In this document: positions 1 to 32,869 of the stretch, piece by piece
Layout of the letters: every line of letters starts with the position of its first letter
Position numbering within the stretch: position 1 is the stretch's first letter
Source: a virus
Taxonomy: Duplodnaviria > Heunggongvirae > Uroviricota > Caudoviricetes
Direction: 5' to 3' (one strand)
Virus record (IMG/VR): IMGVR_UViG_3300011584_000016
Span: 1-32,869 of that record
DNA: 32,869 nt
Position numbers and translations under genes: made by a program
Notes under the pieces: generated by a model
Told to the model about the DNA's origin: nothing
The model's input: only the letters and a program-made list of their open reading frames with translations
The model's database searches: none

Positions 1-993
1 TTATATTTTCATCGTAGCTAATGGGTTTAATGTCACCGCATCAAACAAATGATCAGGGGCAAAGTGGGCATACGTCATCGTTTGTTGGATTTTGTGATGG
101 CCCAGGACTCGTTGAAGTACCAATATGTTTCCTCCGTTTGCCATGAAATGAGAGGCGAAAGTGTGCCTGAAAGCGTGAGTTGCCTGTCCGTCAGGTAGAT
201 CAGGAACAGCGCCTTTAATAACTTTTCGTGCAGTCTGATAGCTCGCATCCGGGAAAATCAGTTGTTTGTCGTGTACTTCAATCCTCTGCATTAACTCCAT
301 TTCCAGTTCCTTACCGATAGGAACTGAACGTGATTTGCCATTTTTGGTTTTTGTAAATGTCACCATGCCGTTAACCAGTCTCTGCCTGGTTAATTTTGCA
401 CCTTCACTCCATCGTGCACCGGTGGACAGACAAAGTTTGGCTATCAGCTTGTTGTCGCCTGTTAACTCTGTCAGAACCGTTCTAATCTGTTCGTCAGTAA
501 AATATCCCTGTTCTGATTCGGTCAGTTTCAGTTCTGCGAGTCCAGTCATTGGGTTGTTATCCCAGAATAGATCCAGTTCTTTCAATTTACTGAACACTGA
601 CTTCAAGTATCGTTGTTCATTATTTAACGTTTTTGGCGCGATCCCTTCTGCCCGCCGTTTTGTTCGGTACTCTGCAAAAAGCTGGGCGGTGAGTTGGGTT
701 ATACGTGGATTATTTAAGCGCGCGCATGAGGCATTCAAAATCCATAACCGGTTTTTGCAGTCGGTGAGCGTTTGCCCGTGGTTCTTCCACCACAATTCGA
801 TCAGTTCAGATAACCGACGCCGATCAGCTGGTTTTTCCAGCCATTCTTTATTATTAGCACTGGCTATTATCCAGCGTTCAAAGGTGACAGCCTCTGATTT
901 AGTGGAGAATGAACGCCTGACGCGCTTCCCGGAACGCCCCGCAGGCCGAACATCAACCATGTATTTTCCGTTGTCCTTTTTAGTAATGGTCAT
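1..993 (-). CDS. int: Phage tyrosine integrase (site-specific recombinase)
   Basis: 330-aa ORF; C-terminal region HAFRHTFASHF...LGH...TMTYAHF fits the tyrosine-recombinase catalytic R-H-R-Y pattern; sits at the prophage edge next to a repressor gene. Confidence 0.9.
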   Translation of the reverse strand: MTITKKDNGKYMVDVRPAGRSGKRVRRSFSTKSEAVTFERWIIASANNKEWLEKPADRRRLSELIELWWKNHGQTLTDCKNRLWILNASCARLNNPRITQLTAQLFAEYRTKRRAEGIAPKTLNNEQRYLKSVFSKLKELDLFWDNNPMTGLAELKLTESEQGYFTDEQIRTVLTELTGDNKLIAKLCLSTGARWSEGAKLTRQRLVNGMVTFTKTKNGKSRSVPIGKELEMELMQRIEVHDKQLIFPDASYQTARKVIKGAVPDLPDGQATHAFRHTFASHFMANGGNILVLQRVLGHHKIQQTMTYAHFAPDHLFDAVTLNPLATMKI

Positions 994-1097
994 TTGTCAT
1001 TTTCTCCGGCTGTGAATGCTGGTCGTCATTTGCTGACGAACTGAACTGGGTAACACGGGCAGCAATATATAACTGTTCAATTTGTTGCCAGTTCGGG

Positions 1098-1376
1098 TTA
1101 TTGGTTAATAGATTGTTTTGGCGAGCGAAGAGGGAAAAGCGCCGGATCGATTTGCCCGGATGATGCTGCGGTCTTATTTGTCATCATCCATAACGTATAT
1201 TTATTGAATCTGGGGTTTCGGGTGATCTTCAATAAATCAATATCAGGCAGCGTCATTATTATTTGCTGCCTGAATTGATACAGTGTCTTCTTCGAAATAT
1301 CACAAAACATCGCGAATTCGCAGATAGTGAGATTTTCAGCATTAATTATCAAGAATAAGCGGTTACGCAAGGACAT
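1098..1376 (-). CDS. P2 C-type repressor paralogue (HTH), integrase-proximal
   Basis: About 92 aa from the internal Met (MSLRNRL...); C-terminal PRFNKYTLWMMTNKTAASSGQIDP parallels PRFQKYTLWLMSDITAPEAGQIAP of the repressor at 2471-2731 and the C-terminus I recall for P2 C; start could instead be 1403. Confidence 0.6.
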   Translation of the reverse strand: MSLRNRLFLIINAENLTICEFAMFCDISKKTLYQFRQQIIMTLPDIDLLKITRNPRFNKYTLWMMTNKTAASSGQIDPALFPLRSPKQSINQ

Positions 1377-1419
1377 ATACACCTCGATTGCTATTATTGG
1401 CATTCAGGGCGCAAATGTA

Positions 1420-1437
1420 TTGTTCGCACACGAACAA
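1420..1437. promoter_or_regulatory. Operator-like inverted repeat TTGTTCG-CACA-CGAACAA upstream of the integrase-proximal repressor gene
   Basis: Perfect 7-bp arms with 4-bp spacer, about 45 bp upstream of the 1376 start, at the edge of an AT-rich promoter-like stretch (1440-1557). Confidence 0.35.
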
Positions 1438-1557
1438 ATTTTAGCCAAAACTGCTTATCAGTAATTCATGTATGTAATAAATGGTAATTATCAATCAATA
1501 TAAAATATATGTTGTATATTTTTTGTGTAATTTATTAAAAAGTAATATATCGCACAA

Positions 1558-1992
1558 TTAGAACAGCTCTTTTACCAAAGCGATTATGACTCCTGCTGTA
1601 GCGAAAAGGGCAGAGCATAGCCATATCATTTGCTTATGTAATCCCTTTGCAAGATCTTCCCTGGTTGCGGACCTGGACTCTTTGAGTTCGCCGCTAATCT
1701 GTGCCTTAAGCTCGCGCATATCTCCGGTCATCTGCGCACGGAGTTCTTTCATATCCCCAGTTATCTGCGCCTTGAGTTCACGCAGATCGCCCTTTGAGGC
1801 GAAGTCATCAGCGCGCGCGTTGAGATGGGTAAGTTCTTTAACAATTACACCGGTATTGTCTTCCAGTTTTTCAACGCGTTTTATTAGGCTGTTCATGCCG
1901 TTGCCTCCGTCGTCACTACTGTTTGTGGACTCATTATTTATGGGTACCTGACGTTCTCTTATATGATGAACATTATCCTTAGTCTGACTCAT
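1558..1992 (-). CDS. Coiled-coil protein with C-terminal transmembrane anchor (DUF1640-like), unknown function
   Basis: 144 aa; tandem heptad-like repeats GDLRELKAQITGDMKELRAQMTGDMRELKAQISGELKE then hydrophobic tail MIWLCSALFATAGVIIALV; overlaps the upstream gene by 14 nt. Confidence 0.6.
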   Translation of the reverse strand: MSQTKDNVHHIRERQVPINNESTNSSDDGGNGMNSLIKRVEKLEDNTGVIVKELTHLNARADDFASKGDLRELKAQITGDMKELRAQMTGDMRELKAQISGELKESRSATREDLAKGLHKQMIWLCSALFATAGVIIALVKELF

Positions 1993-2428
1993 TTTTGCAT
2001 TCCTTGCGATTCTCTTCTATCCATGCGACGACCGGGCGGGCGCGATAAATGCTGATATGCCCGCAGTTTGGGCAATTAATTTTATATTCGACATCGGCTA
2101 ATCTTATTTTTGTATGAGTATTCACAAACACGGGCGTTACATACCAGAGAGTATTATCAGCTGCGAATTTCTCCTGATCGATTTGCGATAAAGAGTCATA
2201 GTTTTCGGGAGTCTTTGCACCGTTATAAACTCCGTTTTCGGACATTGTTAATTTAGTAAATCCACATGATATGCAGAACTGAGCGGCGTTTTTTGACATC
2301 AAAAATTCAGCGAATAATTCAGGGGTAACTTGTTGTAGCCTTTTCATAAGTTCTGGTGATGGTTCTCCATAGCGGGAATTACGAGGTGGGCGTATTGGGG
2401 GTATAAATGTATCATTATCTTTTGACAT
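1979..2428 (-). CDS. Hypothetical zinc-ribbon protein (CISCG ... CPNCGH)
   Basis: 149-aa ORF with two Cys pairs about 70 residues apart; lies between the distal repressor gene and the coiled-coil gene on the same strand. Confidence 0.55.
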   Translation of the reverse strand: MSKDNDTFIPPIRPPRNSRYGEPSPELMKRLQQVTPELFAEFLMSKNAAQFCISCGFTKLTMSENGVYNGAKTPENYDSLSQIDQEKFAADNTLWYVTPVFVNTHTKIRLADVEYKINCPNCGHISIYRARPVVAWIEENRKECKNESD

Positions 2429-2470
2429 ACATTTTCCTTATGTATTATTCGCCCGCAGTGCGGGCGGTGA

Positions 2471-2731
2471 TTAACCGGTCTTTTTCTCTTCTTTGGTAAC
2501 TGGTGCTATCTGACCTGCTTCTGGTGCGGTGATGTCAGACATCAGCCATAGCGTGTATTTTTGAAAGCGCGGGTGTTGGGCGATTTTAACCAAAGCACTA
2601 CCACCAGGTTCATACCCCCCCGTTTCATATTTCCTAAGCGTATTTATAGATAAGTCAATAACTTCGCAAAACTCATTCTGACTAAGACCTTCGGCTGCTC
2701 TAATCGCTTTTAATTTTTCACCAAGTTTCAT
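2471..2731 (-). CDS. P2 C-type immunity repressor (XRE-like HTH), adjacent to the switch region
   Basis: HTH-like LSQNEFCEVIDLSINTLRKYE; C-terminal FQKYTLWLMSDITAPEAGQIAP resembles P2 C as I recall it; likely ATG at 2731 rather than the TTG at 2746 used by the ORF track. Confidence 0.7.
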   Translation of the reverse strand: MKLGEKLKAIRAAEGLSQNEFCEVIDLSINTLRKYETGGYEPGGSALVKIAQHPRFQKYTLWLMSDITAPEAGQIAPVTKEEKKTG

Positions 2732-2739
2732 TTGACAGT

Positions 2740-2785
2740 AGTCCAATTAGACATTAAATCTCCCTTCATGCAGTCTAATTAGACT
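2740..2785. promoter_or_regulatory. Switch-region operator-like sites: AGTCCAATTAGACA (2740-2753) and perfect palindrome AGTCTAATTAGACT (2772-2785)
   Basis: Two related 14-bp sites with centres 32 bp apart, between the divergent repressor gene (start 2731) and the first rightward gene (2829). Confidence 0.4.
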
Positions 2786-2828
2786 ACTTGAAGACAAGCG
2801 AAACCAATCTAAACAGACAGGATATCAA

Positions 2829-3248
2829 ATGACACCAGAGCAAAACAGAGCTTTACCCGCACATCAGGAGGCTGATCCTGGTTACTACCCGGTCGTTGAA
2901 CTGGCACAAGGCGCGTTTTTACCCGAACAGACTCAAAGCAATCATCAGCGCCGCGCTCGGCGATCCCCTGATAGTCGTTCTGAACGTGAACTAATGGCAA
3001 TTGACCGCGCACTGAAACATATCCTTAGTAGTGGCATTAAACCGGTTTTAACAGTGCAGGAATTTTCCGAATTCTTCGGACAGTCTTTGCGTAAGGTTCA
3101 AAGCGATGCTGAGCGCGGCTATCTGCCATTAGTGCCGCGTGTCGATCCAAATCGTCGCGAACTAAGACAAATCAATATGGTTGCATGGTATGCCAGAGCT
3201 TTTATGACTGCCGAAGCCAGCCTGACAAAAACGACAGCGTTTAATTGA
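2829..3248 (+). CDS. Putative Cox/excisionase-like early regulator
   Basis: First rightward ORF after the switch; AGGA 8 nt upstream of ATG; N-terminal 55 aa low-complexity so true start may be ATG 2994; assignment by position only. Confidence 0.4.
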   Translation: MTPEQNRALPAHQEADPGYYPVVELAQGAFLPEQTQSNHQRRARRSPDSRSERELMAIDRALKHILSSGIKPVLTVQEFSEFFGQSLRKVQSDAERGYLPLVPRVDPNRRELRQINMVAWYARAFMTAEASLTKTTAFN

Positions 3249-3256
3249 GAGGAAAA

Positions 3257-3493
3257 ATGTTTAATCCACTTAACACAGAAAAGGCGCGGGAAGTCGATCC
3301 GTTTTATGAAGGGTACGACGTGCCGGTATATGTGCAACCGGGTAAGCGACTGCCCGTCGCGATCGAATCCCGCGAAATGGAAATGGCAATTCTGGCCGCG
3401 TTTGATTACGGCATTGACGCACTGAACGATGACGGACGCCACCAACTGGACCGCCTGATCGCTGATCTAAAGCTTGCCATTACTGGCAGATAA
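3257..3493 (+). CDS. Hypothetical early protein
   Basis: GAGAGG RBS 6 nt before ATG 3257; about 79 aa. Confidence 0.5.
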   Translation: MFNPLNTEKAREVDPFYEGYDVPVYVQPGKRLPVAIESREMEMAILAAFDYGIDALNDDGRHQLDRLIADLKLAITGR

Positions 3494-3504
3494 ACGGGTG
3501 CGCA

Positions 3505-3726
3505 ATGAGCCAATATTTTTTTTCGGGGATATTTAATGTTGCGGTTTTTATTTTGGGGGCCGTTGTTGTTTGGTCCTACGGAAGATTAAAAAACAGTAGC
3601 AACAGAATCCGTTTTATTGACGCATTACACAGGGATATTGAAGCGGCGGCACCATTATTTTTAGATGTATTTTGTGGCTGGTTGCTAATATTTGGCGTCG
3701 TTTCCCTTTCAGAGTGTCTTTTATGA
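3505..3726 (+). CDS. Hypothetical small membrane protein
   Basis: 73-aa ORF with two hydrophobic stretches; weak RBS. Confidence 0.3.
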   Translation: MSQYFFSGIFNVAVFILGAVVVWSYGRLKNSSNRIRFIDALHRDIEAAAPLFLDVFCGWLLIFGVVSLSECLL

Positions 3727-3953
3727 GTGAACAACAAATTCCTTCATTCGCCAGTCTATTACGTAACGGTTGCCAGGTCACACATTGCAAATCGACGCGC
3801 GGCTGGATTGAAACACCGGACGGGCGTTATTTTAAGCCTGAACCGGCAAAAGTTCAGTTTATTAAGGGCAGAAACAGGCCTTTTGTATATACGCAAAAAA
3901 TAAACAGGGCCGTAATAGCCGCATTGATTAAATTAATTAAACGCTATTTTTAA
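3723..3953 (+). CDS. Hypothetical early protein
   Basis: About 76 aa from MSEQQ; ATGA overlap with the previous ORF suggests coupling. Confidence 0.4.
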   Translation: MSEQQIPSFASLLRNGCQVTHCKSTRGWIETPDGRYFKPEPAKVQFIKGRNRPFVYTQKINRAVIAALIKLIKRYF

Positions 3954-4030
3954 TTAACTGAATTTATTAAATATCACACATCACTTTAAAAAGTGGTGCG
4001 GATTCTTTCAACCTAAAAACGGGTAATTAT

Positions 4031-4246
4031 ATGTCTATGACTAAACGGGATGAATACAGTTTTGTATTGCATTCATTTTTACCGGAGCTTGAAGAGCGCG
4101 GAATGACTATAAAAACGCGTAACGCAGGCGAATTAACACTGGCATCAACAGATCCTGATGTTGTTGCATTTATACAATCCATGCGCCGTCGTCTTACTAA
4201 TGCGCTGAGCCGTCCATCTCTTCCCTCTTCACCATACGGAATCTAA
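4031..4246 (+). CDS. Hypothetical early protein
   Basis: 71-aa ORF ending 2 nt before the exonuclease gene. Confidence 0.4.
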   Translation: MSMTKRDEYSFVLHSFLPELEERGMTIKTRNAGELTLASTDPDVVAFIQSMRRRLTNALSRPSLPSSPYGI

Positions 4247-4248
4247 TC

Positions 4249-4836
4249 ATGAATAATATAATGATTGACATTGAAACATTAGACAATAAACCAACTGCCG
4301 CAATTGTTTCTATTGCTGCCGCATTTTTCGATCCCCGAACTGGCGAGATTGGGATGTCTATTTATATTCCCGTCAATGTTGCTGATGCTCAATACAAAGG
4401 GGCGACAATTGGTGCGGATACTGTTAAATGGTGGATGAAGCAAAATTTATGCGCAAGAGATGAGCTTGTATCTGATGCTGGCTTGCCTTTATCAGAGTCG
4501 CTCTATAAGTTGAACGATTTTTGTTGTTTTTGTGATGATTCAGACAATTTAAAAATATGGGCGCGCGGCACTGATTTTGATTTACCAGTTATTTATCACT
4601 CAATGCGCCTGACAGGGATTCGTCCGGCCTGGAATTTCTGGAATGCTCGCGACGTTAGAACGGTTGCAGAAATCGCGCTGACAATATGCGGTCATTCATC
4701 AATGCGCGCGGTTCTGGAACATCCGCATCACGCAATGAATGACGTTATTAACCAGATTGCCAGATTAAGCGACGATATCAAAAACATTTCTGCCGTTCGC
4801 GCGGAGAAGGTGAATCATGATTCGCCGGAAAAATGA
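4249..4836 (+). CDS. DnaQ-like (DEDD) 3'-5' exonuclease
   Basis: N-terminal IDIETLD (Exo I-like acidic motif) and C-terminal HHAMNDV (Exo III-like H-x4-D); 195 aa. Confidence 0.7.
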   Translation: MNNIMIDIETLDNKPTAAIVSIAAAFFDPRTGEIGMSIYIPVNVADAQYKGATIGADTVKWWMKQNLCARDELVSDAGLPLSESLYKLNDFCCFCDDSDNLKIWARGTDFDLPVIYHSMRLTGIRPAWNFWNARDVRTVAEIALTICGHSSMRAVLEHPHHAMNDVINQIARLSDDIKNISAVRAEKVNHDSPEK

Positions 4837-5038
4837 TAATTGCCCCGCCTGCGTTGTTGATCAGGCACACAATTTAATTAATGAATTCCGACAGGGTCGC
4901 CGCGATAAAGTGCGGCGGCTGGCGACTGGTTATCTGTCAATTGCAATCGGCAGATGTTGGCGGTTACTGAGTAAAAACGACGGCCAGCAATGGACTTTAT
5001 TAACTCACGAACGATATAACAAGGAATATAAAAAATGA
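4817..5038 (+). CDS. Hypothetical small protein (CPAC motif)
   Basis: 73-aa ORF overlapping the exonuclease 3' end by 20 nt and ending in ATGA overlap with the Dam gene. Confidence 0.35.
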   Translation: MIRRKNDNCPACVVDQAHNLINEFRQGRRDKVRRLATGYLSIAIGRCWRLLSKNDGQQWTLLTHERYNKEYKK

Positions 5039-6051
5039 TCAGACCGTTTTTGAAGTGGGCAGGTGGAAAAACTCGCGCTTTGCCTGAGCTGCTGCCGCAC
5101 TTGCCAAAGGGTTATTGTCTGATGGAACCATTTGTTGGCGGCGGTTCGGTATTTTTAAACACAAGTTATGATAAGTATGTTTTAGCTGATATTAATTCAG
5201 ATCTGATAAATACGTATGAAAACGTGAAACATCGCACTAATCTATTTATTGACGTTGCACGGGAATTATTTAAAGAAGGTAATTCAAAAGAATATTATTT
5301 AAAGATTCGCAAAGAATTTAACGAACTAAATACAAGTTACCACGAATGCGGTCGCCGCCCCTTATCACTGAGATTGTCGTTAATGCAGTCGGCGCGGTTT
5401 CTCTATTTGAATCGGCACGGTTATAACGGCGTTTGCCGCTATAACAATAAACTGGAATACAATGTTCCGTTTGGTCAACATAAGACAGCGCCGTATTTTC
5501 CCGAAGAGGAGATCCGGCGGTTTGCAGAAAAGGCGAATGATACAAACGCAGTGTTTCTCAATCTTAATTTTGATGACACATTATCAATGCTGACATTCGG
5601 GCCTAATCTCGTTATTTACTGCGATCCGCCATATTTACCCGCCAGCGAAACCGCAGACTTTACCACGTATTACGGACAGAGATTTACGCGGGACGATCAC
5701 TGCCGCTTAGTTCAGAAATTATTAGAAATAAGTGCGCGTGGTGCTGCAAAAGTTGTTATTTCAAACAGCGACACACCCGCCGCGCGAGAAATATACGTGT
5801 CGTTTACATTTCAGGAAATTAATGTTCAACGGTCAGTCAGTGCCAATACCAGCAAACGCGCGACTGCAAAAGAAGTGATCGGATATATCCCACATTGTGA
5901 ATATTGCGGGGGTCGTCTGATTACTGGCCGTCCGTGTAGTTGTGACACCCAACGCCGCACGGTTTGGGGTTGCCCTGATGGCGGCTGCGGAGCTTGTGAC
6001 AGTGTCGATCTTTGTGCGAGCGCGGGGAGTGAATTCTATGACCAGGACTAG
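5035..6051 (+). CDS. dam: DNA N6-adenine methyltransferase (Dam-like) with Cys-rich C-terminal extension
   Basis: N-terminal FLKWAGGK (AdoMet motif) and catalytic DPPY; C-terminal about 60 aa carry 9 Cys (HCEYCGG...CSCD...GCPDGGCGACDSVDLC). Confidence 0.85.
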   Translation: MIRPFLKWAGGKTRALPELLPHLPKGYCLMEPFVGGGSVFLNTSYDKYVLADINSDLINTYENVKHRTNLFIDVARELFKEGNSKEYYLKIRKEFNELNTSYHECGRRPLSLRLSLMQSARFLYLNRHGYNGVCRYNNKLEYNVPFGQHKTAPYFPEEEIRRFAEKANDTNAVFLNLNFDDTLSMLTFGPNLVIYCDPPYLPASETADFTTYYGQRFTRDDHCRLVQKLLEISARGAAKVVISNSDTPAAREIYVSFTFQEINVQRSVSANTSKRATAKEVIGYIPHCEYCGGRLITGRPCSCDTQRRTVWGCPDGGCGACDSVDLCASAGSEFYDQD

Positions 6052-6235
6052 TGCGCCCGCCGTCATTACCCGTGTATTTGACATATGGGAAATAAAAAAG
6101 AATGAGCAGTATTTAATTGATGCCGAAGTGTTTATTGACGGGTTTTACCGCAATGAACAGATCACGCGTTCCACGCGATATCAGGCAATTAGAGTTTTAC
6201 CCGGTGACAATATTGATTTGAGGGGTGCGGAATGA
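6038..6235 (+). CDS. Hypothetical small protein
   Basis: About 65 aa from ATG 6038 with GGGGAG upstream; the ORF-track start at 5942 lies inside the Dam gene. Confidence 0.35.
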   Translation: MTRTSAPAVITRVFDIWEIKKNEQYLIDAEVFIDGFYRNEQITRSTRYQAIRVLPGDNIDLRGAE

Positions 6236-6636
6236 CAATTCACATAGTAGCGATTCAGCCGGATTATTTTCAGCCAGTGTTAAAACGCGAAAGACGCGCG
6301 GTGCTGTTAAATGAGGGGGATTATATAAAAGAAGATTTTTTATTTATCCGTGAGTTTGTTTTTGACGATACAGGAAAGAATCCGCCAACGGCGACAGGGG
6401 CTTGTGTCGCCGGGGTGATTACTGATGTTTATAAGACGGGGACTGGCGATGTTTTGCTGAGTTTTGATCTGTTATTTGTGTATAGCTATGTGCTTATTAA
6501 TTGGGGTCTGACAAGAGGTGATCTGCTTAAACTGAGTATTTACCCTGACTTTCTTGAAGAGCTTTTTACCGCGCACCCTCATTCGCCCGTATTTTACGCG
6601 ATCGCTTACCGCATGATTGAAGAGGCGGATTTATGA
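6232..6636 (+). CDS. Hypothetical protein, possibly ASCH/DUF3850-like
   Basis: 134-aa ORF coupled to the upstream gene by ATGA overlap; fold call is from general resemblance only. Confidence 0.4.
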   Translation: MTIHIVAIQPDYFQPVLKRERRAVLLNEGDYIKEDFLFIREFVFDDTGKNPPTATGACVAGVITDVYKTGTGDVLLSFDLLFVYSYVLINWGLTRGDLLKLSIYPDFLEELFTAHPHSPVFYAIAYRMIEEADL

Positions 6637-6673
6637 CCGCCTATTACAACGAAATCGATCCATTCGCTGCTCT

Positions 6674-9181
6674 GTGGCTGGCGTCTATCAATTGACGCGC
6701 GGACGCTACGCCCCAACACCGCCGCCCCCGTTCCTGGGGAGCGGCGCAGACACTACACTGTATCCATACGCGTGGAACGCCCCGCGCGCAGCAATTAGCG
6801 TTGACCGGACGCCGAAACATGATCCGCAGGAGTTCGCCGCAGAATACGAATTCTGGCAGCGTGTAAAATCCACTTTTCAGCCATATCCGACATTCATCCG
6901 CCGCCGCATGATGGCGCGCGTTGAACGTTCTCACGAAAAGCAGGGGCGACACGTCGCGGCGCTGGCGCTGCGAGATATCGCCAGCCGCGAATTAATCCAC
7001 ATTTCCGCCGTTATGCAGCAGTATTCCATAAGCCCGCCCCGCAATGCTGGGCGGGTTTATGAAACGCCGTTTGTTGGCCTTGAGCCGCTCTATCACAATT
7101 TTGAACAACTCACCGATCTGATCCGTCGTTTCGACACACTGCCTGATTATTCGCCGGAGGATGTTGAATTACTGGCGCAGGACGTCGCAATTTACGCAAA
7201 CGCCACACTGGCAGAAATTGCCGCAGATTGTGAACACCTGGACGAAATCGAAACTGGCCGGCGGTTTTACGCTGAATTGAAAACGTTGGCTAACGTTTTT
7301 CACGTCACGGCGGCAAGGGCAAACAAAAAACGCTTGTTGCCCGACGAGCTGGCGGCAGCGATCAGCAAAATGATCGACGCGCGCTACTGGAACCGCAATT
7401 TACTGCGTTACGCCGTGCGCTGGCGGGAGCATTTGCGGATCTCCCTGGGCGACGTGCGCCGCAGCGTGTCAACCTATTGTAGTAAAGAACGCGTGAATGC
7501 GTGGCGGGAGCGTCGCGAGCGTAATCGCGACATCATGTCAAGACTGGAAATAGAAGACGTTGAATCAGGCGAGCGTTTTTCACTGCTGGAGCAGATAGAA
7601 AAAAGCGCGTCCAATCCAGCGATACGCCGCACCGAGCTTATGACGCGAATCGGCGGTTTTGAGCGAGTAGCCAATGAGCAGGGATTTGTCGGCAGCTTTT
7701 TTACTATTACCGCGCCGTCAAAATATCACGCGTTTACCGCGTTTGGTCATCGTAATCCTAAGTGGCAAGGCGCTAGCCCGCGCGAGTCTCAAAAATACCT
7801 GAATACCATTTGGCAGCGTATCCGCGCCGAGCTGGCGCGCCAGGAAATCGGCGCTTTTGGCTTACGTGTAGCCGAGGCGCATCACGACGCAACGCCGCAC
7901 TGGCACGGCCTGTTATTCACTCTGCCGGAGCATCAGGAGGCGCTACGCGACGTCATGCAGCGTTACGCAACAGCTGAGGACGCCGACGAATTAACGACGA
8001 AACACGGCATACAGCCGCGTTTCGATTTCAAACCGATTGATCCCGAGCGGGGAACCGCTACGGGCTATATCGTCAAATACGTCTCTAAAAATATCGACGG
8101 TTACGCGCTGGATAATGAGCGCGACGACGAAAGCGGACGTCCACTGAAAGACACGGCGCAACATGCGACCGCGTGGGCGTCTACGTGGGGGATCAGGCAG
8201 TTCCAGTTTTTGGGCGGTGTGCCGGTGTCGGTGTACCGCGAACTGCGGAGGCTGGGGAATCAACAGGCCGCTGATCAGATTAATCCGCTGTTTGCCGAGA
8301 TCCACGCCGCAGCGGACGCGGGGGATTGGGGCGGGTTTGTTAATCTCATGGGCGGACCGCTGGCAAAACGCGCGGATTTACCGTTGCGCACGTTTTATCA
8401 GGATAAACCGGAGCCTAACAGCTGGGGCGAATATCTGACGGTTATCCGTGGTGTATTTATGCCGCTGATTAATATCCCGCCGGTAATAACCAGGTTGCGG
8501 GATTTTCGCATTGTTAAAAAATCGCCGGAGAGCGCGGAGCGCCCCGGTGATGGCTGTTCATCTTTTGACCTTAAGGGCGCGTCTGCGCCCGCTAGGACTC
8601 GTGTCAATAACTGTACGGAGCATGAAAAAACAGCAAAAGATGAACAAAATATAAACAGTGAAGCGGATTTTTTGGGAGAGAAAAACAGCGGTGCGCCGCC
8701 ACCGGGAGATCCCGAACAGGTTCTGATCGGCAAATTGACACGGGAACAACGCAAACGCCTGCGCGCTGAGTGTCTGACGCACAAAAAACAGCGTAAACAA
8801 TCGGCTGCTGACGAGTTCGAAGCGCTGGCGAATCAATTAGCGACGGCGGACTGTTCGGGCACGGACCAGCTGCGCGCAGAAAATTATTTACGTGCGGCGG
8901 CGGTCATTCGCGAGACTGAAAAACCGGTCACGGCTGCAGCGGCAGAACTGGCCGCGCGCGTCATGGAGTGGGCGAAATTGCGCAAAATACCGCTGGGCCG
9001 CGCGCAATCGCTGGCACTGGCGCAAGGCGGACAGGCGACAGTTATTGACAACGTTTACCGGGCTAACATGAACACCGGCGAACTGATCCTGATTGACACC
9101 TTCCAGCCGTGGCGGCGTGTGCTGGCGAAAAAACAAACTGTGGAACTGATGGCGCGCTGGCGGGCTGTGGTAACCGTATGA
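6674..9181 (+). CDS. A: Rolling-circle replication initiator, P2 gpA-like HUH endonuclease
   Basis: HUH motif TPHWHGLLF, catalytic tyrosines GYIVKYVSKNIDGY, and N-terminal GRY...YAWNAPR resembling P2 gpA as I recall it; start uncertain (GTG 6674, TTG 6617/6692 or ATG 6908). Confidence 0.85.
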   Translation: MAGVYQLTRGRYAPTPPPPFLGSGADTTLYPYAWNAPRAAISVDRTPKHDPQEFAAEYEFWQRVKSTFQPYPTFIRRRMMARVERSHEKQGRHVAALALRDIASRELIHISAVMQQYSISPPRNAGRVYETPFVGLEPLYHNFEQLTDLIRRFDTLPDYSPEDVELLAQDVAIYANATLAEIAADCEHLDEIETGRRFYAELKTLANVFHVTAARANKKRLLPDELAAAISKMIDARYWNRNLLRYAVRWREHLRISLGDVRRSVSTYCSKERVNAWRERRERNRDIMSRLEIEDVESGERFSLLEQIEKSASNPAIRRTELMTRIGGFERVANEQGFVGSFFTITAPSKYHAFTAFGHRNPKWQGASPRESQKYLNTIWQRIRAELARQEIGAFGLRVAEAHHDATPHWHGLLFTLPEHQEALRDVMQRYATAEDADELTTKHGIQPRFDFKPIDPERGTATGYIVKYVSKNIDGYALDNERDDESGRPLKDTAQHATAWASTWGIRQFQFLGGVPVSVYRELRRLGNQQAADQINPLFAEIHAAADAGDWGGFVNLMGGPLAKRADLPLRTFYQDKPEPNSWGEYLTVIRGVFMPLINIPPVITRLRDFRIVKKSPESAERPGDGCSSFDLKGASAPARTRVNNCTEHEKTAKDEQNINSEADFLGEKNSGAPPPGDPEQVLIGKLTREQRKRLRAECLTHKKQRKQSAADEFEALANQLATADCSGTDQLRAENYLRAAAVIRETEKPVTAAAAELAARVMEWAKLRKIPLGRAQSLALAQGGQATVIDNVYRANMNTGELILIDTFQPWRRVLAKKQTVELMARWRAVVTV

Positions 9182-9351
9182 ATGTTAATGTTATTTTAGG
9201 AGAGAAGTTATAGGCGATTTACTCAAGCAGATTTGGTAATATCAGCGGAATTGATGCATGGTTTATTATTGTCAGCAATGGAAGGTATATTATTAATTTA
9301 GGCTTATATTTGTTCTGCAAGTATAAAATATAAAATGGCTTGAGGTAAAAT

Positions 9352-10674
9352 ATGTACGCTGAGTTAAATGAATTTATAAATGCTCTAGATAAATTAAAAG
9401 ATTATTTTGATGAGTCTGAAAAATCATATGGGCATAAAAATAAATGGCTTATAGAAGCATTTGGCATCGGTCATCCTGTAATGTTGCCAAAAGACTTTTC
9501 TGACTATATTGAAAGAATGATCGAGAAGTCAAAAAAATTAGAGATGCTTAAATTAACTGATTTCGAACTAGATGAACTCGACTATGTAAGAAAAGTCGTA
9601 ACAAAGGTACATTCTGACCTTGCTCCTAGCTTTTATAATGGAAATGGTGTACAAGCGATTCCTTCATTTTTAATGACCATGACATATATATCTTCATTTT
9701 TAGATTCTTTGATTTCCTTCGACCGACTCCAGGATACGGATGCCGTACCTCAGAAATTAGCACGTAAAATACGGAGTATGGATGCAAGAGTAAGACAAGC
9801 TACTCCAGAAATTGAAACACTGGAAGGTAAAATTAAATTGATTAACGATGCATATGCCGCAGCTGATAATCTACCGGTATATATGGAAGAGTTAAATAAA
9901 TACAAGGCAGAATTAACGGAAATAAAAGAGTACATTTTAAAGGCAAAAGAAGAAGCATCTCATTCGAATGTCTTAATGGATGTTTGTCTAAACGAAGGGG
10001 AAAAGATAAAAGAAGAGTTAAATGCAAAAAAAGAGATCGCAGAAAATTATCTTTCGAAATGTGAGGAAGCTATTCGTGCTTCGACTTCAAAAGGGTTAGC
10101 GGGAGCTTTTGAGATCAAAGCGAATAAGTTAAACTGTAGCATTCGTTTATGGGTAGCAGGATTATCTGCGGCATTAATTGCCGGTGGGTTTGTTGGTTAT
10201 GAAAGGTTAAAAGCATTATCCAATGTTTTAGCGCAACCAGATACCAGTGCAATAGTGATTGCAACGCAATTAATACTATCCATATTTAGTATCGGCGCGC
10301 CGCTTTGGTTTGCGTGGTTGTCTACAAAGCAAATTAATCAAAGATTTAAGCTAGCAGAAGATTATGCCTTTAAGTCTGCCGTTGCAAAAGCATATGAGGG
10401 TTACAGAAAAGAAGCATCGCAACTTGATGATGGAACATTCGCTACTCGGTTGTTTGATTCTGCTTTAACCCGTCTAGAGGAAGCCCCATTAAGATTTGTC
10501 CAAGGTGATGATCACTCAACACCATGGATGGAAATGTTAAACTCTAAAGCTTTTTCTAAATTTCTTGATTCTTCGATTGATAATGTAAACTATGTTAAAA
10601 ATATCCTTGATCGTAAGGCTAAACCCTCTGTAGTTGCAGATAAGCCACAGCAGATGGAAAAGGGGACTGAATAA
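9352..10674 (+). CDS. AT-rich cargo gene: 440-aa coiled-coil protein with two predicted TM helices, unknown function
   Basis: GC content visibly lower than flanking phage genes; GAGG RBS; hydrophobic segments IRLWVAGLSAALIAGGFVGY and AIVIATQLILSIFSIGAPLWFAWL; no nucleotide-binding or nuclease motif seen. Confidence 0.7.
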   Translation: MYAELNEFINALDKLKDYFDESEKSYGHKNKWLIEAFGIGHPVMLPKDFSDYIERMIEKSKKLEMLKLTDFELDELDYVRKVVTKVHSDLAPSFYNGNGVQAIPSFLMTMTYISSFLDSLISFDRLQDTDAVPQKLARKIRSMDARVRQATPEIETLEGKIKLINDAYAAADNLPVYMEELNKYKAELTEIKEYILKAKEEASHSNVLMDVCLNEGEKIKEELNAKKEIAENYLSKCEEAIRASTSKGLAGAFEIKANKLNCSIRLWVAGLSAALIAGGFVGYERLKALSNVLAQPDTSAIVIATQLILSIFSIGAPLWFAWLSTKQINQRFKLAEDYAFKSAVAKAYEGYRKEASQLDDGTFATRLFDSALTRLEEAPLRFVQGDDHSTPWMEMLNSKAFSKFLDSSIDNVNYVKNILDRKAKPSVVADKPQQMEKGTE

Positions 10675-10680
10675 GATAAT

Positions 10681-10706
10681 GGGCAGTTCAAATCTGCCCT
10701 TTTTTT
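10681..10706 (+). terminator. Rho-independent terminator after the cargo gene
   Basis: Hairpin GGGCAG-ttcaaat-CTGCCC followed by 7 T; sits between convergent genes. Confidence 0.6.
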
Positions 10707-11019
10707 AGCTTGGTAACAACAGGTATAATGTTTTTTGTTTTTGTTCTGGCGACATCATATCGATCAGCGTTTTGATAGCGCGGTCAGATGAAAGCGCGCT
10801 GGGGCTTAATGTGTGAGAAAATGTTATATTAACGACGAAAGTATGACCGCACTCAACGTTATTACAGGCGCAATAAACATCTGATAGATGGGGATGTTTC
10901 CGCACGGTCTTTTTGATCGTTGAATTGCCGTTGCATTCCGGACAGATAATTTTCGGGCTGCGCAATTTGTTTCCCCTTAATCTATTTTTGAGCGGGGTAT
11001 ATTTTAACCGTTTAGCCAT
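10705..11019 (-). CDS. Ogr/Delta-family zinc-finger protein (late transcription activator-like)
   Basis: CPEC-x20-CAC-NNVEC-GHTF resembles the Ogr zinc finger (CQNVNCSATF in P2 Ogr as I recall); start overlaps the portal stop by 1 nt. Confidence 0.55.
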   Translation of the reverse strand: MAKRLKYTPLKNRLRGNKLRSPKIICPECNGNSTIKKTVRKHPHLSDVYCACNNVECGHTFVVNITFSHTLSPSALSSDRAIKTLIDMMSPEQKQKTLYLLLPS

Positions 11020-12053
11020 TATTTTTCATCCTCTATCGCTTTCGGTTTTTTGAATAACACCTGCATTGCGCGGGTAATTTCAGAATCACTATTGATTGCA
11101 TTCTCAATTAGCGCCTGCATGGGCCAGACTTCATCTAATTGATATACGGCACGGACTTTTAACGGGTCGCCCAGTCCGCCCACGTTATCCGGAATAATGC
11201 CCGCAAGGCCAGGCGGGAAGCGATGGGCGGTTAACTGGTCCTGTGCGGATATGCGCTTGATATTCACATATTCATCTTTTGTTGCGACATCACCCACAGG
11301 GATAATTTTAACGCCGTCTGGTTTACCGTTGGGGATGTTAATAAACATACTGCGGAAATTACCCGCGCCTTTTGACTGTTCTATTTTTTCAGAAATGGCC
11401 TTTTCCATTTCTGGTGATAAATCCGGATCGGTGGCATACAGGATATAACCTAAATGCGCCCCATTACGATAATATTTGCGGCGAAACATGGTCGCGTCAC
11501 TATTTAACATCGCCGACTGGATGCCGCCTAAATAATCCGGTTTTCCGTAAATCTGCTGCAACGTATCGTACTGACGGATAAAAATAATATCTTTTGCGGC
11601 ATATTCTTTATATTCGCCGTCGCGTAACAATAATTTTGTTTTGCCGTCAGTGGAACGCCGCACATAAACAGACGGCAGCGGGTACAGGCGCACGACCTGC
11701 CCGAAGCCGTTGCGGATCTTTAACAGCGCCACGTCACCGAACGTCACGAAGTTAACGGCCAGCGCCAGGGCGGTTTCAGGCGTCAGACCGCCGCCGCGAA
11801 GAAAACCCGCCGCGACCATTTTCGCGCGCGCCCCCAGACATGCGCCGTGGTACGTTGCGATGTCGGGCAATTTTGCCAGCGCTTCCCGGTCAATGGGCGG
11901 CGTCCAGTAGCCGTCTCCTTCATCTGTTACGCCATCATATGAACCCAGGCACGGCACGCGCTCGGCGTCGCCGAATTCCACGCTAAAAGACATCTGTTTT
12001 TGAATAGCTGGCGCGAGGGCCGGGGCTGGTTGTTGTTTTTTACGTTTTGCCAT
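11019..12053 (-). CDS. Q: Portal protein (P2 gpQ-like)
   Basis: 344 aa, the length I recall for P2 Q; directly downstream of the large terminase on the same strand. Confidence 0.9.
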   Translation of the reverse strand: MAKRKKQQPAPALAPAIQKQMSFSVEFGDAERVPCLGSYDGVTDEGDGYWTPPIDREALAKLPDIATYHGACLGARAKMVAAGFLRGGGLTPETALALAVNFVTFGDVALLKIRNGFGQVVRLYPLPSVYVRRSTDGKTKLLLRDGEYKEYAAKDIIFIRQYDTLQQIYGKPDYLGGIQSAMLNSDATMFRRKYYRNGAHLGYILYATDPDLSPEMEKAISEKIEQSKGAGNFRSMFINIPNGKPDGVKIIPVGDVATKDEYVNIKRISAQDQLTAHRFPPGLAGIIPDNVGGLGDPLKVRAVYQLDEVWPMQALIENAINSDSEITRAMQVLFKKPKAIEDEK

Positions 12054-13826
12054 TTATACGGCCCATGTTGATTTACGTTTATTTTTCCAGTTCAACGGCT
12101 CATTAAAGAGCGCGTGAGCGATTGCAAAGAAAACATCGGCGTGACCGTGCTCTGCGCTGCGGTCTGCAATGAACGTCAGGTTGTCGCCGCTCTGCGTGGT
12201 CGCCTTTTTGACGCTCATAAATGACGCTGCAATGTCCTTTTCCTGGGCGTCCCATTCGATCCGCTGGTTTTCGATGACGTCTATCATTTTCAGTACAAGC
12301 TGGGTTTTTGTTTCGACGTTGTAGCGGATTGCCGCTGCCTGGCGGCGGGCGAAGTTCTGGATCAGTTCAAACACGCCGTAGCCGATGCCGGTCACGTCAA
12401 CGCCGATAAACGTCATGTTGAACTGTCGGAATAGTTTTTCTATCTGATCCGCCATGTACTGAAACGACAAACCGCGCCAGTGGTACTTTTCCAGAACGCG
12501 GAACATTTCGGCCAGCGTGGCGGGAATGGCAACAATGACAAATGTCGCGTTGTCGCCGGTTCGCGCGGGGTCGAACCCGCCCCACACTTCCCCGTTATAC
12601 GGGTGCGCGCTGCCGGGGTGGTAGTCCTTCCATTTGCTGGTTTCCACGCCGCAGCGCACCACGTCGGAAAACCTGAACACGCTGTTTTTGTCGTCCACAA
12701 ACTGGCACATAAACAACATTGCAAACGCGGTTTCGCTGTAGCGGTCGCGCAAGTCGTCGATATTGGCCAGATTGAATCCGCCCGCGATCGCATCTTCCAG
12801 GGTGATGACGTATCGCCATTGTTTATCCGGGCAAAGTCGCCCGCCGTCGCGCATTTCGTCAAATGTCGGGAAGACTGCCGCCCGGCGTTTTTTGTTGCCG
12901 CCCTTCCAGGTCTCACCGGTCCAAAACGGGTAAGCCTCATGTGTTTTCGCGGACGGTGTGGAAAAGTACGTTAAACGCCATCTGTCATGGGTTGCCATCG
13001 CTGACGCAACGTCATTAAGGCGGTTAAATTTCGGTATCCAGAAATATTCATCAATATAAACGTGACCGGAATTCGACTGCGCGGTGTTGCTGTTGGTCGC
13101 CAGAAAATGCAGTTCGGCGATGCCGTGCGCGGTGTTCAGTTTGATCGGGTTGCCTTTCAGCGTAACGCCGAATTCCTGCAACGCGATATTGACGATGTAT
13201 GACCGGAAAACCTCTGATTGTCGCTTACTGGCAGAAAGAAATATTTGCGGGTCACCGGTCAGCGTCGCGTTTTCGAACGCTTCAAACGCAAAATAGTATG
13301 TCGCGCCGATCTGACGGCTTTTAAGGATGTTGCGGATCTTCTGGCTTAAGTTCTCATGCAGCCGCTGCTGGTAGCCGAACAGGGTAGAAATGAAGTGTTC
13401 AAAGTCTGCTGCCGTCAGGTGGCTGACGTCGTTTGCCCGCCGTTTCTTCTGGCGTGGGTTGTCACTGTCATCTGCGGCGGCTGCTGCGCGCGGGGTGTTA
13501 CCGGGTCCGTGCGCGTCTATTTCCGCCATTCTTTCAGCGTGCTTATTTCTGGATGCCAGCAGTTTGACGTGATGGCCGATCAGGCGGTCCAGTTCGTCTA
13601 GTTCGCCAGGTGTTTTCTTTTCCCGGTCAGTCAGCAGGGCAATGCGACGCGCGATCGCGTCTTCAATGTTTACGACCTTCATCTGGTCGCGCCATTCCCC
13701 CACATCAGCCCAGTGATAAATGATCCGCGCAGATGGCAGATTTAACTGGGCGGCGATTTCTTTCGGGGTGAGTCCCTTTAAATAAAGGGCTTTCGCCATT
13801 CCCCTTAATTCGTCTGAATATTTCAT
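12054..13826 (-). CDS. P: Terminase large (ATPase) subunit (P2 gpP-like)
   Basis: 590 aa, matching P2 P length; divergent from the scaffold/capsid operon as in P2. Confidence 0.9.
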   Translation of the reverse strand: MKYSDELRGMAKALYLKGLTPKEIAAQLNLPSARIIYHWADVGEWRDQMKVVNIEDAIARRIALLTDREKKTPGELDELDRLIGHHVKLLASRNKHAERMAEIDAHGPGNTPRAAAAADDSDNPRQKKRRANDVSHLTAADFEHFISTLFGYQQRLHENLSQKIRNILKSRQIGATYYFAFEAFENATLTGDPQIFLSASKRQSEVFRSYIVNIALQEFGVTLKGNPIKLNTAHGIAELHFLATNSNTAQSNSGHVYIDEYFWIPKFNRLNDVASAMATHDRWRLTYFSTPSAKTHEAYPFWTGETWKGGNKKRRAAVFPTFDEMRDGGRLCPDKQWRYVITLEDAIAGGFNLANIDDLRDRYSETAFAMLFMCQFVDDKNSVFRFSDVVRCGVETSKWKDYHPGSAHPYNGEVWGGFDPARTGDNATFVIVAIPATLAEMFRVLEKYHWRGLSFQYMADQIEKLFRQFNMTFIGVDVTGIGYGVFELIQNFARRQAAAIRYNVETKTQLVLKMIDVIENQRIEWDAQEKDIAASFMSVKKATTQSGDNLTFIADRSAEHGHADVFFAIAHALFNEPLNWKNKRKSTWAV

Positions 13827-13978
13827 AAGGGGATTTTTGCATTTAAAAAACGTCGGGTATCCGGCCTATATTCGCTTTAATTCTGATAACGGCTTATATC
13901 CGAAATAGTCAGAAATTAACGGCATGAAAATAAAACGGCTGGGTGTTTTACTTTACTTTATCGAAATGAGGGTAACTT

Positions 13979-14824
13979 ATGAAACAAACACCCACCGCGT
14001 GGTTTTGTGTTGCCACTGCTGGCCCGACCGTAGACGGACGGGAAATTAAAGAACAATGGCTGGCGGAAGCTGCGGAAACTTATAACGCGGCGGAGTATAC
14101 CGCCATGATTTGGCCGTCAAGCGTTGACCGCCATCAAAAATGGTACAACCTCGGCACTGTTCATAGTGTTAAGTGCGAAACGGTTAACGGCAAGGTTAAG
14201 TTATATGCGCGTTTCCTGCCTAATAAATGGATGATGTCGTTAAACCGCGATGATCAGCAAAAGCTATTCCCATCTGTGGAAATTCTGGAAAATTTCGCCA
14301 GTACCGGAAAGCATTATCTTGCTGGGATTGCTGTAACCGATTTGCCCGCCAGTACGGGGACCGATCGTCTTGAATTTTCCGGCGCGCCGAATGTTATCAG
14401 CTTTTGCAGTGGCGAACCGATGACCGAAGTTGCGGACAAAGAATCTTTTTTAACCCGCCTGTTTTCGCGTCTGCCGCAGTCACCTGAACAGGGCGCGCGC
14501 GATCCAGACAATAACCAGGAAGATGACAAAATGAATGAACAGCAATTCACGCAATTAATGAGCGTGTTTAATACCGCTGTAGAAAAAATGGGGACCGCCG
14601 TAGATGAAATTAAATCATTCAGCGCAAAAAAAAACACGACTGTTATTGAAAATAATCAAAACAGTCTGGAAGGTGATCAGCCGCAAGTCGTGACAGTGGA
14701 GCAATTCACCACACTTAATGGCAAGGTCGATCAGTTGCTGCAAAAATTTACCGCGCTGTCTGGTGAAACGACGGAACAGCCGAACGGCGAACCCGCGCAG
14801 ACCGTGCCGGATTATCTGGTGTAA
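13979..14824 (+). CDS. O: Capsid scaffolding protein (P2 gpO-like)
   Basis: SVEILENFASTGKHYLAGIAVTDLPASTGTDRLEF resembles the P2 gpO core as I recall it; 281 aa. Confidence 0.8.
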   Translation: MKQTPTAWFCVATAGPTVDGREIKEQWLAEAAETYNAAEYTAMIWPSSVDRHQKWYNLGTVHSVKCETVNGKVKLYARFLPNKWMMSLNRDDQQKLFPSVEILENFASTGKHYLAGIAVTDLPASTGTDRLEFSGAPNVISFCSGEPMTEVADKESFLTRLFSRLPQSPEQGARDPDNNQEDDKMNEQQFTQLMSVFNTAVEKMGTAVDEIKSFSAKKNTTVIENNQNSLEGDQPQVVTVEQFTTLNGKVDQLLQKFTALSGETTEQPNGEPAQTVPDYLV

Positions 14825-14861
14825 AGCCGGGTAATAATTACTATTCATCAGGAATAAATAA

Positions 14862-15854
14862 ATGATTCTTACCCCGGAAGCGGAAAAACTTATTAACCAA
14901 TATGCGGTGACGCTTGCGAAAGCGTATAGCGTCGCCACCACAAAGCATATGTTCACTATCAGTCAGCCGCAGGAAATTAAACTGCGTAAAGCGCTGCTGG
15001 ATTCAACGGCATTTCTGAAAGAAATTTCTATGCTGTCGGTTAACCAGATTAAAGGCGCGGTTGTTGAAGCTGGCGTTTCTAAACTTTTAACTGGACGTAA
15101 AAAAGATGGGCGCTTCGGTGTCGATCTGGGCGTTGATGGCAACGAATACGAATTGCGCGAAACGGATTCCTGCGCGCGCCTGAAGTGGGCGCTTTTGGCT
15201 GTCTGGGCGAATTCCGGGACGCCTGGTGAGTTCTTTAAACTCGTCACTGAGTTTGCAAACGAATCCTTCGCGCTGGACATCCTGCGCATCGGCTTTAATG
15301 GTAAAAGTTTTGCCGAAAATACCGATCCGGTGGCGAACCCGAACGGCGAAGATGTTAACAAGGGCTGGCATCAGATTTCTAAGGAATACGACAACGGTTC
15401 TCATGTTCTCACCGCAGCCGTGTCGATCGGCGCTGGCGGGGATTATTTAACCCTGGACGCTGCGGCGCTGGATGTGATCGCGATGCTGCCCGCGCAATTC
15501 CGCGAACATCCACAATTAACGGTGCTGGCCGGTTCTGATCTGATTGCCGCTGAACAGCAGCGCATGGCAAACCAGACCGATAAGCCGACCGAAAAAGCCG
15601 CGTTTACGCCGATGCTGAAATCTATCGCCGGTCGTCGCCACGTTACACCGCCTTTCTTCCCTGGTAAGCGTATTGCAGTGACTATCCCTAAAAACCTGCA
15701 TTGCTACACGCAAACCGGCACGCAGCGCCGCGAAGCGAAGCACGTCGGGGACCGTAAGGCGTTTGAATCCTCCTGGTGGCGTATGCAGGGCTATGCGCTG
15801 GAAATTCCCGCGCTGTACGCCGCGATCGATGAAGCCGCAGTCACTATCAAGTAA
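14862..15854 (+). CDS. N: Major capsid protein (P2 gpN-like)
   Basis: LDILRIGFNGKSFAENTDPVANP and VSIGAGGDYLTLDAAALD resemble P2 gpN segments as I recall them; 330 aa. Confidence 0.85.
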   Translation: MILTPEAEKLINQYAVTLAKAYSVATTKHMFTISQPQEIKLRKALLDSTAFLKEISMLSVNQIKGAVVEAGVSKLLTGRKKDGRFGVDLGVDGNEYELRETDSCARLKWALLAVWANSGTPGEFFKLVTEFANESFALDILRIGFNGKSFAENTDPVANPNGEDVNKGWHQISKEYDNGSHVLTAAVSIGAGGDYLTLDAAALDVIAMLPAQFREHPQLTVLAGSDLIAAEQQRMANQTDKPTEKAAFTPMLKSIAGRRHVTPPFFPGKRIAVTIPKNLHCYTQTGTQRREAKHVGDRKAFESSWWRMQGYALEIPALYAAIDEAAVTIK

Positions 15855-15863
15855 GGGTTTGTT

Positions 15864-16676
15864 ATGCCGTTGACACCGTTTCAGCGCCACGTCGAAAGCA
15901 TTCGCGCGCGCCAGGTTATGACCGGTGAAGCCGCACCCCGCGCGGTTGGTCTGGATGACAGTAGTTTGTATGTGCAGCTTTTGCAGTTACGGCAGGATGT
16001 CGGGACGCTGCGCGATCTGCATAGCAACGCAGAACGCTTTCAGATGAAGCGTGACGTTATGCTGCCGCGCTGGTTGCCGTGGGCTGAAAAGTACCTGGAA
16101 GCGGGCGACATCTATCAAAATCCGGTTTTCGTCTGGTGCATTGTCTGGCTGATGGATGTTAGAAAGTTTGAACAGGCGCTGAACTGGGCTGATATTGCGA
16201 TCGAACAGGGTCAGGAGTCACCGGAAGGTTTCCGTAACAATCTGCCCGGAACGGTGGCTGATGAAGTGCTGGACTGGTCAGAAATTGAGTTTGAAGCGGG
16301 CCGCAGTATTGAGCCGTTTTTCTCTCAAACCTTTAAGAATGTGACTGAGCGCTGGAAGCTCAACGAACAGCTAACGGCGAAATATTACAAACTGGCCGGT
16401 TTCCTGATCCTGCGCGGTGCTGATGGGCGCATTAATCCCGCAAATCTTGATGATCCGGCAGCATTGCGCCAGGCCGATTTATATCTGGAAGCGGCAGGCA
16501 CGCTATACAAAAACGCGGGGGTTACTTCCCTGCGTGGGCGTATCGCGGCACGTCTGCGCAAACTTGAAACGACTCCGCAACGCGGCGCGGGCGCGGCTGA
16601 GGGGGTAGGCGAAGAAAACGCCGATCGCGCCGTGGACGCCGGTCAGCCCGCGACTTCTGAAACTGAGGGCGCTTAA
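15864..16676 (+). CDS. M: Terminase small (endonuclease) subunit (P2 gpM-like)
   Basis: Position after capsid gene; N-terminal PFQRHV...EAAP and LPRWLPW resemble P2 gpM. Confidence 0.75.
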   Translation: MPLTPFQRHVESIRARQVMTGEAAPRAVGLDDSSLYVQLLQLRQDVGTLRDLHSNAERFQMKRDVMLPRWLPWAEKYLEAGDIYQNPVFVWCIVWLMDVRKFEQALNWADIAIEQGQESPEGFRNNLPGTVADEVLDWSEIEFEAGRSIEPFFSQTFKNVTERWKLNEQLTAKYYKLAGFLILRGADGRINPANLDDPAALRQADLYLEAAGTLYKNAGVTSLRGRIAARLRKLETTPQRGAGAAEGVGEENADRAVDAGQPATSETEGA

Positions 16677-17128
16677 TGTTTTCCGGCAAAACGGCGAACT
16701 ACCAGGACCGCGTGATCAAAAACGTAGAGTTCTGGCCGGATATTAACGCCGGGGAATTTGAGGAACGCCGCCAGATCCCCGCCAGTATCGCTAATGCGAC
16801 GGTTGTCGCGGCGCTACTGGCGGCAATTGACAGCGTAAACCGTGATCTGGACACCTGGGCCGATATTCAATGCGGCAAGGGGTATTCCTCTGCGGCAGAT
16901 GTTCCGGGGCCGTCGTGTGAAGGGGCTAACGCGCTGACTGAGTCTTACAAAAAGGCTGTTTTTGCCAGGGCGAAAGCCGATTTAATGCCGGAATTTGCCA
17001 CCGTGGGACGTCGTGAAACGCACCCCGGCGCGGAATCGCAGGAAACGGCGGACGGCTTACGCGGTGAAGCTGCGCAGGTTATCCGCCAGATTATGGGCTA
17101 TGCCCGCGCCACGGTGAGGCTGTTATGA
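16676..17128 (+). CDS. L: Head completion/stabilisation protein (P2 gpL-like)
   Basis: 150-aa ORF following M with ATGA-type overlaps on both sides. Confidence 0.7.
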   Translation: MFSGKTANYQDRVIKNVEFWPDINAGEFEERRQIPASIANATVVAALLAAIDSVNRDLDTWADIQCGKGYSSAADVPGPSCEGANALTESYKKAVFARAKADLMPEFATVGRRETHPGAESQETADGLRGEAAQVIRQIMGYARATVRLL

Positions 17129-17604
17129 CGCCGACACGCACGCAGCTTAATGCGTTGACTGAATATCTGATCGGCAAGTTGCCGCCGAAGGTGTCCGCCT
17201 GCCTTGATTCATGGATGGAAAACGCGTCGCTGATTTATGCCCCGCGCGATATGGGGCTGTATAGCGAAATGGCGCAATTGCAGTTTGACGCGGTGCTGTC
17301 ATTTGAAAATTACCCGTTTCGTGTTTACCCGCCTGCGCTGCTGTTCTGCCTGATTACTGGCTGGCTGGCAGATTGTGACACGCGACGGGATGAACTGGAG
17401 TTGCCCGATCCGTCATTGGTGATCGCTGAGTCGGCGGAGGAAATCGCCGACGTGGAAATCACGATTAAATTCAGTTGCCCGCTGTGTGTTCGCGAAGACG
17501 CGCAGGGGGCTATTGAGTGGGACGGCAGGCGCTGGTCATTGTCTGAGCCGGAGATCTGGACGGCAGAACATTACGATCTGTCTGTTGGGGTGGCCGGTGA
17601 TTAG
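17125..17604 (+). CDS. Putative tail completion protein (P2 gpR-like)
   Basis: 159-aa ORF coupled between L and the S-like gene; call by position. Confidence 0.45.
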   Translation: MTPTRTQLNALTEYLIGKLPPKVSACLDSWMENASLIYAPRDMGLYSEMAQLQFDAVLSFENYPFRVYPPALLFCLITGWLADCDTRRDELELPDPSLVIAESAEEIADVEITIKFSCPLCVREDAQGAIEWDGRRWSLSEPEIWTAEHYDLSVGVAGD

Positions 17605-18229
17605 AACCGACCTGCGCGGCCAGCGTGAGGCGCTAATCAGGCTTTCGGCGCTGGAACTGCCACCGGCAAAGCGGCGGCAGGTTTTGCAGAATGCCGCCAG
17701 GCGGATTAAGCGGGAAGCGCAGCAGAACGCCAGGGCGCAGCGGACACCGGACGGGCGCGGATGGGAAAAGCGCCAGCGCGGCAGTAAAAAAATGATGCGT
17801 CGCATTCCTGCGCTAATGAGCATTACGCCGACTTCTGATGATGTGAAGTTGCACTGGAAAAACCCCGTTCATAGCGATATGGCAGCGCGCCATCACTACG
17901 GTAAGCCGGAACATGTGACGGCTGCGCAGCTCAAGCGCCAGCGCGGTCAGCCTGCATATGATGCGCCGGTCACGAGGGGGCAGGCGGTCAAGTTGCGGCA
18001 GCTGGGTTACACGGTTAAGCAAGGCAAAAAGAAGAAAACGCCGTCAGTTAAATGGATTACGCAAAACGTTAAGCAAGGGCAGGCCGGATTAATAATCCGC
18101 GTTTTGAAACAAGAGGCAGCAAAAACGGAATGGGAAGTACCGGCCCACCCCCGCCCCTGGCTGGATACCCGCTCAAAACATAACGCGCGAATATTAGCGC
18201 AGGAATTAAAAAAGGTGAGGAAAAAATGA
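17597..18229 (+). CDS. Putative virion morphogenesis / tail completion protein (P2 gpS / Mu G-like)
   Basis: Likely GTG start at 17597 (GGGGTGG upstream) overlapping the previous stop; basic C-terminal half. Confidence 0.5.
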   Translation: MIRTDLRGQREALIRLSALELPPAKRRQVLQNAARRIKREAQQNARAQRTPDGRGWEKRQRGSKKMMRRIPALMSITPTSDDVKLHWKNPVHSDMAARHHYGKPEHVTAAQLKRQRGQPAYDAPVTRGQAVKLRQLGYTVKQGKKKKTPSVKWITQNVKQGQAGLIIRVLKQEAAKTEWEVPAHPRPWLDTRSKHNARILAQELKKVRKK

Positions 18230-19371
18230 CATTTCCACAAGTCCAGGTTAATCAAATTGATTTAGCGCAAAGCGCAACAAATGAAATTGAACGGCGTTTA
18301 TTATTTATCGGGTTCACTCCCCTTGAATTTACGCCGGGTTTTTATTCTATCAATTCGCAAACAGATTTAGATAAAATAGCTGATACCAGTAGTGATTACG
18401 GACGATCGCTTTTGGCTGCTAAATTAAACGCAGGTCAGAATTGGAGTGCGGCAGTTTATTTTATGGATTCCAATGAAAAATGGCAGGATGCGGTTCGAAA
18501 ATGTCAGGCATACGGTAGTTTTGAGGGGATTGTATTATTAGAGGATTTCGCTGGGTGGAATGAAGAGGAGTCCGGATTTTCGCTAACCAAAGGGGCAGGA
18601 GAAGCCGCCGCGATACGACAAGAATTGATCGCGACGTACGGGCGCTGGACGTGGTTTATTTTACCAGTTAAAGGTCCGCAGGATGCCGATATGACGTGGC
18701 AACAATATTCCGCTGCTTTAACGCAATGGCAAACGGGGTTAGTTGCTGATGGCGTTATGCTGGTTCCGCGTCTTTATGAGAATTTGCCAGGTGTAATTGC
18801 TGGACGTTTATGTAATCGACTGGTGACAATCGCAGATACTCCCGCGCGCGTTTTAACTGGATCGCTCGTGTATGTTGGCAACGCAACTAAAGATAAAAAC
18901 GGCGAGACGGTAACCGCGGATATTGTGCAGGCGCTGGACGCTGCTCGTTATTCCGTTCCGGTCACGTATGCAGATTTTGAGGGTATTTACTGGAACGATG
19001 GTCCGTTATTAGCGGCAAAGGGTAGCGACTATCAATCGATCCGTATTTTGCGAATTGTTGATAAAGTGGCGCGCCAGGTGCGTTTACTTGCTATTCGTAA
19101 TATTGGTAACCGTTCGTTAAATTCCACGCCCGCGAGCATGGAATATAACAAAATGGTTTTTGCGAAACCACTTCGCACAATGGCAAAAAGCAGCACTATT
19201 AATGGCGTTTCGTTCCCTGGGGAAGTTTATTCACCAAAAGAAGGCGACGTCGTCATTACGTGGATTGATTCCACGCACGTAAATATTTGCGTACAGGTGC
19301 GTCCGACAGAATGCCCGCTGGTTATTGTGGTTAATGTCATGGTCGATCTGTCTGTACAGAATGAGGTGTAA
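18226..19371 (+). CDS. Putative tail sheath-like protein
   Basis: 381-aa ORF immediately followed by a 153-aa tube-sized ORF. Confidence 0.5.
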   Translation: MTFPQVQVNQIDLAQSATNEIERRLLFIGFTPLEFTPGFYSINSQTDLDKIADTSSDYGRSLLAAKLNAGQNWSAAVYFMDSNEKWQDAVRKCQAYGSFEGIVLLEDFAGWNEEESGFSLTKGAGEAAAIRQELIATYGRWTWFILPVKGPQDADMTWQQYSAALTQWQTGLVADGVMLVPRLYENLPGVIAGRLCNRLVTIADTPARVLTGSLVYVGNATKDKNGETVTADIVQALDAARYSVPVTYADFEGIYWNDGPLLAAKGSDYQSIRILRIVDKVARQVRLLAIRNIGNRSLNSTPASMEYNKMVFAKPLRTMAKSSTINGVSFPGEVYSPKEGDVVITWIDSTHVNICVQVRPTECPLVIVVNVMVDLSVQNEV

Positions 19372-19373
19372 TT

Positions 19374-19835
19374 ATGAGCGGTTCAAAACGTATTTCTGGG
19401 ATGGCGTTTGATATTACGCTATTCAGCACAACAATTCATGTGAATAAAGTCACGCTGACTATTACGGATAACTCCGAAGTGGCGAAAACGCGCGGCATTC
19501 CCGACGGATACACGGACGGCGACGTAAGCGCCGAAGGTGATCTTGAACTGGATACTAAGAATTTTACGCGCTTTCATGATGCGGCAGCGGCGGCGGGAAG
19601 TTATCGCGGCATTGAACCGGAGGATATTTTATTTTACGCAAAGGCGGGCGACGAAAAAATTAAAGTGGAGGCGTTCGGCTGTAAATTTTTGCTGGACAGT
19701 CTTCTGGATATTGATACCGCTGGCAGTGATAAGTCTGTATATAAAGTAAAATATAAAGTTACTGCCCCGGAATTTATTAAGATAAACGGAATTCCTTATT
19801 TGTCCGCCGATGATGTCCGCGATCTGATCGGGTAA
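19374..19835 (+). CDS. Putative tail tube protein
   Basis: 153-aa ORF right after the sheath-like gene. Confidence 0.45.
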   Translation: MSGSKRISGMAFDITLFSTTIHVNKVTLTITDNSEVAKTRGIPDGYTDGDVSAEGDLELDTKNFTRFHDAAAAAGSYRGIEPEDILFYAKAGDEKIKVEAFGCKFLLDSLLDIDTAGSDKSVYKVKYKVTAPEFIKINGIPYLSADDVRDLIG

Positions 19836-19838
19836 TTT

Positions 19839-20141
19839 ATGCTAACGCCTCATGAAAAGGTCATGGTTACCCTGGCGGGCATCGGCGGATTAATCGGTCT
19901 GGCTAAAGTGCTGGAATCAACAGAACCGCTGACAACCAGGCTAATTATTGGCCGTGTGATACTGGGGTCCGCAGTCTCAATGTGCGCCGGGGCCGCATTA
20001 ATTCAGTTCCCCGACATGCCGCCAATTGCTATTAACGGCGTTGGCGCGGCACTGGGGATTGTGGGGTATCAGGCAGTTGAATTATGGCTGCGTAAACGTG
20101 CGCGTTTAAATTCAAAGAGTAAACAAAATGACACTGAGTGA
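19839..20141 (+). CDS. Putative holin (three predicted TM segments)
   Basis: 100 aa with three hydrophobic stretches and a charged C-terminus RKRARLNSKSKQ; overlaps the endolysin gene start. Confidence 0.5.
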   Translation: MLTPHEKVMVTLAGIGGLIGLAKVLESTEPLTTRLIIGRVILGSAVSMCAGAALIQFPDMPPIAINGVGAALGIVGYQAVELWLRKRARLNSKSKQNDTE

Positions 20142-20466
20142 AAAACAGTCGTTATTTACAGTAATGATCGGTCAGTTAATTTTCTATGCTGATCAACACG
20201 GTTTGCGCCTGACGTTTGGTGAAGCGTATCGCACACCGGAACAAGCAGCGCTAAACGCAAAAACGGGGCGTGGAATTAAAAATAGTTTGCATACTCAACG
20301 GCTGGCTATTGATTTTAATTTATTCGTAAACGGCGAATATAAAACAGACACCCGCGATTATCTCGCGCTTGGGGAATACTGGGAATCGATCGGCGGAACG
20401 TGGGGCGGGCGATTCAGCAAACAAGACGGCAATCATTTTAGTCTTGAGCATAACGGCATCAAATAA
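20128..20466 (+). CDS. Endolysin, M15-type zinc peptidase (L-alanyl-D-glutamate peptidase-like)
   Basis: H-x6-D (HTQRLAID) and C-terminal His (FSLEHNG) match the M15 zinc-ligand arrangement; 112 aa. Confidence 0.7.
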   Translation: MTLSEKQSLFTVMIGQLIFYADQHGLRLTFGEAYRTPEQAALNAKTGRGIKNSLHTQRLAIDFNLFVNGEYKTDTRDYLALGEYWESIGGTWGGRFSKQDGNHFSLEHNGIK

Positions 20467-20495
20467 CATTAAACACTAATTAACAGGAAATAAAA

Positions 20496-20756
20496 ATGGA
20501 CGAAATTATCACTCTGACTATCGGCGGCGTGGATGTGGTCTTTGAACCAAATGAGGTTGCCTACAATTCATATATTAATGAAATGGCGATGGATAACAAA
20601 GTCGCCCCATCAATTGAATACGTTCGCGCTATTGTCGCGCGTGAAAGTAAAGATGCGCTGGCAACTATCCTGAAAAAACCAGGTGCGGCAATTCAGATCG
20701 CAGCGGCGGTAAATAAACAGTACGCGCCAGAACTGGATATTGTAGTAAAAAAATAA
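20496..20756 (+). CDS. Tail assembly chaperone (P2 gpE-like), short form
   Basis: 86-aa ORF upstream of the tape measure; AGGA RBS; ends in A-run slippery site. Confidence 0.6.
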   Translation: MDEIITLTIGGVDVVFEPNEVAYNSYINEMAMDNKVAPSIEYVRAIVARESKDALATILKKPGAAIQIAAAVNKQYAPELDIVVKK

Positions 20757-20935
20757 ATACCCGCGTTCAGGCTATAGATAATAACGGCTTAGAGCAAATG
20801 CTAACGTTACGCCGTTATTATCTGCCTGATGCTGACGACTCTGAACAATCGTTAGCGCGCGCGGTCTGGCTGGATAACCGTTATTGGGAAAATTTCAGCG
20901 TAAGCGTGGCGAATGGAATCGCAAAAATCTTTTAG
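20496..20935 (+). CDS. Tail assembly chaperone -1 frameshift fusion product (E+E'-like), slip at A_AAA_AAA 20747-20753
   Basis: The -1 frame from 20753 is open for 60 codons (INTRVQAIDN...GIAKIF) to TAG 20933-20935, ending 7 nt before the tape-measure ATG. Confidence 0.55.
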
Positions 20936-20942
20936 GTGAATT

Positions 20943-23354
20943 ATGTCCAGTGAATCGTTAACGTATGTTATATCGCTGATTGACCGCGCCAGCGCCCCGC
21001 TGCGCGGTATTCGTCAGCAAGTTGGCGCGCTGGGGCAAACAGCTAAAAACGGTGCGCAGCAGGTCGCAATGGGAACCGCCGCGATGTGGGCGGCGGGGCA
21101 GGCTATTAAAAGTGGGCTTGAACCTGCTATTGAAATGCGTCGCGCGCTGGCGTCGGTTGAGGCGCTGGAAGTAACCAAAGACGGATTAAAAAAATTACAA
21201 AATGCGGCGCTTGATTTCAGTATGCAATATGGAACCAGCGCAACAGAAATTGTCGGCGCGTCTTATGATATCCAGTCTGCTATTTCTGGACTATCCGCAG
21301 ATGAATTAACAGGATTTACTACAACGTCAGCATTAGTTGCAAAAGCAACGAAAGCCAACACGGCGACCATGACTAATTATATGGGGACCATGTACGGCAT
21401 TTTTAAACAGACTGCTGATGGAATGGGTAAAATTAAGTGGGCGGAAAAAATAGGCGGGCAAACGGCCTACGCTGCCAATTTATTTAAATCTGATGGTGAA
21501 TCAATGTCGCAGGCGTTTACCGCGCTGGGGGCGTCTGCGCAAACTGCGGGGCGCACCAGTGCGGAGCAGTTTGCAATATTGGGTCAATTGCAATCCACAA
21601 TGTCAGGTAGTGAAGCGGGAACGAAATACAAAGCATTTTTAGCCGGTGTCGGGAAAGCGCAAAAAACGCTGGGCATGAAATTTACTGATGCAACCGGACA
21701 AATGAAGTCAATGCCGGATATTCTGGACATGCTGCATAAACGGTTCGGAAATATCAGCAAAGTAGCGGATTCTGATTTACTAAAAAAAGCGTTTGGTACT
21801 GATGAAGCTGTATCGCTAATTAAACTGTTGATCAGCGACACTGACGGATTAAAACGCAGTATCAACGAAATTGACGCGATCAACGGGCTGGACGACGTTA
21901 AACGCGCCGCCGCAACAGTTGCTGATCCGTGGGAGCGAGCCGCCGCAGGTATTACAGCAGTTAAAATTTCGCTGGGTAGTGCACTATTACCGGTGTTAGA
22001 GCCAGTGTTATTGAAAATGGTGAAAATGTCTGACGAGCTGGTCACCTGGCTGAATAAATTCCGCAATATCGCACGTTGGATCGGTATTGTGACTGCGTCA
22101 GTTGTTGGCGCAACGGCTGCGGGTGCAGCGTTTTCCATTATGCTGGGTGGCCTTAAACTGGCGGGGGCGGGAATTAGATTGGCAGGGATATTCACGGGTA
22201 TTACTCCAATGTTTAAATTACTCTGGCGGGGCGTTACTGCTATTTTTAATTTTTCCGGCGCGCTGAAATATTTACGCGTGGCGTTATTTGGCGCACGTCT
22301 GTCGTTAATGTCGTTTGGTGGGACGTTAGCAGTTGTAACCGCGCCAGTATGGGGGATCGTCGCGTTAATCGCTCTGGCGATCGGTGCTGTGGTTGTTTTA
22401 GTGGTTCGTTTCTGGAATCCGATCAAGGCGTTTTTCAGCGGTTTTGCCACTGGTTTCATGCAGGCCGCGCAAAAATCTTCCGTTCTGCAATCTGTTATAG
22501 CGGCGTTGGGGCCGGTGTTTTCTGCTGTTTGCTCTGTAGTTAGTTGGTTGTGGACTGGAATTAAGGATCTGTGTGGCTGGTTCGGGCAGTTGCTGACACC
22601 GATTCAATATACAGAAAGTGAATTAGCGTCGTTTTCTGATGCTGGCAGCACTGCGGGAAATATTGTTGCTGCTGCGTTCGATATTATTTTATACCCCATC
22701 AACTTGATTATTACGGCGGTGAGCGGATTAATTAAAATATGGCCTGATGTGGTCGCGGGCTGGAATATTGTTACCGCAGCGTTCTCGGCTTTTTCATTCG
22801 CTGATACGTTTAAATCAGGTGTTGAATCAATCGGTAATTTATTTTCGAATTTGTGGGAATCAATCAAACAACAATTTTACGGCGTTTTTAACAGCATTGT
22901 TGAACAGCTCAATAAATTACCGGGCGTCGAAATTGAGTTGATGGGGTCGGTGAATACTGCGGCAGGCGTTGCGGGAATCGCATCGCAACAGCCGGGAGGG
23001 ATTGCCCCCGGTGATATTCCCGGAGTATTAGCAATACCGGGTGTTGCGCCTATCCCCGGTGTCGCGCCCGTAGCCGCCCCGGTTCCGGCTGCTGCGGCGG
23101 CTGTTCATGCTGGCGTGTTAACTGTACCGGGTATTGCGCCACTTTCCGCACCTGTTGCTACTCCTGCGCCGGTCGCCGCAGCTCCGCTAACTGGCGGGAA
23201 ATTAAATCCGGGCGTTGTTGGGTCCGGGAATAAAACAACGAAAATAACCAGCAATATCAATAATAGCCGGACTGTGGGAGCCGTTAACGTCTACGTACAG
23301 CAAGCGCAGGACGCGCAGCAAATATCAGAACTTGCAGAAATGGCGGCAGCATGA
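20943..23354 (+). CDS. Tail tape measure protein
   Basis: 803 aa; central hydrophobic segments; C-terminal Pro/Ala/Val-rich low-complexity region; follows the chaperone frameshift pair. Confidence 0.85.
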   Translation: MSSESLTYVISLIDRASAPLRGIRQQVGALGQTAKNGAQQVAMGTAAMWAAGQAIKSGLEPAIEMRRALASVEALEVTKDGLKKLQNAALDFSMQYGTSATEIVGASYDIQSAISGLSADELTGFTTTSALVAKATKANTATMTNYMGTMYGIFKQTADGMGKIKWAEKIGGQTAYAANLFKSDGESMSQAFTALGASAQTAGRTSAEQFAILGQLQSTMSGSEAGTKYKAFLAGVGKAQKTLGMKFTDATGQMKSMPDILDMLHKRFGNISKVADSDLLKKAFGTDEAVSLIKLLISDTDGLKRSINEIDAINGLDDVKRAAATVADPWERAAAGITAVKISLGSALLPVLEPVLLKMVKMSDELVTWLNKFRNIARWIGIVTASVVGATAAGAAFSIMLGGLKLAGAGIRLAGIFTGITPMFKLLWRGVTAIFNFSGALKYLRVALFGARLSLMSFGGTLAVVTAPVWGIVALIALAIGAVVVLVVRFWNPIKAFFSGFATGFMQAAQKSSVLQSVIAALGPVFSAVCSVVSWLWTGIKDLCGWFGQLLTPIQYTESELASFSDAGSTAGNIVAAAFDIILYPINLIITAVSGLIKIWPDVVAGWNIVTAAFSAFSFADTFKSGVESIGNLFSNLWESIKQQFYGVFNSIVEQLNKLPGVEIELMGSVNTAAGVAGIASQQPGGIAPGDIPGVLAIPGVAPIPGVAPVAAPVPAAAAAVHAGVLTVPGIAPLSAPVATPAPVAAAPLTGGKLNPGVVGSGNKTTKITSNINNSRTVGAVNVYVQQAQDAQQISELAEMAAA

Positions 23355-23686
23355 CGGACAAAATATATATTGATTTGCGAATTATCGACGGTGATTTTTT
23401 ATTAAATACAGGACGTGAGCCGACGTTATGCGATAACCGCGTCAGTATTGGACAGGATATCAAACACGCAATTATTGAGAGTAATTACGCAACGCAGTTA
23501 ATCGGCCAGCGATCCGCTGTGTTGCGCAATGACGTCTATCTGAAAATTATTTTAATGATTGAAACGGATATTCGCCTGATCCCTGGAACCGTACGTGTAT
23601 ACGAAGAGGGCGCAGGGCGTTTTATTGTCACTGCTGAAACGTATGAATTTGGGCTAATTGATCCGATCGAGGTGGTTTATGAGTGA
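23351..23686 (+). CDS. Putative baseplate protein (gpW/gp25-like size and position)
   Basis: 111-aa ORF overlapping the tape-measure stop and preceding the J-like gene. Confidence 0.45.
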   Translation: MTDKIYIDLRIIDGDFLLNTGREPTLCDNRVSIGQDIKHAIIESNYATQLIGQRSAVLRNDVYLKIILMIETDIRLIPGTVRVYEEGAGRFIVTAETYEFGLIDPIEVVYE

Positions 23687-24863
23687 CGCGCCGAAACCAG
23701 ATTACCGCGCGCTATTGAATGACGCAGGTTTGCCGGGGACTGAAAAAGAGATTCAGGCGAAATTCCAGACCATTGCTGACGACGAAGGCCTGATCACAAA
23801 CACATCAACAATGTCACCATTCTGGCGACTGATCAAAGCGATCGTCACGCGCCCGGTGTTGTGGCTGCGCGATGTGCTGGCCGACGTTGTGCTAACTAAC
23901 TTGTTTGTTGCAACAGCGGGCGGAACCTGGCTGGATTTGCTGGCGTGGGCTGTTCGTCTGGAGCGCAAAGAAGCGACGCCAGCGCACGGCGCGGTAACGT
24001 TTATTAAAAACAGCGCGGCGGATACCGTCACGATCCCTGCCGGAACGATTGTTCAGACTGAACGTGTTAACGGCGAGGTTTATCGCCTGATTGTTGACAA
24101 AACAACGATTATTCCGGCTGGTATTGAGCGGTTATCGCTCGCGTGTACCGCTGAAACAGCGGGCAGCGCGTGGAATCTCGCCCCGGGTTATTACCACGTT
24201 TTACCGGTCGCCGTCGCGGGCGTTATTGAGGTCACAACAAATGACGACTGGCTGACAATGCCGGGCGCGGATCGTGAATCTGATGATGAATTCCGCCCAC
24301 GGATACGCAATCAATTTAACGTTGTGGGCAATTACCACATTGACGCCGTTTACCGGTCCGCCGTCGCCAGCGTGGCGGGGCTGAGTACCGACCGCATATT
24401 TTTCTTACATGACGCCCCGCGCGGCCCAGGTACGGCCAACGCTTATTTATTACTTGATGCGGGCGTCGTTAGCGATCCGTTTATCACCGCAGTGAATAAC
24501 TACGTAATGGGGCAGGGAAACCACGGACACGGCGACGATATGCAGTGTTTCCCGATGCCGGAGACATTTCACGATCTGATTGTCACGTTACACGCACCGG
24601 ATAACGCGATGCTGACTGACGCGGAACGCGCTGATCTGCCCGCAGCCGTTGAAAACATAATTCGCTGTGCGTTCCGTGAAAACTCCGCATATCAGGTAAC
24701 GAAAACGTGGCCCTGGTCGCGGTTTGGGTTTTCAAAACTGGGGGAGGAAATTCACGAACTATTTCCAGCGCTGTCGTCTGTTGAATTTTCGCTGGGCGAT
24801 ATCGTCAGTGAATTGAGTATTCCGCGTTTACGTTCGCTATCAGTGAAGTGGGGCGGCGCATGA
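23679..24863 (+). CDS. Baseplate J-like protein
   Basis: About 395 aa from ATG 23679 (GAGGTG RBS), in the expected position before the I-like and fibre genes. Confidence 0.7.
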   Translation: MSDAPKPDYRALLNDAGLPGTEKEIQAKFQTIADDEGLITNTSTMSPFWRLIKAIVTRPVLWLRDVLADVVLTNLFVATAGGTWLDLLAWAVRLERKEATPAHGAVTFIKNSAADTVTIPAGTIVQTERVNGEVYRLIVDKTTIIPAGIERLSLACTAETAGSAWNLAPGYYHVLPVAVAGVIEVTTNDDWLTMPGADRESDDEFRPRIRNQFNVVGNYHIDAVYRSAVASVAGLSTDRIFFLHDAPRGPGTANAYLLLDAGVVSDPFITAVNNYVMGQGNHGHGDDMQCFPMPETFHDLIVTLHAPDNAMLTDAERADLPAAVENIIRCAFRENSAYQVTKTWPWSRFGFSKLGEEIHELFPALSSVEFSLGDIVSELSIPRLRSLSVKWGGA

Positions 24864-25390
24864 ACATTAAATTGCCATGCTGGATGAATCGCGGTGAACC
24901 GCAAAAATTGGCCGCGGTGTGTAAAAAATTTTGGTTGTGGCTTGATAGCTGGCTGCGCTGGCCGCTGCAACAATTCGACGCGCTGAACTGTAACGAAACG
25001 ATCCTGTATTTGCTGGCGTGGCAGCGTGATGTAACGCGCCTGACTGGCGAACCGCTGGAACTGTTCCGCCGTCGCGTAAATTTTGCGTTTATCAACGCGC
25101 AGGACGCAGGCAGCACTGCCGGTTTTCTGCGGATATTTGAGCGGCTGGGGATCGGGTTTGTTGGTATTAACGAGCGTGTAGAGGGTATCGACTGGGACGT
25201 AATTTTATTAGATCTGACAGATAAACAGATATCTGAAAACGGCGATCTGTTGCGTGAAATAGTCAGGCAATACGGATGTACGTGTCGCCGTTACAGATTT
25301 CAGTCTGTTACGTCAACGCCGATCAATTTACGGGCAGGCAGTGTTCAAAATGATTACGTGTGTAACACCGCGTCATTAATCAGGGAATAA
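24860..25390 (+). CDS. Tail protein I-like (baseplate)
   Basis: About 176 aa from ATG 24860 (ATGA overlap with J stop), directly before the fibre gene. Confidence 0.55.
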   Translation: MNIKLPCWMNRGEPQKLAAVCKKFWLWLDSWLRWPLQQFDALNCNETILYLLAWQRDVTRLTGEPLELFRRRVNFAFINAQDAGSTAGFLRIFERLGIGFVGINERVEGIDWDVILLDLTDKQISENGDLLREIVRQYGCTCRRYRFQSVTSTPINLRAGSVQNDYVCNTASLIRE

Positions 25391-25392
25391 AA

Positions 25393-27693
25393 ATGGCAAC
25401 AATAATTACTCGCGCGTTTGAGCGATGGCAAGCCGCTGATCTGGTCACGCCGGGCGAAATTCAACTGGATGAATTCATTCTGGCTAATGTGCCGGGGCTG
25501 GATGCTGACGCAGCGATTGACCGCGACGCCGGGTTGCCCGACACCGCGCATATCGTTTATCGCGAACCGGTTAACGCCGCCGGTGTTGTCAATAAAAACA
25601 CCGTTGCGTATTCGTTTACCATCGGGACAAACATTGGTGATTTTGCGTTTAACTGGATCGGCCTGATTTGCAAAAAAACCGGGCTGTTAGCGATGGTGAC
25701 GACGATCCCGACGCTGCAAAAAGTTAAGACAACAGCGACGGAACAAGGCAATGCATTTACTCGCTCGTTTTTGATTGAATTTACTGGCGCGTCTGAAAAA
25801 ACAGGGATTACTACGCCCGCGGAAACCTGGCAGATCGATTTTACCGCACGGCTGATAGGGATTGACGAGTACCAGCGGTTACTAAATATCGATCACTACG
25901 GCAGCGCCCTGTTTTTTGACGACGGTTGGCTGATTCAGCGCGACGGCGCGAAATACCGTTGCGTCGCAGGTCTGGGATACGTTGCAGGGCTGAGGCTGGC
26001 ACACGAAGCAACGGAGGAAATTACCGTTGCGAGTAAACCGGCGGCGGTCTGGCTGGATACGGTCTGGCAGGGTTCTGTGATGGCACCGTGCATTCCGGTT
26101 ACTGAAATTTGCGTAACAACTGCTGGCGATCTCGCGGAATACACCGACGAGGCGGGCAAAAAACATTACGTTTTCAAAATTGCAGAAATCGCGGCAGACG
26201 GTACGGTAACGGACCTGCGCCCTGTTCGTAGCAGTGACGATCTGGATAAACGTTATTTGCGGCGGTCGCAAAATCTCGCAGACCTGGACGACAAAGGCAA
26301 GTCTCGCGTAAATCTGGGCCTGGGCGGCGCGGCGGTGCGCAACGTAGGGCAACTGGCGGGGCAGGTTGCCGCAGCTGACGATCCGCGAATTGTTCACGCC
26401 GTGCAGGATACGCGACAAATCAACAGTAAGTCGCTGACGGGCGATATTTCGCTGACGTATTCAGACGTTGGCGCAGTACCGACGTCGCGCAAAGTGAATA
26501 ATAAGGTACTGACGGGCGATATTACGCTGACGTATTCAGACGTTGGCGCAGTACCGACGTCGCGCAAGGTGAATAACAAGGCGCTAACGGGCGATATTAC
26601 GCTGACGTATACAGACGTCGGCGCAGTGCCAGCGGGGCGAAAAGTCAACGGACGCGCGCTGTCAGCAGATATCAACGTAACGGCGCAGGATATTTTTAAT
26701 GGCCAGGCGGTCGGATTAGGTGCAAATCAAAATCTGAACAGCTATACAACGCCTGGTATTTATTATCAACCGGCTAATGCCAACACATCTGCGGCGCTGA
26801 ATTACCCCGAAAATAACGCCGGGGCATTGATTGTTTATCGTGATGCGGGAATTCAGCAAGAATACCGCGTTTACAACTCATCACGACGCTGGACACGCGC
26901 GCAGTACGCCGACGGGGCGTGGACGCCCTGGGCGCGGGAATATAACACCCAAAATAAACCTACGTATTCAGATGTTGGCGCAGTACCGACGTCGCGCAAA
27001 GTGAATAATAAGGCGCTGACGGGTGATATTACGCTGACATATTCAGACGTTGGCGCAGCTGCTGCAAGCCATAAACACCCCTGGTCAGATATTACCGGGG
27101 TGCCGGATTTTATTACGGTAGCAAATGCCGACGCGCGTTATTTCGGTAATTTCGCGATGTTTACTGCAAACGGTACGTTTACTGTTCCGGCTGGGGTTAA
27201 AAAAGTAATGGTGGAAATGATCGGAGGTGGCGCAGGCGGCTGCGCCGCTCCGTCGTCCACGAATTACTATAAACCAGCGCCCGGCGGGCGCGCTGCGCAA
27301 GTTGCCAGCGCGATAGTTACCGTTTCTCCGGGCACCGCTATTTCTGTTTCTGTGGGGGCAGGTGGTGCCGGTGCGATCCCTGCGGCGGGCACGGCGCTGA
27401 TTGCGGGTGGTGAGGGTGGCTCTTCTAGTTTTGGAGGTGTTTCAGCCGCAGGCGGTAAAGGATTACTGAATAGCGGCGTTTGGGATCCAGCCGAATTTAA
27501 CGGCCTTAAGTCAACAGTGTGGGTTGGCGGCGACGGTGAAAACAGTCCGTTTGGATCTGGCGGAAAAGGGGTTACGTCAAGTTTCAGCCATGCAACAGGA
27601 TATGGCGCGGGTGGTTCCGGCGGCAGCTGTAACGGAGTGAGTAAAAGCAATGGGGGCAACGGTTCCCCTGGTTTTGTCAGAATTTGGTGGTAA
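25393..27693 (+). CDS. Tail fibre protein with internal tandem repeats and glycine-rich C-terminal domain
   Basis: 766 aa; repeats LTGDITLTYSDVGAVPTSRKVNNK; C-terminal GGGAGG...GGSGGS... glycine-rich region ending FVRIWW. Confidence 0.8.
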   Translation: MATIITRAFERWQAADLVTPGEIQLDEFILANVPGLDADAAIDRDAGLPDTAHIVYREPVNAAGVVNKNTVAYSFTIGTNIGDFAFNWIGLICKKTGLLAMVTTIPTLQKVKTTATEQGNAFTRSFLIEFTGASEKTGITTPAETWQIDFTARLIGIDEYQRLLNIDHYGSALFFDDGWLIQRDGAKYRCVAGLGYVAGLRLAHEATEEITVASKPAAVWLDTVWQGSVMAPCIPVTEICVTTAGDLAEYTDEAGKKHYVFKIAEIAADGTVTDLRPVRSSDDLDKRYLRRSQNLADLDDKGKSRVNLGLGGAAVRNVGQLAGQVAAADDPRIVHAVQDTRQINSKSLTGDISLTYSDVGAVPTSRKVNNKVLTGDITLTYSDVGAVPTSRKVNNKALTGDITLTYTDVGAVPAGRKVNGRALSADINVTAQDIFNGQAVGLGANQNLNSYTTPGIYYQPANANTSAALNYPENNAGALIVYRDAGIQQEYRVYNSSRRWTRAQYADGAWTPWAREYNTQNKPTYSDVGAVPTSRKVNNKALTGDITLTYSDVGAAAASHKHPWSDITGVPDFITVANADARYFGNFAMFTANGTFTVPAGVKKVMVEMIGGGAGGCAAPSSTNYYKPAPGGRAAQVASAIVTVSPGTAISVSVGAGGAGAIPAAGTALIAGGEGGSSSFGGVSAAGGKGLLNSGVWDPAEFNGLKSTVWVGGDGENSPFGSGGKGVTSSFSHATGYGAGGSGGSCNGVSKSNGGNGSPGFVRIWW
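26440..26673 (+). repeat. Three tandem copies of a 78-nt coding repeat in the tail fibre gene; a fourth diverged copy at about 26957-27060
   Basis: Near-identical nucleotide units ctgacgggcgatatt.cgctgacgtattcagacgttggcgcagtaccgacgtcgcgcaa.gtgaata.taag repeated head-to-tail. Confidence 0.8.
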
Positions 27694-27697
27694 CTCA

Positions 27698-28300
27698 ATG
27701 AAATACGCTTATTACAATCCTGTTGATTTTAAAGTTTTACAGTGGCTGGATACCGATCAATTCAATATCGTTTTACCCGAATCAATTATGCCCGTCACTG
27801 ACACGCAGTGGCGCTACCGTGATCGCGATTGTTGGGTAAATCCAGCGGCGGGGAAATTAGTAACAACACCGCCGCCGGGTGAATTTTATCGCCTGAGCGG
27901 GGATAAGTGGGTTTACGACTCTGGCGCATTCGCTACCGCGCTGGAACACTCAAAAACAGCAGTTAATCAGGCAATCAAACTACACCGCGACGCGCTGACA
28001 GCTGATTACGTTGAAATTGACGGTCATCATTTCCACAGTGACGCAAACAGCCGCATTCAACAAATGACGCTGGCAAGAATGGGGGCCGCTGGCGCGGTTC
28101 CGCAGGGCCTAATGTGGCAAACAAAAAATCACGGATTGATCGAACTGACAAACGAGATCGCCGCGCAATTTGAAACGGTCACTATCGCGCACGACATGCG
28201 CCTGTTTGCAACCGCTCAGGCACACATTAACGCCGTGGCCATGCTGGAAACTATTGAGGACGTAAATAAATACGACTGGTCGCAGGGGTGGCAGCTATGA
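27698..28300 (+). CDS. Putative tail fibre assembly protein
   Basis: About 200 aa from ATG 27698, directly after the fibre gene. Confidence 0.5.
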   Translation: MKYAYYNPVDFKVLQWLDTDQFNIVLPESIMPVTDTQWRYRDRDCWVNPAAGKLVTTPPPGEFYRLSGDKWVYDSGAFATALEHSKTAVNQAIKLHRDALTADYVEIDGHHFHSDANSRIQQMTLARMGAAGAVPQGLMWQTKNHGLIELTNEIAAQFETVTIAHDMRLFATAQAHINAVAMLETIEDVNKYDWSQGWQL

Positions 28301-28782
28301 GCGTGTTTATTGCGTTTTACCGGGGCAACAGCTCGCGGCGCGGTCTGACGCGTTTTAAAGACTGGGCGATAAGAATGATCACGCGCAGTATTTATTCTCA
28401 TTGTGAGATTGCCACCGGGCCGAGTGATTACGAAACGCATACGCAATTTGTATGCAGATCGTCGTCATGGCGTGATGGCGGGGTCAGGGAAAAAAGAATG
28501 GCGTTGCCGATCGACAAATGGGACCTGGTCGAAATTAACGCGACGCCCCATGAAGTCGCTGTATTTTTTGAAAAGCTCAAAGGCAAAAAATACGATCTCG
28601 CCGGTGTTTTCGGCTTTTTGTTGTTCTGCCGTGGCAATGTTGATCGCTGGTTTTGTAGTGAGTTTTGCGCGGAGTTTTTGGAGTTGCGCGACGCATGGCG
28701 ATATTCGCCGGGGCAGTTATACGCACTGGTTACCAGTGAACGGGAGCGGGGGTACACATGGCGTGGAGTAACGGACAACTAA
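28297..28782 (+). CDS. Hypothetical protein, possibly permuted papain-fold Cys peptidase-like
   Basis: ATGA overlap with upstream gene; SHCEIA and WFCSEFC motifs; fold call very tentative. Confidence 0.35.
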   Translation: MSVFIAFYRGNSSRRGLTRFKDWAIRMITRSIYSHCEIATGPSDYETHTQFVCRSSSWRDGGVREKRMALPIDKWDLVEINATPHEVAVFFEKLKGKKYDLAGVFGFLLFCRGNVDRWFCSEFCAEFLELRDAWRYSPGQLYALVTSERERGYTWRGVTDN

Positions 28783-29627
28783 AACAGCCGGACGTCGTCA
28801 AAACACCGCACGACACGTTAAAAGTTTCGCTGGCCTCGCTGTCATCGCCCGGTATTGCTGCGCTACGTGCGTTAGAGTCGCGCGCGCAATGGCCGCAACC
28901 GGATTTAGCCAGCCAGGCGGATCAAGTAACAGACCTGCGCGCGGAACTGGATAAATTGACGACGTCGGGGCAACAAATTGCAGTCCACAACTGGACGTTT
29001 GGCGCAGGCAAAGAGGAAGAAAGCGGAACCTATTTAAGCCCGCCTAATGCCGTTAAACGCCTGGCTGAAAAACTACGCGACGGCGCAGATCTGCGCGCTG
29101 GCGCGGGCGGTGAGGCAGTTTGTTTAATGGTTTGCGCGGGGCAAATAGGGGATTTTGTCAGCAAGCTGGAGAAGGTCTGCGAAGTATTGCCCGCGCCCGG
29201 ATTCACGCAGGCGCTGAACACTGCGCGCGCATATTCAGGTAACGAAGCGCAGAAAATGCAAAAGCCTGGCGCGCTAACGTATCCGGCCTGGCCGGAGCCG
29301 GGCGATCTGGTCGAAAAAAATCACCGCGAATCACGGCGCTTGTTGTTGGCTGAAATGGCAATGCTGGCAGCGCATAAAACACGCGCACCGGTTGACGTAT
29401 TGGCGGAATTGGTTCGACTGCGTAAAAAGGCGGTTGATGATCTGGCAAAAGAATTTGATGAGATGACCGCGTTAAATGCGTCTGTCTGGTCATGGCAGGG
29501 TAGCGGCGGCGGTAAATCACTGGCTGCGGCGCTTGAAGCCAGCGGACCGCCCGATCACTCGTTTATTTTTACTGTCGCCGTTCTGTTTGTCGGCGCTGAT
29601 CTGTCGTTTTTGAAGGACTGCATATGA
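28758..29627 (+). CDS. Hypothetical tail-region protein
   Basis: 289-aa ORF with phage-like GC, overlapping neighbours on both sides. Confidence 0.4.
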   Translation: MAWSNGQLKQPDVVKTPHDTLKVSLASLSSPGIAALRALESRAQWPQPDLASQADQVTDLRAELDKLTTSGQQIAVHNWTFGAGKEEESGTYLSPPNAVKRLAEKLRDGADLRAGAGGEAVCLMVCAGQIGDFVSKLEKVCEVLPAPGFTQALNTARAYSGNEAQKMQKPGALTYPAWPEPGDLVEKNHRESRRLLLAEMAMLAAHKTRAPVDVLAELVRLRKKAVDDLAKEFDEMTALNASVWSWQGSGGGKSLAAALEASGPPDHSFIFTVAVLFVGADLSFLKDCI

Positions 29628-30268
29628 GCACGAGACACCCGGTAATTTTAACGCTCAACGGCGAAACCGTAAAAATGCTGAATCTGAAAGTGGAAGCCGT
29701 TTTGCCGTTCAAAGACAAAGACCAGTCAGGCCAGACGTCAGGAACGCAGAAAAGCGAGGGCGGGATAAAAGCTAAGGAATTGAACGTCACCGGAACGGTG
29801 CCTTTTCGTAATGTCGAATTTTTAACGCGAATTTTTGAACTCGCGGAGGGCGTGGACGGAGGCGGCGCGCAGACGGTTTATCGCGTTTCCAATTTCACAG
29901 CAGCAGCGATCAATATGCGACAGGCAACGTTTACTGGTCGTGTTAGCGCCCCTGAATCTGATTCGCTGCGAGCGTGGAACGTGTCGTTCACACTGCGCGA
30001 ATATAGCAGCGTACCTGAGAAAAAAGAGTCAAATATTTTTTCTAAATTGCCGGGCGTCACGAAACAGACAACGCCAGGTGTTACAACGCCGGGCGCATCA
30101 GGTGGCGACGGCACGACGCCAGATACTGAGATGTCTTCGTCTGATAAATTCTGGAAAAAAATTGATGACTGGCTGGCCCCGGCAGAAGACAAAAGCGGCG
30201 CGGGCGCGTCTGGTGGTTCGTCGGGATCTACGTCAGGGACAGCAGTGAAAACGGACGATAAAAAATGA
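29624..30268 (+). CDS. Hypothetical tail-region protein with Gly/Ser/Thr-rich C-terminus
   Basis: 214-aa ORF coupled to neighbours. Confidence 0.4.
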   Translation: MSTRHPVILTLNGETVKMLNLKVEAVLPFKDKDQSGQTSGTQKSEGGIKAKELNVTGTVPFRNVEFLTRIFELAEGVDGGGAQTVYRVSNFTAAAINMRQATFTGRVSAPESDSLRAWNVSFTLREYSSVPEKKESNIFSKLPGVTKQTTPGVTTPGASGGDGTTPDTEMSSSDKFWKKIDDWLAPAEDKSGAGASGGSSGSTSGTAVKTDDKK

Positions 30269-31911
30269 AAATAGCAAGCCGGTTTTATATCGGGTCCGAA
30301 ACAGTGACGCCGGTCGATGTTCGGCTGGCGCTGGAGTTGTCCGCCGCTGGTCTGGGTTTTGTGACGGTGCCCAGTAAAGAAAATTTACAGGGAAAAATGG
30401 TTGCGCTGGATCTGGGCTATTCGGGAAAAATGCTGCGCTGGTTTACCGGGATTGTTGAACGCAGTCAGCAGGCGGAACGCGGCTGGCAACGTATCCTAAT
30501 CCGTGAGTTAACCGGGATTTTAGCCCGCCCCATGCCGTGCTCAATTCAACACCCAACACTGCGCGACGTGTGCAACTGGGTTACGGAACAATGCGGCCTG
30601 GCGTTTGCACTGCCGGAGGACCAGAAGTACACGGATACGCCGATCCCAAATTTCACGCACTCCGGCAGCGGCTATCAGTTATTGAATAATCTGGGGCGCG
30701 CGTTCTCAATCCCGGACTATATCTGGCAGCAATTACCCGAGGGCGCTGTATTCGTCGGCAGCTGGCAGCAATCCCGCTGGCCGTCACTACCCGTTGAGAT
30801 ACCGCAGGGATTCTCTGATCAACAGCATAGCGGCAACACTATGCGGATCGTGTGTGTGCCAGCGATGCGCCCAGGTGCAGTGATTAACGGCAAGCGTATC
30901 AAGCGTGTGGATCTGACAGACGACCAGATGTCGATTACGTGGGCCGTTACTGACAGCAAGGGAAGGGAGGCGCAAAAGTCTCAATTCCGCCGCCAGGCTG
31001 AAAAAGAATTTCCCGAGTTGGCCGCGGGCCTGCATTTGCCGAAAATTGGGCGCGTGGAGTCTATCAGCGACACTACCGGCAATAGCGACCTGTCTGATCC
31101 GTTTCGCCCCCGTTTCGCTGTAAACGTGCAACTACTGGACGAAAACGGCAAACCGGATAAATCAGTACCGTTATACAACGCGGTTCCACTGCCAACGGGG
31201 TTCGGCGGCAGCGATAGCGGGTTGATGCAATATCCCGCGCCCGGAACACTGGTTGAACTGGCGTTCAGTGAAGCGCGCCCGGATCGTCCACACATCCGCC
31301 AGATAATGGCACAAGGGCTGACGCTACCGGCTGTTGCAGCAGACGAACAGGTACAACAGGCGCGCTGTGGCGTACTGCAAAAAACAAACAGCCGCGGCGA
31401 CGTGAGCCGCGAAACAGATCAGGCGCAGACGGAATCCGCGAGGGTCCGCAAGATTAAGGCGGACGAGGAAAAGTCAGACATTACGGAACGGCGCGCGAGT
31501 ATAGCGGGTGACGACGTGATGCAGATCGGCGGGTCGCACCGACTGTATACGCTGGGGTCTATACAGCACATGACCGCCGGGGATATCGACACCGGCGCAG
31601 GCGGTGATCATCGTCACGCAGTTGGACAGGAGATGGTCGAGGTAATAGGAAAAATGCGCCGCAGTGTTGCAAAAGAGTTACAGCACTTTGAGGCAGGCAA
31701 GAGCTGGACCGGCACTGATGCGATAAATATTTTTGTGCTGCTTGATGAACTGATGCAGTGTGTACAGCGGCTGGCAACGGCTGACGCCGCGCATATTCAC
31801 ATGTGCAACTGCGGCCCCAGCAAGCCGCCGGTTACTGCCCCTGCGTTCACTGCCGAGGCTGCGGCAGCTGGCGCACTACACGCGCAACTATCCCCAATCA
31901 TTGAGAAGTAG
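30265..31911 (+). CDS. Putative baseplate hub/spike protein (gpD-like N-terminal part with gpV-like OB-fold segment)
   Basis: 548 aa; middle segment IGRVESI...RFAVNVQLLDENG...PGTLVELAFSEARPDRPHI resembles spike OB-fold signatures; last large gene before the terminator. Confidence 0.5.
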   Translation: MKIASRFYIGSETVTPVDVRLALELSAAGLGFVTVPSKENLQGKMVALDLGYSGKMLRWFTGIVERSQQAERGWQRILIRELTGILARPMPCSIQHPTLRDVCNWVTEQCGLAFALPEDQKYTDTPIPNFTHSGSGYQLLNNLGRAFSIPDYIWQQLPEGAVFVGSWQQSRWPSLPVEIPQGFSDQQHSGNTMRIVCVPAMRPGAVINGKRIKRVDLTDDQMSITWAVTDSKGREAQKSQFRRQAEKEFPELAAGLHLPKIGRVESISDTTGNSDLSDPFRPRFAVNVQLLDENGKPDKSVPLYNAVPLPTGFGGSDSGLMQYPAPGTLVELAFSEARPDRPHIRQIMAQGLTLPAVAADEQVQQARCGVLQKTNSRGDVSRETDQAQTESARVRKIKADEEKSDITERRASIAGDDVMQIGGSHRLYTLGSIQHMTAGDIDTGAGGDHRHAVGQEMVEVIGKMRRSVAKELQHFEAGKSWTGTDAINIFVLLDELMQCVQRLATADAAHIHMCNCGPSKPPVTAPAFTAEAAAAGALHAQLSPIIEK

Positions 31912-31929
31912 CCCAGCACCAACACTGTA

Positions 31930-31955
31930 GCCCGCCCTGCGCGGGCTTTTTTTTT
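31930..31955 (+). terminator. Rho-independent terminator ending the late operon
   Basis: Hairpin GCCCGC-cctgc-GCGGGC followed by 9 T. Confidence 0.65.
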
Positions 31956-32223
31956 GCGCCCGCCACCGCCCGATCCCCGTCATTTGGTCGTGCGCGGTGG
32001 TCACTCCCGCCCCTGTTCGCCTATCCCCGAAAAAATCTGCCACCCCAGCGCCAGCGGGACCAAAACCGCGCTCACCCGCACGCCCGCGGCTTGTGTGTAG
32101 TGAAATTTTTTTCAGTTCTGGATTTTGCAATAAAGGGCCGCAAAAGCCCGCGCAGCAAGGATCTAAAAAGGATCTGCGGAACTGAAAAAATTACGTGCTT
32201 TTTCAGTTAATTGAAAACAGAAA

Positions 32224-32250
32224 GATCACGAATGTGATCGGCCTGTTTTT
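32224..32250 (+). promoter_or_regulatory. Palindrome GATCAC-GAAT-GTGATC followed by T-run; candidate regulatory site or weak terminator
   Basis: Perfect 6-bp arms containing two GATC sites, T5 run 6 nt downstream. Confidence 0.3.
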
Positions 32251-32417
32251 ATTGCATTGAAAATAAAAGAAAAAATTATTTTACGTGAAGGCTTGAGGGT
32301 GAGGGAATGCTTCAGTAATTTTAAAAATTACAATAAAAACATATAGTTAGTTAATTATAAAACTGAAATTTACGCTTTGGTCTTGAGAAAGGCCGTCGAG
32401 TATGGCGGCCTTAGGCA

Positions 32418-32633
32418 TTACTTGTGTGGCGGGTAGTCAATACCGCCATTCGGTGGACGGCAACGATAAATCCGCTTTAAACCTAGTTTCCACCCCTTTA
32501 CGAATCCAAAACGCTTTAATGCAATCAGTGTGTATTTTGAACAAGATGGGGTGTGACGACATCTGTTACGAATATTCATTGGCGCATGTGCTCGGTAGAA
32601 CAACACAAGGCGAATACTCAAGACTTTTAACAT
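32418..32633 (-). CDS. YidD-family protein (membrane protein insertion efficiency factor-like)
   Basis: CRHTPSCSKYTLIALKRFGFVKGWKLGLKRIYRCRPP matches the YidD signature (E. coli YidD has CRFTPTCSSYGIEALRRFG...KRVLKCHP). Confidence 0.7.
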   Translation of the reverse strand: MLKVLSIRLVLFYRAHAPMNIRNRCRHTPSCSKYTLIALKRFGFVKGWKLGLKRIYRCRPPNGGIDYPPHK

Positions 32634-32869
32634 TAATCCACTTCTTTTCTAAAAGTGATAACGTAGTACTGAGTAAAGTTTGTCTTGCTGCCACCGAAAC
32701 ACCCTGGCTTTTCTTCAATCCCAATAGTGTCTATCCGCTGAAACTCCCAGCCGTTGGCGGCTTGTTCGTTTACCACGTCTTGAAGGTAAGCTGCTGCTAT
32801 TCCTGCTTTGTTGTCACGTGCTTTAACTGAGATATTGGGCGGTACTTGTATCATCTTATAGGTGTACAT
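32633..32869 (-). CDS. Small DUF4177-like protein (start at window edge, possibly truncated)
   Basis: 78-aa ORF whose start codon is the last three bases of the window; stop overlaps the yidD-like start. Confidence 0.4.
   Translation of the reverse strand: MYTYKMIQVPPNISVKARDNKAGIAAAYLQDVVNEQAANGWEFQRIDTIGIEEKPGCFGGSKTNFTQYYVITFRKEVD

Follow-up and report, generated by a model that had tools for sequence, protein, structure and literature searches.

The temperate phage P2 has a textbook lysogeny switch in which one small repressor, C, also drives the integrase gene int. P2 C, represented by the phages P2, WPhi and P2 Hy dis and by the structures 2XCJ and 2L49, is a protein of 99 amino acids. 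The region between repressor and integrase is a hotspot of defence and accessory genes in the P2-related K139/PhiO18P-like Vibrio phages (Rousset et al. 2022, PMC9122126), and an 'integrase-primase' hotspot is described in a 2026 preprint (10.64898/2026.02.27.708500). The DNA analysed here, called the window, is the 32,869-nucleotide Caudoviricetes record IMGVR_UViG_3300011584_000016. As at both hotspots, int and the immunity repressor are separated here by variable genes that lie on the lysogenic strand and differ among related prophages. Unlike in the papers on both hotspots, the integrase-side flank of the slot is formed by a second C paralogue (ORF A) together with a small frame, orfX. No such flank had been described before for a cargo slot of P2-like prophages.

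Two other described systems are comparable. Mycobacteriophage Mcgavigan, with its Bxb1-like repressor (PMC12700041), is also a prophage possessing a repressor-family gene beyond its own switch repressor. The extra repressor of Mcgavigan is similar to one that serves a known phage group as primary repressor, while ORF A resembles no primary repressor found. The regulation of KplE1 intS (PMC2951348) has in common with the present locus the idea that int is placed under its own local regulator rather than under the main switch; the regulators there are the RDF TorI and IntS itself, with no repressor paralogue, and for ORF A such a role is a proposal.

Two P2 C-type genes in the lysogeny region

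The features of the region are as follows.

1..993, minus strand: tyrosine integrase of P2 Int type, 330 aa (ORF list; the orthologues match Pfam Int_N and Phage_integrase)
980..1097, minus strand: orfX, conserved small frame, +1 relative to ORF A (alignment, frame translations)
1098..1376, minus strand: ORF A (C'), integrase-linked divergent P2 C paralogue, 92 aa, pI 9.8 (homology, model)
1377..1465, minus strand: ORF A upstream region conserved with relatives, containing the Shine-Dalgarno sequence GAGGTG, the CGAACAATACATTTRCGCC block and a palindrome (alignment)
1466..1557, minus strand: window-specific AT-rich spacer with about 29-35% GC, bounding the cargo slot on the right
1558..1992, minus strand: cargo gene 1, 144 aa, heptad-like repeat (…LRELKAQITGDMKELRAQMTGDMRELKAQISGELKE…), hydrophobic stretch at the C-terminus (by eye)
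1979..2428, minus strand: cargo gene 2, 149 aa, two CxxC motifs, zinc-ribbon-like (phrog_4293, E 1.7e-20)
2450..2466, minus strand: GC-rich hairpin just past the C_B stop, left-hand edge of the slot
2471..2731, minus strand: C_B, canonical P2 C-type immunity repressor, 86 aa (Pfam, phrog_147, 2L49/2XCJ)
2737-2752 and 2773-2788, no strand: candidate switch operators, two 16-nt arms, each with the palindromic 12-mer GTCYAATTAGAC
2829..3248, plus strand: divergent cox-like gene, 139 aa, Cox-like part from about 2994

An earlier note, made from the letters of the DNA, had described the frames at 1098-1376 and 2471-2731 as two paralogous P2 C-type repressor genes sharing the motif PRF[NQ]KYTLW[ML]M...GQI[AD]P. 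Both frames, on the minus strand, and the motif in both products were confirmed. By BLASTP the proteins are true paralogues, with 31/78 identities (40%), 55% positives and one gap over 78 aa (E 8e-17). The pairwise alignment proposed in that note spans helix 1 to the C-terminal motif, so the similarity is not a short low-complexity stretch, and both genes are intact rather than pseudogenes. ORF A and C_B match phrog_147 (E 7e-16 and 1e-28, respectively) and the solved structures of P2 C, 2XCJ/2L49 (E 1.5e-8 and 9.7e-14). With 86-92 aa against the 99 aa of P2 C, they are full-length homologues and share its KYTLW...GQIxP surface motif.

The view that P2-type phages normally have one C gene also held. 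All 105 deposited P2-like phage records that match ORF A contain one match and no second C-like match, and 78 of 80 IMG/VR loci have a single C. In the window, as the note had it, one copy adjoins int and the other adjoins the switch, with accessory genes between them.

C_B appears to be the ordinary immunity repressor of the locus. It shows a Pfam HTH_3 match above cut-off (E 4.8e-10), retains the equivalents of R13, Y37, E38 and G40 (P2 numbering throughout) and carries the surface patch residues E, K, Y, G, Q, I and P. It is found in a P2-type switch context, with operator-like repeats (2737-2788) followed by the divergent cox-like gene. That gene matches phrog_575, 'Cox-like excisionase and repressor' (E 7.4e-9), and weakly Pfam Phage_Cox. 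The two copies of GTCYAATTAGAC lie at 2741-2752 and 2773-2784 between C_B and cox, 32 nt from start to start, and the first operator-like arm overlaps a perfect TTGACA at 2732-2737; no further copy occurs in the window. C_B thus shares with P2 C the place beside cox, repeated operators and the Arg13/Tyr37/Glu38 equivalents. The operators differ in type, those of C_B being each palindromic while those of P2 are non-palindromic direct repeats. ORF A, unlike P2 C, is not beside cox, has no C_B-type repeated operator, is much more basic and is tied to a small frame ending at the int start. Neither cox, a cox remnant nor a GTCYAATTAGAC operator accompanies it.

The integrase-linked gene belongs to a rare and divergent clade

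ORF A groups in a rare, monophyletic, long-branch clade, here named C'. The clade was recovered in 190/200 bootstrap replicates (NJ), and its Kimura distance from any canonical C exceeds 1.1. About six independent C' lineages were found in total, and contigs of 1-2 kb represent several of these. The gene directly upstream of int is C' in the window, L001/L003, L002 and L024. The L026 contig ends before int, and the conserved orfX frame follows C' there; the L025 contig is too short to reveal the region upstream of C'. A Pantoea allii element (L113) has another residue-divergent C' in the same position. Its grouping with the A-like clade was recovered in only 54/200 replicates (NJ), so a single origin of all C' genes is unproven.

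The frame of ORF A is intact in all five lineages compared (85-94 aa). Its dN/dS across these lineages is 0.13-0.5, read against near-saturated dS, and the substitution pattern indicates that C' is under purifying selection. Between the window phage and an Enterobacter phage, C' is 68% identical, Int 62% and C 49%. ORF A is AT-rich (37-40% GC) and has no Pfam HTH match. About 650 E. coli contigs carry it in the protein collection, and NCBI PGAP leaves it uncalled in seven complete E. coli genomes. In the E. coli relatives the prophage end abuts mipA/yeaG, and a 'phage integrase' is annotated beside mipA. No near-identical DNA to the window was matched in deposited phages, and a single-query integrase search returned the window's own contig only.

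Predicted fold and residue conservation of C'

The AF2 model of ORF A (pLDDT 86) has helices at residues 3-13, 18-25, 29-36, 45-52 and 55-66. Its best Foldseek match is 2XCJ_A (TM 0.79/0.86, rmsd 1.4 A over 80 columns), and ORF A is therefore predicted to keep the five-helix HTH fold of P2 C. The residues on this fold are different. Arg13, Arg20, Tyr37, Glu38 and Gly40 are replaced by I, I, F, R and Q in ORF A, and across ORF A and its orthologues the positions of Arg13, Tyr37 and Glu38 hold I/M, F/L and R/M/K/Y. Arg13, Tyr37 and Glu38 act as DNA-backbone and positioning residues in P2 C and were called strictly conserved (Massad et al. 2010, PMC2995052); among 64 other family representatives, R, Y and E were present at them in 56, 45 and 54 cases. 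Given the missing residues, DNA binding by C' could be lost altogether.

Within the clade the equivalents of Glu16, Lys60, Tyr61, Gly75, Gln76, Ile77, Pro79, Ala80 and Leu81 are invariant, and patch position 78 is D. Conservation is far higher in the C-terminal half than in the HTH half, and the recognition-helix positions differ between lineages. The net charge of the core is +4 to +8 in C' compared with -1 to +4 in the canonical C proteins compared.

A conserved upstream region and a conserved frame connect C' to int

About 85 bp upstream of C', including the Shine-Dalgarno sequence, are conserved among relatives; GAGG precedes the start codon (ATG at 1376) by 5 nt, and relatives share this start. 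The earlier note had assigned each C gene its own upstream palindromic site. Both sites are present, although the one of ORF A (TTGTTCG-N4-CGAACAA at 1420-1437, found by pattern search) is lineage-specific: a GTTC-N6-GAAC form occurs in three of five lineages, and in two of five the site is not palindromic. A recurrent TAGCAAT repeat shows no co-variation with the variable recognition helix of C', and no binding site for C' emerged from the comparison of relatives. Four sigma-70-like matches were found upstream of ORF A against 5.6 expected by chance, and the window-specific spacer holds one weak site of this type (1531-1504). The sole candidate LexA box in this region, CTG-N5-CAG (by eye), was rejected on its wrong spacing. 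A 10-11-nt AT-rich string, GCAATATTAAT, upstream of C' recurs in the switch of L024, and a handful of further exact matches upstream of C', 9-11 nt long, have E 0.02-0.3.

On the other side of C', the orfX frame is open from 1180 and runs 11 nt into int before its stop (982-980). The relatives have a stop that overlaps the int ATG (TAATG or ATGA). Substitutions in this frame are mostly at third positions (1/2/8 by codon position for L002 against L026; dN 0.06, dS 0.86), and in most or all comparisons stops interrupt the two alternative frames. Ordinary P2-like C-int spacers lack the orfX frame. No ATG, GTG or TTG start for orfX is found in the window lineage. ORF A might be extended into orfX by a +1 shift, which would give a C'-X fusion with its synthesis tied to int translation. 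A conserved +1 frameshift site between the two is unsupported, the CTT-T of the window not being conserved in L002.

The junction between C and C' is a variable slot

The material between the two repressor genes differs from lineage to lineage: a pair of 149-aa and 144-aa proteins in the window, a 293-aa BRCT-like protein in L002, nothing in L024 and, in L026, three tandem canonical C genes before C'. These comparisons mark the C/C' junction as a variable cargo slot. In the NJ tree two of the L026 copies, C2 and C3, have the primary C proteins of the window and L002 phages as their nearest neighbours, and L064 has two canonical C genes in tandem. The earlier note had suggested that the duplication came together with the cargo by recombination. 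This is not borne out, as the integrase-side copy belongs to the old distinct clade described above, and it is in place with no cargo, other cargo or tandem C genes, which means that the paralogue predates the cargo.

The hairpin at the left-hand edge of the slot shares homology with the intrinsic-terminator stem that follows C in L024 (L024 602-632); in the window the T-run is replaced by cargo. No terminator-like site was found on the minus strand between 900 and 3100, so the whole string from Pc to ORF A and int could be read from Pc, as in P2. In L024 and L113 an intrinsic terminator directly follows C, and C'-int therefore needs its own promoter there. No Rfam family was matched in the whole window.

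Possible functions of C'

The reading we prefer, tentatively and with a probability of roughly 0.45, is that the C' clade represents an ancient C paralogue regulating a separate C'-orfX-int unit, with C_B as the working immunity repressor. The lysogeny-control layout of this small P2-like lineage would be cox, C, variable slot, C', orfX, int. In this layout C' would by now head the integrase unit as a fixed gene, and the two cargo genes occupy the slot, which extends from the C terminator hairpin to the C' upstream region. C_B would have as its operators the two GTCYAATTAGAC sites that separate it from cox. C' would be a DNA-binding regulator with a target other than that of C_B, most likely its own promoter region, and would control how much Int is made and when, without dependence on the Pc/Pe switch; translation of Int would be coupled to the small orfX frame, whose end is at the int start codon. 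A selected, integrase-linked C paralogue of this kind suggests that integrase control is separable from the immunity switch by duplication of the repressor.

Dual or heterotypic immunity, the function proposed in the earlier note, would have ORF A bind the early-promoter operators of another P2-like phage, making the lysogen immune to two types. We regard this as unlikely for ORF A. The basic charge and the HTH fold kept intact in the AF2 model would agree with it, as would the recognition-helix positions, which vary between C' lineages as immunity specificities do, and a degraded Pantoea element retains only cox, C, C' and int. Mcgavigan offers a precedent, and the extra canonical C genes of L026 and L064, at exactly this position, make selection for added repressors at the site plausible. 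However, an A-type protein as the primary repressor beside cox was not found in any collection searched, comprising a word-indexed search of 5.8e9 protein clusters, a HMMER search of 1.84e9 cluster representatives, three contig collections and 50,697 phage records. The sole match in species-representative genomes was one distant ordinary C from Erwinia, and JGI metagenomes gave the same phage and ordinary C genes only. There is hence no visible target phage for ORF A. The lost Arg13/Tyr37/Glu38 signature further weakens the case, and the fixed orfX/int linkage with the conserved upstream region points to a backbone rather than a cargo role. Dual or multiple immunity is a better fit for the tandem canonical C copies of L026 and L064, which also follow the Mcgavigan model more closely than ORF A does; extra canonical repressors at this site would be a simple route to multi-immunity.

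Loss of the DNA-contact and positioning residues together with the invariant surface patch and the better conserved C-terminal half would be expected if C' were a protein-binding decoy or modulator, contacting a partner by its patch or dimer interface and no operators. The partner could be the resident C, with repression tuned or relieved, RNA polymerase, or a satellite anti-repressor of the P4 epsilon type. The patch of P2 C was proposed to contact another protein, and epsilon was proposed to act near Thr67 (Massad et al., PMC2995052); against this reading, the stability of the fold also depends on some of the patch (PMC2995052). The dimer-interface positions are invariant within C' although sequence and loop length vary among the resident C proteins, which favours homodimers and disfavours a heterodimer of C' with the resident C; nor would a pure decoy role account for the strongly basic charge. 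This explanation is quite improbable in our estimate. Its special form, a repressor mimic free of operator contacts that soaks up anti-repressors of satellites (P4 epsilon-type) or rival phages and so protects lysogeny, is very improbable. Either as decoy or as timer of Int, C' would be a new regulatory element for a well-studied phage family.

That ORF A is a functionless, drifting leftover of an ancestral switch displaced by the C_B-cox module and cargo, as its canonical C position relative to int, its omission by PGAP, the missing Pfam HTH match and its low GC might hint, is hardly credible and already largely refuted by the selection data, the frame being intact in five lineages with omega 0.13-0.5 at near-saturated dS, its Shine-Dalgarno sequence and start conserved, the protein better conserved than C and Int, its model confident and the DNA upstream of it containing no cox remnant or switch-like sequence.

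Cargo genes of the slot

Pfam and PADLOC gave nothing above threshold for the cargo pair of the window, and no known defence family was matched. Cargo gene 1 has weak sub-threshold Pfam and PADLOC matches and no tblastn match in deposited phages. The cargo of L002 matches the candidate PDC-S48 weakly (E 4e-8, PADLOC). Cargo gene 2 is, from the distribution of its homologues, a mobile accessory gene that occupies other slots in other phages: one homologue is situated downstream of int in the Klebsiella record CP052639.1, and others occur in Salmonella, Klebsiella and Enterobacter phages of about 48 kb.

Two P2 C-type genes in the lysogeny-control region

At its left end the window carries the lysogeny-control region of a P2-like prophage, with a minus-strand gene series and a divergent cox-like gene, arranged as follows.

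2829-3248, plus: cox-like gene, divergent from C_B
2471-2731, minus: C_B, P2 C-type repressor (cox-side copy), first in the minus-strand gene order
1979-2428, minus: cargo gene, 149-aa protein with two CxxC motifs (phrog_4293)
1558-1992, minus: cargo gene, 144-aa protein with a heptad-like repeat and a hydrophobic C-terminal stretch
between the 144-aa cargo gene and ORF A: AT-rich spacer
1098-1376, minus: ORF A, P2 C-type (phrog_147), the int-side copy, here named C'
1-993, minus: int, last of the minus-strand series

In the ORF listing of the window, ORF sizes and order at 11019-17128 are P2-like and more large ORFs follow; by size and order alone, this block is read as portal, large terminase, scaffold, capsid, small terminase and head completion. 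Near-identical prophages adjoin mipA/yeaG in 7 of 5,426 complete E. coli genomes. The protein cluster of ORF A covers about 650 E. coli contigs, with constant layout in all. The gene is intact yet without a PGAP call in E. coli S1-KEN-03-A and six other RefSeq complete genomes (L001 3994-4557), and GenBank draft assemblies name its product 'transcriptional regulator' or 'hypothetical'.

Sequence and fold place both ORF A and C_B in the P2 C family. The two proteins are identical at 31 of 78 positions over nearly their whole length (E 8e-17), and both are assigned to phrog_147 and match the solved P2 C repressor in sequence. The AlphaFold model of ORF A (pLDDT 86) lies 1.4 A from the P2 C crystal structure 2XCJ over 80 columns. 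The earlier note had described them as paralogues, each with its own upstream palindromic site, in a phage type which normally carries one C gene. All of this holds: the upstream repeats are present, 105 phage records showed a single match each, and 78 of 80 IMG/VR loci have a single C.

Of the two window genes, C_B alone passes the tests for a switch repressor. It faces cox across two 16-nt arms, each with the palindromic 12-mer GTCYAATTAGAC, spaced 32 nt start to start, and the first arm overlaps a perfect TTGACA. C_B also passes Pfam HTH_3 and keeps the equivalents of Arg13, Tyr37, Glu38 and Gly40. The first three of these are described as strictly conserved in the P2 C family, with roles in DNA-backbone contact or positioning (Massad et al., PMC2995052). 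Judged from its sequence and place, C_B carries all the marks of a working P2-type C.

Conservation of C' next to the integrase

Relatives of ORF A were sought among 5.8e9 protein clusters (word-indexed search), 1.84e9 cluster representatives (exhaustive HMMER scan), 50,697 phage records and three contig collections. Close relatives were very few across all of these. Their layouts are given below.

L002, Enterobacter sp. MF024: cox, C, 293-aa BRCT-like protein, A-like gene, int
L024, 2-kb assembly contig: cox, C, A-like gene, int; C and the A-like gene are separated only by a hairpin-plus-T-run terminator and an AT-rich spacer
L025, related locus: A-like gene, then int
L026, Logan SRR25820363: three tandem canonical C genes (13-306, 343-603, 647-910), then an A-like gene (1105-1395)

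The five A-like lineages formed one clade on a long branch (bootstrap 190/200), with intact ORFs of 85-94 aa and dN/dS of 0.13-0.5. Between the window and the Enterobacter phage, identity is 68% for the A-like protein, 49% for C and 62% for Int. The earlier note had named a pseudogene copy as grounds against its reading, and had suggested that the module was acquired by recombination, with the cargo pair between the two copies. ORF A has an ATG start at 1376 with a GAGG Shine-Dalgarno, conserved in relatives, and it is linked to int also in relatives without cargo. From these layouts, the clade support and the intact ORFs under selection, it follows that ORF A has not decayed to a pseudogene and did not arise through the cargo insertion; it is an old C paralogue, linked to the integrase gene and kept by selection.

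In Pantoea allii (L113 3139-5341, GCA_013201575.1), another residue-divergent C-type paralogue is found at the corresponding position. There the stretch between fieF/pfkA and cpxP holds only cox, C, C' and int, and a textbook strong terminator follows C, ahead of C'. Just upstream of this C' is a direct repeat of 8-10 nt (ATCACCTG, spaced 39 nt).

Duplicated C genes go unmentioned in a comparative study of P2-like regulatory regions (PMC3448106), and no paper on an int-linked C paralogue was found in the literature searched, whose coverage excludes most subscription journals. The conserved second C paralogue, the coupling of C' to int and the tandem C arrays are not known from that literature, while the cargo position is.

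The roughly 100 bp between ORF A and int are more than plain spacer. A small conserved reading frame, orfX, set +1 relative to ORF A, runs open in each of the five lineages (window 980-1180, minus; L002 6225-6375; L024 1052-1213; L025 467-634; L026 1337-1486) and overlaps the 3' end of ORF A, and stops interrupt the two remaining frames in most or all comparisons. Differences fall mostly at third codon positions, a coding-like pattern (1/2/8 by codon position for L002 vs L026, dN 0.06, dS 0.86). The stop of orfX falls on the int start codon or shortly past it (TAATG, ATGA, or in the window 11 nt inside int), a junction with the geometry of translational coupling. A TTG able to open orfX is present in four lineages; in-frame ATG, GTG and TTG are absent in the E. 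coli lineage. Ordinary P2-like C-int spacers do not have the orfX frame.

A variable slot between C and C'

C_B is followed at 2450-2466 by a GC-rich hairpin homologous to the stem of the terminator behind C in L024; in the window the cargo start takes the place of the T-run. Homology with the upstream regions of other A-like genes covers the last ~85 bp before ORF A. The cargo therefore sits in a defined slot, from the C terminator to the C' upstream region. In relatives this slot is empty, or holds another gene or extra C genes. For K139-like P2-related phages, variation in the region from repressor to integrase has been reported before (PMC9122126), and a recent survey places the repressor-integrase region among the minor P2 hotspots (10.64898/2026.02.27.708500).

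Neither cargo gene of the window matched a defence family. The slot gene of L002 (4845-5726) encodes the 293-aa protein, whose C-terminal region is BRCT-like, with a weak PADLOC match to defence candidate PDC-S48 (E 4e-8). In Klebsiella pneumoniae CP052639.1 (L114 3119-3508), the homologue of the 149-aa cargo protein lies directly downstream of int, not between C and int; P2-like elements therefore carry this accessory gene in more than one slot. Other P2-like contigs (IMG/VR loci L058-L063, L069, L073) have a gene of ~190 aa at about 3740-4320 between a single C and int, so the C-int slot is used without a second C as well.

Since the minus strand of the window has no terminator-like site from Pc to int, the cargo could be expressed by read-through from Pc. 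Such expression is typical for lysogen-expressed accessory genes.

Residues and proposed role of C'

At five positions (P2 numbering) the C' clade departs from P2 C: Arg13 is I or M, Arg20 is I or G, Tyr37 is F or L, Glu38 is R, M, K or Y, and Gly40 is Q or R. Among 64 other P2 C-family representatives, R is found at 13 in 56, Y at 37 in 45 and E at 38 in 54. As the C' proteins are consistently basic, with a core net charge of +4 to +8 throughout the clade, loss of nucleic-acid binding is not concluded. Recognition-helix positions vary from lineage to lineage. Dimer-interface positions are invariant within the clade while co-resident C proteins vary in sequence and loop length, which favours C' homodimers over heterodimers with C.

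Alongside the observed anatomy, conservation, selection, fold and variable slot of the C' locus, we tentatively propose (probability about 0.45) that C' is a regulator which heads the C'-orfX-int unit and would control it, most simply by autoregulation. Integrase supply would thereby be uncoupled from Pc and the early promoter Pe. This reading is weakened chiefly by two results: no conserved operator for C' was found, and promoter-like matches were no more frequent than chance. Read-through from Pc is also possible in the window itself.

The dual immunity suggested in the earlier note, with ORF A as a second specificity, is unlikely, and it is weakened by the complete lack, in the collections searched, of phages with an A-type protein as primary repressor. 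C' retains Glu16, Lys60, Tyr61, Gly75, Gln76, Ile77, Pro79, Ala80 and Leu81, a set that forms a conserved surface patch with a suggested contact to another protein (Massad et al., PMC2995052); a role as protein-binding decoy or modulator is slightly less probable still. That C' is a decaying relic is contradicted by the selection data and is very improbable.

Tandem C genes and proteins with tandem C domains

The nearest relatives of the L026 copies C2 and C3 are the primary repressors of the window and Enterobacter phages, and the tandem genes look like an array of heteroimmune repressors. In L064 (IMGVR_UViG_2706794630_000007), two tandem canonical C genes (3038-3391 and 3501-3794) separate cox from int. 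Over the final 29 residues the two products differ at a single site, which suggests that copies accrete by recombination inside the conserved 3' portion of C. Four single polypeptides of 163-195 aa (P0006, P0007, P0009, P0060) contain two complete P2 C-type domains in tandem; these may be single-chain dimers, or gene calls fusing tandem copies.

One occurrence of GCAATATTAAT lies in the cox/C switch of L024 (306-316), flanked by that switch's pair of inverted operator-like arms and represented there by 10 nt, GCAATATTAA. The other occurrences, at L002 5921-5931, L024 746-756 and L025 162-172, each precede an A-like gene by ~85 nt. The string could be a promoter element or a candidate binding site common to the switch and the A-like upstream regions.

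Follow-up and report, generated by a model that had tools for sequence, protein, structure and literature searches.

Two small overlapping genes in the leftward lysogenic operon of the P2-like prophage sequence analysed here (the window, 32,869 nt in full), one for a predicted C4 zinc-ribbon protein (Zn) and one for a tail-anchored coiled-coil protein (CC), form a conserved, mobile and uncharacterised pair that, judged from sequence, is a good candidate for an anti-phage module. The reading that we favour, tentatively and at slightly less than an even chance, is that this mobile cassette, presumably a moron, would supply a membrane-stalk complex made in the lysogen that would protect it by superinfection exclusion or abortive infection. 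The operon lies on the minus strand in the predicted order Pc, C, Zn, CC, C′, int, and the following elements were identified in and around it.

1..993, minus strand: tyrosine integrase gene int (Int_N, E 7.5e-32; Phage_integrase, E 3.4e-21), the last leftward-operon gene within the window

1098..1403, minus strand: C′, a further C-type repressor gene, a divergent paralogue of C that separates the pair from int (92 aa counted from the ATG at 1376; phrog_147, E 5.9e-16)

1404..1557, no strand assigned: AT-rich intergenic gap 3′ of the pair (154 bp, about 29% GC; no terminator by scan; fold z -0.57)

1558..1992, minus strand: CC, ORF for a tail-anchored coiled-coil protein of 144 aa, overlapping Zn by 14 nt

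1979..2428, minus strand: Zn, acidic zinc-ribbon protein of 149 aa (phrog_4293, function unknown, E 1.7e-20)

2273-2275, 2264-2266, 2072-2074 and 2063-2065, minus strand: Cys codons of Zn (C52, C55, C119 and C122)

2450..2466, minus strand: GC-rich hairpin in the 42-nt spacer between C and Zn (perfect 7-bp stem CGCCCGC/GCGGGCG, 3-nt loop), followed by AAUAAUAC

2471..2746, minus strand: C, P2 C-type immunity repressor (91-aa ORF from the TTG at 2746; HTH_3, E 5.6e-10; phrog_147, E 4.6e-29)

2740..2784, no strand assigned: operator-like 13-bp repeats AGTC(C/T)AATTAGAC in the C/cox divergent region, with copies at 2740 and 2772, 32 bp apart (a direct-repeat family plus an inverted pair by repeat search)

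2829..3248, plus strand: Cox-like gene, the first of the early operon (phrog_575 'Cox-like excisionase and repressor', E 7.4e-9; the same 139-aa CDS is called by PGAP)

All three minus-strand ORFs of the initial annotation (C, Zn and CC) were found at the same positions, and the overlap between Zn and CC is, as it had reported, exactly 14 nt (ATGAGTCAGACTAA). An AAGGA Shine-Dalgarno sequence stands 8-9 nt 5′ of the ATG of Zn and CC alike, and NCBI PGAP annotates the same two genes in seven E. coli genomes. Because their homologues are conserved and their syntenic partners share invariant residues, we conclude that Zn and CC are genuine genes and not ORFs that arose by chance. In GC content (0.39-0.52) the pair was not distinctive. 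The absence of a terminator between the repressor and the pair, also part of the original description, stood in so far as a consensus scan called no minus-strand terminator across C, Zn, CC, C′ and int, and needs a caveat for the GC-rich hairpin at 2450-2466. The RNA segment spanning it (2415-2490) folds with -17.5 kcal/mol (z -2.65); as the hairpin has no U tract it is not a canonical terminator, and since it was not called by the terminator scan either it was dropped as one, but it could attenuate read-through from C into Zn. Promoter-like sites were not called between C and Zn, and the promoter-like matches at 1531..1504 and 1091..1064 were discounted because such matches were fewer than expected by chance. 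No Rfam families were found in window positions 1-6000. The earlier description had omitted the hairpin, the AT-rich gap and the second C-like repressor before int; the operon continues past the pair through that gap to C′ and then int. A ParE-like toxin-like gene is also present in the window.

By phrog_147 homology and by position beside cox or int, C and C′ are both P2 C-type repressors. The true start of C is likely the ATG at 2731, and its equivalent in E. coli is annotated by PGAP. DNA identity to the E. coli prophages ends at window position 2554, inside C, so that the N-terminal, DNA-binding half of C represents a different immunity type. A switch-like region next to C is supported by the 13-bp repeats together with the divergent Cox-like ORF; the repeats presumably act as operators, as in the known P2 C operator arrangement. 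C′ is 40% identical to C (E 1e-16) and about 40% identical to bona fide C repressors in 105 P2-like phage records, and it is intact in 7/7 E. coli copies; Pfam HTH_3 was detected in C but not in C′. The integrase gene adjoins mipA in E. coli.

Zn and CC are, by their overlap and their correlated divergence, a conserved two-gene unit that is translationally coupled and co-inherited, as the two-component arrangement proposed for them initially would have it. Among about 45 fetched loci, a partner with a Gly linker, a coiled coil and a C-terminal transmembrane segment (TM) follows the Zn homologue in every locus of sufficient length. The two genes overlap by 1-17 nt in 21 of the 24 loci tabulated, and the 24 partners have the TM at the extreme C terminus in 23 cases, a Gly run in 22 and a beta-layer motif in 18. 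Pairwise identities of Zn and CC correlate with a Mantel r of 0.70 that was reached by 0/2000 permutations, a Pearson/Mantel signal that is driven by close relatives and accompanied by a weak Spearman coefficient (0.13) in the same test. The window-type pair was present in 7 of 5426 E. coli genomes and a Zn homologue in only 14 of 50,697 phage records, which bears out the earlier statement that neither protein resembles a P2 core gene; the distribution is that of a patchy accessory cassette, not a core function. At every locus examined, the family was found in temperate-phage contexts only. No family in Pfam, NCBIfam or PADLOC claims either protein, and a literature look-up of the RefSeq accessions gave no match. 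A word-index protein search recovered near-identical proteins only for both genes, and few even with a 45-sequence profile; two weak, partial actinobacterial matches from one scan of genome contigs were treated as spurious.

An exhaustive HMMER search of 1.84 billion proteins recovered 54 cluster representatives homologous to Zn at E<=1e-3. Residues C52, C55, C119, C122, G123 and W136 are invariant in the family alignment (45 sequences), and the two CxxC knuckles (C52/C55 and C119/C122) kept throughout the family are those of a C4 zinc ribbon, leading us to predict that Zn is a C4 zinc-ribbon protein; zinc-ribbon Pfam models matched it below threshold only. An Ogr/Delta- or TraR/DksA-type zinc finger was rejected on three counts: no Pfam model matched, the Cys residues are spaced differently (C-x2-C-x63-C-x2-C) and the pI is acidic. 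The pI of Zn is 6.1 and those of the family are mostly 4.6-6.5, and generic nucleic-acid binding was dropped because of this acidity. The AF2 model of Zn has a mean pLDDT of 91.4; no fold match to it was found in the PDB or BFVD at E<=1e-3, and the family sequence profile gave nothing below E 0.29 against the PDB.

The partner protein CC, the bulk of which is predicted to be cytoplasmic, shows the following features from N to C terminus.

Residues 1-32: disordered N terminus with a Gly-rich linker

Residues 39-45: conserved RVEKLED

Residues 64-69 (nt 1786-1803): beta-layer-like motif FASKGD

Residues 68-111 (nt 1660-1791): 11-residue repeats after FASKGD, three near-perfect and a degenerate fourth

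Residues 122-140 (nt 1573-1629, minus strand): TM, the best 19-residue hydrophobic window (mean Kyte-Doolittle 2.36)

The C-terminal membrane anchor assigned to CC at the outset was recovered as the single hydrophobic segment at 122-140, with four residues beyond it, and the term coiled-coil also holds, refined now to 11-residue repeats preceded by the FASKGD motif. Tandem Repeats Finder detected no DNA-level repeat beneath these protein repeats. R39, E44 and W124 are invariant when CC is aligned with 13 syntenic partners. The published beta-layer consensus is [aliphatic]-A-T-K-[polar]-[D/E] (PMC4786415); most family members carry F-A-T/S-K-x-D, one (L019) has FATKADLQN nonad repeats, and the window CC carries the motif with Phe at the first position and Ser/Gly as relaxed matches. 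Searched against the PDB, the CC family profile matched the beta-layer coiled coils 7o92, 6h9l and 5apt (E about 1e-3). The single-sequence AF2 model of CC is of low confidence (mean pLDDT 59.4, with residues 1-29 below 50) and places helices at 31-67, 70-105 and 111-143, with a break at 68-69. A tblastn search of the 144-aa protein against phages gave no match, for which we suspect the low-complexity filter.

In its sequence features CC thus resembles beta-layer coiled coils of the XhlA/DUF1640 type. As in the DUF1640/CCDC90-like proteins MCUR1 and CCDC90B, the beta-layer motif stands at the start of a stalk with a TM at its C-terminal end; CCDC90-like (PF07798) matches were obtained for 3 of 14 family members (best E 1.7e-5), the window CC scoring 17.7 bits (E 0.0034) against a cut-off of 33.5 bits. 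Unlike those proteins, CC has a disordered peptide and a Gly linker as its N-terminal part, with a separate Zn protein encoded upstream, and it is our speculation that Zn is the head, supplied in trans to the CC stalk. CC would give the beta-layer, tail-anchored coiled-coil class, which includes the mitochondrial MCUR1 and CCDC90B, a bacterial representative that is open to experiment.

XhlA of Bacillus subtilis PBSX (PF10779) shares with CC a short coiled coil and a basic-Trp motif ahead of the C-terminal TM, and this likeness raises the alternative that the pair is a lysis-cycle accessory, in which an XhlA-like CC would assist or time the phage holin under the control of Zn, during lytic growth and not in the lysogen. 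Phage Mu releasin gp25 would be a comparable lysis helper. XhlA was matched by 5 of 14 family members at E<=0.01 (best E 7.8e-7; the short members range from 7.8e-7 to 7.7e-6), DUF2730 by 2 of 14, phrog_1193 'hemolysin' by 5 of 14 and phrog_689 'holin' by 3 of 14 (E 1.4e-8). However, every XhlA match is under the Pfam gathering score (29.6 bits for the best relative against a cut-off of 34.7 bits), and the window CC does not match XhlA at E<=1. XhlA, a membrane protein, is predicted to work in synergy with the holin XhlB, and PBSX-driven vesicle production needs xhlA, xhlB and xlyA alike (PMC5589764). It belongs to a holin-endolysin cassette and lacks a Zn partner (PMC5589764), whereas the window pair is in the C/int operon, and in none of the contexts examined is an endolysin or holin annotated beside the pair. 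Both the P2-like leftward C/int operon and the lambdoid cI-PL slot are transcribed from the repressor promoter, and the pair is patchy rather than core, which together speak against a lysis accessory; we consider this explanation unlikely.

The same matches bear on a further alternative, lysogenic conversion of host physiology, under which CC would be a stress- or ribosome-associated tail-anchored protein like ElaB, YqjD or YgaM, or a virulence 'hemolysin'. The weak DUF883 match (E 0.051) and the CCDC90-like match of CC come with the same tail-anchor topology, and a virulence role has been proposed for an XhlA-domain gene beside cI in Mannheimia phages (PMC4553209). PGAP, too, calls one partner 'hemolysin XhlA'. 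We take that label to be a naming carry-over, and with the bulk of CC predicted to be cytoplasmic a real haemolysin was dropped. Both domain matches are far under the curated cut-offs, and the restriction of the family to temperate-phage contexts is a further argument against a role in host physiology, to which we give very little probability.

The genomic positions of the pair fall into several slots. Over 30 P2/186-like prophage loci carry it in the repressor/integrase (Pc) operon, in two alternative positions. The first has the order C, int, Zn, CC, with a strong terminator after CC in L008, and in more than 25 loci the start of Zn touches or overlaps the stop of int; in the second (L019, L020, L021 and L023) the repressor is followed by 0-2 genes and then by Zn, CC and int. 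One P2-like prophage has the pair beside ogr. In siphophages it lies amid further small accessory genes, with a DUF6246 gene upstream of it and the tape-measure gene downstream. E. coli lambdoid prophages (10 of 5426 genomes) have the order cI, Zn, CC, terminator, PL-like promoter and kil/gam/bet/exo, and in two of these loci (L047 and L049) a hairpin plus T run follows CC ahead of the PL-like promoter. Morons have been described as carrying their own promoter and terminator and a foreign composition (PMC3594210). Terminator-like hairpins stand on both sides of the pair in L012 and a terminator 3′ of it in L047, while around the window pair, which sits inside the Pc operon, neither an independent promoter nor an independent terminator was detected. 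In L018 the second gene downstream of the pair is AbiJ/Abi_C-like.

These contexts also bear on the alternative that the pair stabilises the prophage or controls lysogeny, whether as a toxin-antitoxin-like system of a membrane toxin and an acidic Zn antitoxin or as a membrane tether that would sequester a regulator of induction, integration or excision. The make-up of the pair, two small overlapping genes of which the first specifies an acidic soluble protein and the second a membrane protein, would suit such a module, as would the tight int linkage just described and the ParE-like gene of the window. On the other hand, searches of Pfam, NCBIfam and PADLOC linked neither Zn nor CC to a known toxin or antitoxin family, and the window pair is part of the repressor operon, where no promoter-like site was called between it and C. 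The pair is also found far from int and the repressors, in siphophage tail regions and beside ogr, and thus does not depend on int. We regard a lysogeny-control function as improbable.

Returning to protection of the lysogen, the closest parallel by position is lambda cI-rexA-rexB, to which the initial annotation had compared the operon. In both cases two genes follow the immunity repressor and specify one cytoplasmic and one inner-membrane product, and in the E. coli lambdoid prophages Zn/CC occupies the very cI-to-PL slot of rexAB, followed by a terminator. The comparison stands for position only and extends neither to homology nor to a polytopic membrane partner. The lambda membrane component, RexB, is polytopic, and RexA, of about 279 aa, is not known to carry a zinc site; CC differs from RexB in being a single-pass, tail-anchored coiled coil and not a polytopic channel, and the soluble partner differs from RexA in being a 149-aa predicted C4 zinc protein. 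Rex families were absent from the Pfam matches of Zn and CC at E<=1, and of the PADLOC-DB 2.0.0 defence models none matched Zn and only PbeC matched CC (E 0.001, 15.9 bits), through its coiled coil. The mechanism of RexAB was itself still called poorly understood in 2021, and the cI-PL slot is a known hotspot for abortive-infection genes, including bstA (PMC8585504). P2 has minor defence hotspots in its int-att and int-primase intervals (PMC13586616).

Placement in a repressor operon is shared with other exclusion or abortive-infection genes, those for Glo of Vibrio phage K139 and BstA of Salmonella phage BTP1. The K139 glo gene is placed between cI and int. Glo and BstA differ from the pair in being unrelated single proteins, Glo periplasmic and BstA cytoplasmic and DNA-associated. 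[quoted passage not shown] It differs in being a single YebO-like protein with neither a zinc partner nor a coiled coil, and shows no homology to the pair. The P2-like repressor-int and int-att intervals carry cargo that is also found in the lambda cI-PL slot and in the HK97 gene-15 region, pointing to cassettes that shuttle between classical lysogeny-expressed slots of unrelated phages.

Our proposal for how such protection might work starts from the pair as one mobile two-gene accessory cassette, presumably a moron, of temperate enterobacterial phages. Being embedded in the lysogenic operon, it would be made in the lysogen as part of the Pc transcription unit. CC would form an alpha/beta coiled-coil stalk held by its tail anchor at the inner membrane, on the cytoplasmic side, probably a trimer by analogy with the beta-layer structures, XhlA/DUF1640-like and extended by the flexible Gly-rich linker and the short N-terminal peptide. 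The acidic Zn protein would be the soluble partner that docks onto this stalk; sensing or gating would be the task of Zn, and the CC stalk would disturb the membrane or the moment at which the holin acts. Superinfection exclusion or abortive infection of this kind is plausible, and an argument for it is that unrelated phages repeatedly carry the pair in slots that are lysogeny-expressed or used by morons, that of rexAB among them. Several points weigh on the other side. No homology to PADLOC, NCBIfam or RexA/RexB proteins was detected, and XhlA and the releasin-like relatives act in lysis, not defence. The tail anchor leaves 1-9 periplasmic residues, which makes a block of DNA entry from the periplasmic side hard to picture. 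Expression of int-distal genes from Pc in P2 lysogens may be low, and the positional argument is weak because the same slots also carry virulence and other conversion genes. A bolder version, possible but in our judgement doubtful, has Zn as a detachable C4 zinc head or sensor of novel fold on a tail-anchored, trimeric beta-layer stalk, a split form of the DUF1640/XhlA-like layout. Upon infection it would collapse the membrane potential or set off holin-dependent lysis too early, so that the pair would be a functional equivalent of RexAB in the same repressor-linked slot, built from unrelated parts, and a previously unrecognised two-protein anti-phage system of temperate enterobacterial phages.

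If protective, the pair would constitute a new and very compact defence or exclusion system (about 0.9 kb) whose parts have no relatives among known systems, and would add, beside RexAB, a second genetically tractable repressor-linked pair of a soluble and a membrane protein.

A P2/186-like prophage has its lysogeny-control genes in the leftmost 3.3 kb of the window, where two ORFs, Zn (a predicted zinc-ribbon protein) and CC (a coiled-coil protein with a C-terminal transmembrane segment), follow a C-type repressor gene:

2471-2746, minus strand: C-type repressor gene (C), first in transcription order; HTH_3, E = 5.6e-10; phrog_147, E = 4.6e-29
1979-2428, minus strand: 149-aa ORF (Zn), second
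1558-1992, minus strand: 144-aa ORF (CC), third
1098-1403, minus strand: 101-aa ORF (C'), fourth
1-993, minus strand: tyrosine integrase gene (int), fifth
From 2829, divergent from C: Cox-like gene; phrog_575, E = 7e-9

The spacer between C and cox carries two 13-bp repeats, AGTC(C/T)AATTAGAC, spaced 32 bp, and to the right of the Cox-like gene lie genes for Fil, a 3'-5' exonuclease, a ParE-like protein, Dam, gpA, portal and terminase. For the pair, the initial annotation was right on coordinates, lengths and strand and on the 14-nt overlap (ATGAGTCAGACTAA), and each of the two ORFs has AAGGA 8-9 nt ahead of its ATG. Three features had been overlooked: a GC hairpin between C and Zn, a 154-bp AT-rich gap after the pair (1404-1557; 29% GC) and C'. 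The claim that no terminator intervenes holds insofar as a consensus scan of the minus strand from C through int detected none, and it misses the hairpin at 2450-2466 in the 42-nt C-Zn spacer, where a 3-nt loop closes a GC stem of 7 bp without mismatch. The 76 nt around it (2415-2490) have a folding energy of -17.5 kcal/mol (z = -2.65). The stem is immediately followed by AAUAAUAC and is therefore not a canonical intrinsic terminator; it could act in transcription attenuation or RNA stabilisation. Its coding strand, CGCCCGCACTGCGGGCG, resembles a terminator hairpin (GCCCCGCACTGCGGGGC plus a T run) located upstream of the pair at 5852-5876 of another locus, L012, and it may be a remnant of a cassette flank. 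From this layout we infer that the pair is made in the lysogen.

Seven of 5426 complete E. coli genomes carry the same arrangement (window 1000 to 2554, 98% identity) adjoining mipA, and PGAP labels both ORFs of the pair 'hypothetical protein' there. DNA identity ends within C, and the E. coli prophages thus differ in immunity specificity. In IMG/VR, contig L017 shares the gene order and has a Zn protein identical to that of the window, and no DNA match to the arrangement was detected among 50,697 phage records. The gene after the pair, C', is a second C-type repressor paralogue of 92 aa when read from the ATG at 1376, with 40% identity to C (E = 1e-16), a match to phrog_147 (E = 6e-16) and, across 105 phage records, about 40% identity to genuine C repressors. 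The gene separates the pair from int. All seven E. coli copies keep it intact but unannotated by PGAP, and it is absent from the other contigs that carry the pair between repressor and int; it could be an immunity-swap relic or provide a second immunity specificity.

Wherever a fetched locus continues beyond Zn, a gene for a CC-type partner comes next. Across 24 tabulated loci, representing 23 distinct Zn sequences, the two genes overlap by 1-17 nt in 21, the partner has a Gly run in 22, and its transmembrane segment forms the extreme C terminus in 23, the exception being L036, whose CC ORF ends without one. Pairwise identities of Zn and CC are correlated (Mantel r = 0.70, a value reached by 0 of 2000 permutations), with a Spearman coefficient of only 0.13, so that close relatives contribute most of the signal. 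The comparison shows Zn and CC to be a conserved, translationally coupled and horizontally mobile two-gene cassette, which occupies five kinds of position:

Genomic positions of the cassette
(a) Repressor, 0-2 other genes, Zn, CC, int: the window and P2/186-like contigs L019, L020, L021 and L023
(b) C, int, Zn, CC, prophage end: Klebsiella, Enterobacter and many IMG/VR prophages
(c) Between host junction and ogr, flanked by terminator-like hairpins: L012
(d) Upstream of the tape-measure gene: SPN3UB-like siphophages and one phage-plasmid
(e) cI, Zn, CC, hairpin with T run, PL-like promoter, kil, gam, bet, exo: E. coli lambdoid prophages

In position (b) Zn begins right at the int stop; in one locus (L008) CC is followed by a strong terminator. 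Neighbours in position (d) include antirepressor genes, together with small genes whose products show signal-peptide or lipoprotein features; the exclusion moron gene 15 of HK97 likewise lies between tail assembly chaperone and tape-measure genes (PMC3594210). Position (e), found in 10 of 5426 E. coli genomes, encodes a lambda CI-like HTH repressor of 230 aa, a Zn of 132 aa and a CC of 130 aa. It is the position of lambda rexA-rexB, and the cI-N interval is described as a hotspot that also houses the abortive-infection gene bstA (PMC8585504). The cassette has thus been shown to land repeatedly in slots transcribed from a repressor promoter or in classical moron positions. The proposed analogy to cI-rexA-rexB stands for position, literally so in these lambdoid relatives, and fails as homology; its functional part is a candidate reading. 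The pair might alternatively be a toxin-antitoxin-like or lysogeny-control module, which we think improbable, or convert host physiology, which seems less probable still.

Other genes share these intervals. At 7280-8182, after int and two genes downstream from the pair, L018 encodes a 300-aa AbiJ_NTD4/DUF7014/Abi_C-domain protein. Three 186-like contigs (L019 4204-4815, L021 4316-4951, L023 4021-4650) encode between the CI-like repressor and Zn a conserved protein of about 205 aa with the N-terminus M.VNS.G..NR.AGRDF... and sub-threshold Pfam matches only (DndB, GemA), which may be a further cargo gene of the repressor-int interval.

The Zn family is small but real: a search of 1.84 billion proteins gave 54 cluster representatives at E<=1e-3, 19 of them at <=1e-10. 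The window's Zn protein matches PHROG 4293 (function unknown) and had no fold match in PDB or BFVD. C52, C55, C119, C122, G123 and W136 are invariant in 45 aligned members, and a helix 'VTPELFxxFL' precedes the first CxxC. In one 77.7-kb viral contig (L044, 5115-5378) the Zn ORF is just 87 aa, covering the C-terminal part of the family only, with transposase-like ORFs directly upstream and the partner gene intact, which suggests disruption by an insertion sequence.

The following features of CC were read from its sequence:

About 30 N-terminal residues, including a Gly-rich run
Conserved 'RVxxLExD' segment
Residues 64-69: FASKGD
Residues 68-111: 11-residue repeats, three near-perfect and one degenerate (GDLRELKAQIT, GDMKELRAQMT, GDMRELKAQIS, GELKESRSATR)
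Lys-Gln-Met-Ile-Trp, then hydrophobic segment 122-140 and four residues after it

A single-sequence AF2 model of low confidence (mean pLDDT 59.4; residues 1-29 below 50) has helices at 31-67, 70-105 and 111-143, with a break at 68-69. A profile of 14 syntenic partners matched crystal structures of trimeric beta-layer coiled coils (7o92, 6h9l and 5apt; E ~1e-3). The beta-layer consensus, [aliphatic]-A-T-K-[polar]-[D/E] (PMC4786415), is matched by F-A-T/S-K-x-D in 18 of 24 partners, and the L019 partner has FATKADLQN nonads. CC is accordingly predicted to be a tail-anchored, N-in protein whose stalk, probably trimeric, projects from the inner membrane on its cytoplasmic side. Partners range from 93 to 210 aa and vary in the copy number of central 9- and 11-residue repeats; in the near-identical prophages L028 and L030 the Gly-rich linker (partner gene 5485-6066) differs in GGD-repeat number (GGDGGSSGGG versus GGDGGDGGDGGDGGSSGGG). 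Stalk and linker length therefore evolve quickly. Mannheimia haemolytica lambda-like phages have an XhlA-domain gene beside the repressor, with no zinc-protein partner in their gene table (PMC4553209), suggesting that XhlA-like tail-anchored proteins recur beside repressors.

Zn and CC would together form a membrane-anchored complex, and our tentative candidate role, drawn from sequence and position, is that the pair excludes or aborts other phages. Against it, neither protein is homologous to any known defence protein, and the tail anchor leaves almost nothing exposed to the periplasm. Two distant relatives of the partner, XhlA and DUF2730 (the family of Mu releasin), moreover act in lysis. 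Single partners gave sub-threshold matches to XhlA (5/14, best E = 7.8e-7), CCDC90-like (3/14) and DUF2730 (2/14). Partners match PHROGs 6324, 3556 and 6136 (function unknown) strongly and 'hemolysin' and 'holin' PHROGs more weakly. A lysis-timing accessory is unlikely in our estimation. The pair would be of a well-known kind, prophage accessory pairs expressed in the lysogen with a membrane component; what is new is its parts, a zinc protein lacking a PDB or BFVD fold match and a beta-layer tail-anchored stalk. The family databases, structures and literature searched gave no curated family, solved relative or paper for either protein.

Elsewhere in the window, the main P2 defence hotspot, flanked by gpA (6617-9181) and the portal gene (11019-12053), contains a 440-aa ORF (9352-10674, plus strand). 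With no Pfam or NCBIfam match and marginal PADLOC matches only (LmuB, MTase_I; E = 8e-4), this occupant of the hotspot is uncharacterised. Positions 127-162, inside int, match stretches of 36-37 nt at 97% identity in four E. coli genomes (e.g. NZ_AP024126, NZ_AP024123); these fall under a 'CRISPR'-annotated feature, suggesting spacers acquired against this phage lineage. In the early operon, a ParE-like toxin-domain gene (4817-5038, plus strand; PF24732, E = 2e-17) extends over the start of a gene for a Dam-type adenine methyltransferase (5035-6051, plus strand), a pairing also seen in E. coli and Enterobacter relatives.

Follow-up and report, generated by a model that had tools for sequence, protein, structure and literature searches.

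What does a phage-borne Dam methylase do with a C-terminal tail rich in cysteines? The question is raised by a gene, designated here as dam, in a stretch of viral DNA of 32,869 nucleotides, which is referred to below as the window. An initial annotation, made from the DNA letters, had placed a methyltransferase reading frame at 5035-6051, and exactly this frame was recovered (Table 1). It begins with ATG and encodes 338 residues plus a stop codon, comprising a core of 283 residues followed by a tail of 55. Our favored interpretation, which we hold with somewhat better than even confidence, is that the gene encodes an orphan Dam carried by the phage for GATC methylation of its replicating DNA, and that the tail is a dispensable, metal-binding adaptor. 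To establish a context for the tail, the core and its genetic setting are described first.

Table 1. Positions of dam, its domains and its neighbors in the window
Feature	Position	Strand	Evidence
ParE_like-domain ORF, 73 aa, upstream of dam	4817..5038	+	PF24732, E 1.8e-17
dam, coding for an orphan N6-adenine DNA methyltransferase of the Dam family that has a Cys-rich tail	5035..6051 (stop included)	+	ORF list, translation, PF02086, TIGR00571
Catalytic core, aa 1-283, alpha-class Dam fold	5035..5883	+	EcoDam alignment, AF2, Foldseek
Motif I (AdoMet binding), EPFVGGGSVF, aa 31-40	5125..5154	+	Sequence reading
Motif IV, DPPY, aa 197-200, catalytic	5623..5634	+	Sequence reading; aligns to EcoDam D181-Y184
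C-terminal tail, aa 284-338, eight Cys	5884..6048	+	Sequence; no database family covers the tail
Cys module A, C288-x2-C291-x9-C301-x-C303	5896..5943	+	Alignments
Cys module B, C313-x4-C318-x2-C321-x5-C327	5971..6015	+	Alignment of 12 tails
Acidic/aromatic C-terminal tip, SEFYDQD	6028..6048	+	Sequence reading
ORF of 65 aa, unknown function, downstream of dam	6038..6235	+	ATG at 6038; 14-nt overlap with the 3' end of dam
gpA-type replication initiator endonuclease	6617..9181	+	PF05840, E 6e-98; phrog_91, E 2.3e-227

A Dam-family core in a P2-like prophage

By profile, motif and fold alike, the core is a methyltransferase of the Dam family (D12 class). PF02086 covers residues 8-267 (E 2.6e-60; 204.7 bits against a cut-off of 22), and TIGR00571 scores 262.6 bits (cut-off 114.85). 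E. coli Dam (EcoDam) aligns to approximately residues 3-283 with 49.6% identity (E 3e-68); the alignment is colinear with EcoDam 5-265 and has the alpha-class order of motif I, recognition domain and motif IV. FLKWAGGK occupies residues 5-12 and FVGGGS residues 33-38, with E31-G35 of motif I invariant among relatives. In the AF2 model the pLDDT of the core is mostly above 80, and Foldseek superposes it on EcoDam with a TM-score of 0.91-0.92 and an rmsd of 2.2-2.5 A. The canonical Dam core called in the initial annotation is thus confirmed. This part of the protein is ordinary and is already annotated as 'DNA adenine methylase' in near-identical E. coli prophages.

EcoDam (PDB 2G1P, 4RTJ) has the same alpha-class D12 fold and motif order, shares DPPY, FxGxG and most GATC-contact residues with the window protein, and is likewise an orphan enzyme. 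It is, however, a chromosomal housekeeping protein of 278 residues that stops 12 residues past the shared core and has no cysteine tail, whereas the window Dam is phage-encoded and has an insertion of ~12 residues in the helical recognition domain. The two also differ by the equivalog model for the host chromosomal enzyme, NF008152, for which the window protein scores 271.9 bits, below the cut-off of 441; its gene sits in a prophage, away from the chromosomal dam locus.

The element carrying dam is a P2-like (Peduoviridae) prophage. Its rightward early operon runs in the order cox-like, fil, exonuclease, ParE-like, dam, two small ORFs and gpA, with all genes on the same strand and with overlapping stops and starts; the presence of the gpA-type initiator identifies it as a P2-like early/replication operon, and int and repressor genes are also present in the window. 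The same synteny was found in 30 related loci, with gpA downstream in 30/30. Immediately upstream, the TGA stop of the ParE_like ORF overlaps the dam start codon (ATGA); an ORF of this kind lies directly 5' of dam in three related loci (L007, L009 and L012) and is separated from it by an RNase_T gene in a fourth (L011). The flanking genes of dam are the exonuclease and ParE_like ORF on one side and, on the other, the 65-aa ORF, an ORF of 134 aa that has DUF3850 matches among its relatives, and gpA. The 65-aa ORF is annotated as a CDS in RefSeq, with the same 14-nt overlap, in an E. coli relative (L006). A megablast of positions 4000-9200 against the phage collection returned no match, and the closest phage relatives were detectable at the protein level only. 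A promoter and terminator scan was uninformative, giving no enrichment relative to shuffled sequence.

Composition, selection and possible metal sites of the tail

The alignment with EcoDam stops at about residue 283, so the extension starts at about residue 284. Nine cysteines had initially been counted in the last ~60 residues; translation of the last 60 residues gives eight, and the cysteine-rich character itself stands. The eight (C288, C291, C301, C303, C313, C318, C321 and C327) follow the spacing C-x2-C-x9-C-x-C-x9-C-x4-C-x2-C-x5-C, and compare with five in the 283 residues of the core (binomial P 5.5e-6). A foreign origin of the tail, considered for its GC content of 56% against 43% in the core, was rejected: GC3 is similar, and the excess lies at codon positions 1 and 2, reflecting the content of Cys, Gly, Arg and Pro. 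Cysteine modules of this kind were absent from the other ORFs of the window and of the 30 related loci.

The tail is under purifying selection. It lies in the dam reading frame without a stop, the other two frames being stop-broken or part of the next gene, and its in-frame dN/dS is 0.10-0.25, against 0.06-0.24 for the core. Substitutions follow the dam frame, which answers in the negative the concern that the cysteine segment might belong to a separate overlapping ORF. All eight cysteines are invariant in six sequences (the window and five relatives), among which tail identity falls to about 35%. In an alignment of 12 tails, the core of module B, G-C-x2-C-x5-C, is invariant in 12/12, and its first cysteine stands at a variable distance (x4 or x10).

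Database and literature searches returned little for this segment. No match to the tail was found in Pfam, NCBIfam, PHROG, PADLOC or PDB, and no zinc-finger family matched even at E <=10. The best match against PDB sequences, ribosomal protein L40e, was rejected as not significant (E 1.1). In a word index of 5.8 billion proteins, the sole match to the tail alone was a 76-aa piece of a disrupted dam gene; phmmer against 1.84 billion representatives gave three matches, all to repetitive unrelated proteins, which were judged spurious. AF2 assigned the tail a pLDDT below 50 in the full protein (63-sequence alignment) and a mean of 48.8 when modeled alone (12 tails). In the literature searched, a Cys-rich tail on a phage Dam was nowhere described, and no characterized member of the tailed Dam clade was found.

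Two small Cys4 metal sites, one in module A and one in module B, would be the most likely arrangement of the eight cysteines, with zinc the most probable metal. The initial annotation had suggested a zinc-binding module that affects DNA targeting or partner interaction; zinc binding is plausible because the cysteines are invariant and a CxxCG knuckle is present. Compared with zinc ribbons and rubredoxin-type sites, the window tail has a single such knuckle (C288-C291), followed by C-x-C and then C-x4-C-x2-C-x5-C. The CXXC zinc-finger domain of DNMT1 and MLL, which has eight cysteines, holds two zinc ions and binds unmethylated CpG, offers a conceptual likeness only, as an eight-cysteine module on a DNA methyltransferase that could read DNA or regulate the enzyme; cysteine spacing and order differ, no Pfam match appeared at E <=10, and the window tail is not a member of that family.

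An alternative that we consider unlikely is a [4Fe-4S] cluster in place of zinc, bound by the tail or at least by its module B. Such a ligand would make the protein a Dam with an iron-sulfur cluster. The spacing of module B suits the pattern of a distal cysteine followed by C-x2-C-x5-C, its triad is invariant across the 12 aligned tails, and CX2CX5C recurs in 4Fe-4S binding motifs such as those of the SPASM auxiliary clusters. The cluster loop of Endo III and MutY has the form C-x6-C-x2-C-x5-C, and AddB, Dna2 and Cas4 have C-xn-C-x2-C-x5-C. Moreover, about half of the tails of the type most common among relatives contain CPDCGPC (C-x2-C-x2-C). Against this, the likeness of module B is one of spacing, with no sequence or profile match, and the low AF2 confidence leaves the cluster reading without a confident structural model. 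Furthermore, the common tails carry CxxCG...CPDCG, a rubredoxin-type knuckle pair present in most relatives, and many relatives have exactly four cysteines in this arrangement, as in a classical zinc or iron knuckle pair. We retain zinc as the more probable ligand in our favored model, with an iron-sulfur cluster as the alternative.

Tails among related prophage methylases

The tail had been described as an addition not present in a minimal Dam. This is true of E. coli Dam, T4 Dam and DpnM, and chromosomal Dams have no Cys tail, but the statement needs qualification for the prophage enzymes, since 75/120 of the closest cluster representatives (about 60%) carry tails with at least four cysteines. 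All examined genome loci with Cys-rich tails are P2-like prophages of Enterobacterales. Among named phages, the Dams of Enterobacter phage phiT5282H, Salmonella phages SEN4/SEN5 and SI7 occupy the same early-operon position upstream of gpA, are 53-56% identical to the window Dam and have 322-327 residues. They also bear Cys-rich tails after a conserved EVIG anchor, of other types (CxxCG-x5/6-CPDCG with five cysteines; a 10-Cys variant in SEN5), and only the first knuckle aligns with the window tail. Their records bear the plain label 'DNA methyltransferase' and leave the tail unmentioned. More generally, hhalign of window-type against common tails aligned the first knuckle of module A only, with a probability of 12.8%; this CxxCG is the element shared with the common type.

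Natural relatives without a tail have 276-287 residues, in some others module B alone directly follows the core, and unrelated tails are found on cores sharing 93-95% identity. From these comparisons the tail appears to be both dispensable and modular. In many relatives the tail is missing, shortened, internally deleted or joined to the first part of the small ORF that follows. Judged across these sequences, it is a common but fast-changing feature of the related prophage methylases. Such frequent loss and swapping could mean that its function is weak or conditional.

The ends of the tails show a second recurring feature. In 41/75 of the Cys-rich relative tails, an acidic run is followed by a terminal F, L or W, and such acidic tips ending in an aromatic residue are seen in no fewer than four tip sequences that are unrelated to each other. 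Ends such as ...FDDLEAF, ...EENPIPL, ...DNPETW and ...VDEDEF resemble, as short motifs only, the C-terminal tip of SSB (DDDIPF), a docking peptide for replication and repair proteins (PMC5872125). The window tip lacks the terminal hydrophobic residue and so falls outside the SSB-like pattern of these 41 tails. As for potential partners, the genes that follow the common tails are many and varied. The window-type tail alone is always followed by the 65-aa ORF, in every locus with this tail type, all of a single lineage. No candidate partner other than gpA co-occurred consistently with the tail across the related loci, and the gpA link is confounded by shared ancestry.

These patterns might also be taken to mean that the tail has no function of its own and is read-through sequence, tolerated and quick to evolve, at the recombination-prone boundary of dam with the variable downstream genes. 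The losses, truncations and fusions, the unrelated tails on near-identical cores and the low AF2 confidence would all suit such an origin. We nevertheless consider it quite improbable, given that window-type tails show a dN/dS of 0.10-0.25 and keep all eight cysteines while most other positions vary. In addition, the four knuckle cysteines of the common type are kept in 51-63 of 63 sequences, a set chosen for having tails, and the acidic/aromatic tips occur repeatedly among unrelated tip sequences.

Target site, orphan status and proposed role

GATC is the probable target of the window methylase, as suggested by the extent of its identity with EcoDam and by the conserved base-contact residues. 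We take K9, Y119, L122, N120, R124, P134, R137 and Y138 to be the GATC-contact residues of EcoDam in its structures with DNA. Of these, K9, Y119, N120, R124 and P134 are conserved, whereas L122 is replaced by V, R137 by Q148 and Y138 by H149. The Q148 and H149 changes and the recognition-domain insertion keep the assignment at probable, short of proven. They could also be read, together with the V in place of L122 and the NF008152 score, as signs of a site other than GATC or of relaxed specificity, which is known for some phage adenine methylases (PMC7556043). With nearly half of the whole core identical to EcoDam, the other contact residues kept and TIGR00571 far above its cut-off, we give this reading little credence.

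No restriction endonuclease was found among the neighbors of dam with Pfam, PHROGs, NCBIfam or PADLOC, so the adjacent cognate endonuclease of a type II restriction-modification system is missing, and the best PADLOC model for dam is 'orphan methyltransferase'. The orphan status originally proposed for the gene is thereby supported. We attach virtually no weight to the notion that the cysteine segment stems from a frameshift artifact or from a second gene overlapping dam, or that the methylase is one half of a restriction-modification pair: the other-frame ORF that overlaps the tail (5942..6235) is a 5' extension of the 65-aa gene, which RefSeq annotation in E. coli relatives places in the same way, the substitution pattern suits the dam frame, full-length homologues of 331-338 aa recur in independent genomes, and no nuclease family of the restriction-modification type was found near dam.

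Phage-encoded orphan GATC adenine methylases are also described for T4/T2, P1, VT-2 and HP1, and are thought to protect phage DNA or to complete its methylation. T4 Dam, the one compared by sequence, is a distant relative of the window enzyme (E 1e-12; 22-23% identity by structural alignment) with 259 residues and no Cys tail. In the related loci, a C5 methylase, Lar and a PAPS-reductase-like gene occur in the same gene block; because this block holds the C5 methylase and Lar, an anti-restriction role, one of the two put forward initially, would fit the gene context. For the other, a regulatory role of dam, the analysis found no evidence. Among 4-base palindromes, GATC is the one most over-represented in the window, with 170 sites observed against 138 expected. 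A prophage Dam homologue of E. coli EC958 was judged inactive by RT-PCR under the conditions tested (PMC4659465).

In our favored model of an orphan Dam with an adaptor tail, gene order suggests that the prophage repressor would keep dam silent in the lysogen and that Dam would be made alongside the replication proteins after induction or infection. The alpha-class core would bind AdoMet through motif I (FVGGG), and the target adenine, most probably in GATC, would be flipped into the DPPY pocket and methylated at N6. The likely benefit is fast and complete methylation of the replicating phage genome. From established Dam biology, full methylation would be expected to shield the DNA of progeny phage from restriction enzymes that cut at GATC and are blocked by m6A, and to avoid MutH nicking and SeqA binding at unmethylated or hemimethylated sites. 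The tail would take no part in catalysis and may instead act as an adaptor by which the enzyme docks onto a partner protein or onto replication-fork DNA.

A more ambitious and rather unlikely proposal is that the tails of P2-like prophage Dams are interchangeable metal-cluster docking cassettes, with Zn2Cys8 or [4Fe-4S] and an SSB-tip-like acidic/aromatic end, which anchor the methylase on replication proteins (gpA, SSB partners, the clamp loader) or on a host defense or repair factor. If so, the swapping of tails between near-identical cores would represent an arms race or host-specific adaptation, and these proteins would be the first of the Dam family shown to have a metal cluster and a recruitment peptide.

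Should the tail do nothing measurable, the window dam would be one more orphan phage Dam. As it stands, the Dams of P2-like prophages in Enterobacterales usually bear an unannotated, Cys-rich and selected C-terminal appendage that is rapidly exchanged. It would constitute a new small domain in the methyltransferase repertoire, and would explain how these phages couple methylation to their own replication, if it binds metal and recruits Dam to replicating DNA or to a partner.

Dam core and cysteine-rich tail

The dam gene of the window belongs to a phage early operon and encodes a complete, orphan enzyme of the Dam family whose Cys-rich C-terminal tail is under selection. The initial annotation had called the catalytic core canonical on the strength of two motifs, FLKWAGGK and DPPY, and profile matches bear this out: PF02086 (D12-class N6-adenine methyltransferase, Pfam) covers aa 8-267 with an E value of 2.6e-60, and TIGR00571 (Dam family, NCBIfam) spans aa 2-282 at 262.6 bits, above its cut-off of 114.85. 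Structures of E. coli Dam (EcoDam) match aa 3-283 (E 3e-68), and the confident AlphaFold2 model of the core superimposes on EcoDam with a TM score of 0.91-0.92 and an rmsd of 2.2-2.5 Å, DpnM and T4 Dam being the next, weaker structural matches.

EcoDam stops 12 residues past the shared core, whereas the window Dam runs on for 55 residues, an extension beyond the standard enzyme, as had been proposed. Its Cys-rich character stands, with eight cysteines by position rather than the nine first counted: C288-x2-C291-x9-C301-x-C303-x9-C313-x4-C318-x2-C321-x5-C327. Against five cysteines in the 283-residue core, so many in the tail would hardly arise by chance (binomial P = 5.5e-6). Nor is the segment a separate overlapping ORF. 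It continues the dam reading frame, and the remaining frames are closed by stops or part of the next gene (start codon ATG 6038, 14-nt overlap with dam); RefSeq annotates this region alike in a ~96% identical E. coli prophage. The orphan status first suggested also holds, in that Pfam, PHROGs, NCBIfam and PADLOC searches found no restriction endonuclease near dam, and the top-ranking PADLOC model was 'orphan methyltransferase'.

The core is 49.6% identical to EcoDam and retains all five residues (K9, Y119, N120, R124 and P134) which we take to be the GATC contacts of that enzyme. Since the contacts are mostly conserved, but L122, R137 and Y138 of EcoDam are replaced by V, Q and H and about 12 residues are inserted in the helical DNA-recognition region (aa 98-118, window 5326-5390), specificity for GATC is likely, short of proven. 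Among prophage relatives, the aa 98-118 segment differs greatly both in length and in sequence. GATC itself occurs 170 times in the window against ~138 expected (O/E 1.23), making it the most over-represented 4-base palindrome, with CTAG and GGCC at about half of expectation; one site overlaps the dam start codon (ATGATC, 5035-5040). GATC is not avoided by the phage, and there are many such sites whose methylation it would have to maintain.

Genetic setting of dam

In essence, the window is a prophage of the P2-like (Peduoviridae) type. From 2829 to 9181 every gene lies on the same strand with small overlaps, as in the P2/186 early operon, and from this layout we infer that dam expression accompanies that of the replication genes and is subject to repression in lysogens.

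Features of the dam region and of flanking intervals
Feature	Position	Strand	Remark
Integrase	1-993	-	
phrog_147-type regulator	1098-1403	-	paralogue of the repressor
ORF	1558-1992	-	no assigned function
ORF	1979-2428	-	no assigned function
phrog_147 repressor	2471-2746	-	
cox-like gene	2829-3248	+	divergent from repressor
Fil-type cell-division inhibitor			between cox-like gene and exonuclease
Rv2179c-like 3'-5' exonuclease	4249-4836		
73-aa ParE_like-domain ORF			directly 5' of dam; its stop overlaps dam start
dam	5035..6051	+	ATG start, 338 residues
FLKWAGGK	aa 5-12 of Dam		
DPPY	aa 197-200 of Dam		
65-aa ORF	6038-6235	+	directly 3' of dam
134-aa ORF			between 65-aa ORF and gpA; DUF3850 matched by its relatives
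gpA replication endonuclease	6617-9181		
440-aa ORF	9352-10674	+	between gpA and ogr-like regulator and portal genes

The stretch 4249-6636 is ~96% identical to mipA/yeaG-adjacent prophages in seven complete E. coli genomes, where the dam homologue is annotated 'DNA adenine methylase'; no near-identical match to it was found in the phage collection. Four related loci with the same tail type (L007, L009, L012 and L013) carry, between dam and gpA, genes absent from the window: a C5 DNA methylase (PF00145), a PAPS-reductase-like protein, Lar restriction alleviation, a second DUF3850 protein and a derepression protein. In relatives this interval is a variable anti-restriction block.

The ORF following dam belongs to a family of small proteins (65-101 aa, function unassigned) translationally coupled to the dam end. 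Those of three loci with the window-type tail (L007, L011 and L012) share ...V.SRVF.VWE.K....Y..D.E.F.DGFYRN, and those of L016, L026 and L029 look related, two carrying a GFDPA-like motif. The long, Cys-poor tails of some relatives arise where the N-terminal, GFDPA-containing portion of such an ORF has been joined in frame to dam.

P2-like phages have a hotspot for accessory genes between gpA and ogr/portal. The 440-aa ORF found there in the window belongs to no Pfam or NCBIfam family; it matches phrog_34659, of unknown function, and PADLOC matches to LmuB and a type I MTase are weak (E ~8e-4). The ~96% identical E. coli prophage L006 differs at this position, with sfsB-like and HEPN protein genes. 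Among the three ORFs between integrase and repressor (1098-2428), the one nearest the repressor terminates with a zinc-ribbon-like CxxC...CxxC motif with a weak match in NCBIfam.

Exact matches to dam occur among the spacers of E. coli type I-E CRISPR arrays, which are located between queE and ygcE; the positions concerned are window 5107-5141 (+) and 5875-5909, and 1501-1532 in L004 and in L005. Window 5110-5141 is a spacer of strain F3_13_1_3, preceded by a canonical AAG PAM (5107-5109). Window 5875-5906, where the Cys tail begins, is a spacer in strain ECONIH4, and among the matches listed at least six further records are 100% identical to this stretch within annotated CRISPR arrays, with more such records probable; this protospacer is on the minus strand, with a non-canonical CCG, identical to the repeat end, at the PAM position.

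Distribution, selection and turnover of the tail

A whole-protein search with the window Dam gave 7,496 matches, and tails were surveyed in the 120 best cluster representatives. The extension is indeed absent from standard Dams, but it is not peculiar to this gene: 75 of the 120 have at least four cysteines after the EVIG anchor, a conserved motif at the core/tail junction, while 23 have short tails with two cysteines at most and 21 have long tails with few. The commonest tail, VLxVCxxCGRxGGGxCPDCGP..., is a pair of CxxCG/CPxCG knuckles, of which only the first can be aligned with the window-type tail. The eight-Cys form is common to E. coli, Salmonella and unassigned assemblies (P0001-P0005, and P0007 more loosely), in proteins with 64-90% overall identity. 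Where one genome per species was scanned, all Cys-tail loci were Enterobacterales prophages with gpA downstream; in contrast, the chromosomal Dams of other bacteria (at most 45% identity) end 1-11 residues past the core, with no more than one cysteine there. The tail is typical of a large prophage clade and no singular oddity.

Codon alignments of six eight-Cys-form genes gave dN/dS of 0.10-0.25 for the tail, where dS was not saturated, and 0.06-0.24 for the core; all eight cysteines are invariant and most other tail positions vary. These comparisons show the tail to be under selection. It is also modular, since module B (G-C-x4-C-x2-C-x5-C) directly follows the core in some relatives and in the window has module A (C288 to C303) inserted ahead of it. 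Turnover is quick: cores that share 93-95% identity bear unrelated tails or lack one, tail identity falls below 35% in over half of the pairs whose cores are 80-90% identical, and among relatives some tails are cut short, have internal deletions or are joined to the beginning of the small ORF that follows. The tail has a GC content of 56% versus 43% for the core; the excess sits at codon positions 1 and 2 and reflects amino-acid composition, and a foreign origin was rejected.

No family in Pfam, NCBIfam, PHROG or PADLOC covers the tail, a PDB profile search had a best E value of 1.1, and an exhaustive HMMER search of 1.84 billion representatives returned three matches, all repetitive unrelated proteins. 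Neither module was found in other ORFs of the window and 30 related loci, and our literature search found no description of a Cys-rich tail on a phage Dam. AlphaFold2 gave the tail a pLDDT below 50, in context and alone.

Proposed roles of the enzyme and its tail

Dam would methylate GATC on replicating phage DNA, which would shield progeny DNA from m6A-sensitive GATC nucleases and keep MutH and SeqA from acting where methylation is incomplete. The C5 methylase, Lar and PAPS-reductase-like genes in the dam gene block of relatives are consistent with an anti-restriction role.

Two Cys4 sites in the tail would most likely bind metal, with zinc as the default reading. The invariant C-x2-C-x5-C triad and its variably placed first cysteine recall 4Fe-4S motifs such as those of Endo III/MutY and AddB/Dna2, and a cluster of this kind in place of zinc is conceivable, if rather unlikely. 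Natural tail-less variants and the position outside the aligned core lead us to take the tail to be dispensable for catalysis, and for this reason we propose that it may serve as an adaptor. An acidic run with a terminal F, L or W (e.g. ...FDDLEAF, ...EENPIPL) ends 41 of the 75 Cys-rich tails and recalls the C-terminal docking peptide of SSB, DDDIPF (PMC5872125). The window tip, SEFYDQD, falls outside this pattern, and the lead is therefore weak for the window gene.

As a catalytic gene, dam is unremarkable, and close relatives already have it annotated; the tail is a previously undescribed appendage, specific to its clade and quickly exchanged.

Follow-up and report, generated by a model that had tools for sequence, protein, structure and literature searches.

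A single-gene accessory cassette at the P2 tin/old hotspot encodes a predicted two-pass membrane protein and is a credible candidate for phage defence

The P2 exclusion genes old, tin and fun(Z) are prophage-borne accessory genes that the phage can do without; Old is a nuclease and ATPase. The tin/old locus, which also houses many validated defence systems, lies between gpA and the portal gene Q, next to cos (PMC9122126), and at this hotspot 1,650 gene arrangements have been recorded (Rousset et al. 2022, PMC9122126). About one quarter of P2 hotspots hold non-defence cargo, and of the additional P2-hotspot systems assayed, 3/8 were protective against the phage panel and 5/8 were not (PMC9122126). 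Together with random unknowns from the P4 hotspot, 6/8 of which were defensive, the P2 results imply that unknown hotspot genes often serve defence.

Other described systems resemble the gene studied here in the build of their product. SLATT-type two-TM effectors, known from CBASS-like and other conflict systems, form a two-helix membrane hairpin and are proposed to act as pore-forming oligomers. AbiZ, an abortive-infection factor from Gram-positive plasmids, has C-terminal TM helices. Like the P2-like prophage product described below, it is a single protein without a recognisable domain, and lactococcal AbiZ is proposed to cooperate with the holin of the phage at the membrane, leading to premature lysis.

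We analysed 32,869 nucleotides of a Caudoviricetes virus (positions 1 to 32,869 of IMG/VR record IMGVR_UViG_3300011584_000016; hereafter the window). An initial annotation had proposed that one AT-rich gene at the equivalent of the tin/old site encodes a single-protein abortive-infection or exclusion factor. Domain matches confirmed the site: an ORF of 440 aa, here called the cargo, lies between gene A/Rep and an Ogr-like gene followed by the portal, which is the order of hotspot 1 (Table 1). The gene A copy of E. coli N1420, 94.6% identical, is labelled replication endonuclease in RefSeq, and the portal served as tblastn anchor in 20 IMG/VR loci. The claimed compositional difference was also found, with a GC content of 36% (GC3 28%) in the cargo versus 51-56% in gpA and portal (gpA 0.559, GC3 0.598). 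Likewise, the gene has its own AT-rich upstream region with a ribosome-binding site and its own terminator, which reads GGGCAG-TTCAAAT-CTGCCC, then T7.

Table 1. Coordinates of the cargo, its flanks and the segments of its predicted product.
Feature	Position in window	Strand	Evidence or remark
P2-type replication endonuclease gene A/Rep	6617-9181	+	PF05840 Phage_GPA, E 6e-98
AT-rich spacer 5' of cargo ORF	9182-9351 (170 bp)	+	GC 0.294
GAGG ribosome-binding site	9342-9345	+	6 nt before cargo ATG
Cargo ORF, unnamed 2TM family (PHROG 34659)	9352-10674	+	GC 0.362, GC3 0.279
Residues 1-125, variable N-terminal four-helix bundle, predicted cytoplasmic	9352-9726	+	compact, pLDDT 85-95
Residues 127-235, coiled-coil stalk	9730-10056	+	heptad contrast 0.53-0.85 over 127-224
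Residues 236-262, conserved juxtamembrane helix, motif TSKGLAGAF	10057-10137	+	42-sequence alignment
Residues 263-285, TM1, glycine zipper G270-A274-G278-G282	10138-10206	+	hydropathy, conservation
Residues 286-301, short variable loop, predicted periplasmic	10207-10254	+	low conservation (0.48)
Residues 302-325, TM2, polar stripe Q/H306-S310-S313, P317, W319/W322	10255-10326	+	hydropathy maximum here
Residues 326-382, best-conserved segment, predicted cytoplasmic helices	10327-10497	+	KQIxQRFxLAEDYxFKxxVAKAYEGY, then RLFDSALTRLEEAPLR
Residues 383-440, short helices and variable tail, probably disordered	10498-10671	+	pLDDT 36-66
Intrinsic terminator of cargo	10681-10706	+	6-bp GC stem, 7-nt loop, T7
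Ogr/Delta-like zinc-finger gene	10705-11019	-	PF04606, E 6e-13; convergent with cargo; GC 0.416
P2-type portal (Q)	11019-12053	-	N1420 copy annotated phage portal protein; GC 0.507

A promoter belonging to the cargo itself is plausible; a scan of the upstream region returned 9 candidates versus 6.9 expected from shuffles, none of them above chance. The Ogr-type late promoter dyad TGT-N12-ACA has one site at 9118 and 8 sites window-wide, with about 8 expected by chance (our estimate, for 6 defined bases in 32.9 kb), and is uninformative. Neither Rfam nor a tRNA scan gave a match in the window. With the match by which each array had been found removed, one CRISPR spacer match fell within the cargo and five within the phage backbone; we rejected specific targeting of the cargo, as the spacers match the phage as a whole.

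The Ogr-like gene is the sole tblastn ogr match within the whole window and is therefore probably the phage's own late activator and not cargo. Because an Ogr-like ORF lies 3' of the cargo gene in both P2 hotspots, we considered a two-gene module. We rejected this idea since there is a single ogr in the window, the copies at the second hotspot are pseudogenes (an intact cargo gene is followed there by a decayed remnant that has gained an in-frame stop and lacks one cysteine), and the Ogr-like gene is absent from 186-like, non-P2 and chromosomal cargo loci. No neighbour recurred in 105 flanking ORFs, so that the cargo stands as a single gene across phage and chromosomal loci, in line with the initial annotation.

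The cargo protein matches PHROG 34659 (E 4.6e-135, residues 33-428 versus profile positions 29-417 of 433), a family of 2,134 clusters at 50% identity whose members are all about 430 aa long and are spread over many temperate phages as well as Gamma- and Betaproteobacteria. Table S5B of Rousset et al. lists the family as P2-hotspot system 102, '2 TM', with 32 occurrences (PMC9122126). The sequence of system 102 bears the diagnostic motifs TSKGLAGAF, GAPLWFAWLSTKQINQRFKLAEDYAFKASVAKAYEGY and RLFDSALSRLEEAPLRF; it belongs to the same family and the same gpA-portal locus as the cargo and differs in allele. The earlier description of the family as unrecognised thus holds for PADLOC and Pfam, and has to be revised in view of PHROG 34659 and system 102, which already list it. 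System 102 is not among the systems that the study tabulates as cloned and assayed (no motif match in Table S2, PMC9122126), and a search of the searchable literature found no experimental test of any PHROG 34659 member.

The content of the hotspot varies: in related phages the cargo site is filled by different alleles or by different genes. The allele of the window was found in 1 of 5,426 complete E. coli genomes, and the family as a whole is sporadic (about 1% of complete E. coli genomes). Homologues also occupy the fun/Z site, the second hotspot of P2, which is flanked by the tail-fibre assembly and sheath genes; the family is thus present at the same two insertion sites as old, tin and fun(Z). 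Further homologues lie in hotspot 1 of 186-like phages and in other temperate phages. Among 69 IMG/VR loci of the family, about 21 and 3 lie in the two P2-type defence hotspots. Since relatives recur in both of these hotspots, the status of the cargo as a defence candidate is strengthened. Solo copies were found in Luteimonas, Aeromonas and Pseudomonas, and one copy lies in a tRNA-Asn islet.

Compared with the N1420 allele, the cargo has a dN/dS of 0.12, indicating purifying selection, and residues 236-382 show 0 nonsynonymous and 12 synonymous changes. One allele is split in many E. coli and Shigella copies, and split or IS-interrupted alleles are frequent; the splitting would be consistent with a burden on the carrier and equally with mere decay. 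The cargo ORF is a real and intact gene under selection, gained by horizontal transfer, and makes up a one-gene accessory cassette in hotspot 1 of the P2 defence loci.

Sequence searches of Pfam, NCBIfam, PADLOC and the PDB gave no family match, only coiled-coil noise, and found no ATPase, nuclease or HTH domain, in agreement with the initial annotation. The best PADLOC-DB 2.0 hits, each confined to the coiled-coil stretch, were LmuB (E 8e-4), a type I MTase (E 8e-4) and ZorA (E 0.025). No PADLOC match related the cargo to P2 old, tin or fun(Z), for which the database presumably includes models, and no AbiZ model, which we assume PADLOC 2.0 to hold, appeared among the hits at E<=1. In contrast to Old, the cargo protein is a membrane protein without an enzymatic domain. 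Foldseek of its structure model versus the PDB gave nothing at E<=0.001. The SLATT/DUF4231 Pfam gave no match in the query, among the 25 commonest families across 42 members (E<=5) or in 10 further members. Thus, the comparison with known defence families, including the SLATT-like effectors that the initial annotation had named, revealed no relation. The cargo protein further differs from SLATT effectors in being uncoupled from a nucleotide-signal sensor or partner gene.

Three further candidates were set aside. A weak SesA signal (PF17107) in 5 of the 42 members was absent in 10 members individually inspected and was treated as noise. DS-37 and DS-10 of DefensePredictor are of similar size and proved unrelated in sequence; a figure legend of that paper defines TM and coiled-coil labels, and motif and accession searches of its supplements were negative, with several tables covered in part. 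Finally, a holin was rejected based on the length of 440 aa, the lack of a holin Pfam match and the position of holin and lysozyme genes elsewhere in a related phage.

In the cargo protein, Kyte-Doolittle 19-residue windows exceeded 1.6 at residues 263-285 and 302-325 (maximum 2.03), which agrees with the two TM helices of the initial annotation. The flanks of this hairpin hold 3 and 4 K/R residues versus 1 in the loop 286-301; based on this distribution and the positive-inside rule, both termini are placed in the cytoplasm and the cargo product is predicted to be a two-pass inner-membrane protein. The N-terminal half had been described as a long coiled coil. This is true of residues ~127-235, where heptads are strong, while residues 1-~125 fold compactly in the model, as a bundle of four helices. 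Coiled-coil Pfam families matched weakly in 13-18 of 42 family members, and residues 174-294 are one continuous helix in the AF2 model.

Conservation is concentrated in and around the membrane core, and the N-terminus is variable; distant relatives keep the core, their N-terminus being replaced by a plain coiled coil. T245, G248, L249, A250 and F253 are invariant in the 42 sequences. In TM1, the zipper positions G270 and G282 are each conserved in 42/42, with A274 as 36 A and 6 S and G278 as 37 G and 5 A; S313, P317, W319 and W322 of TM2 are each present in 42/42. Majority frequencies in segment 326-382 are 0.88 and 0.77, dropping to 0.57 (residues 383-410) and 0.30 (tail 411-440). The helix 366-383 is amphipathic, with a hydrophobic moment of 0.60 (>99th percentile of shuffles).

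Because of the zipper in TM1 and the polar stripe in TM2, the TM segments look functional rather than mere anchors. Glycine zippers are needed for the toxicity of membrane-damaging bacterial toxins, according to two reports (PMC10434224, PMC5380434). The T7SS effector TelE and Caulobacter CdzC/D have a hydrophobic helix along which a small-xxx-small stripe is conserved, as does TM1 of the cargo, and the stripe is described there as required for toxicity or associated with killing (PMC10434224, PMC5380434). TelE and CdzC/D are secreted antibacterial toxins without homology to the cargo protein, whereas the cargo zipper lies in a resident inner-membrane protein.

Based on these findings, we tentatively favour, at slightly less than even confidence, a working model in which the cargo protein is a self-contained membrane-acting anti-phage factor, sensor and effector in one, of the abortive-infection type that protects the lysogen against other phages. 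The helical hairpin would anchor the protein in the inner membrane with both ends in the cytoplasm, where the variable N-terminal part might sense a cue of infection or be set free by it. Oligomerisation may be driven by the coiled coils, and the conserved TM hairpins could thereupon form a joint pore or lesion, which would collapse the membrane potential or trigger early lysis before the invader finishes. We treat pore formation as a conjecture because in the AF2 monomer model there is no more than an extended hairpin, and the far C-terminus has low confidence. The defence function itself is attributed only through guilt by location. We count in favour of defence the hotspot location, single-gene mobility, foreign composition, dN/dS, conservation pattern, TM features and the hotspot prior, and against it the lack of known-family homology and of an enrichment of defence genes among neighbours in non-P2 phages, the housekeeping contexts described below, the non-defence cargo of some P2 hotspots, the negative P2 systems (5/8) and the split alleles.

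A less likely but serious explanation is that the cargo is an accessory gene without an anti-phage role, acting in membrane stress, the envelope, host fitness or the phage cycle (lysis timing, lysogeny maintenance). Three chromosomal copies adjoin the housekeeping genes recBCD, nrdAB and fdhD, and the 105 neighbours, from 33 non-P2 phage contigs, revealed no enrichment of defence genes near the family. It further fits that every source checked labels the family members hypothetical, and that non-defence cargo is common in P2 hotspots and most of the additional systems from there were negative (PMC9122126). However, the gene recurs at, and moves between, two separate defence hotspots, is sporadic in E. 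coli and does not adjoin lysis genes. The quick diversification of the family into its 2,134 clusters and the contrast of variable N-terminus and conserved core also argue against such a role.

P22 SieA, T4 Imm and HK97 gp15 are small prophage membrane proteins reported to block genome entry. The cargo protein, prophage-encoded at an exclusion/defence hotspot, predicted to reside in the inner membrane and devoid of an enzymatic domain, could in principle act in the same way, as a non-abortive superinfection exclusion factor that blocks phage genome entry at the inner membrane while the cell survives. We consider this improbable, since the periplasmic face comprises only ~16 poorly conserved residues, and most of the protein, its best-conserved parts included, is predicted to be cytoplasmic. 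In addition, it is hard to see what a 260-residue cytoplasmic bundle and coiled coil would contribute if entry were simply blocked, and solo chromosomal copies exist outside prophages.

Returning to the membrane-acting abortive-infection model, the four-helix bundle invites comparison with the executioner domains of plant NLR CC (Rx), NRG1 CC-R and the MLKL N-terminal domain. A more specific version, which we regard as a long shot, is that the family is a widespread sensor-pore in which the four-helix bundle and coiled coil directly gate the glycine-zipper hairpin into an oligomeric pore on infection, without enzyme, messenger or partner, making it a prokaryotic and phage counterpart of the cell-death executioners MLKL and plant CC-NLR by analogy or perhaps descent. 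It is very improbable that the cargo is a selfish toxin of the membrane, keeping the prophage or islet in place by addiction, with an unseen small RNA or peptide antitoxin in the AT-rich flank: the zipper hairpin, the 170-bp AT-rich upstream region and the frequent split or IS-interrupted alleles would suit it, but there is no conserved partner ORF and no Rfam RNA in the window, and the lone ORF is intact and under purifying selection in many contexts.

Altogether, the cargo may credibly be put forward as a new defence factor against phages that consists of a single gene, although this is unproven. If it is not protective, the family is a common occupant of the P2 hotspot that should not be counted as immunity. 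The glycine zipper, the polar stripe and the EDYxFK/AYEGY motifs are immediate mutational handles. If it is protective, it would add a large family, recognised by no current annotation tool, to the defence catalogue, and would provide a compact one-gene model of about 430 aa for a membrane effector that detects infection by itself, no separate sensor or signal being needed.

The cargo gene lies between gpA and the Ogr-like and portal genes that converge on it (see table). In P2, according to two papers, the exclusion genes old and tin lie precisely between gpA and portal Q, a site that both describe as a hotspot of anti-phage systems, so the coordinates and map position proposed in the initial annotation are right. 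Its GC content is lower than that of all three neighbours, as had been claimed, and the reported AT-rich upstream region with a ribosome-binding site (GAGG 6 nt 5' of the ATG) and dedicated terminator were recovered. Promoter-like hexamers did not exceed their frequency in shuffled controls; an own promoter would be likely in DNA this rich in AT. Scanning the window for tRNAs and Rfam families gave no matches. The feature is real and its first description essentially correct.

Positions, base composition and conservation of the features discussed
Feature	Sequence	Position	Strand	GC	GC3	Details
Dam-type methylase	window	5035-6051	+			338 aa
Gene A replication endonuclease, P2 type (gpA)	window	6617-9181		0.559	0.598	upstream of cargo; PF05840, E 6e-98
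Upstream spacer	window	9182-9351		0.294		
Cargo ORF	window	9352-10674	+	0.362	0.279	440 aa
Terminator	window	10681-10706				6-bp GC hairpin, then T7
Ogr/Delta zinc-finger (Ogr-like) gene	window	10705-11019		0.416	0.457	downstream, convergent on cargo; PF04606
Portal	window	11019-12053		0.507	0.536	downstream, convergent on cargo; then terminase
Tail region	window	18226-31911				
Tail sheath	window	18226-19371				ahead of tape-measure gene
Protospacers	window	7164-7195, 9484-9515, 9857-9888, 10397-10428, 10586-10617, 10645-10676, 11568-11599, 19578-19609, 20508-20539, 25396-25427				
N-terminal bundle	cargo protein	1-130				mean majority frequency 0.44
Coiled coil	cargo protein	131-235				mean majority frequency 0.47
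Juxtamembrane helix	cargo protein	236-262				mean majority frequency 0.72
TM1	cargo protein	263-285				mean majority frequency 0.65
TM2	cargo protein	302-325				mean majority frequency 0.74
Post-TM helix	cargo protein	326-356				mean majority frequency 0.88
Next helix	cargo protein	357-382				mean majority frequency 0.77
436-aa allele	E. coli D7 NZ_CP010150 (L086)	4311-5621				far end of small integrase/HTH islet at tRNA-Asn, beside yeeJ
Lone chromosomal homologues	L009, L010, L012	8001-~9300 in each				
Ogr/Delta-like pseudogene, hotspot 2	L003	9381-9587	-			
Ogr/Delta-like pseudogene, hotspot 2	L021, L024	9297-9503				
Ogr/Delta-like pseudogene, hotspot 2	L025	9308-9514				

The prophage is identical to IMG/VR contig IMGVR_UViG_3300028969_000137 over the fetched stretch (locus L017), and a prophage of E. 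coli N1420 is ~97% identical to it over the cargo region. Between the window and N1420 alleles, dN/dS is 0.12 for the cargo gene and likewise 0.11 for gpA, and residues 236-382 differ by 12 synonymous and 0 nonsynonymous changes, indicating that purifying selection acts on the cargo gene. Replication and head modules are of the P2 kind. Gene order and sizes in the tail region, where the last gene encodes 548 aa, are unlike those of the P2-like tails in locus L003, and no canonical ogr follows this region, which suggests a mosaic phage. The methylase, which has 285 aa in a related 186-like phage, carries a cysteine-rich C-terminal tail (…HCEYCGGRLITGRPCSCDTQRRTVWGCPDGGCGACDSVDLC) that looks like an added zinc-binding module. 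The prophage is also targeted by spacers in canonical type I-E arrays of four E. coli strains (A7, F1267, AMSHJX01 and Combat11I9), nine matching at 32/32 and one at 28/32, with an AWG PAM at 10/10 protospacers (8 ATG, 2 AAG). Strain A7 holds four consecutive such spacers, a run resembling primed acquisition. A spacer against the cargo gene occurs in 26/5,426 complete genomes and the gene itself in 1/5,426; targeting covers the whole phage and not the cargo specifically.

The cargo protein is a full-length match to PHROG 34659 (E 4.6e-135), a family of unknown function, with a weaker match to PHROG 30912. At least 1,369 clusters (90% identity) came from a word-indexed search. Exhaustive profile searching yielded 2,134 clusters (50% identity) at E<=1e-3, of which 531 reached E<=1e-30; among the best 150 of the 2,134, nearly all are ~400-480 aa and align end to end. 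Named sources are Escherichia, Citrobacter, Enterobacter, Klebsiella, Yersinia, Pantoea, Aeromonas, Pseudomonas, Stenotrophomonas and Luteimonas, with a more distant branch in Rhodanobacter, Achromobacter, Polaromonas and Candidimonas. Members are annotated as hypothetical throughout. Pfam, NCBIfam and PADLOC returned only sub-threshold matches, all on the coiled-coil stretch (LmuB, ZorA, SMC, EzrA and Snapin among them), and no ATPase, nuclease, HTH, holin or SLATT model matched; the absence of ATPase, nuclease or HTH motifs had been noted by eye, and the kinship with SLATT-like 2TM effectors put forward for checking found no support. A PDB sequence search gave a single match at chance level, and Foldseek with the predicted structure gave nothing against the PDB at E<=0.001. 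Residues 229-440, modelled separately, form a long helical hairpin that matched SMC arms, designed TM channels, T7 gp14, IpaB, YaxB and PspA equally, matches that are non-specific. None of the curated defence and domain families tested includes this family. In that respect the suggestion of an unrecognised family holds; the family had nevertheless been recorded, both as PHROG 34659 and in Table S5B of Rousset et al. 2022 (PMC9122126), where a member is P2-hotspot system 102 (32 occurrences, no Pfam domain, '2 TM').

An AlphaFold2 model (alignment of 42 homologues, mean pLDDT 74) predicts a confident four-helix bundle for residues 1-~125 (pLDDT 82-95), so that the supposed coiled-coil N-terminal half is only partly coiled coil. 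A very long helix, 174-294, passes through the heptad-rich stretch (residues 127-224) and enters the first of two membrane-length hydropathy segments. The chain then turns into another long helix, 300-356, which starts with the other segment and is followed by shorter helices and a disordered tail, in keeping with the proposed two TM helices plus C-terminal domain. The outer flanks of the hairpin hold 3 and 4 Lys/Arg residues and the 16-residue connecting loop holds 1; by the positive-inside rule, both termini would be cytoplasmic and only the short loop would reach the periplasm. Four turns of TM1 carry a small-residue stripe, G270 (42/42), A274 (36 A, 6 S), G278 (37 G, 5 A) and G282 (42/42), which makes up a glycine zipper. 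TM2 has a polar stripe, Q/H306, S310 and S313, of which S313 is present in 42/42, and P317, W319 and W322 are likewise invariant in the 42 sequences. Near-invariant motifs follow the membrane, TKQIxQRFxLAEDYxFKxxVAKAYEGY and then RLFDSALTRLEEAPLR, the latter a strongly amphipathic helix (hydrophobic moment 0.60, >99th percentile of shuffles). In distant phage-borne relatives of 360-392 aa, a plain coiled coil stands in place of the N-terminal bundle and the core is kept, which argues that the membrane hairpin is the conserved business end of the protein and probably not a passive anchor.

Relatives occupy several genomic settings. About 21 of the 69 IMG/VR loci lie in hotspot 1 (the old/tin site) of P2/186-like phages, convergent on the portal at 70-400 bp, 3 lie in hotspot 2, and the remainder are in unrelated temperate phages. 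A 433-aa E. coli allele (51% identity) sits between the tail-fibre assembly and tail sheath genes, which is hotspot 2, occupied by fun in P2; strain HS carries a 463-aa allele (45%) in a 186-like prophage, flanked by a DinI-like gene and the portal; and a 436-aa allele, WP_023155917, is found in ~24 complete genomes in an element that is not a P2-like phage. The four E. coli alleles together occur in ~57/5,426 complete genomes. The Luteimonas, Aeromonas and Pseudomonas homologues stand alone among housekeeping genes, with wide intergenic gaps; they are inserted directly after recBCD, between fdhD and formate-dehydrogenase accessory genes, and after nrdAB, respectively, and within 8 kb to each side of those in L009, L010 and L012 no gene was called as phage or defence. 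One E. coli/Shigella allele (P0027 protein cluster) is frequently broken, being split into products of 216 aa and 174/222 aa on >300 contigs, Shigella sonnei included, about as often as the intact 433-aa copies occur; IS1 disrupts one HS-type copy, and a 1-nt deletion is present in another allele. The broken alleles (L025 7929-8579 and hits H24 and H37 besides the P0027 cluster) could reflect carriage cost or the decay of defective prophages.

An Ogr-like ORF also lies 3' of the cargo in one 57%-identical hotspot-1 locus and in hotspot-2 loci, and a two-gene module was considered. The window has one ogr, beside the cargo, and it is probably therefore the phage's own late activator. The hotspot-2 phages retain a canonical ogr after gene D, and their additional copy, 79 bp downstream of the intact 433-aa homologue, convergent with it and 45-46% identical to the window protein, has lost its first cysteine to serine and carries an in-frame stop. 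A two-gene module was rejected on these grounds. Most simply read, the cargo would have left a hotspot-1 setting and entered hotspot 2 along with a piece of flanking DNA, after which only the membrane-protein gene was kept; the pseudogene looks like the footprint of this transfer. Both mobility between hotspots and single-gene status gain support from it. Among 105 flanking ORFs on 33 non-P2 contigs (repressors, small terminases, integrases and methylases), no recurrent partner gene and no clear enrichment of defence families were found, so that the description as single-gene cargo stands.

It was reasonable, judging from sequence, to regard the gene as a defence candidate. We tentatively read its product, at slightly less than even odds, as an anti-phage factor that acts by itself at the membrane and aborts infection. 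Beyond the conserved membrane hairpin, we infer a mechanism in which sensing or autoinhibition would fall to the cytoplasmic bundle and coiled coil, both variable, the coiled coil would also drive oligomerisation, the glycine zipper would pack the TM1 helices together, the TM2 Q/H-S-S stripe would line a pore or lesion, and the conserved cytoplasmic helices would gate or stabilise the assembly. Membrane-damaging toxins such as TelE need their glycine zippers for toxicity and Cdz bacteriocins are marked by such zippers (PMC10434224, PMC5380434), a feature shared by the cargo TM1; AbiZ is a precedent for a single domain-less protein aborting infection at the membrane. In the P2 hotspot, 3/8 additional systems protected against a phage panel and partition genes occupy a quarter of hotspots (Rousset et al. 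2022, PMC9122126); 6/8 randomly chosen unknown P4-hotspot loci were protective in a 2026 preprint on P2/P4 hotspots, which predicts that 15-32% of unknown P2-hotspot proteins are antiviral. A non-defence accessory or phage-cycle function is rather unlikely, a non-abortive block of phage entry is improbable, and an addiction toxin very improbable indeed. The family motifs were absent from the tables of cloned systems in Rousset et al. 2022 (PMC9122126), the supplements to Vassallo et al. 2022 and DefensePredictor 2026, and that same preprint; DefensePredictor DS-37 and DS-10, validated and of similar size, are unrelated in sequence. Accession searches of a full-text collection gave no match; Brenes & Laub 2025, outside that collection, may cover the family.

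The cargo product would be a single-gene membrane effector of a prophage hotspot, a well-known kind, and thousands of comparable candidates are now predicted.

Follow-up and report, generated by a model that had tools for sequence, protein, structure and literature searches.

The tail-fibre gene of this prophage raises the question of whether tandem coding repeats within a fibre can change its length, and whether the glycine-rich domain that follows them is the part that meets the host. An earlier note on this DNA had proposed both, and we examined the window, by which we mean the whole stretch of 32,869 nucleotides, computationally. The window was found to be a complete P2-like prophage, with an integrase, a gpA replication protein, a portal, a terminase and a P2-type capsid. 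The fibre gene occupies 25393-27693 on the plus strand (766 aa by the ORF list, Pfam and PHROG) and lies after a baseplate J gene (Baseplate_J in Pfam, 23658-24863) and directly after a baseplate I gene (Tail_P2_I in Pfam, PHROG 1228, 24848-25390); the order J, I, fibre, DUF4376 gene is conserved across nine related loci. Its assignment as a tail fibre was confirmed by this location, by Pfam matches to Phage_tail_fib (E=4.9e-27) and Gly_rich_2, and by matches to many PHROG tail-fibre families; the span first ascribed to it, 26440-27693, lies inside the open reading frame but covers only its 3′ 55%. E. coli annotations include an identical 766-aa protein (P0001), which is present on eight contigs. 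We consider it highly probable that the locus is a single modular tail fibre of a P2/HP1-like temperate E. coli prophage, in which 75-nt units serve as portable homology.

The likeness to P2 and HP1 begins at the N-terminus, where an anchor domain of the P2 gpH / HP1 orf31 type was established by PF12571 (95.2 bits against a gathering cutoff of 23) and by tblastn at 25396-25863 of the plus strand (aa 2-157). The first ~276-340 residues are 43-50% identical by tblastn to the fibres of HP1, HP2, ESSI-2, phiO18P and vB_YenM_324, and the nearest fibres among cultured phages are of the HP1 type. Beyond this the resemblance fades: zero records in the phage collection covered at least 80% of the 766-aa fibre by tblastn, and a megablast search of the same collection with the fibre and chaperone genes gave no match. 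P2 gpH and HP1 orf31 (Peduoviridae) have the PF12571 anchor and the order J, I, fibre, chaperone in common with this locus, but its distal half (repeats, knob and glycine-rich tip) differs, and its chaperone has an N-domain of its own and belongs to the DUF4376 rather than the gpG/Caudo_TAP type. Haggard-Ljungquist and colleagues reportedly described in 1992 that P2-like phages swap the distal part of the fibre along with the chaperone in a mosaic fashion. The gpH-type N-terminal domain would fix the fibre, presumably as a trimer, to the baseplate.

The repeats themselves are real and far beyond chance. Tandem Repeats Finder reported a period of 75 at 26434-26627 (2.6 copies, 93% matches, score 332) and again at 26443-26672 (3.1 copies, 82% matches), so that the period is 75 nt, or 25 codons, rather than the 78 nt originally noted. 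Three full tandem units of 75 nt (25 aa; repeat family D1) lie at 26416-26640 on the plus strand, QINSKSLTGDISLTYSDVGAVPTSR, KVNNKVLTGDITLTYSDVGAVPTSR and KVNNKALTGDITLTYTDVGAVPAGR, in the codon register 26416/26419-26640/26643. The count of three head-to-tail units was correct, but with pairwise identities of 66/75, 62/75 and 59/75 nt "near-identical" was a generous description. A degenerate fourth unit (KVNGRALSADINVTAQDIF...) follows at 26641-26715 on the plus strand; it is identical to the full units at 30-33 of 75 nt, can be aligned to residues 1-18 of a unit and opens into a knob domain, and in relatives the junction VNGxxLxxDxxVTxxDIF likewise stands directly before the knob. A repeat search then placed a distal copy of 1.3 units (TYSDVGAVPTSRKVNNKALTGDITLTYSDVGA) at 26962-27058 on the same strand, 432 nt start-to-start from the third copy. 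The gap of ~300 nt was as the earlier note had it, but the copy is not diverged: it is identical to unit 2 (copy B, 26455-26551) at 92/97 nt (95%), with an exact run of 40 nt, and so matches copy B better than the tandem copies match one another. The 25-residue consensus, KVNNKALTGDITLTYSDVGAVPTSR, corresponded to no family in the Pfam copy searched or in NCBIfam, and for the repeat region there was no Pfam match to Phage_fiber_2 (PF03406) at E<=10. The sole PDB sequence match to the repeat was marginal (9f4b, Gp12 short tail fibre, E=0.33).

Among close relatives the number of units ranges from 0 to 7, strictly in 25-aa phase, and near-isogenic alleles (0-1 residue differences across a 341-aa N part and a 212-aa C part) carry 3, 5, 6 or 7 units, the 5-unit alleles in two different arrangements. 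Copy number is therefore not invariant, which bears out the proposal of expansion and contraction. An alternative is that these differences arose in assembly, or became fixed long ago in repeats that merely build a structural shaft and no longer recombine. Short-read assemblers can indeed collapse 75-nt arrays of 94-96% identity, draft contigs, in which tandem repeats may be collapsed, are the source of the alleles with 5 and 7 units, and the exact allele of the window is invariant on its eight contigs. However, contigs of 4.8-5.3 Mb carry alleles with 3 and with 6 units, these alleles recur on 24, 59 and 108 contigs, and the complete genomes L001 and L003 both have 6 units. Flanks that differ by 0-1 aa rule out ancient divergence, the two 5-unit arrangements argue for separate events, and mosaic breakpoints recur within the array. 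We therefore regard a polymorphism produced by assembly or fixed long ago as improbable, and take the copy-number polymorphism as established.

Unit identity also differs between arrays. Within the variable arrays it is 94-96%, whereas units of the two repeat flavours are only 62-72% identical to each other, a pattern suggestive of homogenisation inside each flavour. The array of the window, at 76-88% between units (mean 82%), is less homogeneous than those that vary in number; the same protein also recurs on eight contigs, and the variation in unit number is seen in the alleles of relatives and not in that of the window. Unequal or slipped recombination between 75-nt units would shift the number of units in steps of 25 aa, and such changes would alter the length of the fibre and might alter host range. 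The literature on tandem-repeat or fibre-length variation yielded only loosely related work, namely on tailocin fibre length haplotypes.

Between the degenerate fourth unit and the distal copy lies an 80-residue stretch, at 26716-26955 on the plus strand (aa 442-521), for which phmmer against the PDB returned 6cl5 (tail fiber protein, E=1.7e-4) and 6ct8 (R2-type pyocin, E=1.6e-3). The match is weak but specific, and suggests a knob of the R-type pyocin fibre type: ~80 residues align with the pyocin knobs (6CL5, 6CT8), and the motifs NYP..AG.L.VYR and W.PW are common to both. Pyocins have two knobs before a foot domain, whereas here a single knob sits inside the repeat array, upstream of a different tip domain. 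The knob is nested between the two halves of one repeat unit, and is present in some close relatives and missing from others. Repeat units flanking the knob would let it be gained or lost in frame. When we simulated recombination between 26530-26626 and 26962-27058, 432 nt were removed and an in-frame, knob-less fibre of 622 aa resulted, the length and layout of which (three units, no knob) are those of natural alleles of a related lineage. Just beyond the distal copy, at 27070-27078 on the plus strand, an HxH motif (H560-K-H562) marks the junction of shaft and tip, and H.H.W occurs in nearly all relatives of the glycine-rich type; we take the motif to have a putative metal-binding role, by analogy with fibres of the T4 gp37 type.

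Comparison with related loci established mosaic boundaries in the same region. In one of them (N1420, L002), ~90% identity extends to 27056, breaks off, and resumes at 87% from 27652. In L007 the break comes at 26630 and homology is back at 26979; in this locus, L010 and L011, homology is regained at 26962-26979, within the distal repeat copy. L008 is interrupted from 27240 to 27651. In L012, the break falls at 26573 and homology returns only inside the chaperone gene, at its codon 96 (27983). Judged from these alignments, breakpoints fall within the repeats and the tip is exchanged as a cassette, with or without the N-domain of the chaperone. The last repeat unit would serve as the left boundary of such an exchange, and on the right the exchange would end at one of two places, the conserved 3′ end of the fibre gene or, within the chaperone gene, the boundary between its domains.

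The element exchanged, at 27151-27690 on the plus strand, is a TNF-like plus glycine-rich (polyglycine-II type) domain and putative receptor-binding tip, as indicated by PF21722, a profile search, AF2 and Foldseek. The protein does end in FVRIWW, as had been read from the sequence, and this motif is the last beta-strand of the domain. The last 170 residues are glycine-rich, with 25% Gly and 51% Gly+Ala+Ser compared with 8.3% Gly in the first 555 residues, although "extremely" overstated it. PF21722 (Gly_rich_2), the cutoff of which is 24.3 bits, scored 44.9 bits with the whole protein and 50.3 bits with the isolated domain, in a match that spans only positions 2-98 of the 226 in the profile; we found no paper in the literature mentioning this family. 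Profile A1 matched the fibre of phage Pam3 (7ypx_A, E=5.7e-22, profile 69-260 to chain 76-283; 7yfw_a, E=6e-21) and gp33 of Bxb1 (9d93, E=4e-5), and tblastn with the tip domain alone gave no match in the phage collection, of which low-complexity masking is the probable cause. The AF2 model of the tip, a monomer prediction, had a pLDDT of 83.6 and contained long stretches that were confidently modelled but to which DSSP assigned neither helix nor strand, and Foldseek ranked 7ypx_A first (E=8.8e-7, TMq 0.59), followed by Bxb1 9d93 and then by the TG domains of LTK/ALK. The fold is thus predicted to be a beta-sandwich with interleaved, extended glycine-rich segments. The TM-score of the tip model to Pam3 is a moderate one (0.59).

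The best fold match, gp24 of Pam3 (7YFW, 7YPX), has a homologous C-terminal TNF-like plus glycine-rich domain, and these domains have been proposed to recognise the receptor (PMC9608196). Pam3 gp24 is otherwise a minimal fibre of 280 aa with an alpha-helical anchor, and is without a gpH-type N-domain, 25-aa repeats or a knob. [quoted passage not shown] Polyglycine-II or glycine-rich lattice folds also serve ligand or receptor recognition in the TG region of ALK/LTK, in S16 gp38 and in the "wing brush" of Bxb1 gp33, and the relatedness of the ALK/LTK, S16 gp38 and Bxb1 glycine-rich domains has been noted (PMC9608196, PMC13243192). The tip studied here is just 12-23% identical in sequence to the ALK/LTK and Bxb1 group, with low TM-scores (0.23-0.51), and gp38 of Salmonella phage S16 is a separate monomeric adhesin, not a fused tip, and was absent among the matches at E<=0.001.

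The earlier note had left it open whether this module binds a receptor or acts as an intramolecular chaperone, which would drive trimerisation and then be cleaved, as in proteins of the endosialidase or T5 pb1 type. Its position at the extreme C-terminus is the usual place of such modules, and chaperones of the DUF4376 type resemble intramolecular chaperone domains structurally in other phages (PMC10579305). Yet no Pfam family of the Peptidase_S74 type was matched, either by the protein at E<=0.01 or by its C-terminal 212 aa at E<=10, and no intramolecular-chaperone structure appeared among the Foldseek matches. In the solved structures the homologous Pam3 gp24 tip belongs to the fibre (PMC9608196, PMC9942802), and here a separate chaperone-type gene directly follows the fibre. 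A self-chaperoning, cleaved C-terminus is therefore very improbable, and only the receptor-binding half of the original suggestion finds a match, in a fold proposed to bind receptors. By analogy with the Pam3 fibre, the tip domain most likely binds a host receptor: sharing its fold with the Pam3 gp24 tip and the ligand-binding region of ALK/LTK, it would do so at the end of a fibre that would run from the shaft through the 25-residue array, the nested knob, and a further unit with the HxH motif.

The separate gene encodes a DUF4376 protein of 200 aa at 27698-28300 on the plus strand (PF14301, E=1.1e-9, 39.1 bits against a gathering cutoff of 25), a probable tail-fibre assembly chaperone. It starts 4 nt past the fibre stop codon; this start, 27698, is more likely than the mechanical ORF start at 27650, since gene callers put the 200-aa product there in related loci. 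Its homologues have Caudo_TAP_N and Caudo_TAP domains. Experiments on phage V22 and on a Campylobacter prophage have shown DUF4376 proteins to be required chaperones (PMC7289586, PMC7882524; also PMC10579305), and the DUF4376 C-terminal domain is common to V22 gp27, A5 gp9 (Alteromonas), the partner of the Campylobacter CJIE1 H-fibre and the C-terminus of TfaMu. Here, as in those chaperones, the gene lies directly 3′ of the fibre and the N-domain varies with tip type (PMC7289586, PMC10579305, PMC7882524); in Pam3, likewise, the fibre gene gp24 is followed by a two-domain chaperone, gp25, with a non-conserved, tip-binding N-domain. When the DUF4376 model was compared with solved fibre chaperones (Pam3 gp25, TfaMu), there was no detectable fold match to gp25, and no Pfam or PDB entry was matched by the N-domain.

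In L012, which has a Collar-type fibre tip, the downstream protein has an N-domain of the Caudo_TAP_N type and, C-terminally, the same DUF4376 domain; chaperone identity relative to L012 is 24-31% over the N-domain and 72-79% over the C-domain. This comparison suggests that the N-domain switches with the type of fibre tip, and that the C-domain is conserved. Among loci of the glycine-rich type, N-domains remain 64-98% identical while tips drop to ~50%, so fine-scale co-variation is weak among glycine-rich subtypes. By analogy with the characterised proteins, the DUF4376 protein is most likely an intermolecular fibre chaperone, the N-domain of which would be matched to the tip and the conserved C-domain of which would drive multimerisation.

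A 19-nt inverted repeat with one mismatch, for which the chance expectation is 0.01, links the tip (27308-27326) to the chaperone gene (28172-28190), and this led us to consider whether the region is a programmed variation system, that is, either a shufflon or invertible segment of the kind known from Mu G and P1 C, or the target of a diversity-generating retroelement. The left arm occurs only in near-identical alleles, however, and has five mismatches in L001 and L003 despite the same tip type. An inversion would also disrupt the fibre and chaperone genes alike, as both arms lie in same-strand ORFs and the sole minus-strand ORF (27267-27698) fails to cover the segment. Among the ORFs scanned, a subset of those of the prophage, there was no invertase or reverse transcriptase. 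Programmed variation of either kind is thus hardly credible, and we dropped the repeat as an inversion site because relatives that share the tip type lack a conserved left arm. The minus-strand ORF (143 aa, Pro-rich) was treated as a side effect of GGN richness in the coding strand rather than as a gene. PADLOC gave marginal matches only on unassigned ORFs nearby.

The modular fibre thus clearly exemplifies a known route by which phages vary the fibre for host recognition; it is not a new kind of system, and no new mechanism is revealed by the locus. A bolder reading, which we hold to be doubtful, is that the 25-residue unit (core VPxxRxVNGxxLxxDIxLTxxDVxA) is a widespread, unannotated fibre connector, at once a length ruler and a universal splice site. 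If that were true, copy number would be quickly tuned by recombination to the depth of host surface layers, knobs and tip domains could be inserted or exchanged in frame at the units, and variation in the number of units and in the presence of the knob would be adaptive, determining host range, rather than neutral.

Fibre tips determine which bacteria a phage or a tailocin attacks. The alleles compared here form a natural series, in which the same anchor and the same tip occur with 3, 5, 6 or 7 units and with the knob present or absent, and which also spans at least four glycine-rich tip subtypes and a Collar-type tip. The series reveals in-frame junctions that are tolerated, which is of direct use for fitting new tips to P2-type phages or R-type tailocins, and it places the polyglycine-II (ALK-like) fold, here a putative receptor-binding one, in common prophages of E. 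coli and Salmonella.

The window comprises a complete P2-like prophage, whose genes include an integrase (1-993), a gpA-type replication protein, a portal, a terminase and a P2-family capsid. The tail-fibre ORF (25393-27693, plus strand, 766 aa), which carries the repeats and glycine-rich region in its 3′ 55%, lies directly downstream of genes for Baseplate_J and a P2 gpI-like protein, is matched by many PHROG tail-fibre families, and has a Pfam Phage_tail_fib match (E = 4.9e-27) over its first 157 residues. E. coli annotation includes an identical 766-aa protein, which is present on 8 contigs. Among phage records, none covered at least 80% of the fibre protein, and resemblance to cultured phages (HP1, HP2, ESSI-2, phiO18P and vB_YenM_324) was confined to the N-terminal 276–340 residues, at 43–50% identity. 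Within the fibre, aa 284-316 (26242-26340) hold one copy of another fibre motif, YLRRSQNLADLDDKGKSRVNLGLGGAA, which matches a five-fold repeat of PDB 9zd7, “short tail fiber gp92” (E = 1.2e-5). Elsewhere in the prophage, a 440-aa ORF (9352-10674) sits between replication gene A and the portal gene, a frequent site of variable cargo in P2-like phages; it had no Pfam or NCBIfam match, and PADLOC returned only marginal hits (LmuB, type I MTase, E ~8e-4).

Tandem Repeats Finder reported a 75-nt period at 26434-26627 (2.6 copies, 93% matches) and at 26443-26672 (3.1 copies, 82%), and a repeat finder placed four 97-nt copies at spacings of 75, 75 and 432 nt. The unit is therefore 25 codons rather than 26, and the 78 nt given in the earlier note must be corrected to 75. 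When the three full units are set in codon register, they have 59–66 of 75 nt in common; the fourth tandem unit is degenerate. The copy further downstream (26962-27058), which that note had called diverged, matches the copy at 26455-26551 at 92 of 97 nt, with a 40-nt exact run. At the protein level, three 25-aa units (aa 342-416) follow the shaft and are succeeded by the degenerate unit, KVNGRALSADINVTAQDIF, and by aa 442-521, which align with the R-type pyocin fibre knob (PDB 6cl5, E = 1.7e-4; 6ct8, E = 1.6e-3). Since the repeat sequence is re-entered downstream of the knob at ...TYSDVGAVPTSR, the knob sits within a unit. One further unit, the HxH-containing AAAASHKH and the C-terminal domain then follow.

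Repeat copy number proved variable, as had been suspected from the sequence: the 41 closest proteins carry 0–7 units, always in 25-aa phase, with the knob present in some and absent in others. Alleles with 3, 5, 6 or 7 units nevertheless differ by only 0–1 substitutions in each of the N (341 aa) and C (212 aa) parts, and those with 5 units show two different internal arrangements. Assembly collapse cannot explain all of this variation, because the 3-unit allele P0019 occurs on 24 contigs (the largest 4.8 Mb), the 6-unit alleles P0006 and P0008 occur on 59 and 108 contigs (the largest 5.2–5.3 Mb), and 6 units are also found in two complete genomes (L001 and L003). Units are 94–96% identical within the variable arrays, compared with 62–72% between the two repeat flavours, TGDITLTYSDVGAVPTSR and SADITLTYSDVNAVPTTR, a pattern that indicates homogenisation within each flavour. 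The array in the window is less homogeneous than these variable arrays (mean 82%).

We propose that the 75-nt units serve as in-frame portable homology, such that recombination between units changes their number and recombination between the knob-flanking copies would delete the knob. A simulated event between the copies at 26530-26626 and 26962-27058 removed 432 nt and left an in-frame 622-aa fibre with the length and layout (three units, no knob) of natural alleles from a related lineage, while one between 26455-26551 and the distal copy removed 507 nt and left 597 aa, also in frame. Exact runs between copies span 26–40 nt, which equals or exceeds the minimum usually quoted for RecA-dependent recombination in E. 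coli.

Mosaic boundaries were also observed in related loci. N1420 matches the window at ~90% as far as 27056, where the distal repeat ends, and resumes at 27652 with 87%, its tip having been exchanged; in L007, homology stops at 26630 and restarts at 26979, with an exchanged middle and a single residue difference in the C part; and in L008 the break spans 27240-27651. In L012, homology stops at 26573, inside the array, and restarts only at 27983, codon 96 of the downstream DUF4376 gene (27698-28300). This locus encodes a Collar-type fibre tip, followed by a protein that joins a Caudo_TAP_N N-domain to the same DUF4376 C-domain, and we therefore conclude that the tip can travel together with the N-domain of this probable chaperone, in a single cassette whose left edge is the repeats. 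Among glycine-rich subtypes, the chaperone N-domain varies much less than the tip.

The DUF4376 gene likely starts at the ATG at 27698, 4 nt past the fibre stop codon; gene callers predict a 200-aa product at the corresponding place in related loci. DUF4376 lies at the C-terminus of this product, and active fibres require DUF4376 proteins in Alteromonas phage V22 and a Campylobacter prophage (PMC7289586, PMC7882524, PMC10579305). The predicted structure (pLDDT 93.8) gave no meaningful match in the PDB, so the chaperone role is proposed from the protein's family, the position of its gene and the co-swapping. A 19-nt inverted repeat joining the tip-coding region (27308-27326) to the DUF4376 gene (28172-28190), with one mismatch and 0.01 matches expected by chance, is probably a coincidence, as its left arm is not kept in relatives sharing this tip type. 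Between the chaperone and HP1_ORF34 baseplate genes lie two ORFs (28288-28782, 164 aa, PHROG 1128; 28758-29627, 289 aa, PHROG 1677), which every related locus retains and which are not swapped with the fibre tip.

The protein ends in FVRIWW, as first described, and its C-terminal region is glycine-rich (25% Gly in the last 170 residues vs. 8.3% in the first 555). Pfam assigns the C-terminal domain to Gly_rich_2, and a profile built from its alignment with 38 homologues matched the Pam3 cyanophage fibre gp24 domain-wide (7ypx, E = 6e-22; 7yfw, E = 6e-21) and Bxb1 gp33 (E = 4e-5). The AlphaFold model of the tip (pLDDT 83.6) has beta-strands at both ends, FVRIWW being the final strand, and confident regions of considerable length to which DSSP assigns neither helix nor strand. 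Its best Foldseek match in the PDB was again the Pam3 fibre (8.8e-7, TM 0.59), followed by Bxb1 tail-tip chains and about 20 ALK/LTK TG-domain entries. Glycine-rich domains of this type have been described as polyproline-II/polyglycine-II bundles related to S16 gp38 (PMC13243192), and in a Klebsiella phage fibre, host-adaptation mutations fall in the Gly-rich domain (PMC12671077). The earlier note had left the C-terminus as either a receptor-binding or an intramolecular-chaperone module; no intramolecular-chaperone family was detected in the domain, and we favour the receptor-binding reading. A Pro-rich minus-strand ORF antisense to the Gly-rich coding region (27267-27698, 143 aa) most likely arises from GGN codons and is not a gene.

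When aa 335-425 (26395-26667) were used in a full HMMER scan, 2116 cluster representatives matched at E ≤ 0.001 and 103 at ≤ 1e-30, some with up to ~20 matched stretches per protein. The core motif, VPxxRxVNGxxLxxDIxLTxxDVxA, is covered by no Pfam model and recurs with other elements interspersed (P0270, P0277 and P0282). Separately, the fibre gene is matched by CRISPR sequences: a 32-nt spacer from the E. coli NY1601 type I-E array (1168-1562 of that locus, L013, between queE and ygcE) is identical to its 3′ end (27648-27679), which in the window comes right after AAG (27645-27647), the canonical I-E PAM, and a second perfect CRISPR-annotated match, of 34 nt, from E. coli OkiPb01713 falls in the shaft-coding part (26131-26164).

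Apart from the repeat period and the “diverged” copy, the overall interpretation first offered for this gene is supported. As a mosaic tail fibre it is well formed and ordinary, yet instructive; each module is of a known kind, of which the combination and its allelic series are new members. Changes in unit number, or loss or gain of the knob, may alter fibre reach or host range.

Follow-up and report, generated by a model that had tools for sequence, protein, structure and literature searches.

Repeat-rich DNA at the right end of a P2-family prophage: a predicted cos packaging site followed by the probable terminator of a small cargo operon

A predicted cos site downstream of the late operon

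We found that a repeat-rich noncoding stretch of a caudovirus genome (Caudoviricetes; IMG/VR record IMGVR_UViG_3300011584_000016) is mostly a predicted cos packaging site, after which comes the probable terminator of a small cargo operon. The sequence analysed, hereafter the window, was the whole stretch of 32,869 nt. The segment at approximately 32045-32210 is very probably the cos site of a P2-family (Peduoviridae) prophage with an HP1/phiO18P-type tail module and layout. It is an ordinary feature, previously unannotated, and represents one more case of a known site type. The broad idea behind an earlier sequence-only reading, that of a cis-acting stretch with many sites for protein binding, holds, whereas its specific proposals of an attachment site and of a structured RNA do not. 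Features are listed in Table 1.

Table 1. Features of the predicted cos region, its surroundings and the terminase genes (window coordinates).
Feature	Position	Strand	Basis or remark
Terminase large subunit (gpP type), enzyme expected to cut cos	12054-13826	-	tblastn
Terminase small subunit (gpM type), putative reader of flank motifs	15864-16676	+	Pfam PF05944, E=1e-38
Rho-independent terminator of late tail operon	31929-31955	+	7-bp GC stem then T9; terminator scan; fold -13.3 kcal/mol
Left flank of cos, AGCGCCAGCGGGACCAAAAC	32047-32065	+	counterpart of the ACGGAA(A) elements that precede cos in HP1, phiO18P and SI7 (8-element alignment)
Predicted cosN core, CCGCG-CTCACCCGCACGCC-CGCGG	32066-32089	.	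alignment to annotated cohesive end of phiO18P
T-run and TTTCAGTT motif 1 (left arm of 12-bp inverted repeat)	32097-32118	+	cos-flank element at ~+39
GC-rich hairpin, terminator-like	32135-32156	-	terminator scan; putative function
Direct repeats of AAGGATCT (two copies, spaced 11 bp)	32157-32175	+	direct-repeat search; two GATC sites
Protospacer	32160-32191	+	100% match to E. coli type I-E CRISPR spacers; AAG PAM at 32157-32159
TTTCAGTT motif 2 (right inverted-repeat arm, GAACTGAAAAAA)	32179-32190	-	~+110 from cos
TTTCAGTT motif 3, TTTTTCAGTTAATTG	32199-32214	+	~+131
Perfect palindrome GATCAC-GAAT-GTGATC	32224-32239	.	inside imperfect dyads of 30 nt (73% complementary) and 64 bp
17-bp AT palindrome GTAATTTTAAAAATTAC	32315-32331	.	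one arm altered without compensation in N1420, LZSFT34, L028 and L029
Hairpin, probable terminator of the convergent cargo operon	32389-32412	-	fold; 6 nt after stop codon of yidD-like gene
YidD-family gene	32418-32633	-	Pfam PF01809, E=2e-18
DUF4177-like gene	32633-32869	-	Pfam; forms cargo (moron) operon with yidD-like gene

The genome layout is that of the HP1 group. The last tail gene (30265-31911) is a homolog of HP1 orf35, HP2 orf35 and phiO18P gp46 (41-46% amino-acid identity), and the gene preceding it matches Pfam HP1_ORF34. In HP1, HP2 and phiO18P, a distance of 190-215 bp separates the end of the orf35-type gene from the right end of the genome, and the order is cos, attP and int. 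Here, the stop codon of the homolog is at 31911 and the predicted core lies at 32066-32089, in a noncoding gap on the attP/int side. The large terminase product showed 61% identity to terminases of the ESSI-2 group in tblastn searches, in which 481 Peduoviridae-type records covered at least 80% of the query.

Profile searches identified the same place. The main profile was built with nhmmer solely from the end-defined junctions of phiO18P, HP1, SW5 and ESSI2_ev129, and it gave one match in the 32.9 kb, at 32041-32208 on the plus strand (E=1.1e-13; runner-up E=1.1). A 7-phage profile matched 32045-32213 (E=1.1e-15); the anchors of YenM324 and L003 had been picked by similarity, a problem avoided by the 4-record profile. 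The linear SW5 record ends with ...GGCGCTACACCGC and starts with GCACCCGCCTGCGC..., and the adapter-trimmed ends of ESSI2_ev129 are ...GCGCTAC and CGCCTGCGG...; both pairs fall inside the aligned core, and both are assembly-derived rather than end-mapped. Nextera libraries are known to lose true termini (PMC5557969). In pairwise comparisons, the region scored highest against ESSI2 (z=8.4), which also had the closest terminase, and scores against phiO18P, A051 and SI7 were modest (z 4-5.5).

The P2 junction itself did not score significantly against the region (z=1.1). Also, the P2/186/P4 cohesive-end sequence GGCGAGGCGGGGAAAGCAC had no match in the window at up to 3 mismatches, blastn-short with P2/P4 junctions found nothing specific, and the genes beside ogr/portal, the position of cos in P2, are separated by 30 bp only. 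Megablast and blastn searches of the phage collection revealed no isolated phage sharing the region at the DNA level, the only match being the yidD/DUF4177 cassette of P88.

Core and conserved flanks

From the alignment, dyad half-sites CCGCG and CGCGG are predicted to bracket 32071-32084/86, which would be the 5' cohesive end, ~14-16 nt long. The gpP/gpM-type terminase would introduce staggered nicks at this dyad for packaging of replicated DNA and leave a cohesive end beginning with CTCACCCGCACGCC..., with nick positions carried over from relatives whose flanks are <60% identical. In PV94, a member of the same phage group, 16-nt 5' overhangs were determined experimentally (PMC3986222).

The core is followed by a series of short motifs. 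The sequence-only reading had pointed out recurring TTCAG/CTGAA cores, and TTTCAGTT occurs four times in 32090-32420, compared with 0.04 expected from local dinucleotide shuffles (5 copies versus 1.29 expected across the whole window). The 12-bp inverted repeat of that reading was likewise recovered, with TTTTTTCAGTTC at 32107-32118 and GAACTGAAAAAA at 32179-32190 being 100% complementary over 12 nt and 60 nt apart. As judged from the alignments, both arms are conserved cos-flank motifs, and the inverted repeat would reduce to motifs 1 and 2 of the TTTCAGTT set. Motif 1 has counterparts in HP1 (TGTGTTTTTTCAGTTAG), P2 (TGTATTTTTTCAGCG, 44-58 nt from cosL), ESSI2, L003 and P4-like satellites. 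For motif 2, CTGAAA recurs between +104 and +113 in six of the eight elements aligned, including satellites. At the offset of motif 3, TTT(C/G)CA is present in phiO18P, SI7, YenM324, ESSI2 and HP1, and the cos profile match ends within this motif, at 32208-32213.

By analogy with lambda cosB, the terminase-binding flank would consist of TTTCAGTT at ~+39, ~+110 (inverted) and ~+131, plus the upstream element ACCAAAAC. We infer which protein binds which motif, including the assignment of gpM to TTTCAGTT; the TTTCAGTT triplet may be a recognition element, as yet uncharacterised, of gpM-type small terminases.

Comparison with known cos systems

The closest annotated counterpart is the cos of phiO18P (Aeromonas, Bielevirus; 16-nt cosL/cosR ends annotated in NC_009542), which is located in the same place, ~200 bp after the orf35-type gene and before attP/int. 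Its core, CCGCG-CTCATCCGCTCCCGCC-TGCGG, aligns with that of the window, and the two share CCGCG-CTCAYCCGC...CCGC and the dyad flanks, as well as a T-run at ~+40, CTGAAA at ~+113 and AGGATC repeats at ~+90 to +120. However, the cores are not identical, with a number of differing positions and a length difference of 2 nt, TTTTTTGCAAAAG in phiO18P corresponds to TTTTTTTCAGTT in the window, a cargo operon between cos and attP is lacking in phiO18P, and the ends of the window phage are predicted ones.

HP1 and HP2 (Haemophilus, Hpunavirus) share the order orf35, cos, attP and int and the AT-rich flank. HP1 also has TTTTTTCAGTT ~40 nt from its left end and an inverted AACTG(A/T)A element ~100 nt in. 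In contrast, its cohesive end is unrelated (annotated cosL, TCCTTCCCC) and its repeated upstream element is CACGGAAA, compared with ACCAAAAC in the window.

With P2 and P4, the similarity is one of organization. The cos of P2 and P4 is a packaging signal common to helper and satellite (Ziermann & Calendar 1990, as cited in PMC9122126); in the present group, too, helper and satellites share little more than this noncoding block, with variable cargo hotspots adjoining. The terminases are of the same gpP/gpM type, and P2 has TATTTTTTCAG 44-55 nt from cosL. However, the 19-nt P2 end is missing from the window, P2 cos adjoins the portal gene rather than following the tail operon, and the satellites found here carry a P2-family capsid gene.

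Lambda cos (cosN and cosB) offers a possible functional parallel, a dyad nicking site beside repeated short motifs in mixed orientation. In lambda, repeated R sites in cosB bind the small terminase subunit. The two systems have no sequence or protein-family relationship, and the region here lacks an IHF consensus site.

Satellites sharing the block

Three variants of P4-like satellites (L013/L014, L030 and L042) are 82-88% identical to the window over 32049-32122. For the coding homologs of these satellites (ogr/delta, int and capsid), identity is 70-74%, below that of the noncoding block. Within this block, conservation between helper prophage and satellites was 87-97% in the left flank, 90-100% in the core and 77-100% in the segment containing motif 1, and the cos profile matched satellites at E=1e-15 to 5e-21. 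The satellites carry the block internally, beside ogr/delta. With the core and the first two motifs, they would be packageable by this helper type. Among the 120 loci that a metagenome scan with the 18-nt GC-rich core returned, L042 was the one genuine relative; the others were chance matches in GC-rich genomes.

P2 and P4 have been reported to share cos only, with variable hotspots directly adjoining (PMC9122126). The core here is flanked by cargo and by a mosaic breakpoint at ~32032-32045. Among the E. coli prophages, 32032-32869 is highly conserved, and this may be due to a recent exchange of modules and not to selection.

Terminators and the cargo operon

Terminator-like hairpins lie on both sides of the predicted cos site. 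In place of the late terminator, a hairpin and T-run of another kind are present in the other prophage lineage. The GC-rich hairpin at 32135-32156 contains a perfect 14-nt inverted copy (32142-32155) of an arm of the late terminator with its T-run (31937-31950); across relatives, no consistent structure was observed for the GC hairpin at +60 to +90.

The hairpin AAGGCCG...CGGCCTT, noticed in the sequence-only reading just downstream of the yidD-like gene, was verified; it occupies 32389-32412, with 6 nt between it and the stop codon. It has a 7-bp stem (-11.6 kcal/mol) and the tail UUUCUC, and it is absent from the list of the consensus terminator scan. The stem is kept across relatives and extended in N1420, and loop bases vary. 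This hairpin is the probable terminator of the yidD-like/DUF4177 operon.

The cargo operon (32418-32869) has a GC content of 0.37-0.43, compared with 0.52-0.63 for the phage. The same cassette occurs in phage P88, Dryocola, Enterobacter and Pantoea. A genome scan with the YidD-like protein found three close loci only, and at two of them (Enterobacter and Pantoea) the cassette lies beside ordinary host genes without cos.

Other explanations for the repeats

The cos assignment gives no confident explanation for the AAGGATCT repeats, the GATCAC palindrome and the segment 32215-32388, the last of which would be a poorly conserved AT-rich spacer. The repeat (AGGATCT in the sequence-only reading) was found twice, at 32157-32164 and 32168-32175, and the palindrome GATCAC-GAAT-GTGATC and the four GATC sites (32160, 32171, 32224 and 32236) were also verified. 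Upstream of the core, the only GATC is at 31972, and both pairs (32160/32171 and 32224/32236) are on the other side. In phiO18P and A051, related AGGATC repeats occur at ~+90 to +120, and in ESSI2 at ~+145 to +156; AGGATCT repeats are not present in satellites. All three phages have GATC pairs with a spacing of 10-11 bp close to cos, and such pairs are partly conserved in relatives and missing from satellites. The palindrome is identical in all five close prophage relatives and missing from satellites and more distant phages; it is a putative weak bidirectional terminator or dimer-binding site.

One explanation for the GATC pairs, compatible with cos, is a Dam/SeqA-sensitive element that controls terminase action, as at P1 pac, or a local promoter. 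We consider it unlikely. Spacing within the two pairs is 11 bp in one and 12 bp in the other, close to one turn of the helix, and the phage encodes a D12-class Dam-type adenine methylase (5035-6051; Pfam). Also, phiO18P, A051 and ESSI2 have AGGATC pairs or triplets, with 10-18 bp spacing, on the corresponding side of cos. The cluster at 32160-32236 is the densest 80-bp GATC stretch of the window, and its 4 sites exceed the ~0.5 expected from local composition (P ~0.002). However, random placement of the window's 170 sites produced a cluster of such density in 66% of trials, and the cluster is notable against the local AT-rich composition only and not unusual window-wide. Besides, satellites have the cos core without the repeats, and YenM324 and HP1 have no GGATC at corresponding positions. 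At P1 pac, GATC repeats lie on both sides of the cleavage site; here they are on one side of the cut only. By analogy with P1 pac, the GATC pairs and the phage Dam methylase could conceivably form a switch that times or licenses terminase cutting in HP1-type phages, an idea to which we give little weight. If true, satellites with the cos core but without the GATC pairs would escape methylation control.

It is very unlikely that the inverted repeats form a small structured RNA, or a promoter/operator for the adjacent cargo genes. They fold well as RNA (z -3.8 to -4.8), the region has one promoter-like site (32320-32347, plus strand) and several terminator-like hairpins, and P88 has a hok/gef type I toxin locus in the equivalent slot. 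On the other hand, an Rfam scan of 31600-32869 at permissive E-values produced sub-threshold matches only, all of them on terminator hairpins, and no family reached its gathering score; the best were STnc430 (24 bits, threshold 47) and asX2 (27.3 bits, threshold 70). Promoter-like sites were no more numerous than expected from shuffles, no Ogr-type late-promoter box (TGT-N12-ACA) was detected in the region, and six-frame searches turned up no small ORF that was hok-like or otherwise conserved. In N1420, the right arm of the inverted repeat is changed and the left arm has no compensating change; in satellites, the loop is replaced and the arms are kept. This is the pattern to be expected of DNA sites, not of an RNA stem, and the structured RNA of the sequence-only reading finds no support. 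Furthermore, the flanking genes converge on the region, which leaves no downstream gene to regulate.

That the palindromes arose by chance in horizontally acquired AT-rich DNA, with no function beyond two transcription terminators, is highly improbable for the region as a whole. The GC content falls to 0.37-0.40, which favours A/T palindromes, 32300-32388 is little conserved with satellites, and the GATC cluster has no window-wide significance. For example, the 17-bp palindrome GTAATTTTAAAAATTAC does exist at 32315-32331 but is not retained in relatives with 91-98% identity, and it is probably a chance feature of AT-rich DNA. Chance, however, leaves unexplained the single profile match (E=1e-13), the satellite identity of 84-88%, above that of coding regions, the fixed TTTCAG/CTGAAA offsets in six genera and the 100-fold local enrichment of TTTCAGTT. 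It is contradicted for 32045-32215 and still plausible for 32300-32388.

The leading idea of the sequence-only reading, an attR with integrase arm and accessory-protein binding sites, is almost certainly wrong. The region is AT-rich, repeat-dense and at the window end opposite the integrase; the HP1 attP region begins ~250 bp from cos, so att-type sites are nearby in ancestral layouts, and the 13-mer TTTCAGTTAATTG, located at 32202-32214, is also found where the HP1 attP feature has its left edge. However, the related prophages of E. coli N1420 (beside yecA) and LZSFT34 (beside yeaE) are at different chromosomal loci, and in both the yidD-like and DUF4177 genes lie between the region and host DNA, which also removes the right prophage boundary from where it had been drawn. 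N1420 has its junction at a tRNA 3' fragment (GGTTCAAGTCCCGCTCCGGGTACCA), which lies ~190-250 bp past the last gene, ~650-700 bp right of the repeat region and ~200 bp outside the window. E. coli CRISPR spacers match 32160-32191 exactly, indicating that this DNA is part of the mobile element, satellites carry the same block beside ogr/delta, and the IHF site WATCAANNNNTTR was absent from 32000-32420 at <=1 mismatch. The true att site is beyond the window end, with the cargo operon between cos and att.

Implications

A probable, previously unannotated cos is now placed for a group of enterobacterial HP1/ESSI-2-like prophages, which is useful for annotation and for matching satellites with helpers and unsurprising to specialists, and the inferred prophage boundary is corrected, as the element continues past the yidD-like/DUF4177 cargo genes. 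The comparison provides short conserved candidates for terminase binding, which are the dyad core, the TTTCAGTT motifs at +39, +110 and +131, and the GATC pairs. The layout fits the published picture in which cargo hotspots and recombination breakpoints cluster beside cos. Finally, the shared core in E. coli satellites with a capsid gene and ogr/delta suggests their packaging helper type.

A probable cos site downstream of the tail operon

The window was a P2-family prophage with both edges at gene boundaries. Its last two tail genes were homologs of HP1 ORF34 (by Pfam) and of HP1 orf35/phiO18P gp46 (41-46% amino-acid identity). In tail module and gene layout, the prophage therefore follows the HP1/phiO18P type and not the P2 type. 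In the Haemophilus phages HP1 and HP2 and the Aeromonas phage phiO18P, the orf35 homolog is the final gene before the right genome end, and its stop codon lies 190-215 bp before the cohesive ends, after which come attP and int. At the equivalent offset, the window carried CCGCG-CTCACCCGCACGCC-CGCGG (32066-32089). The corresponding phiO18P core is CCGCG-CTCATCCGCTCCCGCC-TGCGG, the central 16 nt of which are annotated as cosL/cosR, and 16-nt 5' overhangs were mapped experimentally in PV94, a phage of the same group (PMC3986222). On the 3' side of the core, the window sequence GTGAAATTTTTTTCAGTT was matched by GTAAATTTTTTGCA in phiO18P, TGTGTTTTTTCAGTTAG in HP1, GGAAATTTTTTCAGTTTT in Escherichia phage ESSI2_ev129 and TGTATTTTTTCAGCG in P2, the last located 44-58 nt from cosL. 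The repeat-rich region first noticed (32100-32412) is very probably a real cis-acting element, for the most part an HP1/phiO18P-type cos site that was not previously annotated in this prophage group and is common to E. coli satellites.

Features of the prophage and of the region beyond its tail operon
Feature	Position	Strand	Remark
Integrase	1-993	-	
D12-class Dam-type adenine methyltransferase	5035-6051		cysteine-rich C-terminal extension
gpA-type replication protein	6617-9181		
Ogr/Delta zinc-finger protein	10705-11019	-	
Portal	11019-12053	-	
Large terminase	12054-13826	-	
gpM-type small terminase	15864-16676		
Tail operon	end at 31911		
Strong terminator 3' of tail operon	31929-31955		
12-nt perfect inverted repeat, TTTTTTCAGTTC / GAACTGAAAAAA	32107-32118 / 32179-32190		
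Two AAGGATCT repeats	32157-32164, 32168-32175		
Palindrome GATCAC-GAAT-GTGATC	32224-32239		within longer imperfect dyad
17-bp AT palindrome	32315-32331		
Hairpin AAGGCCG/CGGCCTT	32389-32412		6 nt past stop of minus-strand YidD-family ORF (Pfam PF01809)

When eight elements drawn from six genera were aligned, they showed a common architecture: ACGGAA/ACCAAAAC upstream of the core, then the core itself, a T-run together with CAG at approximately +39 (counted from cos), CTGAAA at approximately +110 (in 6 of 8), TTT(C/G)CA at approximately +131 and TTTxCGTG at approximately +215. In Salmonella phage SW5, both termini of the linear record fell within the aligned core, as did the adapter-trimmed ends of ESSI2_ev129, whose terminase was the closest to that of the window (61%). 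The public record of the latter (NC_049394) has Nextera adapter (CTGTCTCTTATACACATCT... and complement) at both ends. A profile HMM built from only the four junctions whose positions are fixed by record ends (phiO18P, HP1, SW5 and ESSI2_ev129) gave a single match in the 32.9-kb window, at 32041-32208 (+) with E=1.1e-13 (next best E=1.1); a seven-phage profile matched 32045-32213 with E=1.1e-15. No P2-type cohesive end was found across the whole window, and the slot beside the portal gene where P2 has cos was only a 30-bp gap.

The Ogr/Delta-type late activator gene lay directly 3' of the portal gene on the same strand, whereas in P2 and P88 it follows the tail operon; its DNA identity to the satellite delta-like gene was 74%. 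Between the replication gene and ogr/portal, a 440-aa ORF (9352-10674) had a predicted membrane-spanning C-terminal half and no match in a Pfam search. It occupies the slot of P2's cos-adjacent defence hotspot and may therefore have a cargo or defence function.

Sequence elements around the core

All elements described in the sequence-only reading were present where it placed them. TTTCAGTT, on either strand, occurred 4 times in 32090-32420 against 0.04 expected from local dinucleotide shuffles (5 against 1.29 in the whole window), and the arms of the 12-bp inverted repeat are motifs 1 and 2 of this conserved set. The right arm was changed in the prophage of E. coli N1420 without a compensating change on the left, and satellites kept the arms alone; both observations fit protein-binding DNA sites better than an RNA stem. 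AGGATC pairs 10-18 bp apart were found on the same side of cos in phiO18P, A051 and ESSI2, counterparts of the AAGGATCT repeats; such repeats were absent from YenM324, HP1 and all satellites compared and are therefore probably dispensable for packaging. The GATCAC palindrome was invariant in five close prophages and absent elsewhere among the compared elements; a weak bidirectional terminator is one possible role for it, a dimer-binding site another. The stem of the 32389-32412 hairpin was conserved and its U-tract was weak; given this stem and its position right after the yidD-like stop, it is probably the terminator of the yidD-like operon. A perfect 14-nt inverted repeat, CTGCGCGGGCTTTT / AAAAGCCCGCGCAG (31937-31950 and 32142-32155), flanked the core, such that the arm and T-run of the late terminator were duplicated, reversed, across cos. 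This pair was present in both prophage lineages and may represent convergent terminators that keep transcription out of cos.

Four GATC sites within 80 bp, as first noticed, did form the densest such cluster in the window, which averages 5.2 GATC per kb. Random placement of the 170 sites yielded an equally dense cluster in 66% of trials, and the cluster is notable only relative to local AT-rich composition; a Dam/SeqA-sensitive layer superimposed on cos is a possibility, if a slight one. Pure chance accounts for the rightmost AT-rich part alone, where the 17-bp palindrome, disrupted in all close relatives, is probably fortuitous. The suggestion of a small structured RNA or regulatory element was not borne out: Rfam gave no match above threshold, the N1420 arm change was uncompensated, promoter-like sites were no commoner than chance and no conserved small ORF was found.

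The proposal that the region is the right prophage boundary, or an att site, was contradicted by related prophages, which hold yidD-like and DUF4177-like genes between it and host DNA and extend past it at two different chromosomal loci (N1420 adjoins yecA, LZSFT34 adjoins yeaE). In N1420 a tRNA 3' fragment (GGTTCAAGTCCCGCTCCGGGTACCA) lay 190-250 bp beyond the last gene, and the equivalent position is outside the window. In addition, a spacer of E. coli type I-E CRISPR arrays was identical to 32160-32191 (AAG PAM at 32157-32159), indicating that the DNA there is part of a mobile element. Other such spacers were identical to 8629-8656 and 31804-31835. Strain AMSHJX01 had two adjacent spacers, one directed at the gpA-like gene and the other at the cos flank (AAG PAM), and a leader-proximal spacer of strain R1 targeted the last tail gene near its end (ATG PAM).

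Mosaic structure and satellites

P2 and P4 are reported to share essentially the cos signal alone, and variable cargo hotspots directly adjoin cos (PMC9122126). Likewise, in the window prophage a mosaic breakpoint (~32032-32045) lay immediately left of the cos core and cargo genes to its right; identity to LZSFT34-type prophages increased from ~86% overall and in structural genes to 98% between 32032 and the right edge of the window. The AT-rich cargo, a yidD-like/DUF4177 cassette (32418-32869), was also present in phage P88 (L011), in which ogr and a hok/gef locus occupy the equivalent or neighbouring slot. This two-gene cassette recurred in P2-family prophages of several genera (L011, L003, L004 and L005), and in Enterobacter and Pantoea loci it adjoined ordinary host genes.

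A 73-bp block (32049-32122) showed 88% identity to noncoding DNA of an E. coli satellite with an integrase, P2-family capsid gene, derepression protein, DUF927 primase and ogr/delta gene, whereas coding homologs of the same satellite were only 70-74% identical to the window. Two more variants (one from IMG/VR, one from a metagenome) had the block at 82-84% identity. Helper-satellite conservation was 87-100% at 32047-32086 and 77-100% at 32097-32116, and rose again across ACTGAAAAAA (32181-32190); the sequence between the inverted-repeat arms was replaced in satellites. The satellite of E. coli PapRG-04-4 (L018, ~14300-26200; variants in L014, L030 and L042) was P4-like, with an integrase, scaffold-like gene, 'P2 family major capsid', Icd-like and derepression proteins, DUF927 primase, second integrase-like gene, ogr/delta, the cos block and, beside cos, a toxin-antitoxin pair (YefM/YoeB). 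Its cos was common to the HP1-type prophage group of the window and not to P2.

With regard to packaging, a gpP/gpM-type terminase would bind the flank motifs and nick the dyad, and nicking would leave a 5' overhang of ~14-16 nt that begins near 32071. The same terminase would package satellites that share the core and the first motifs.
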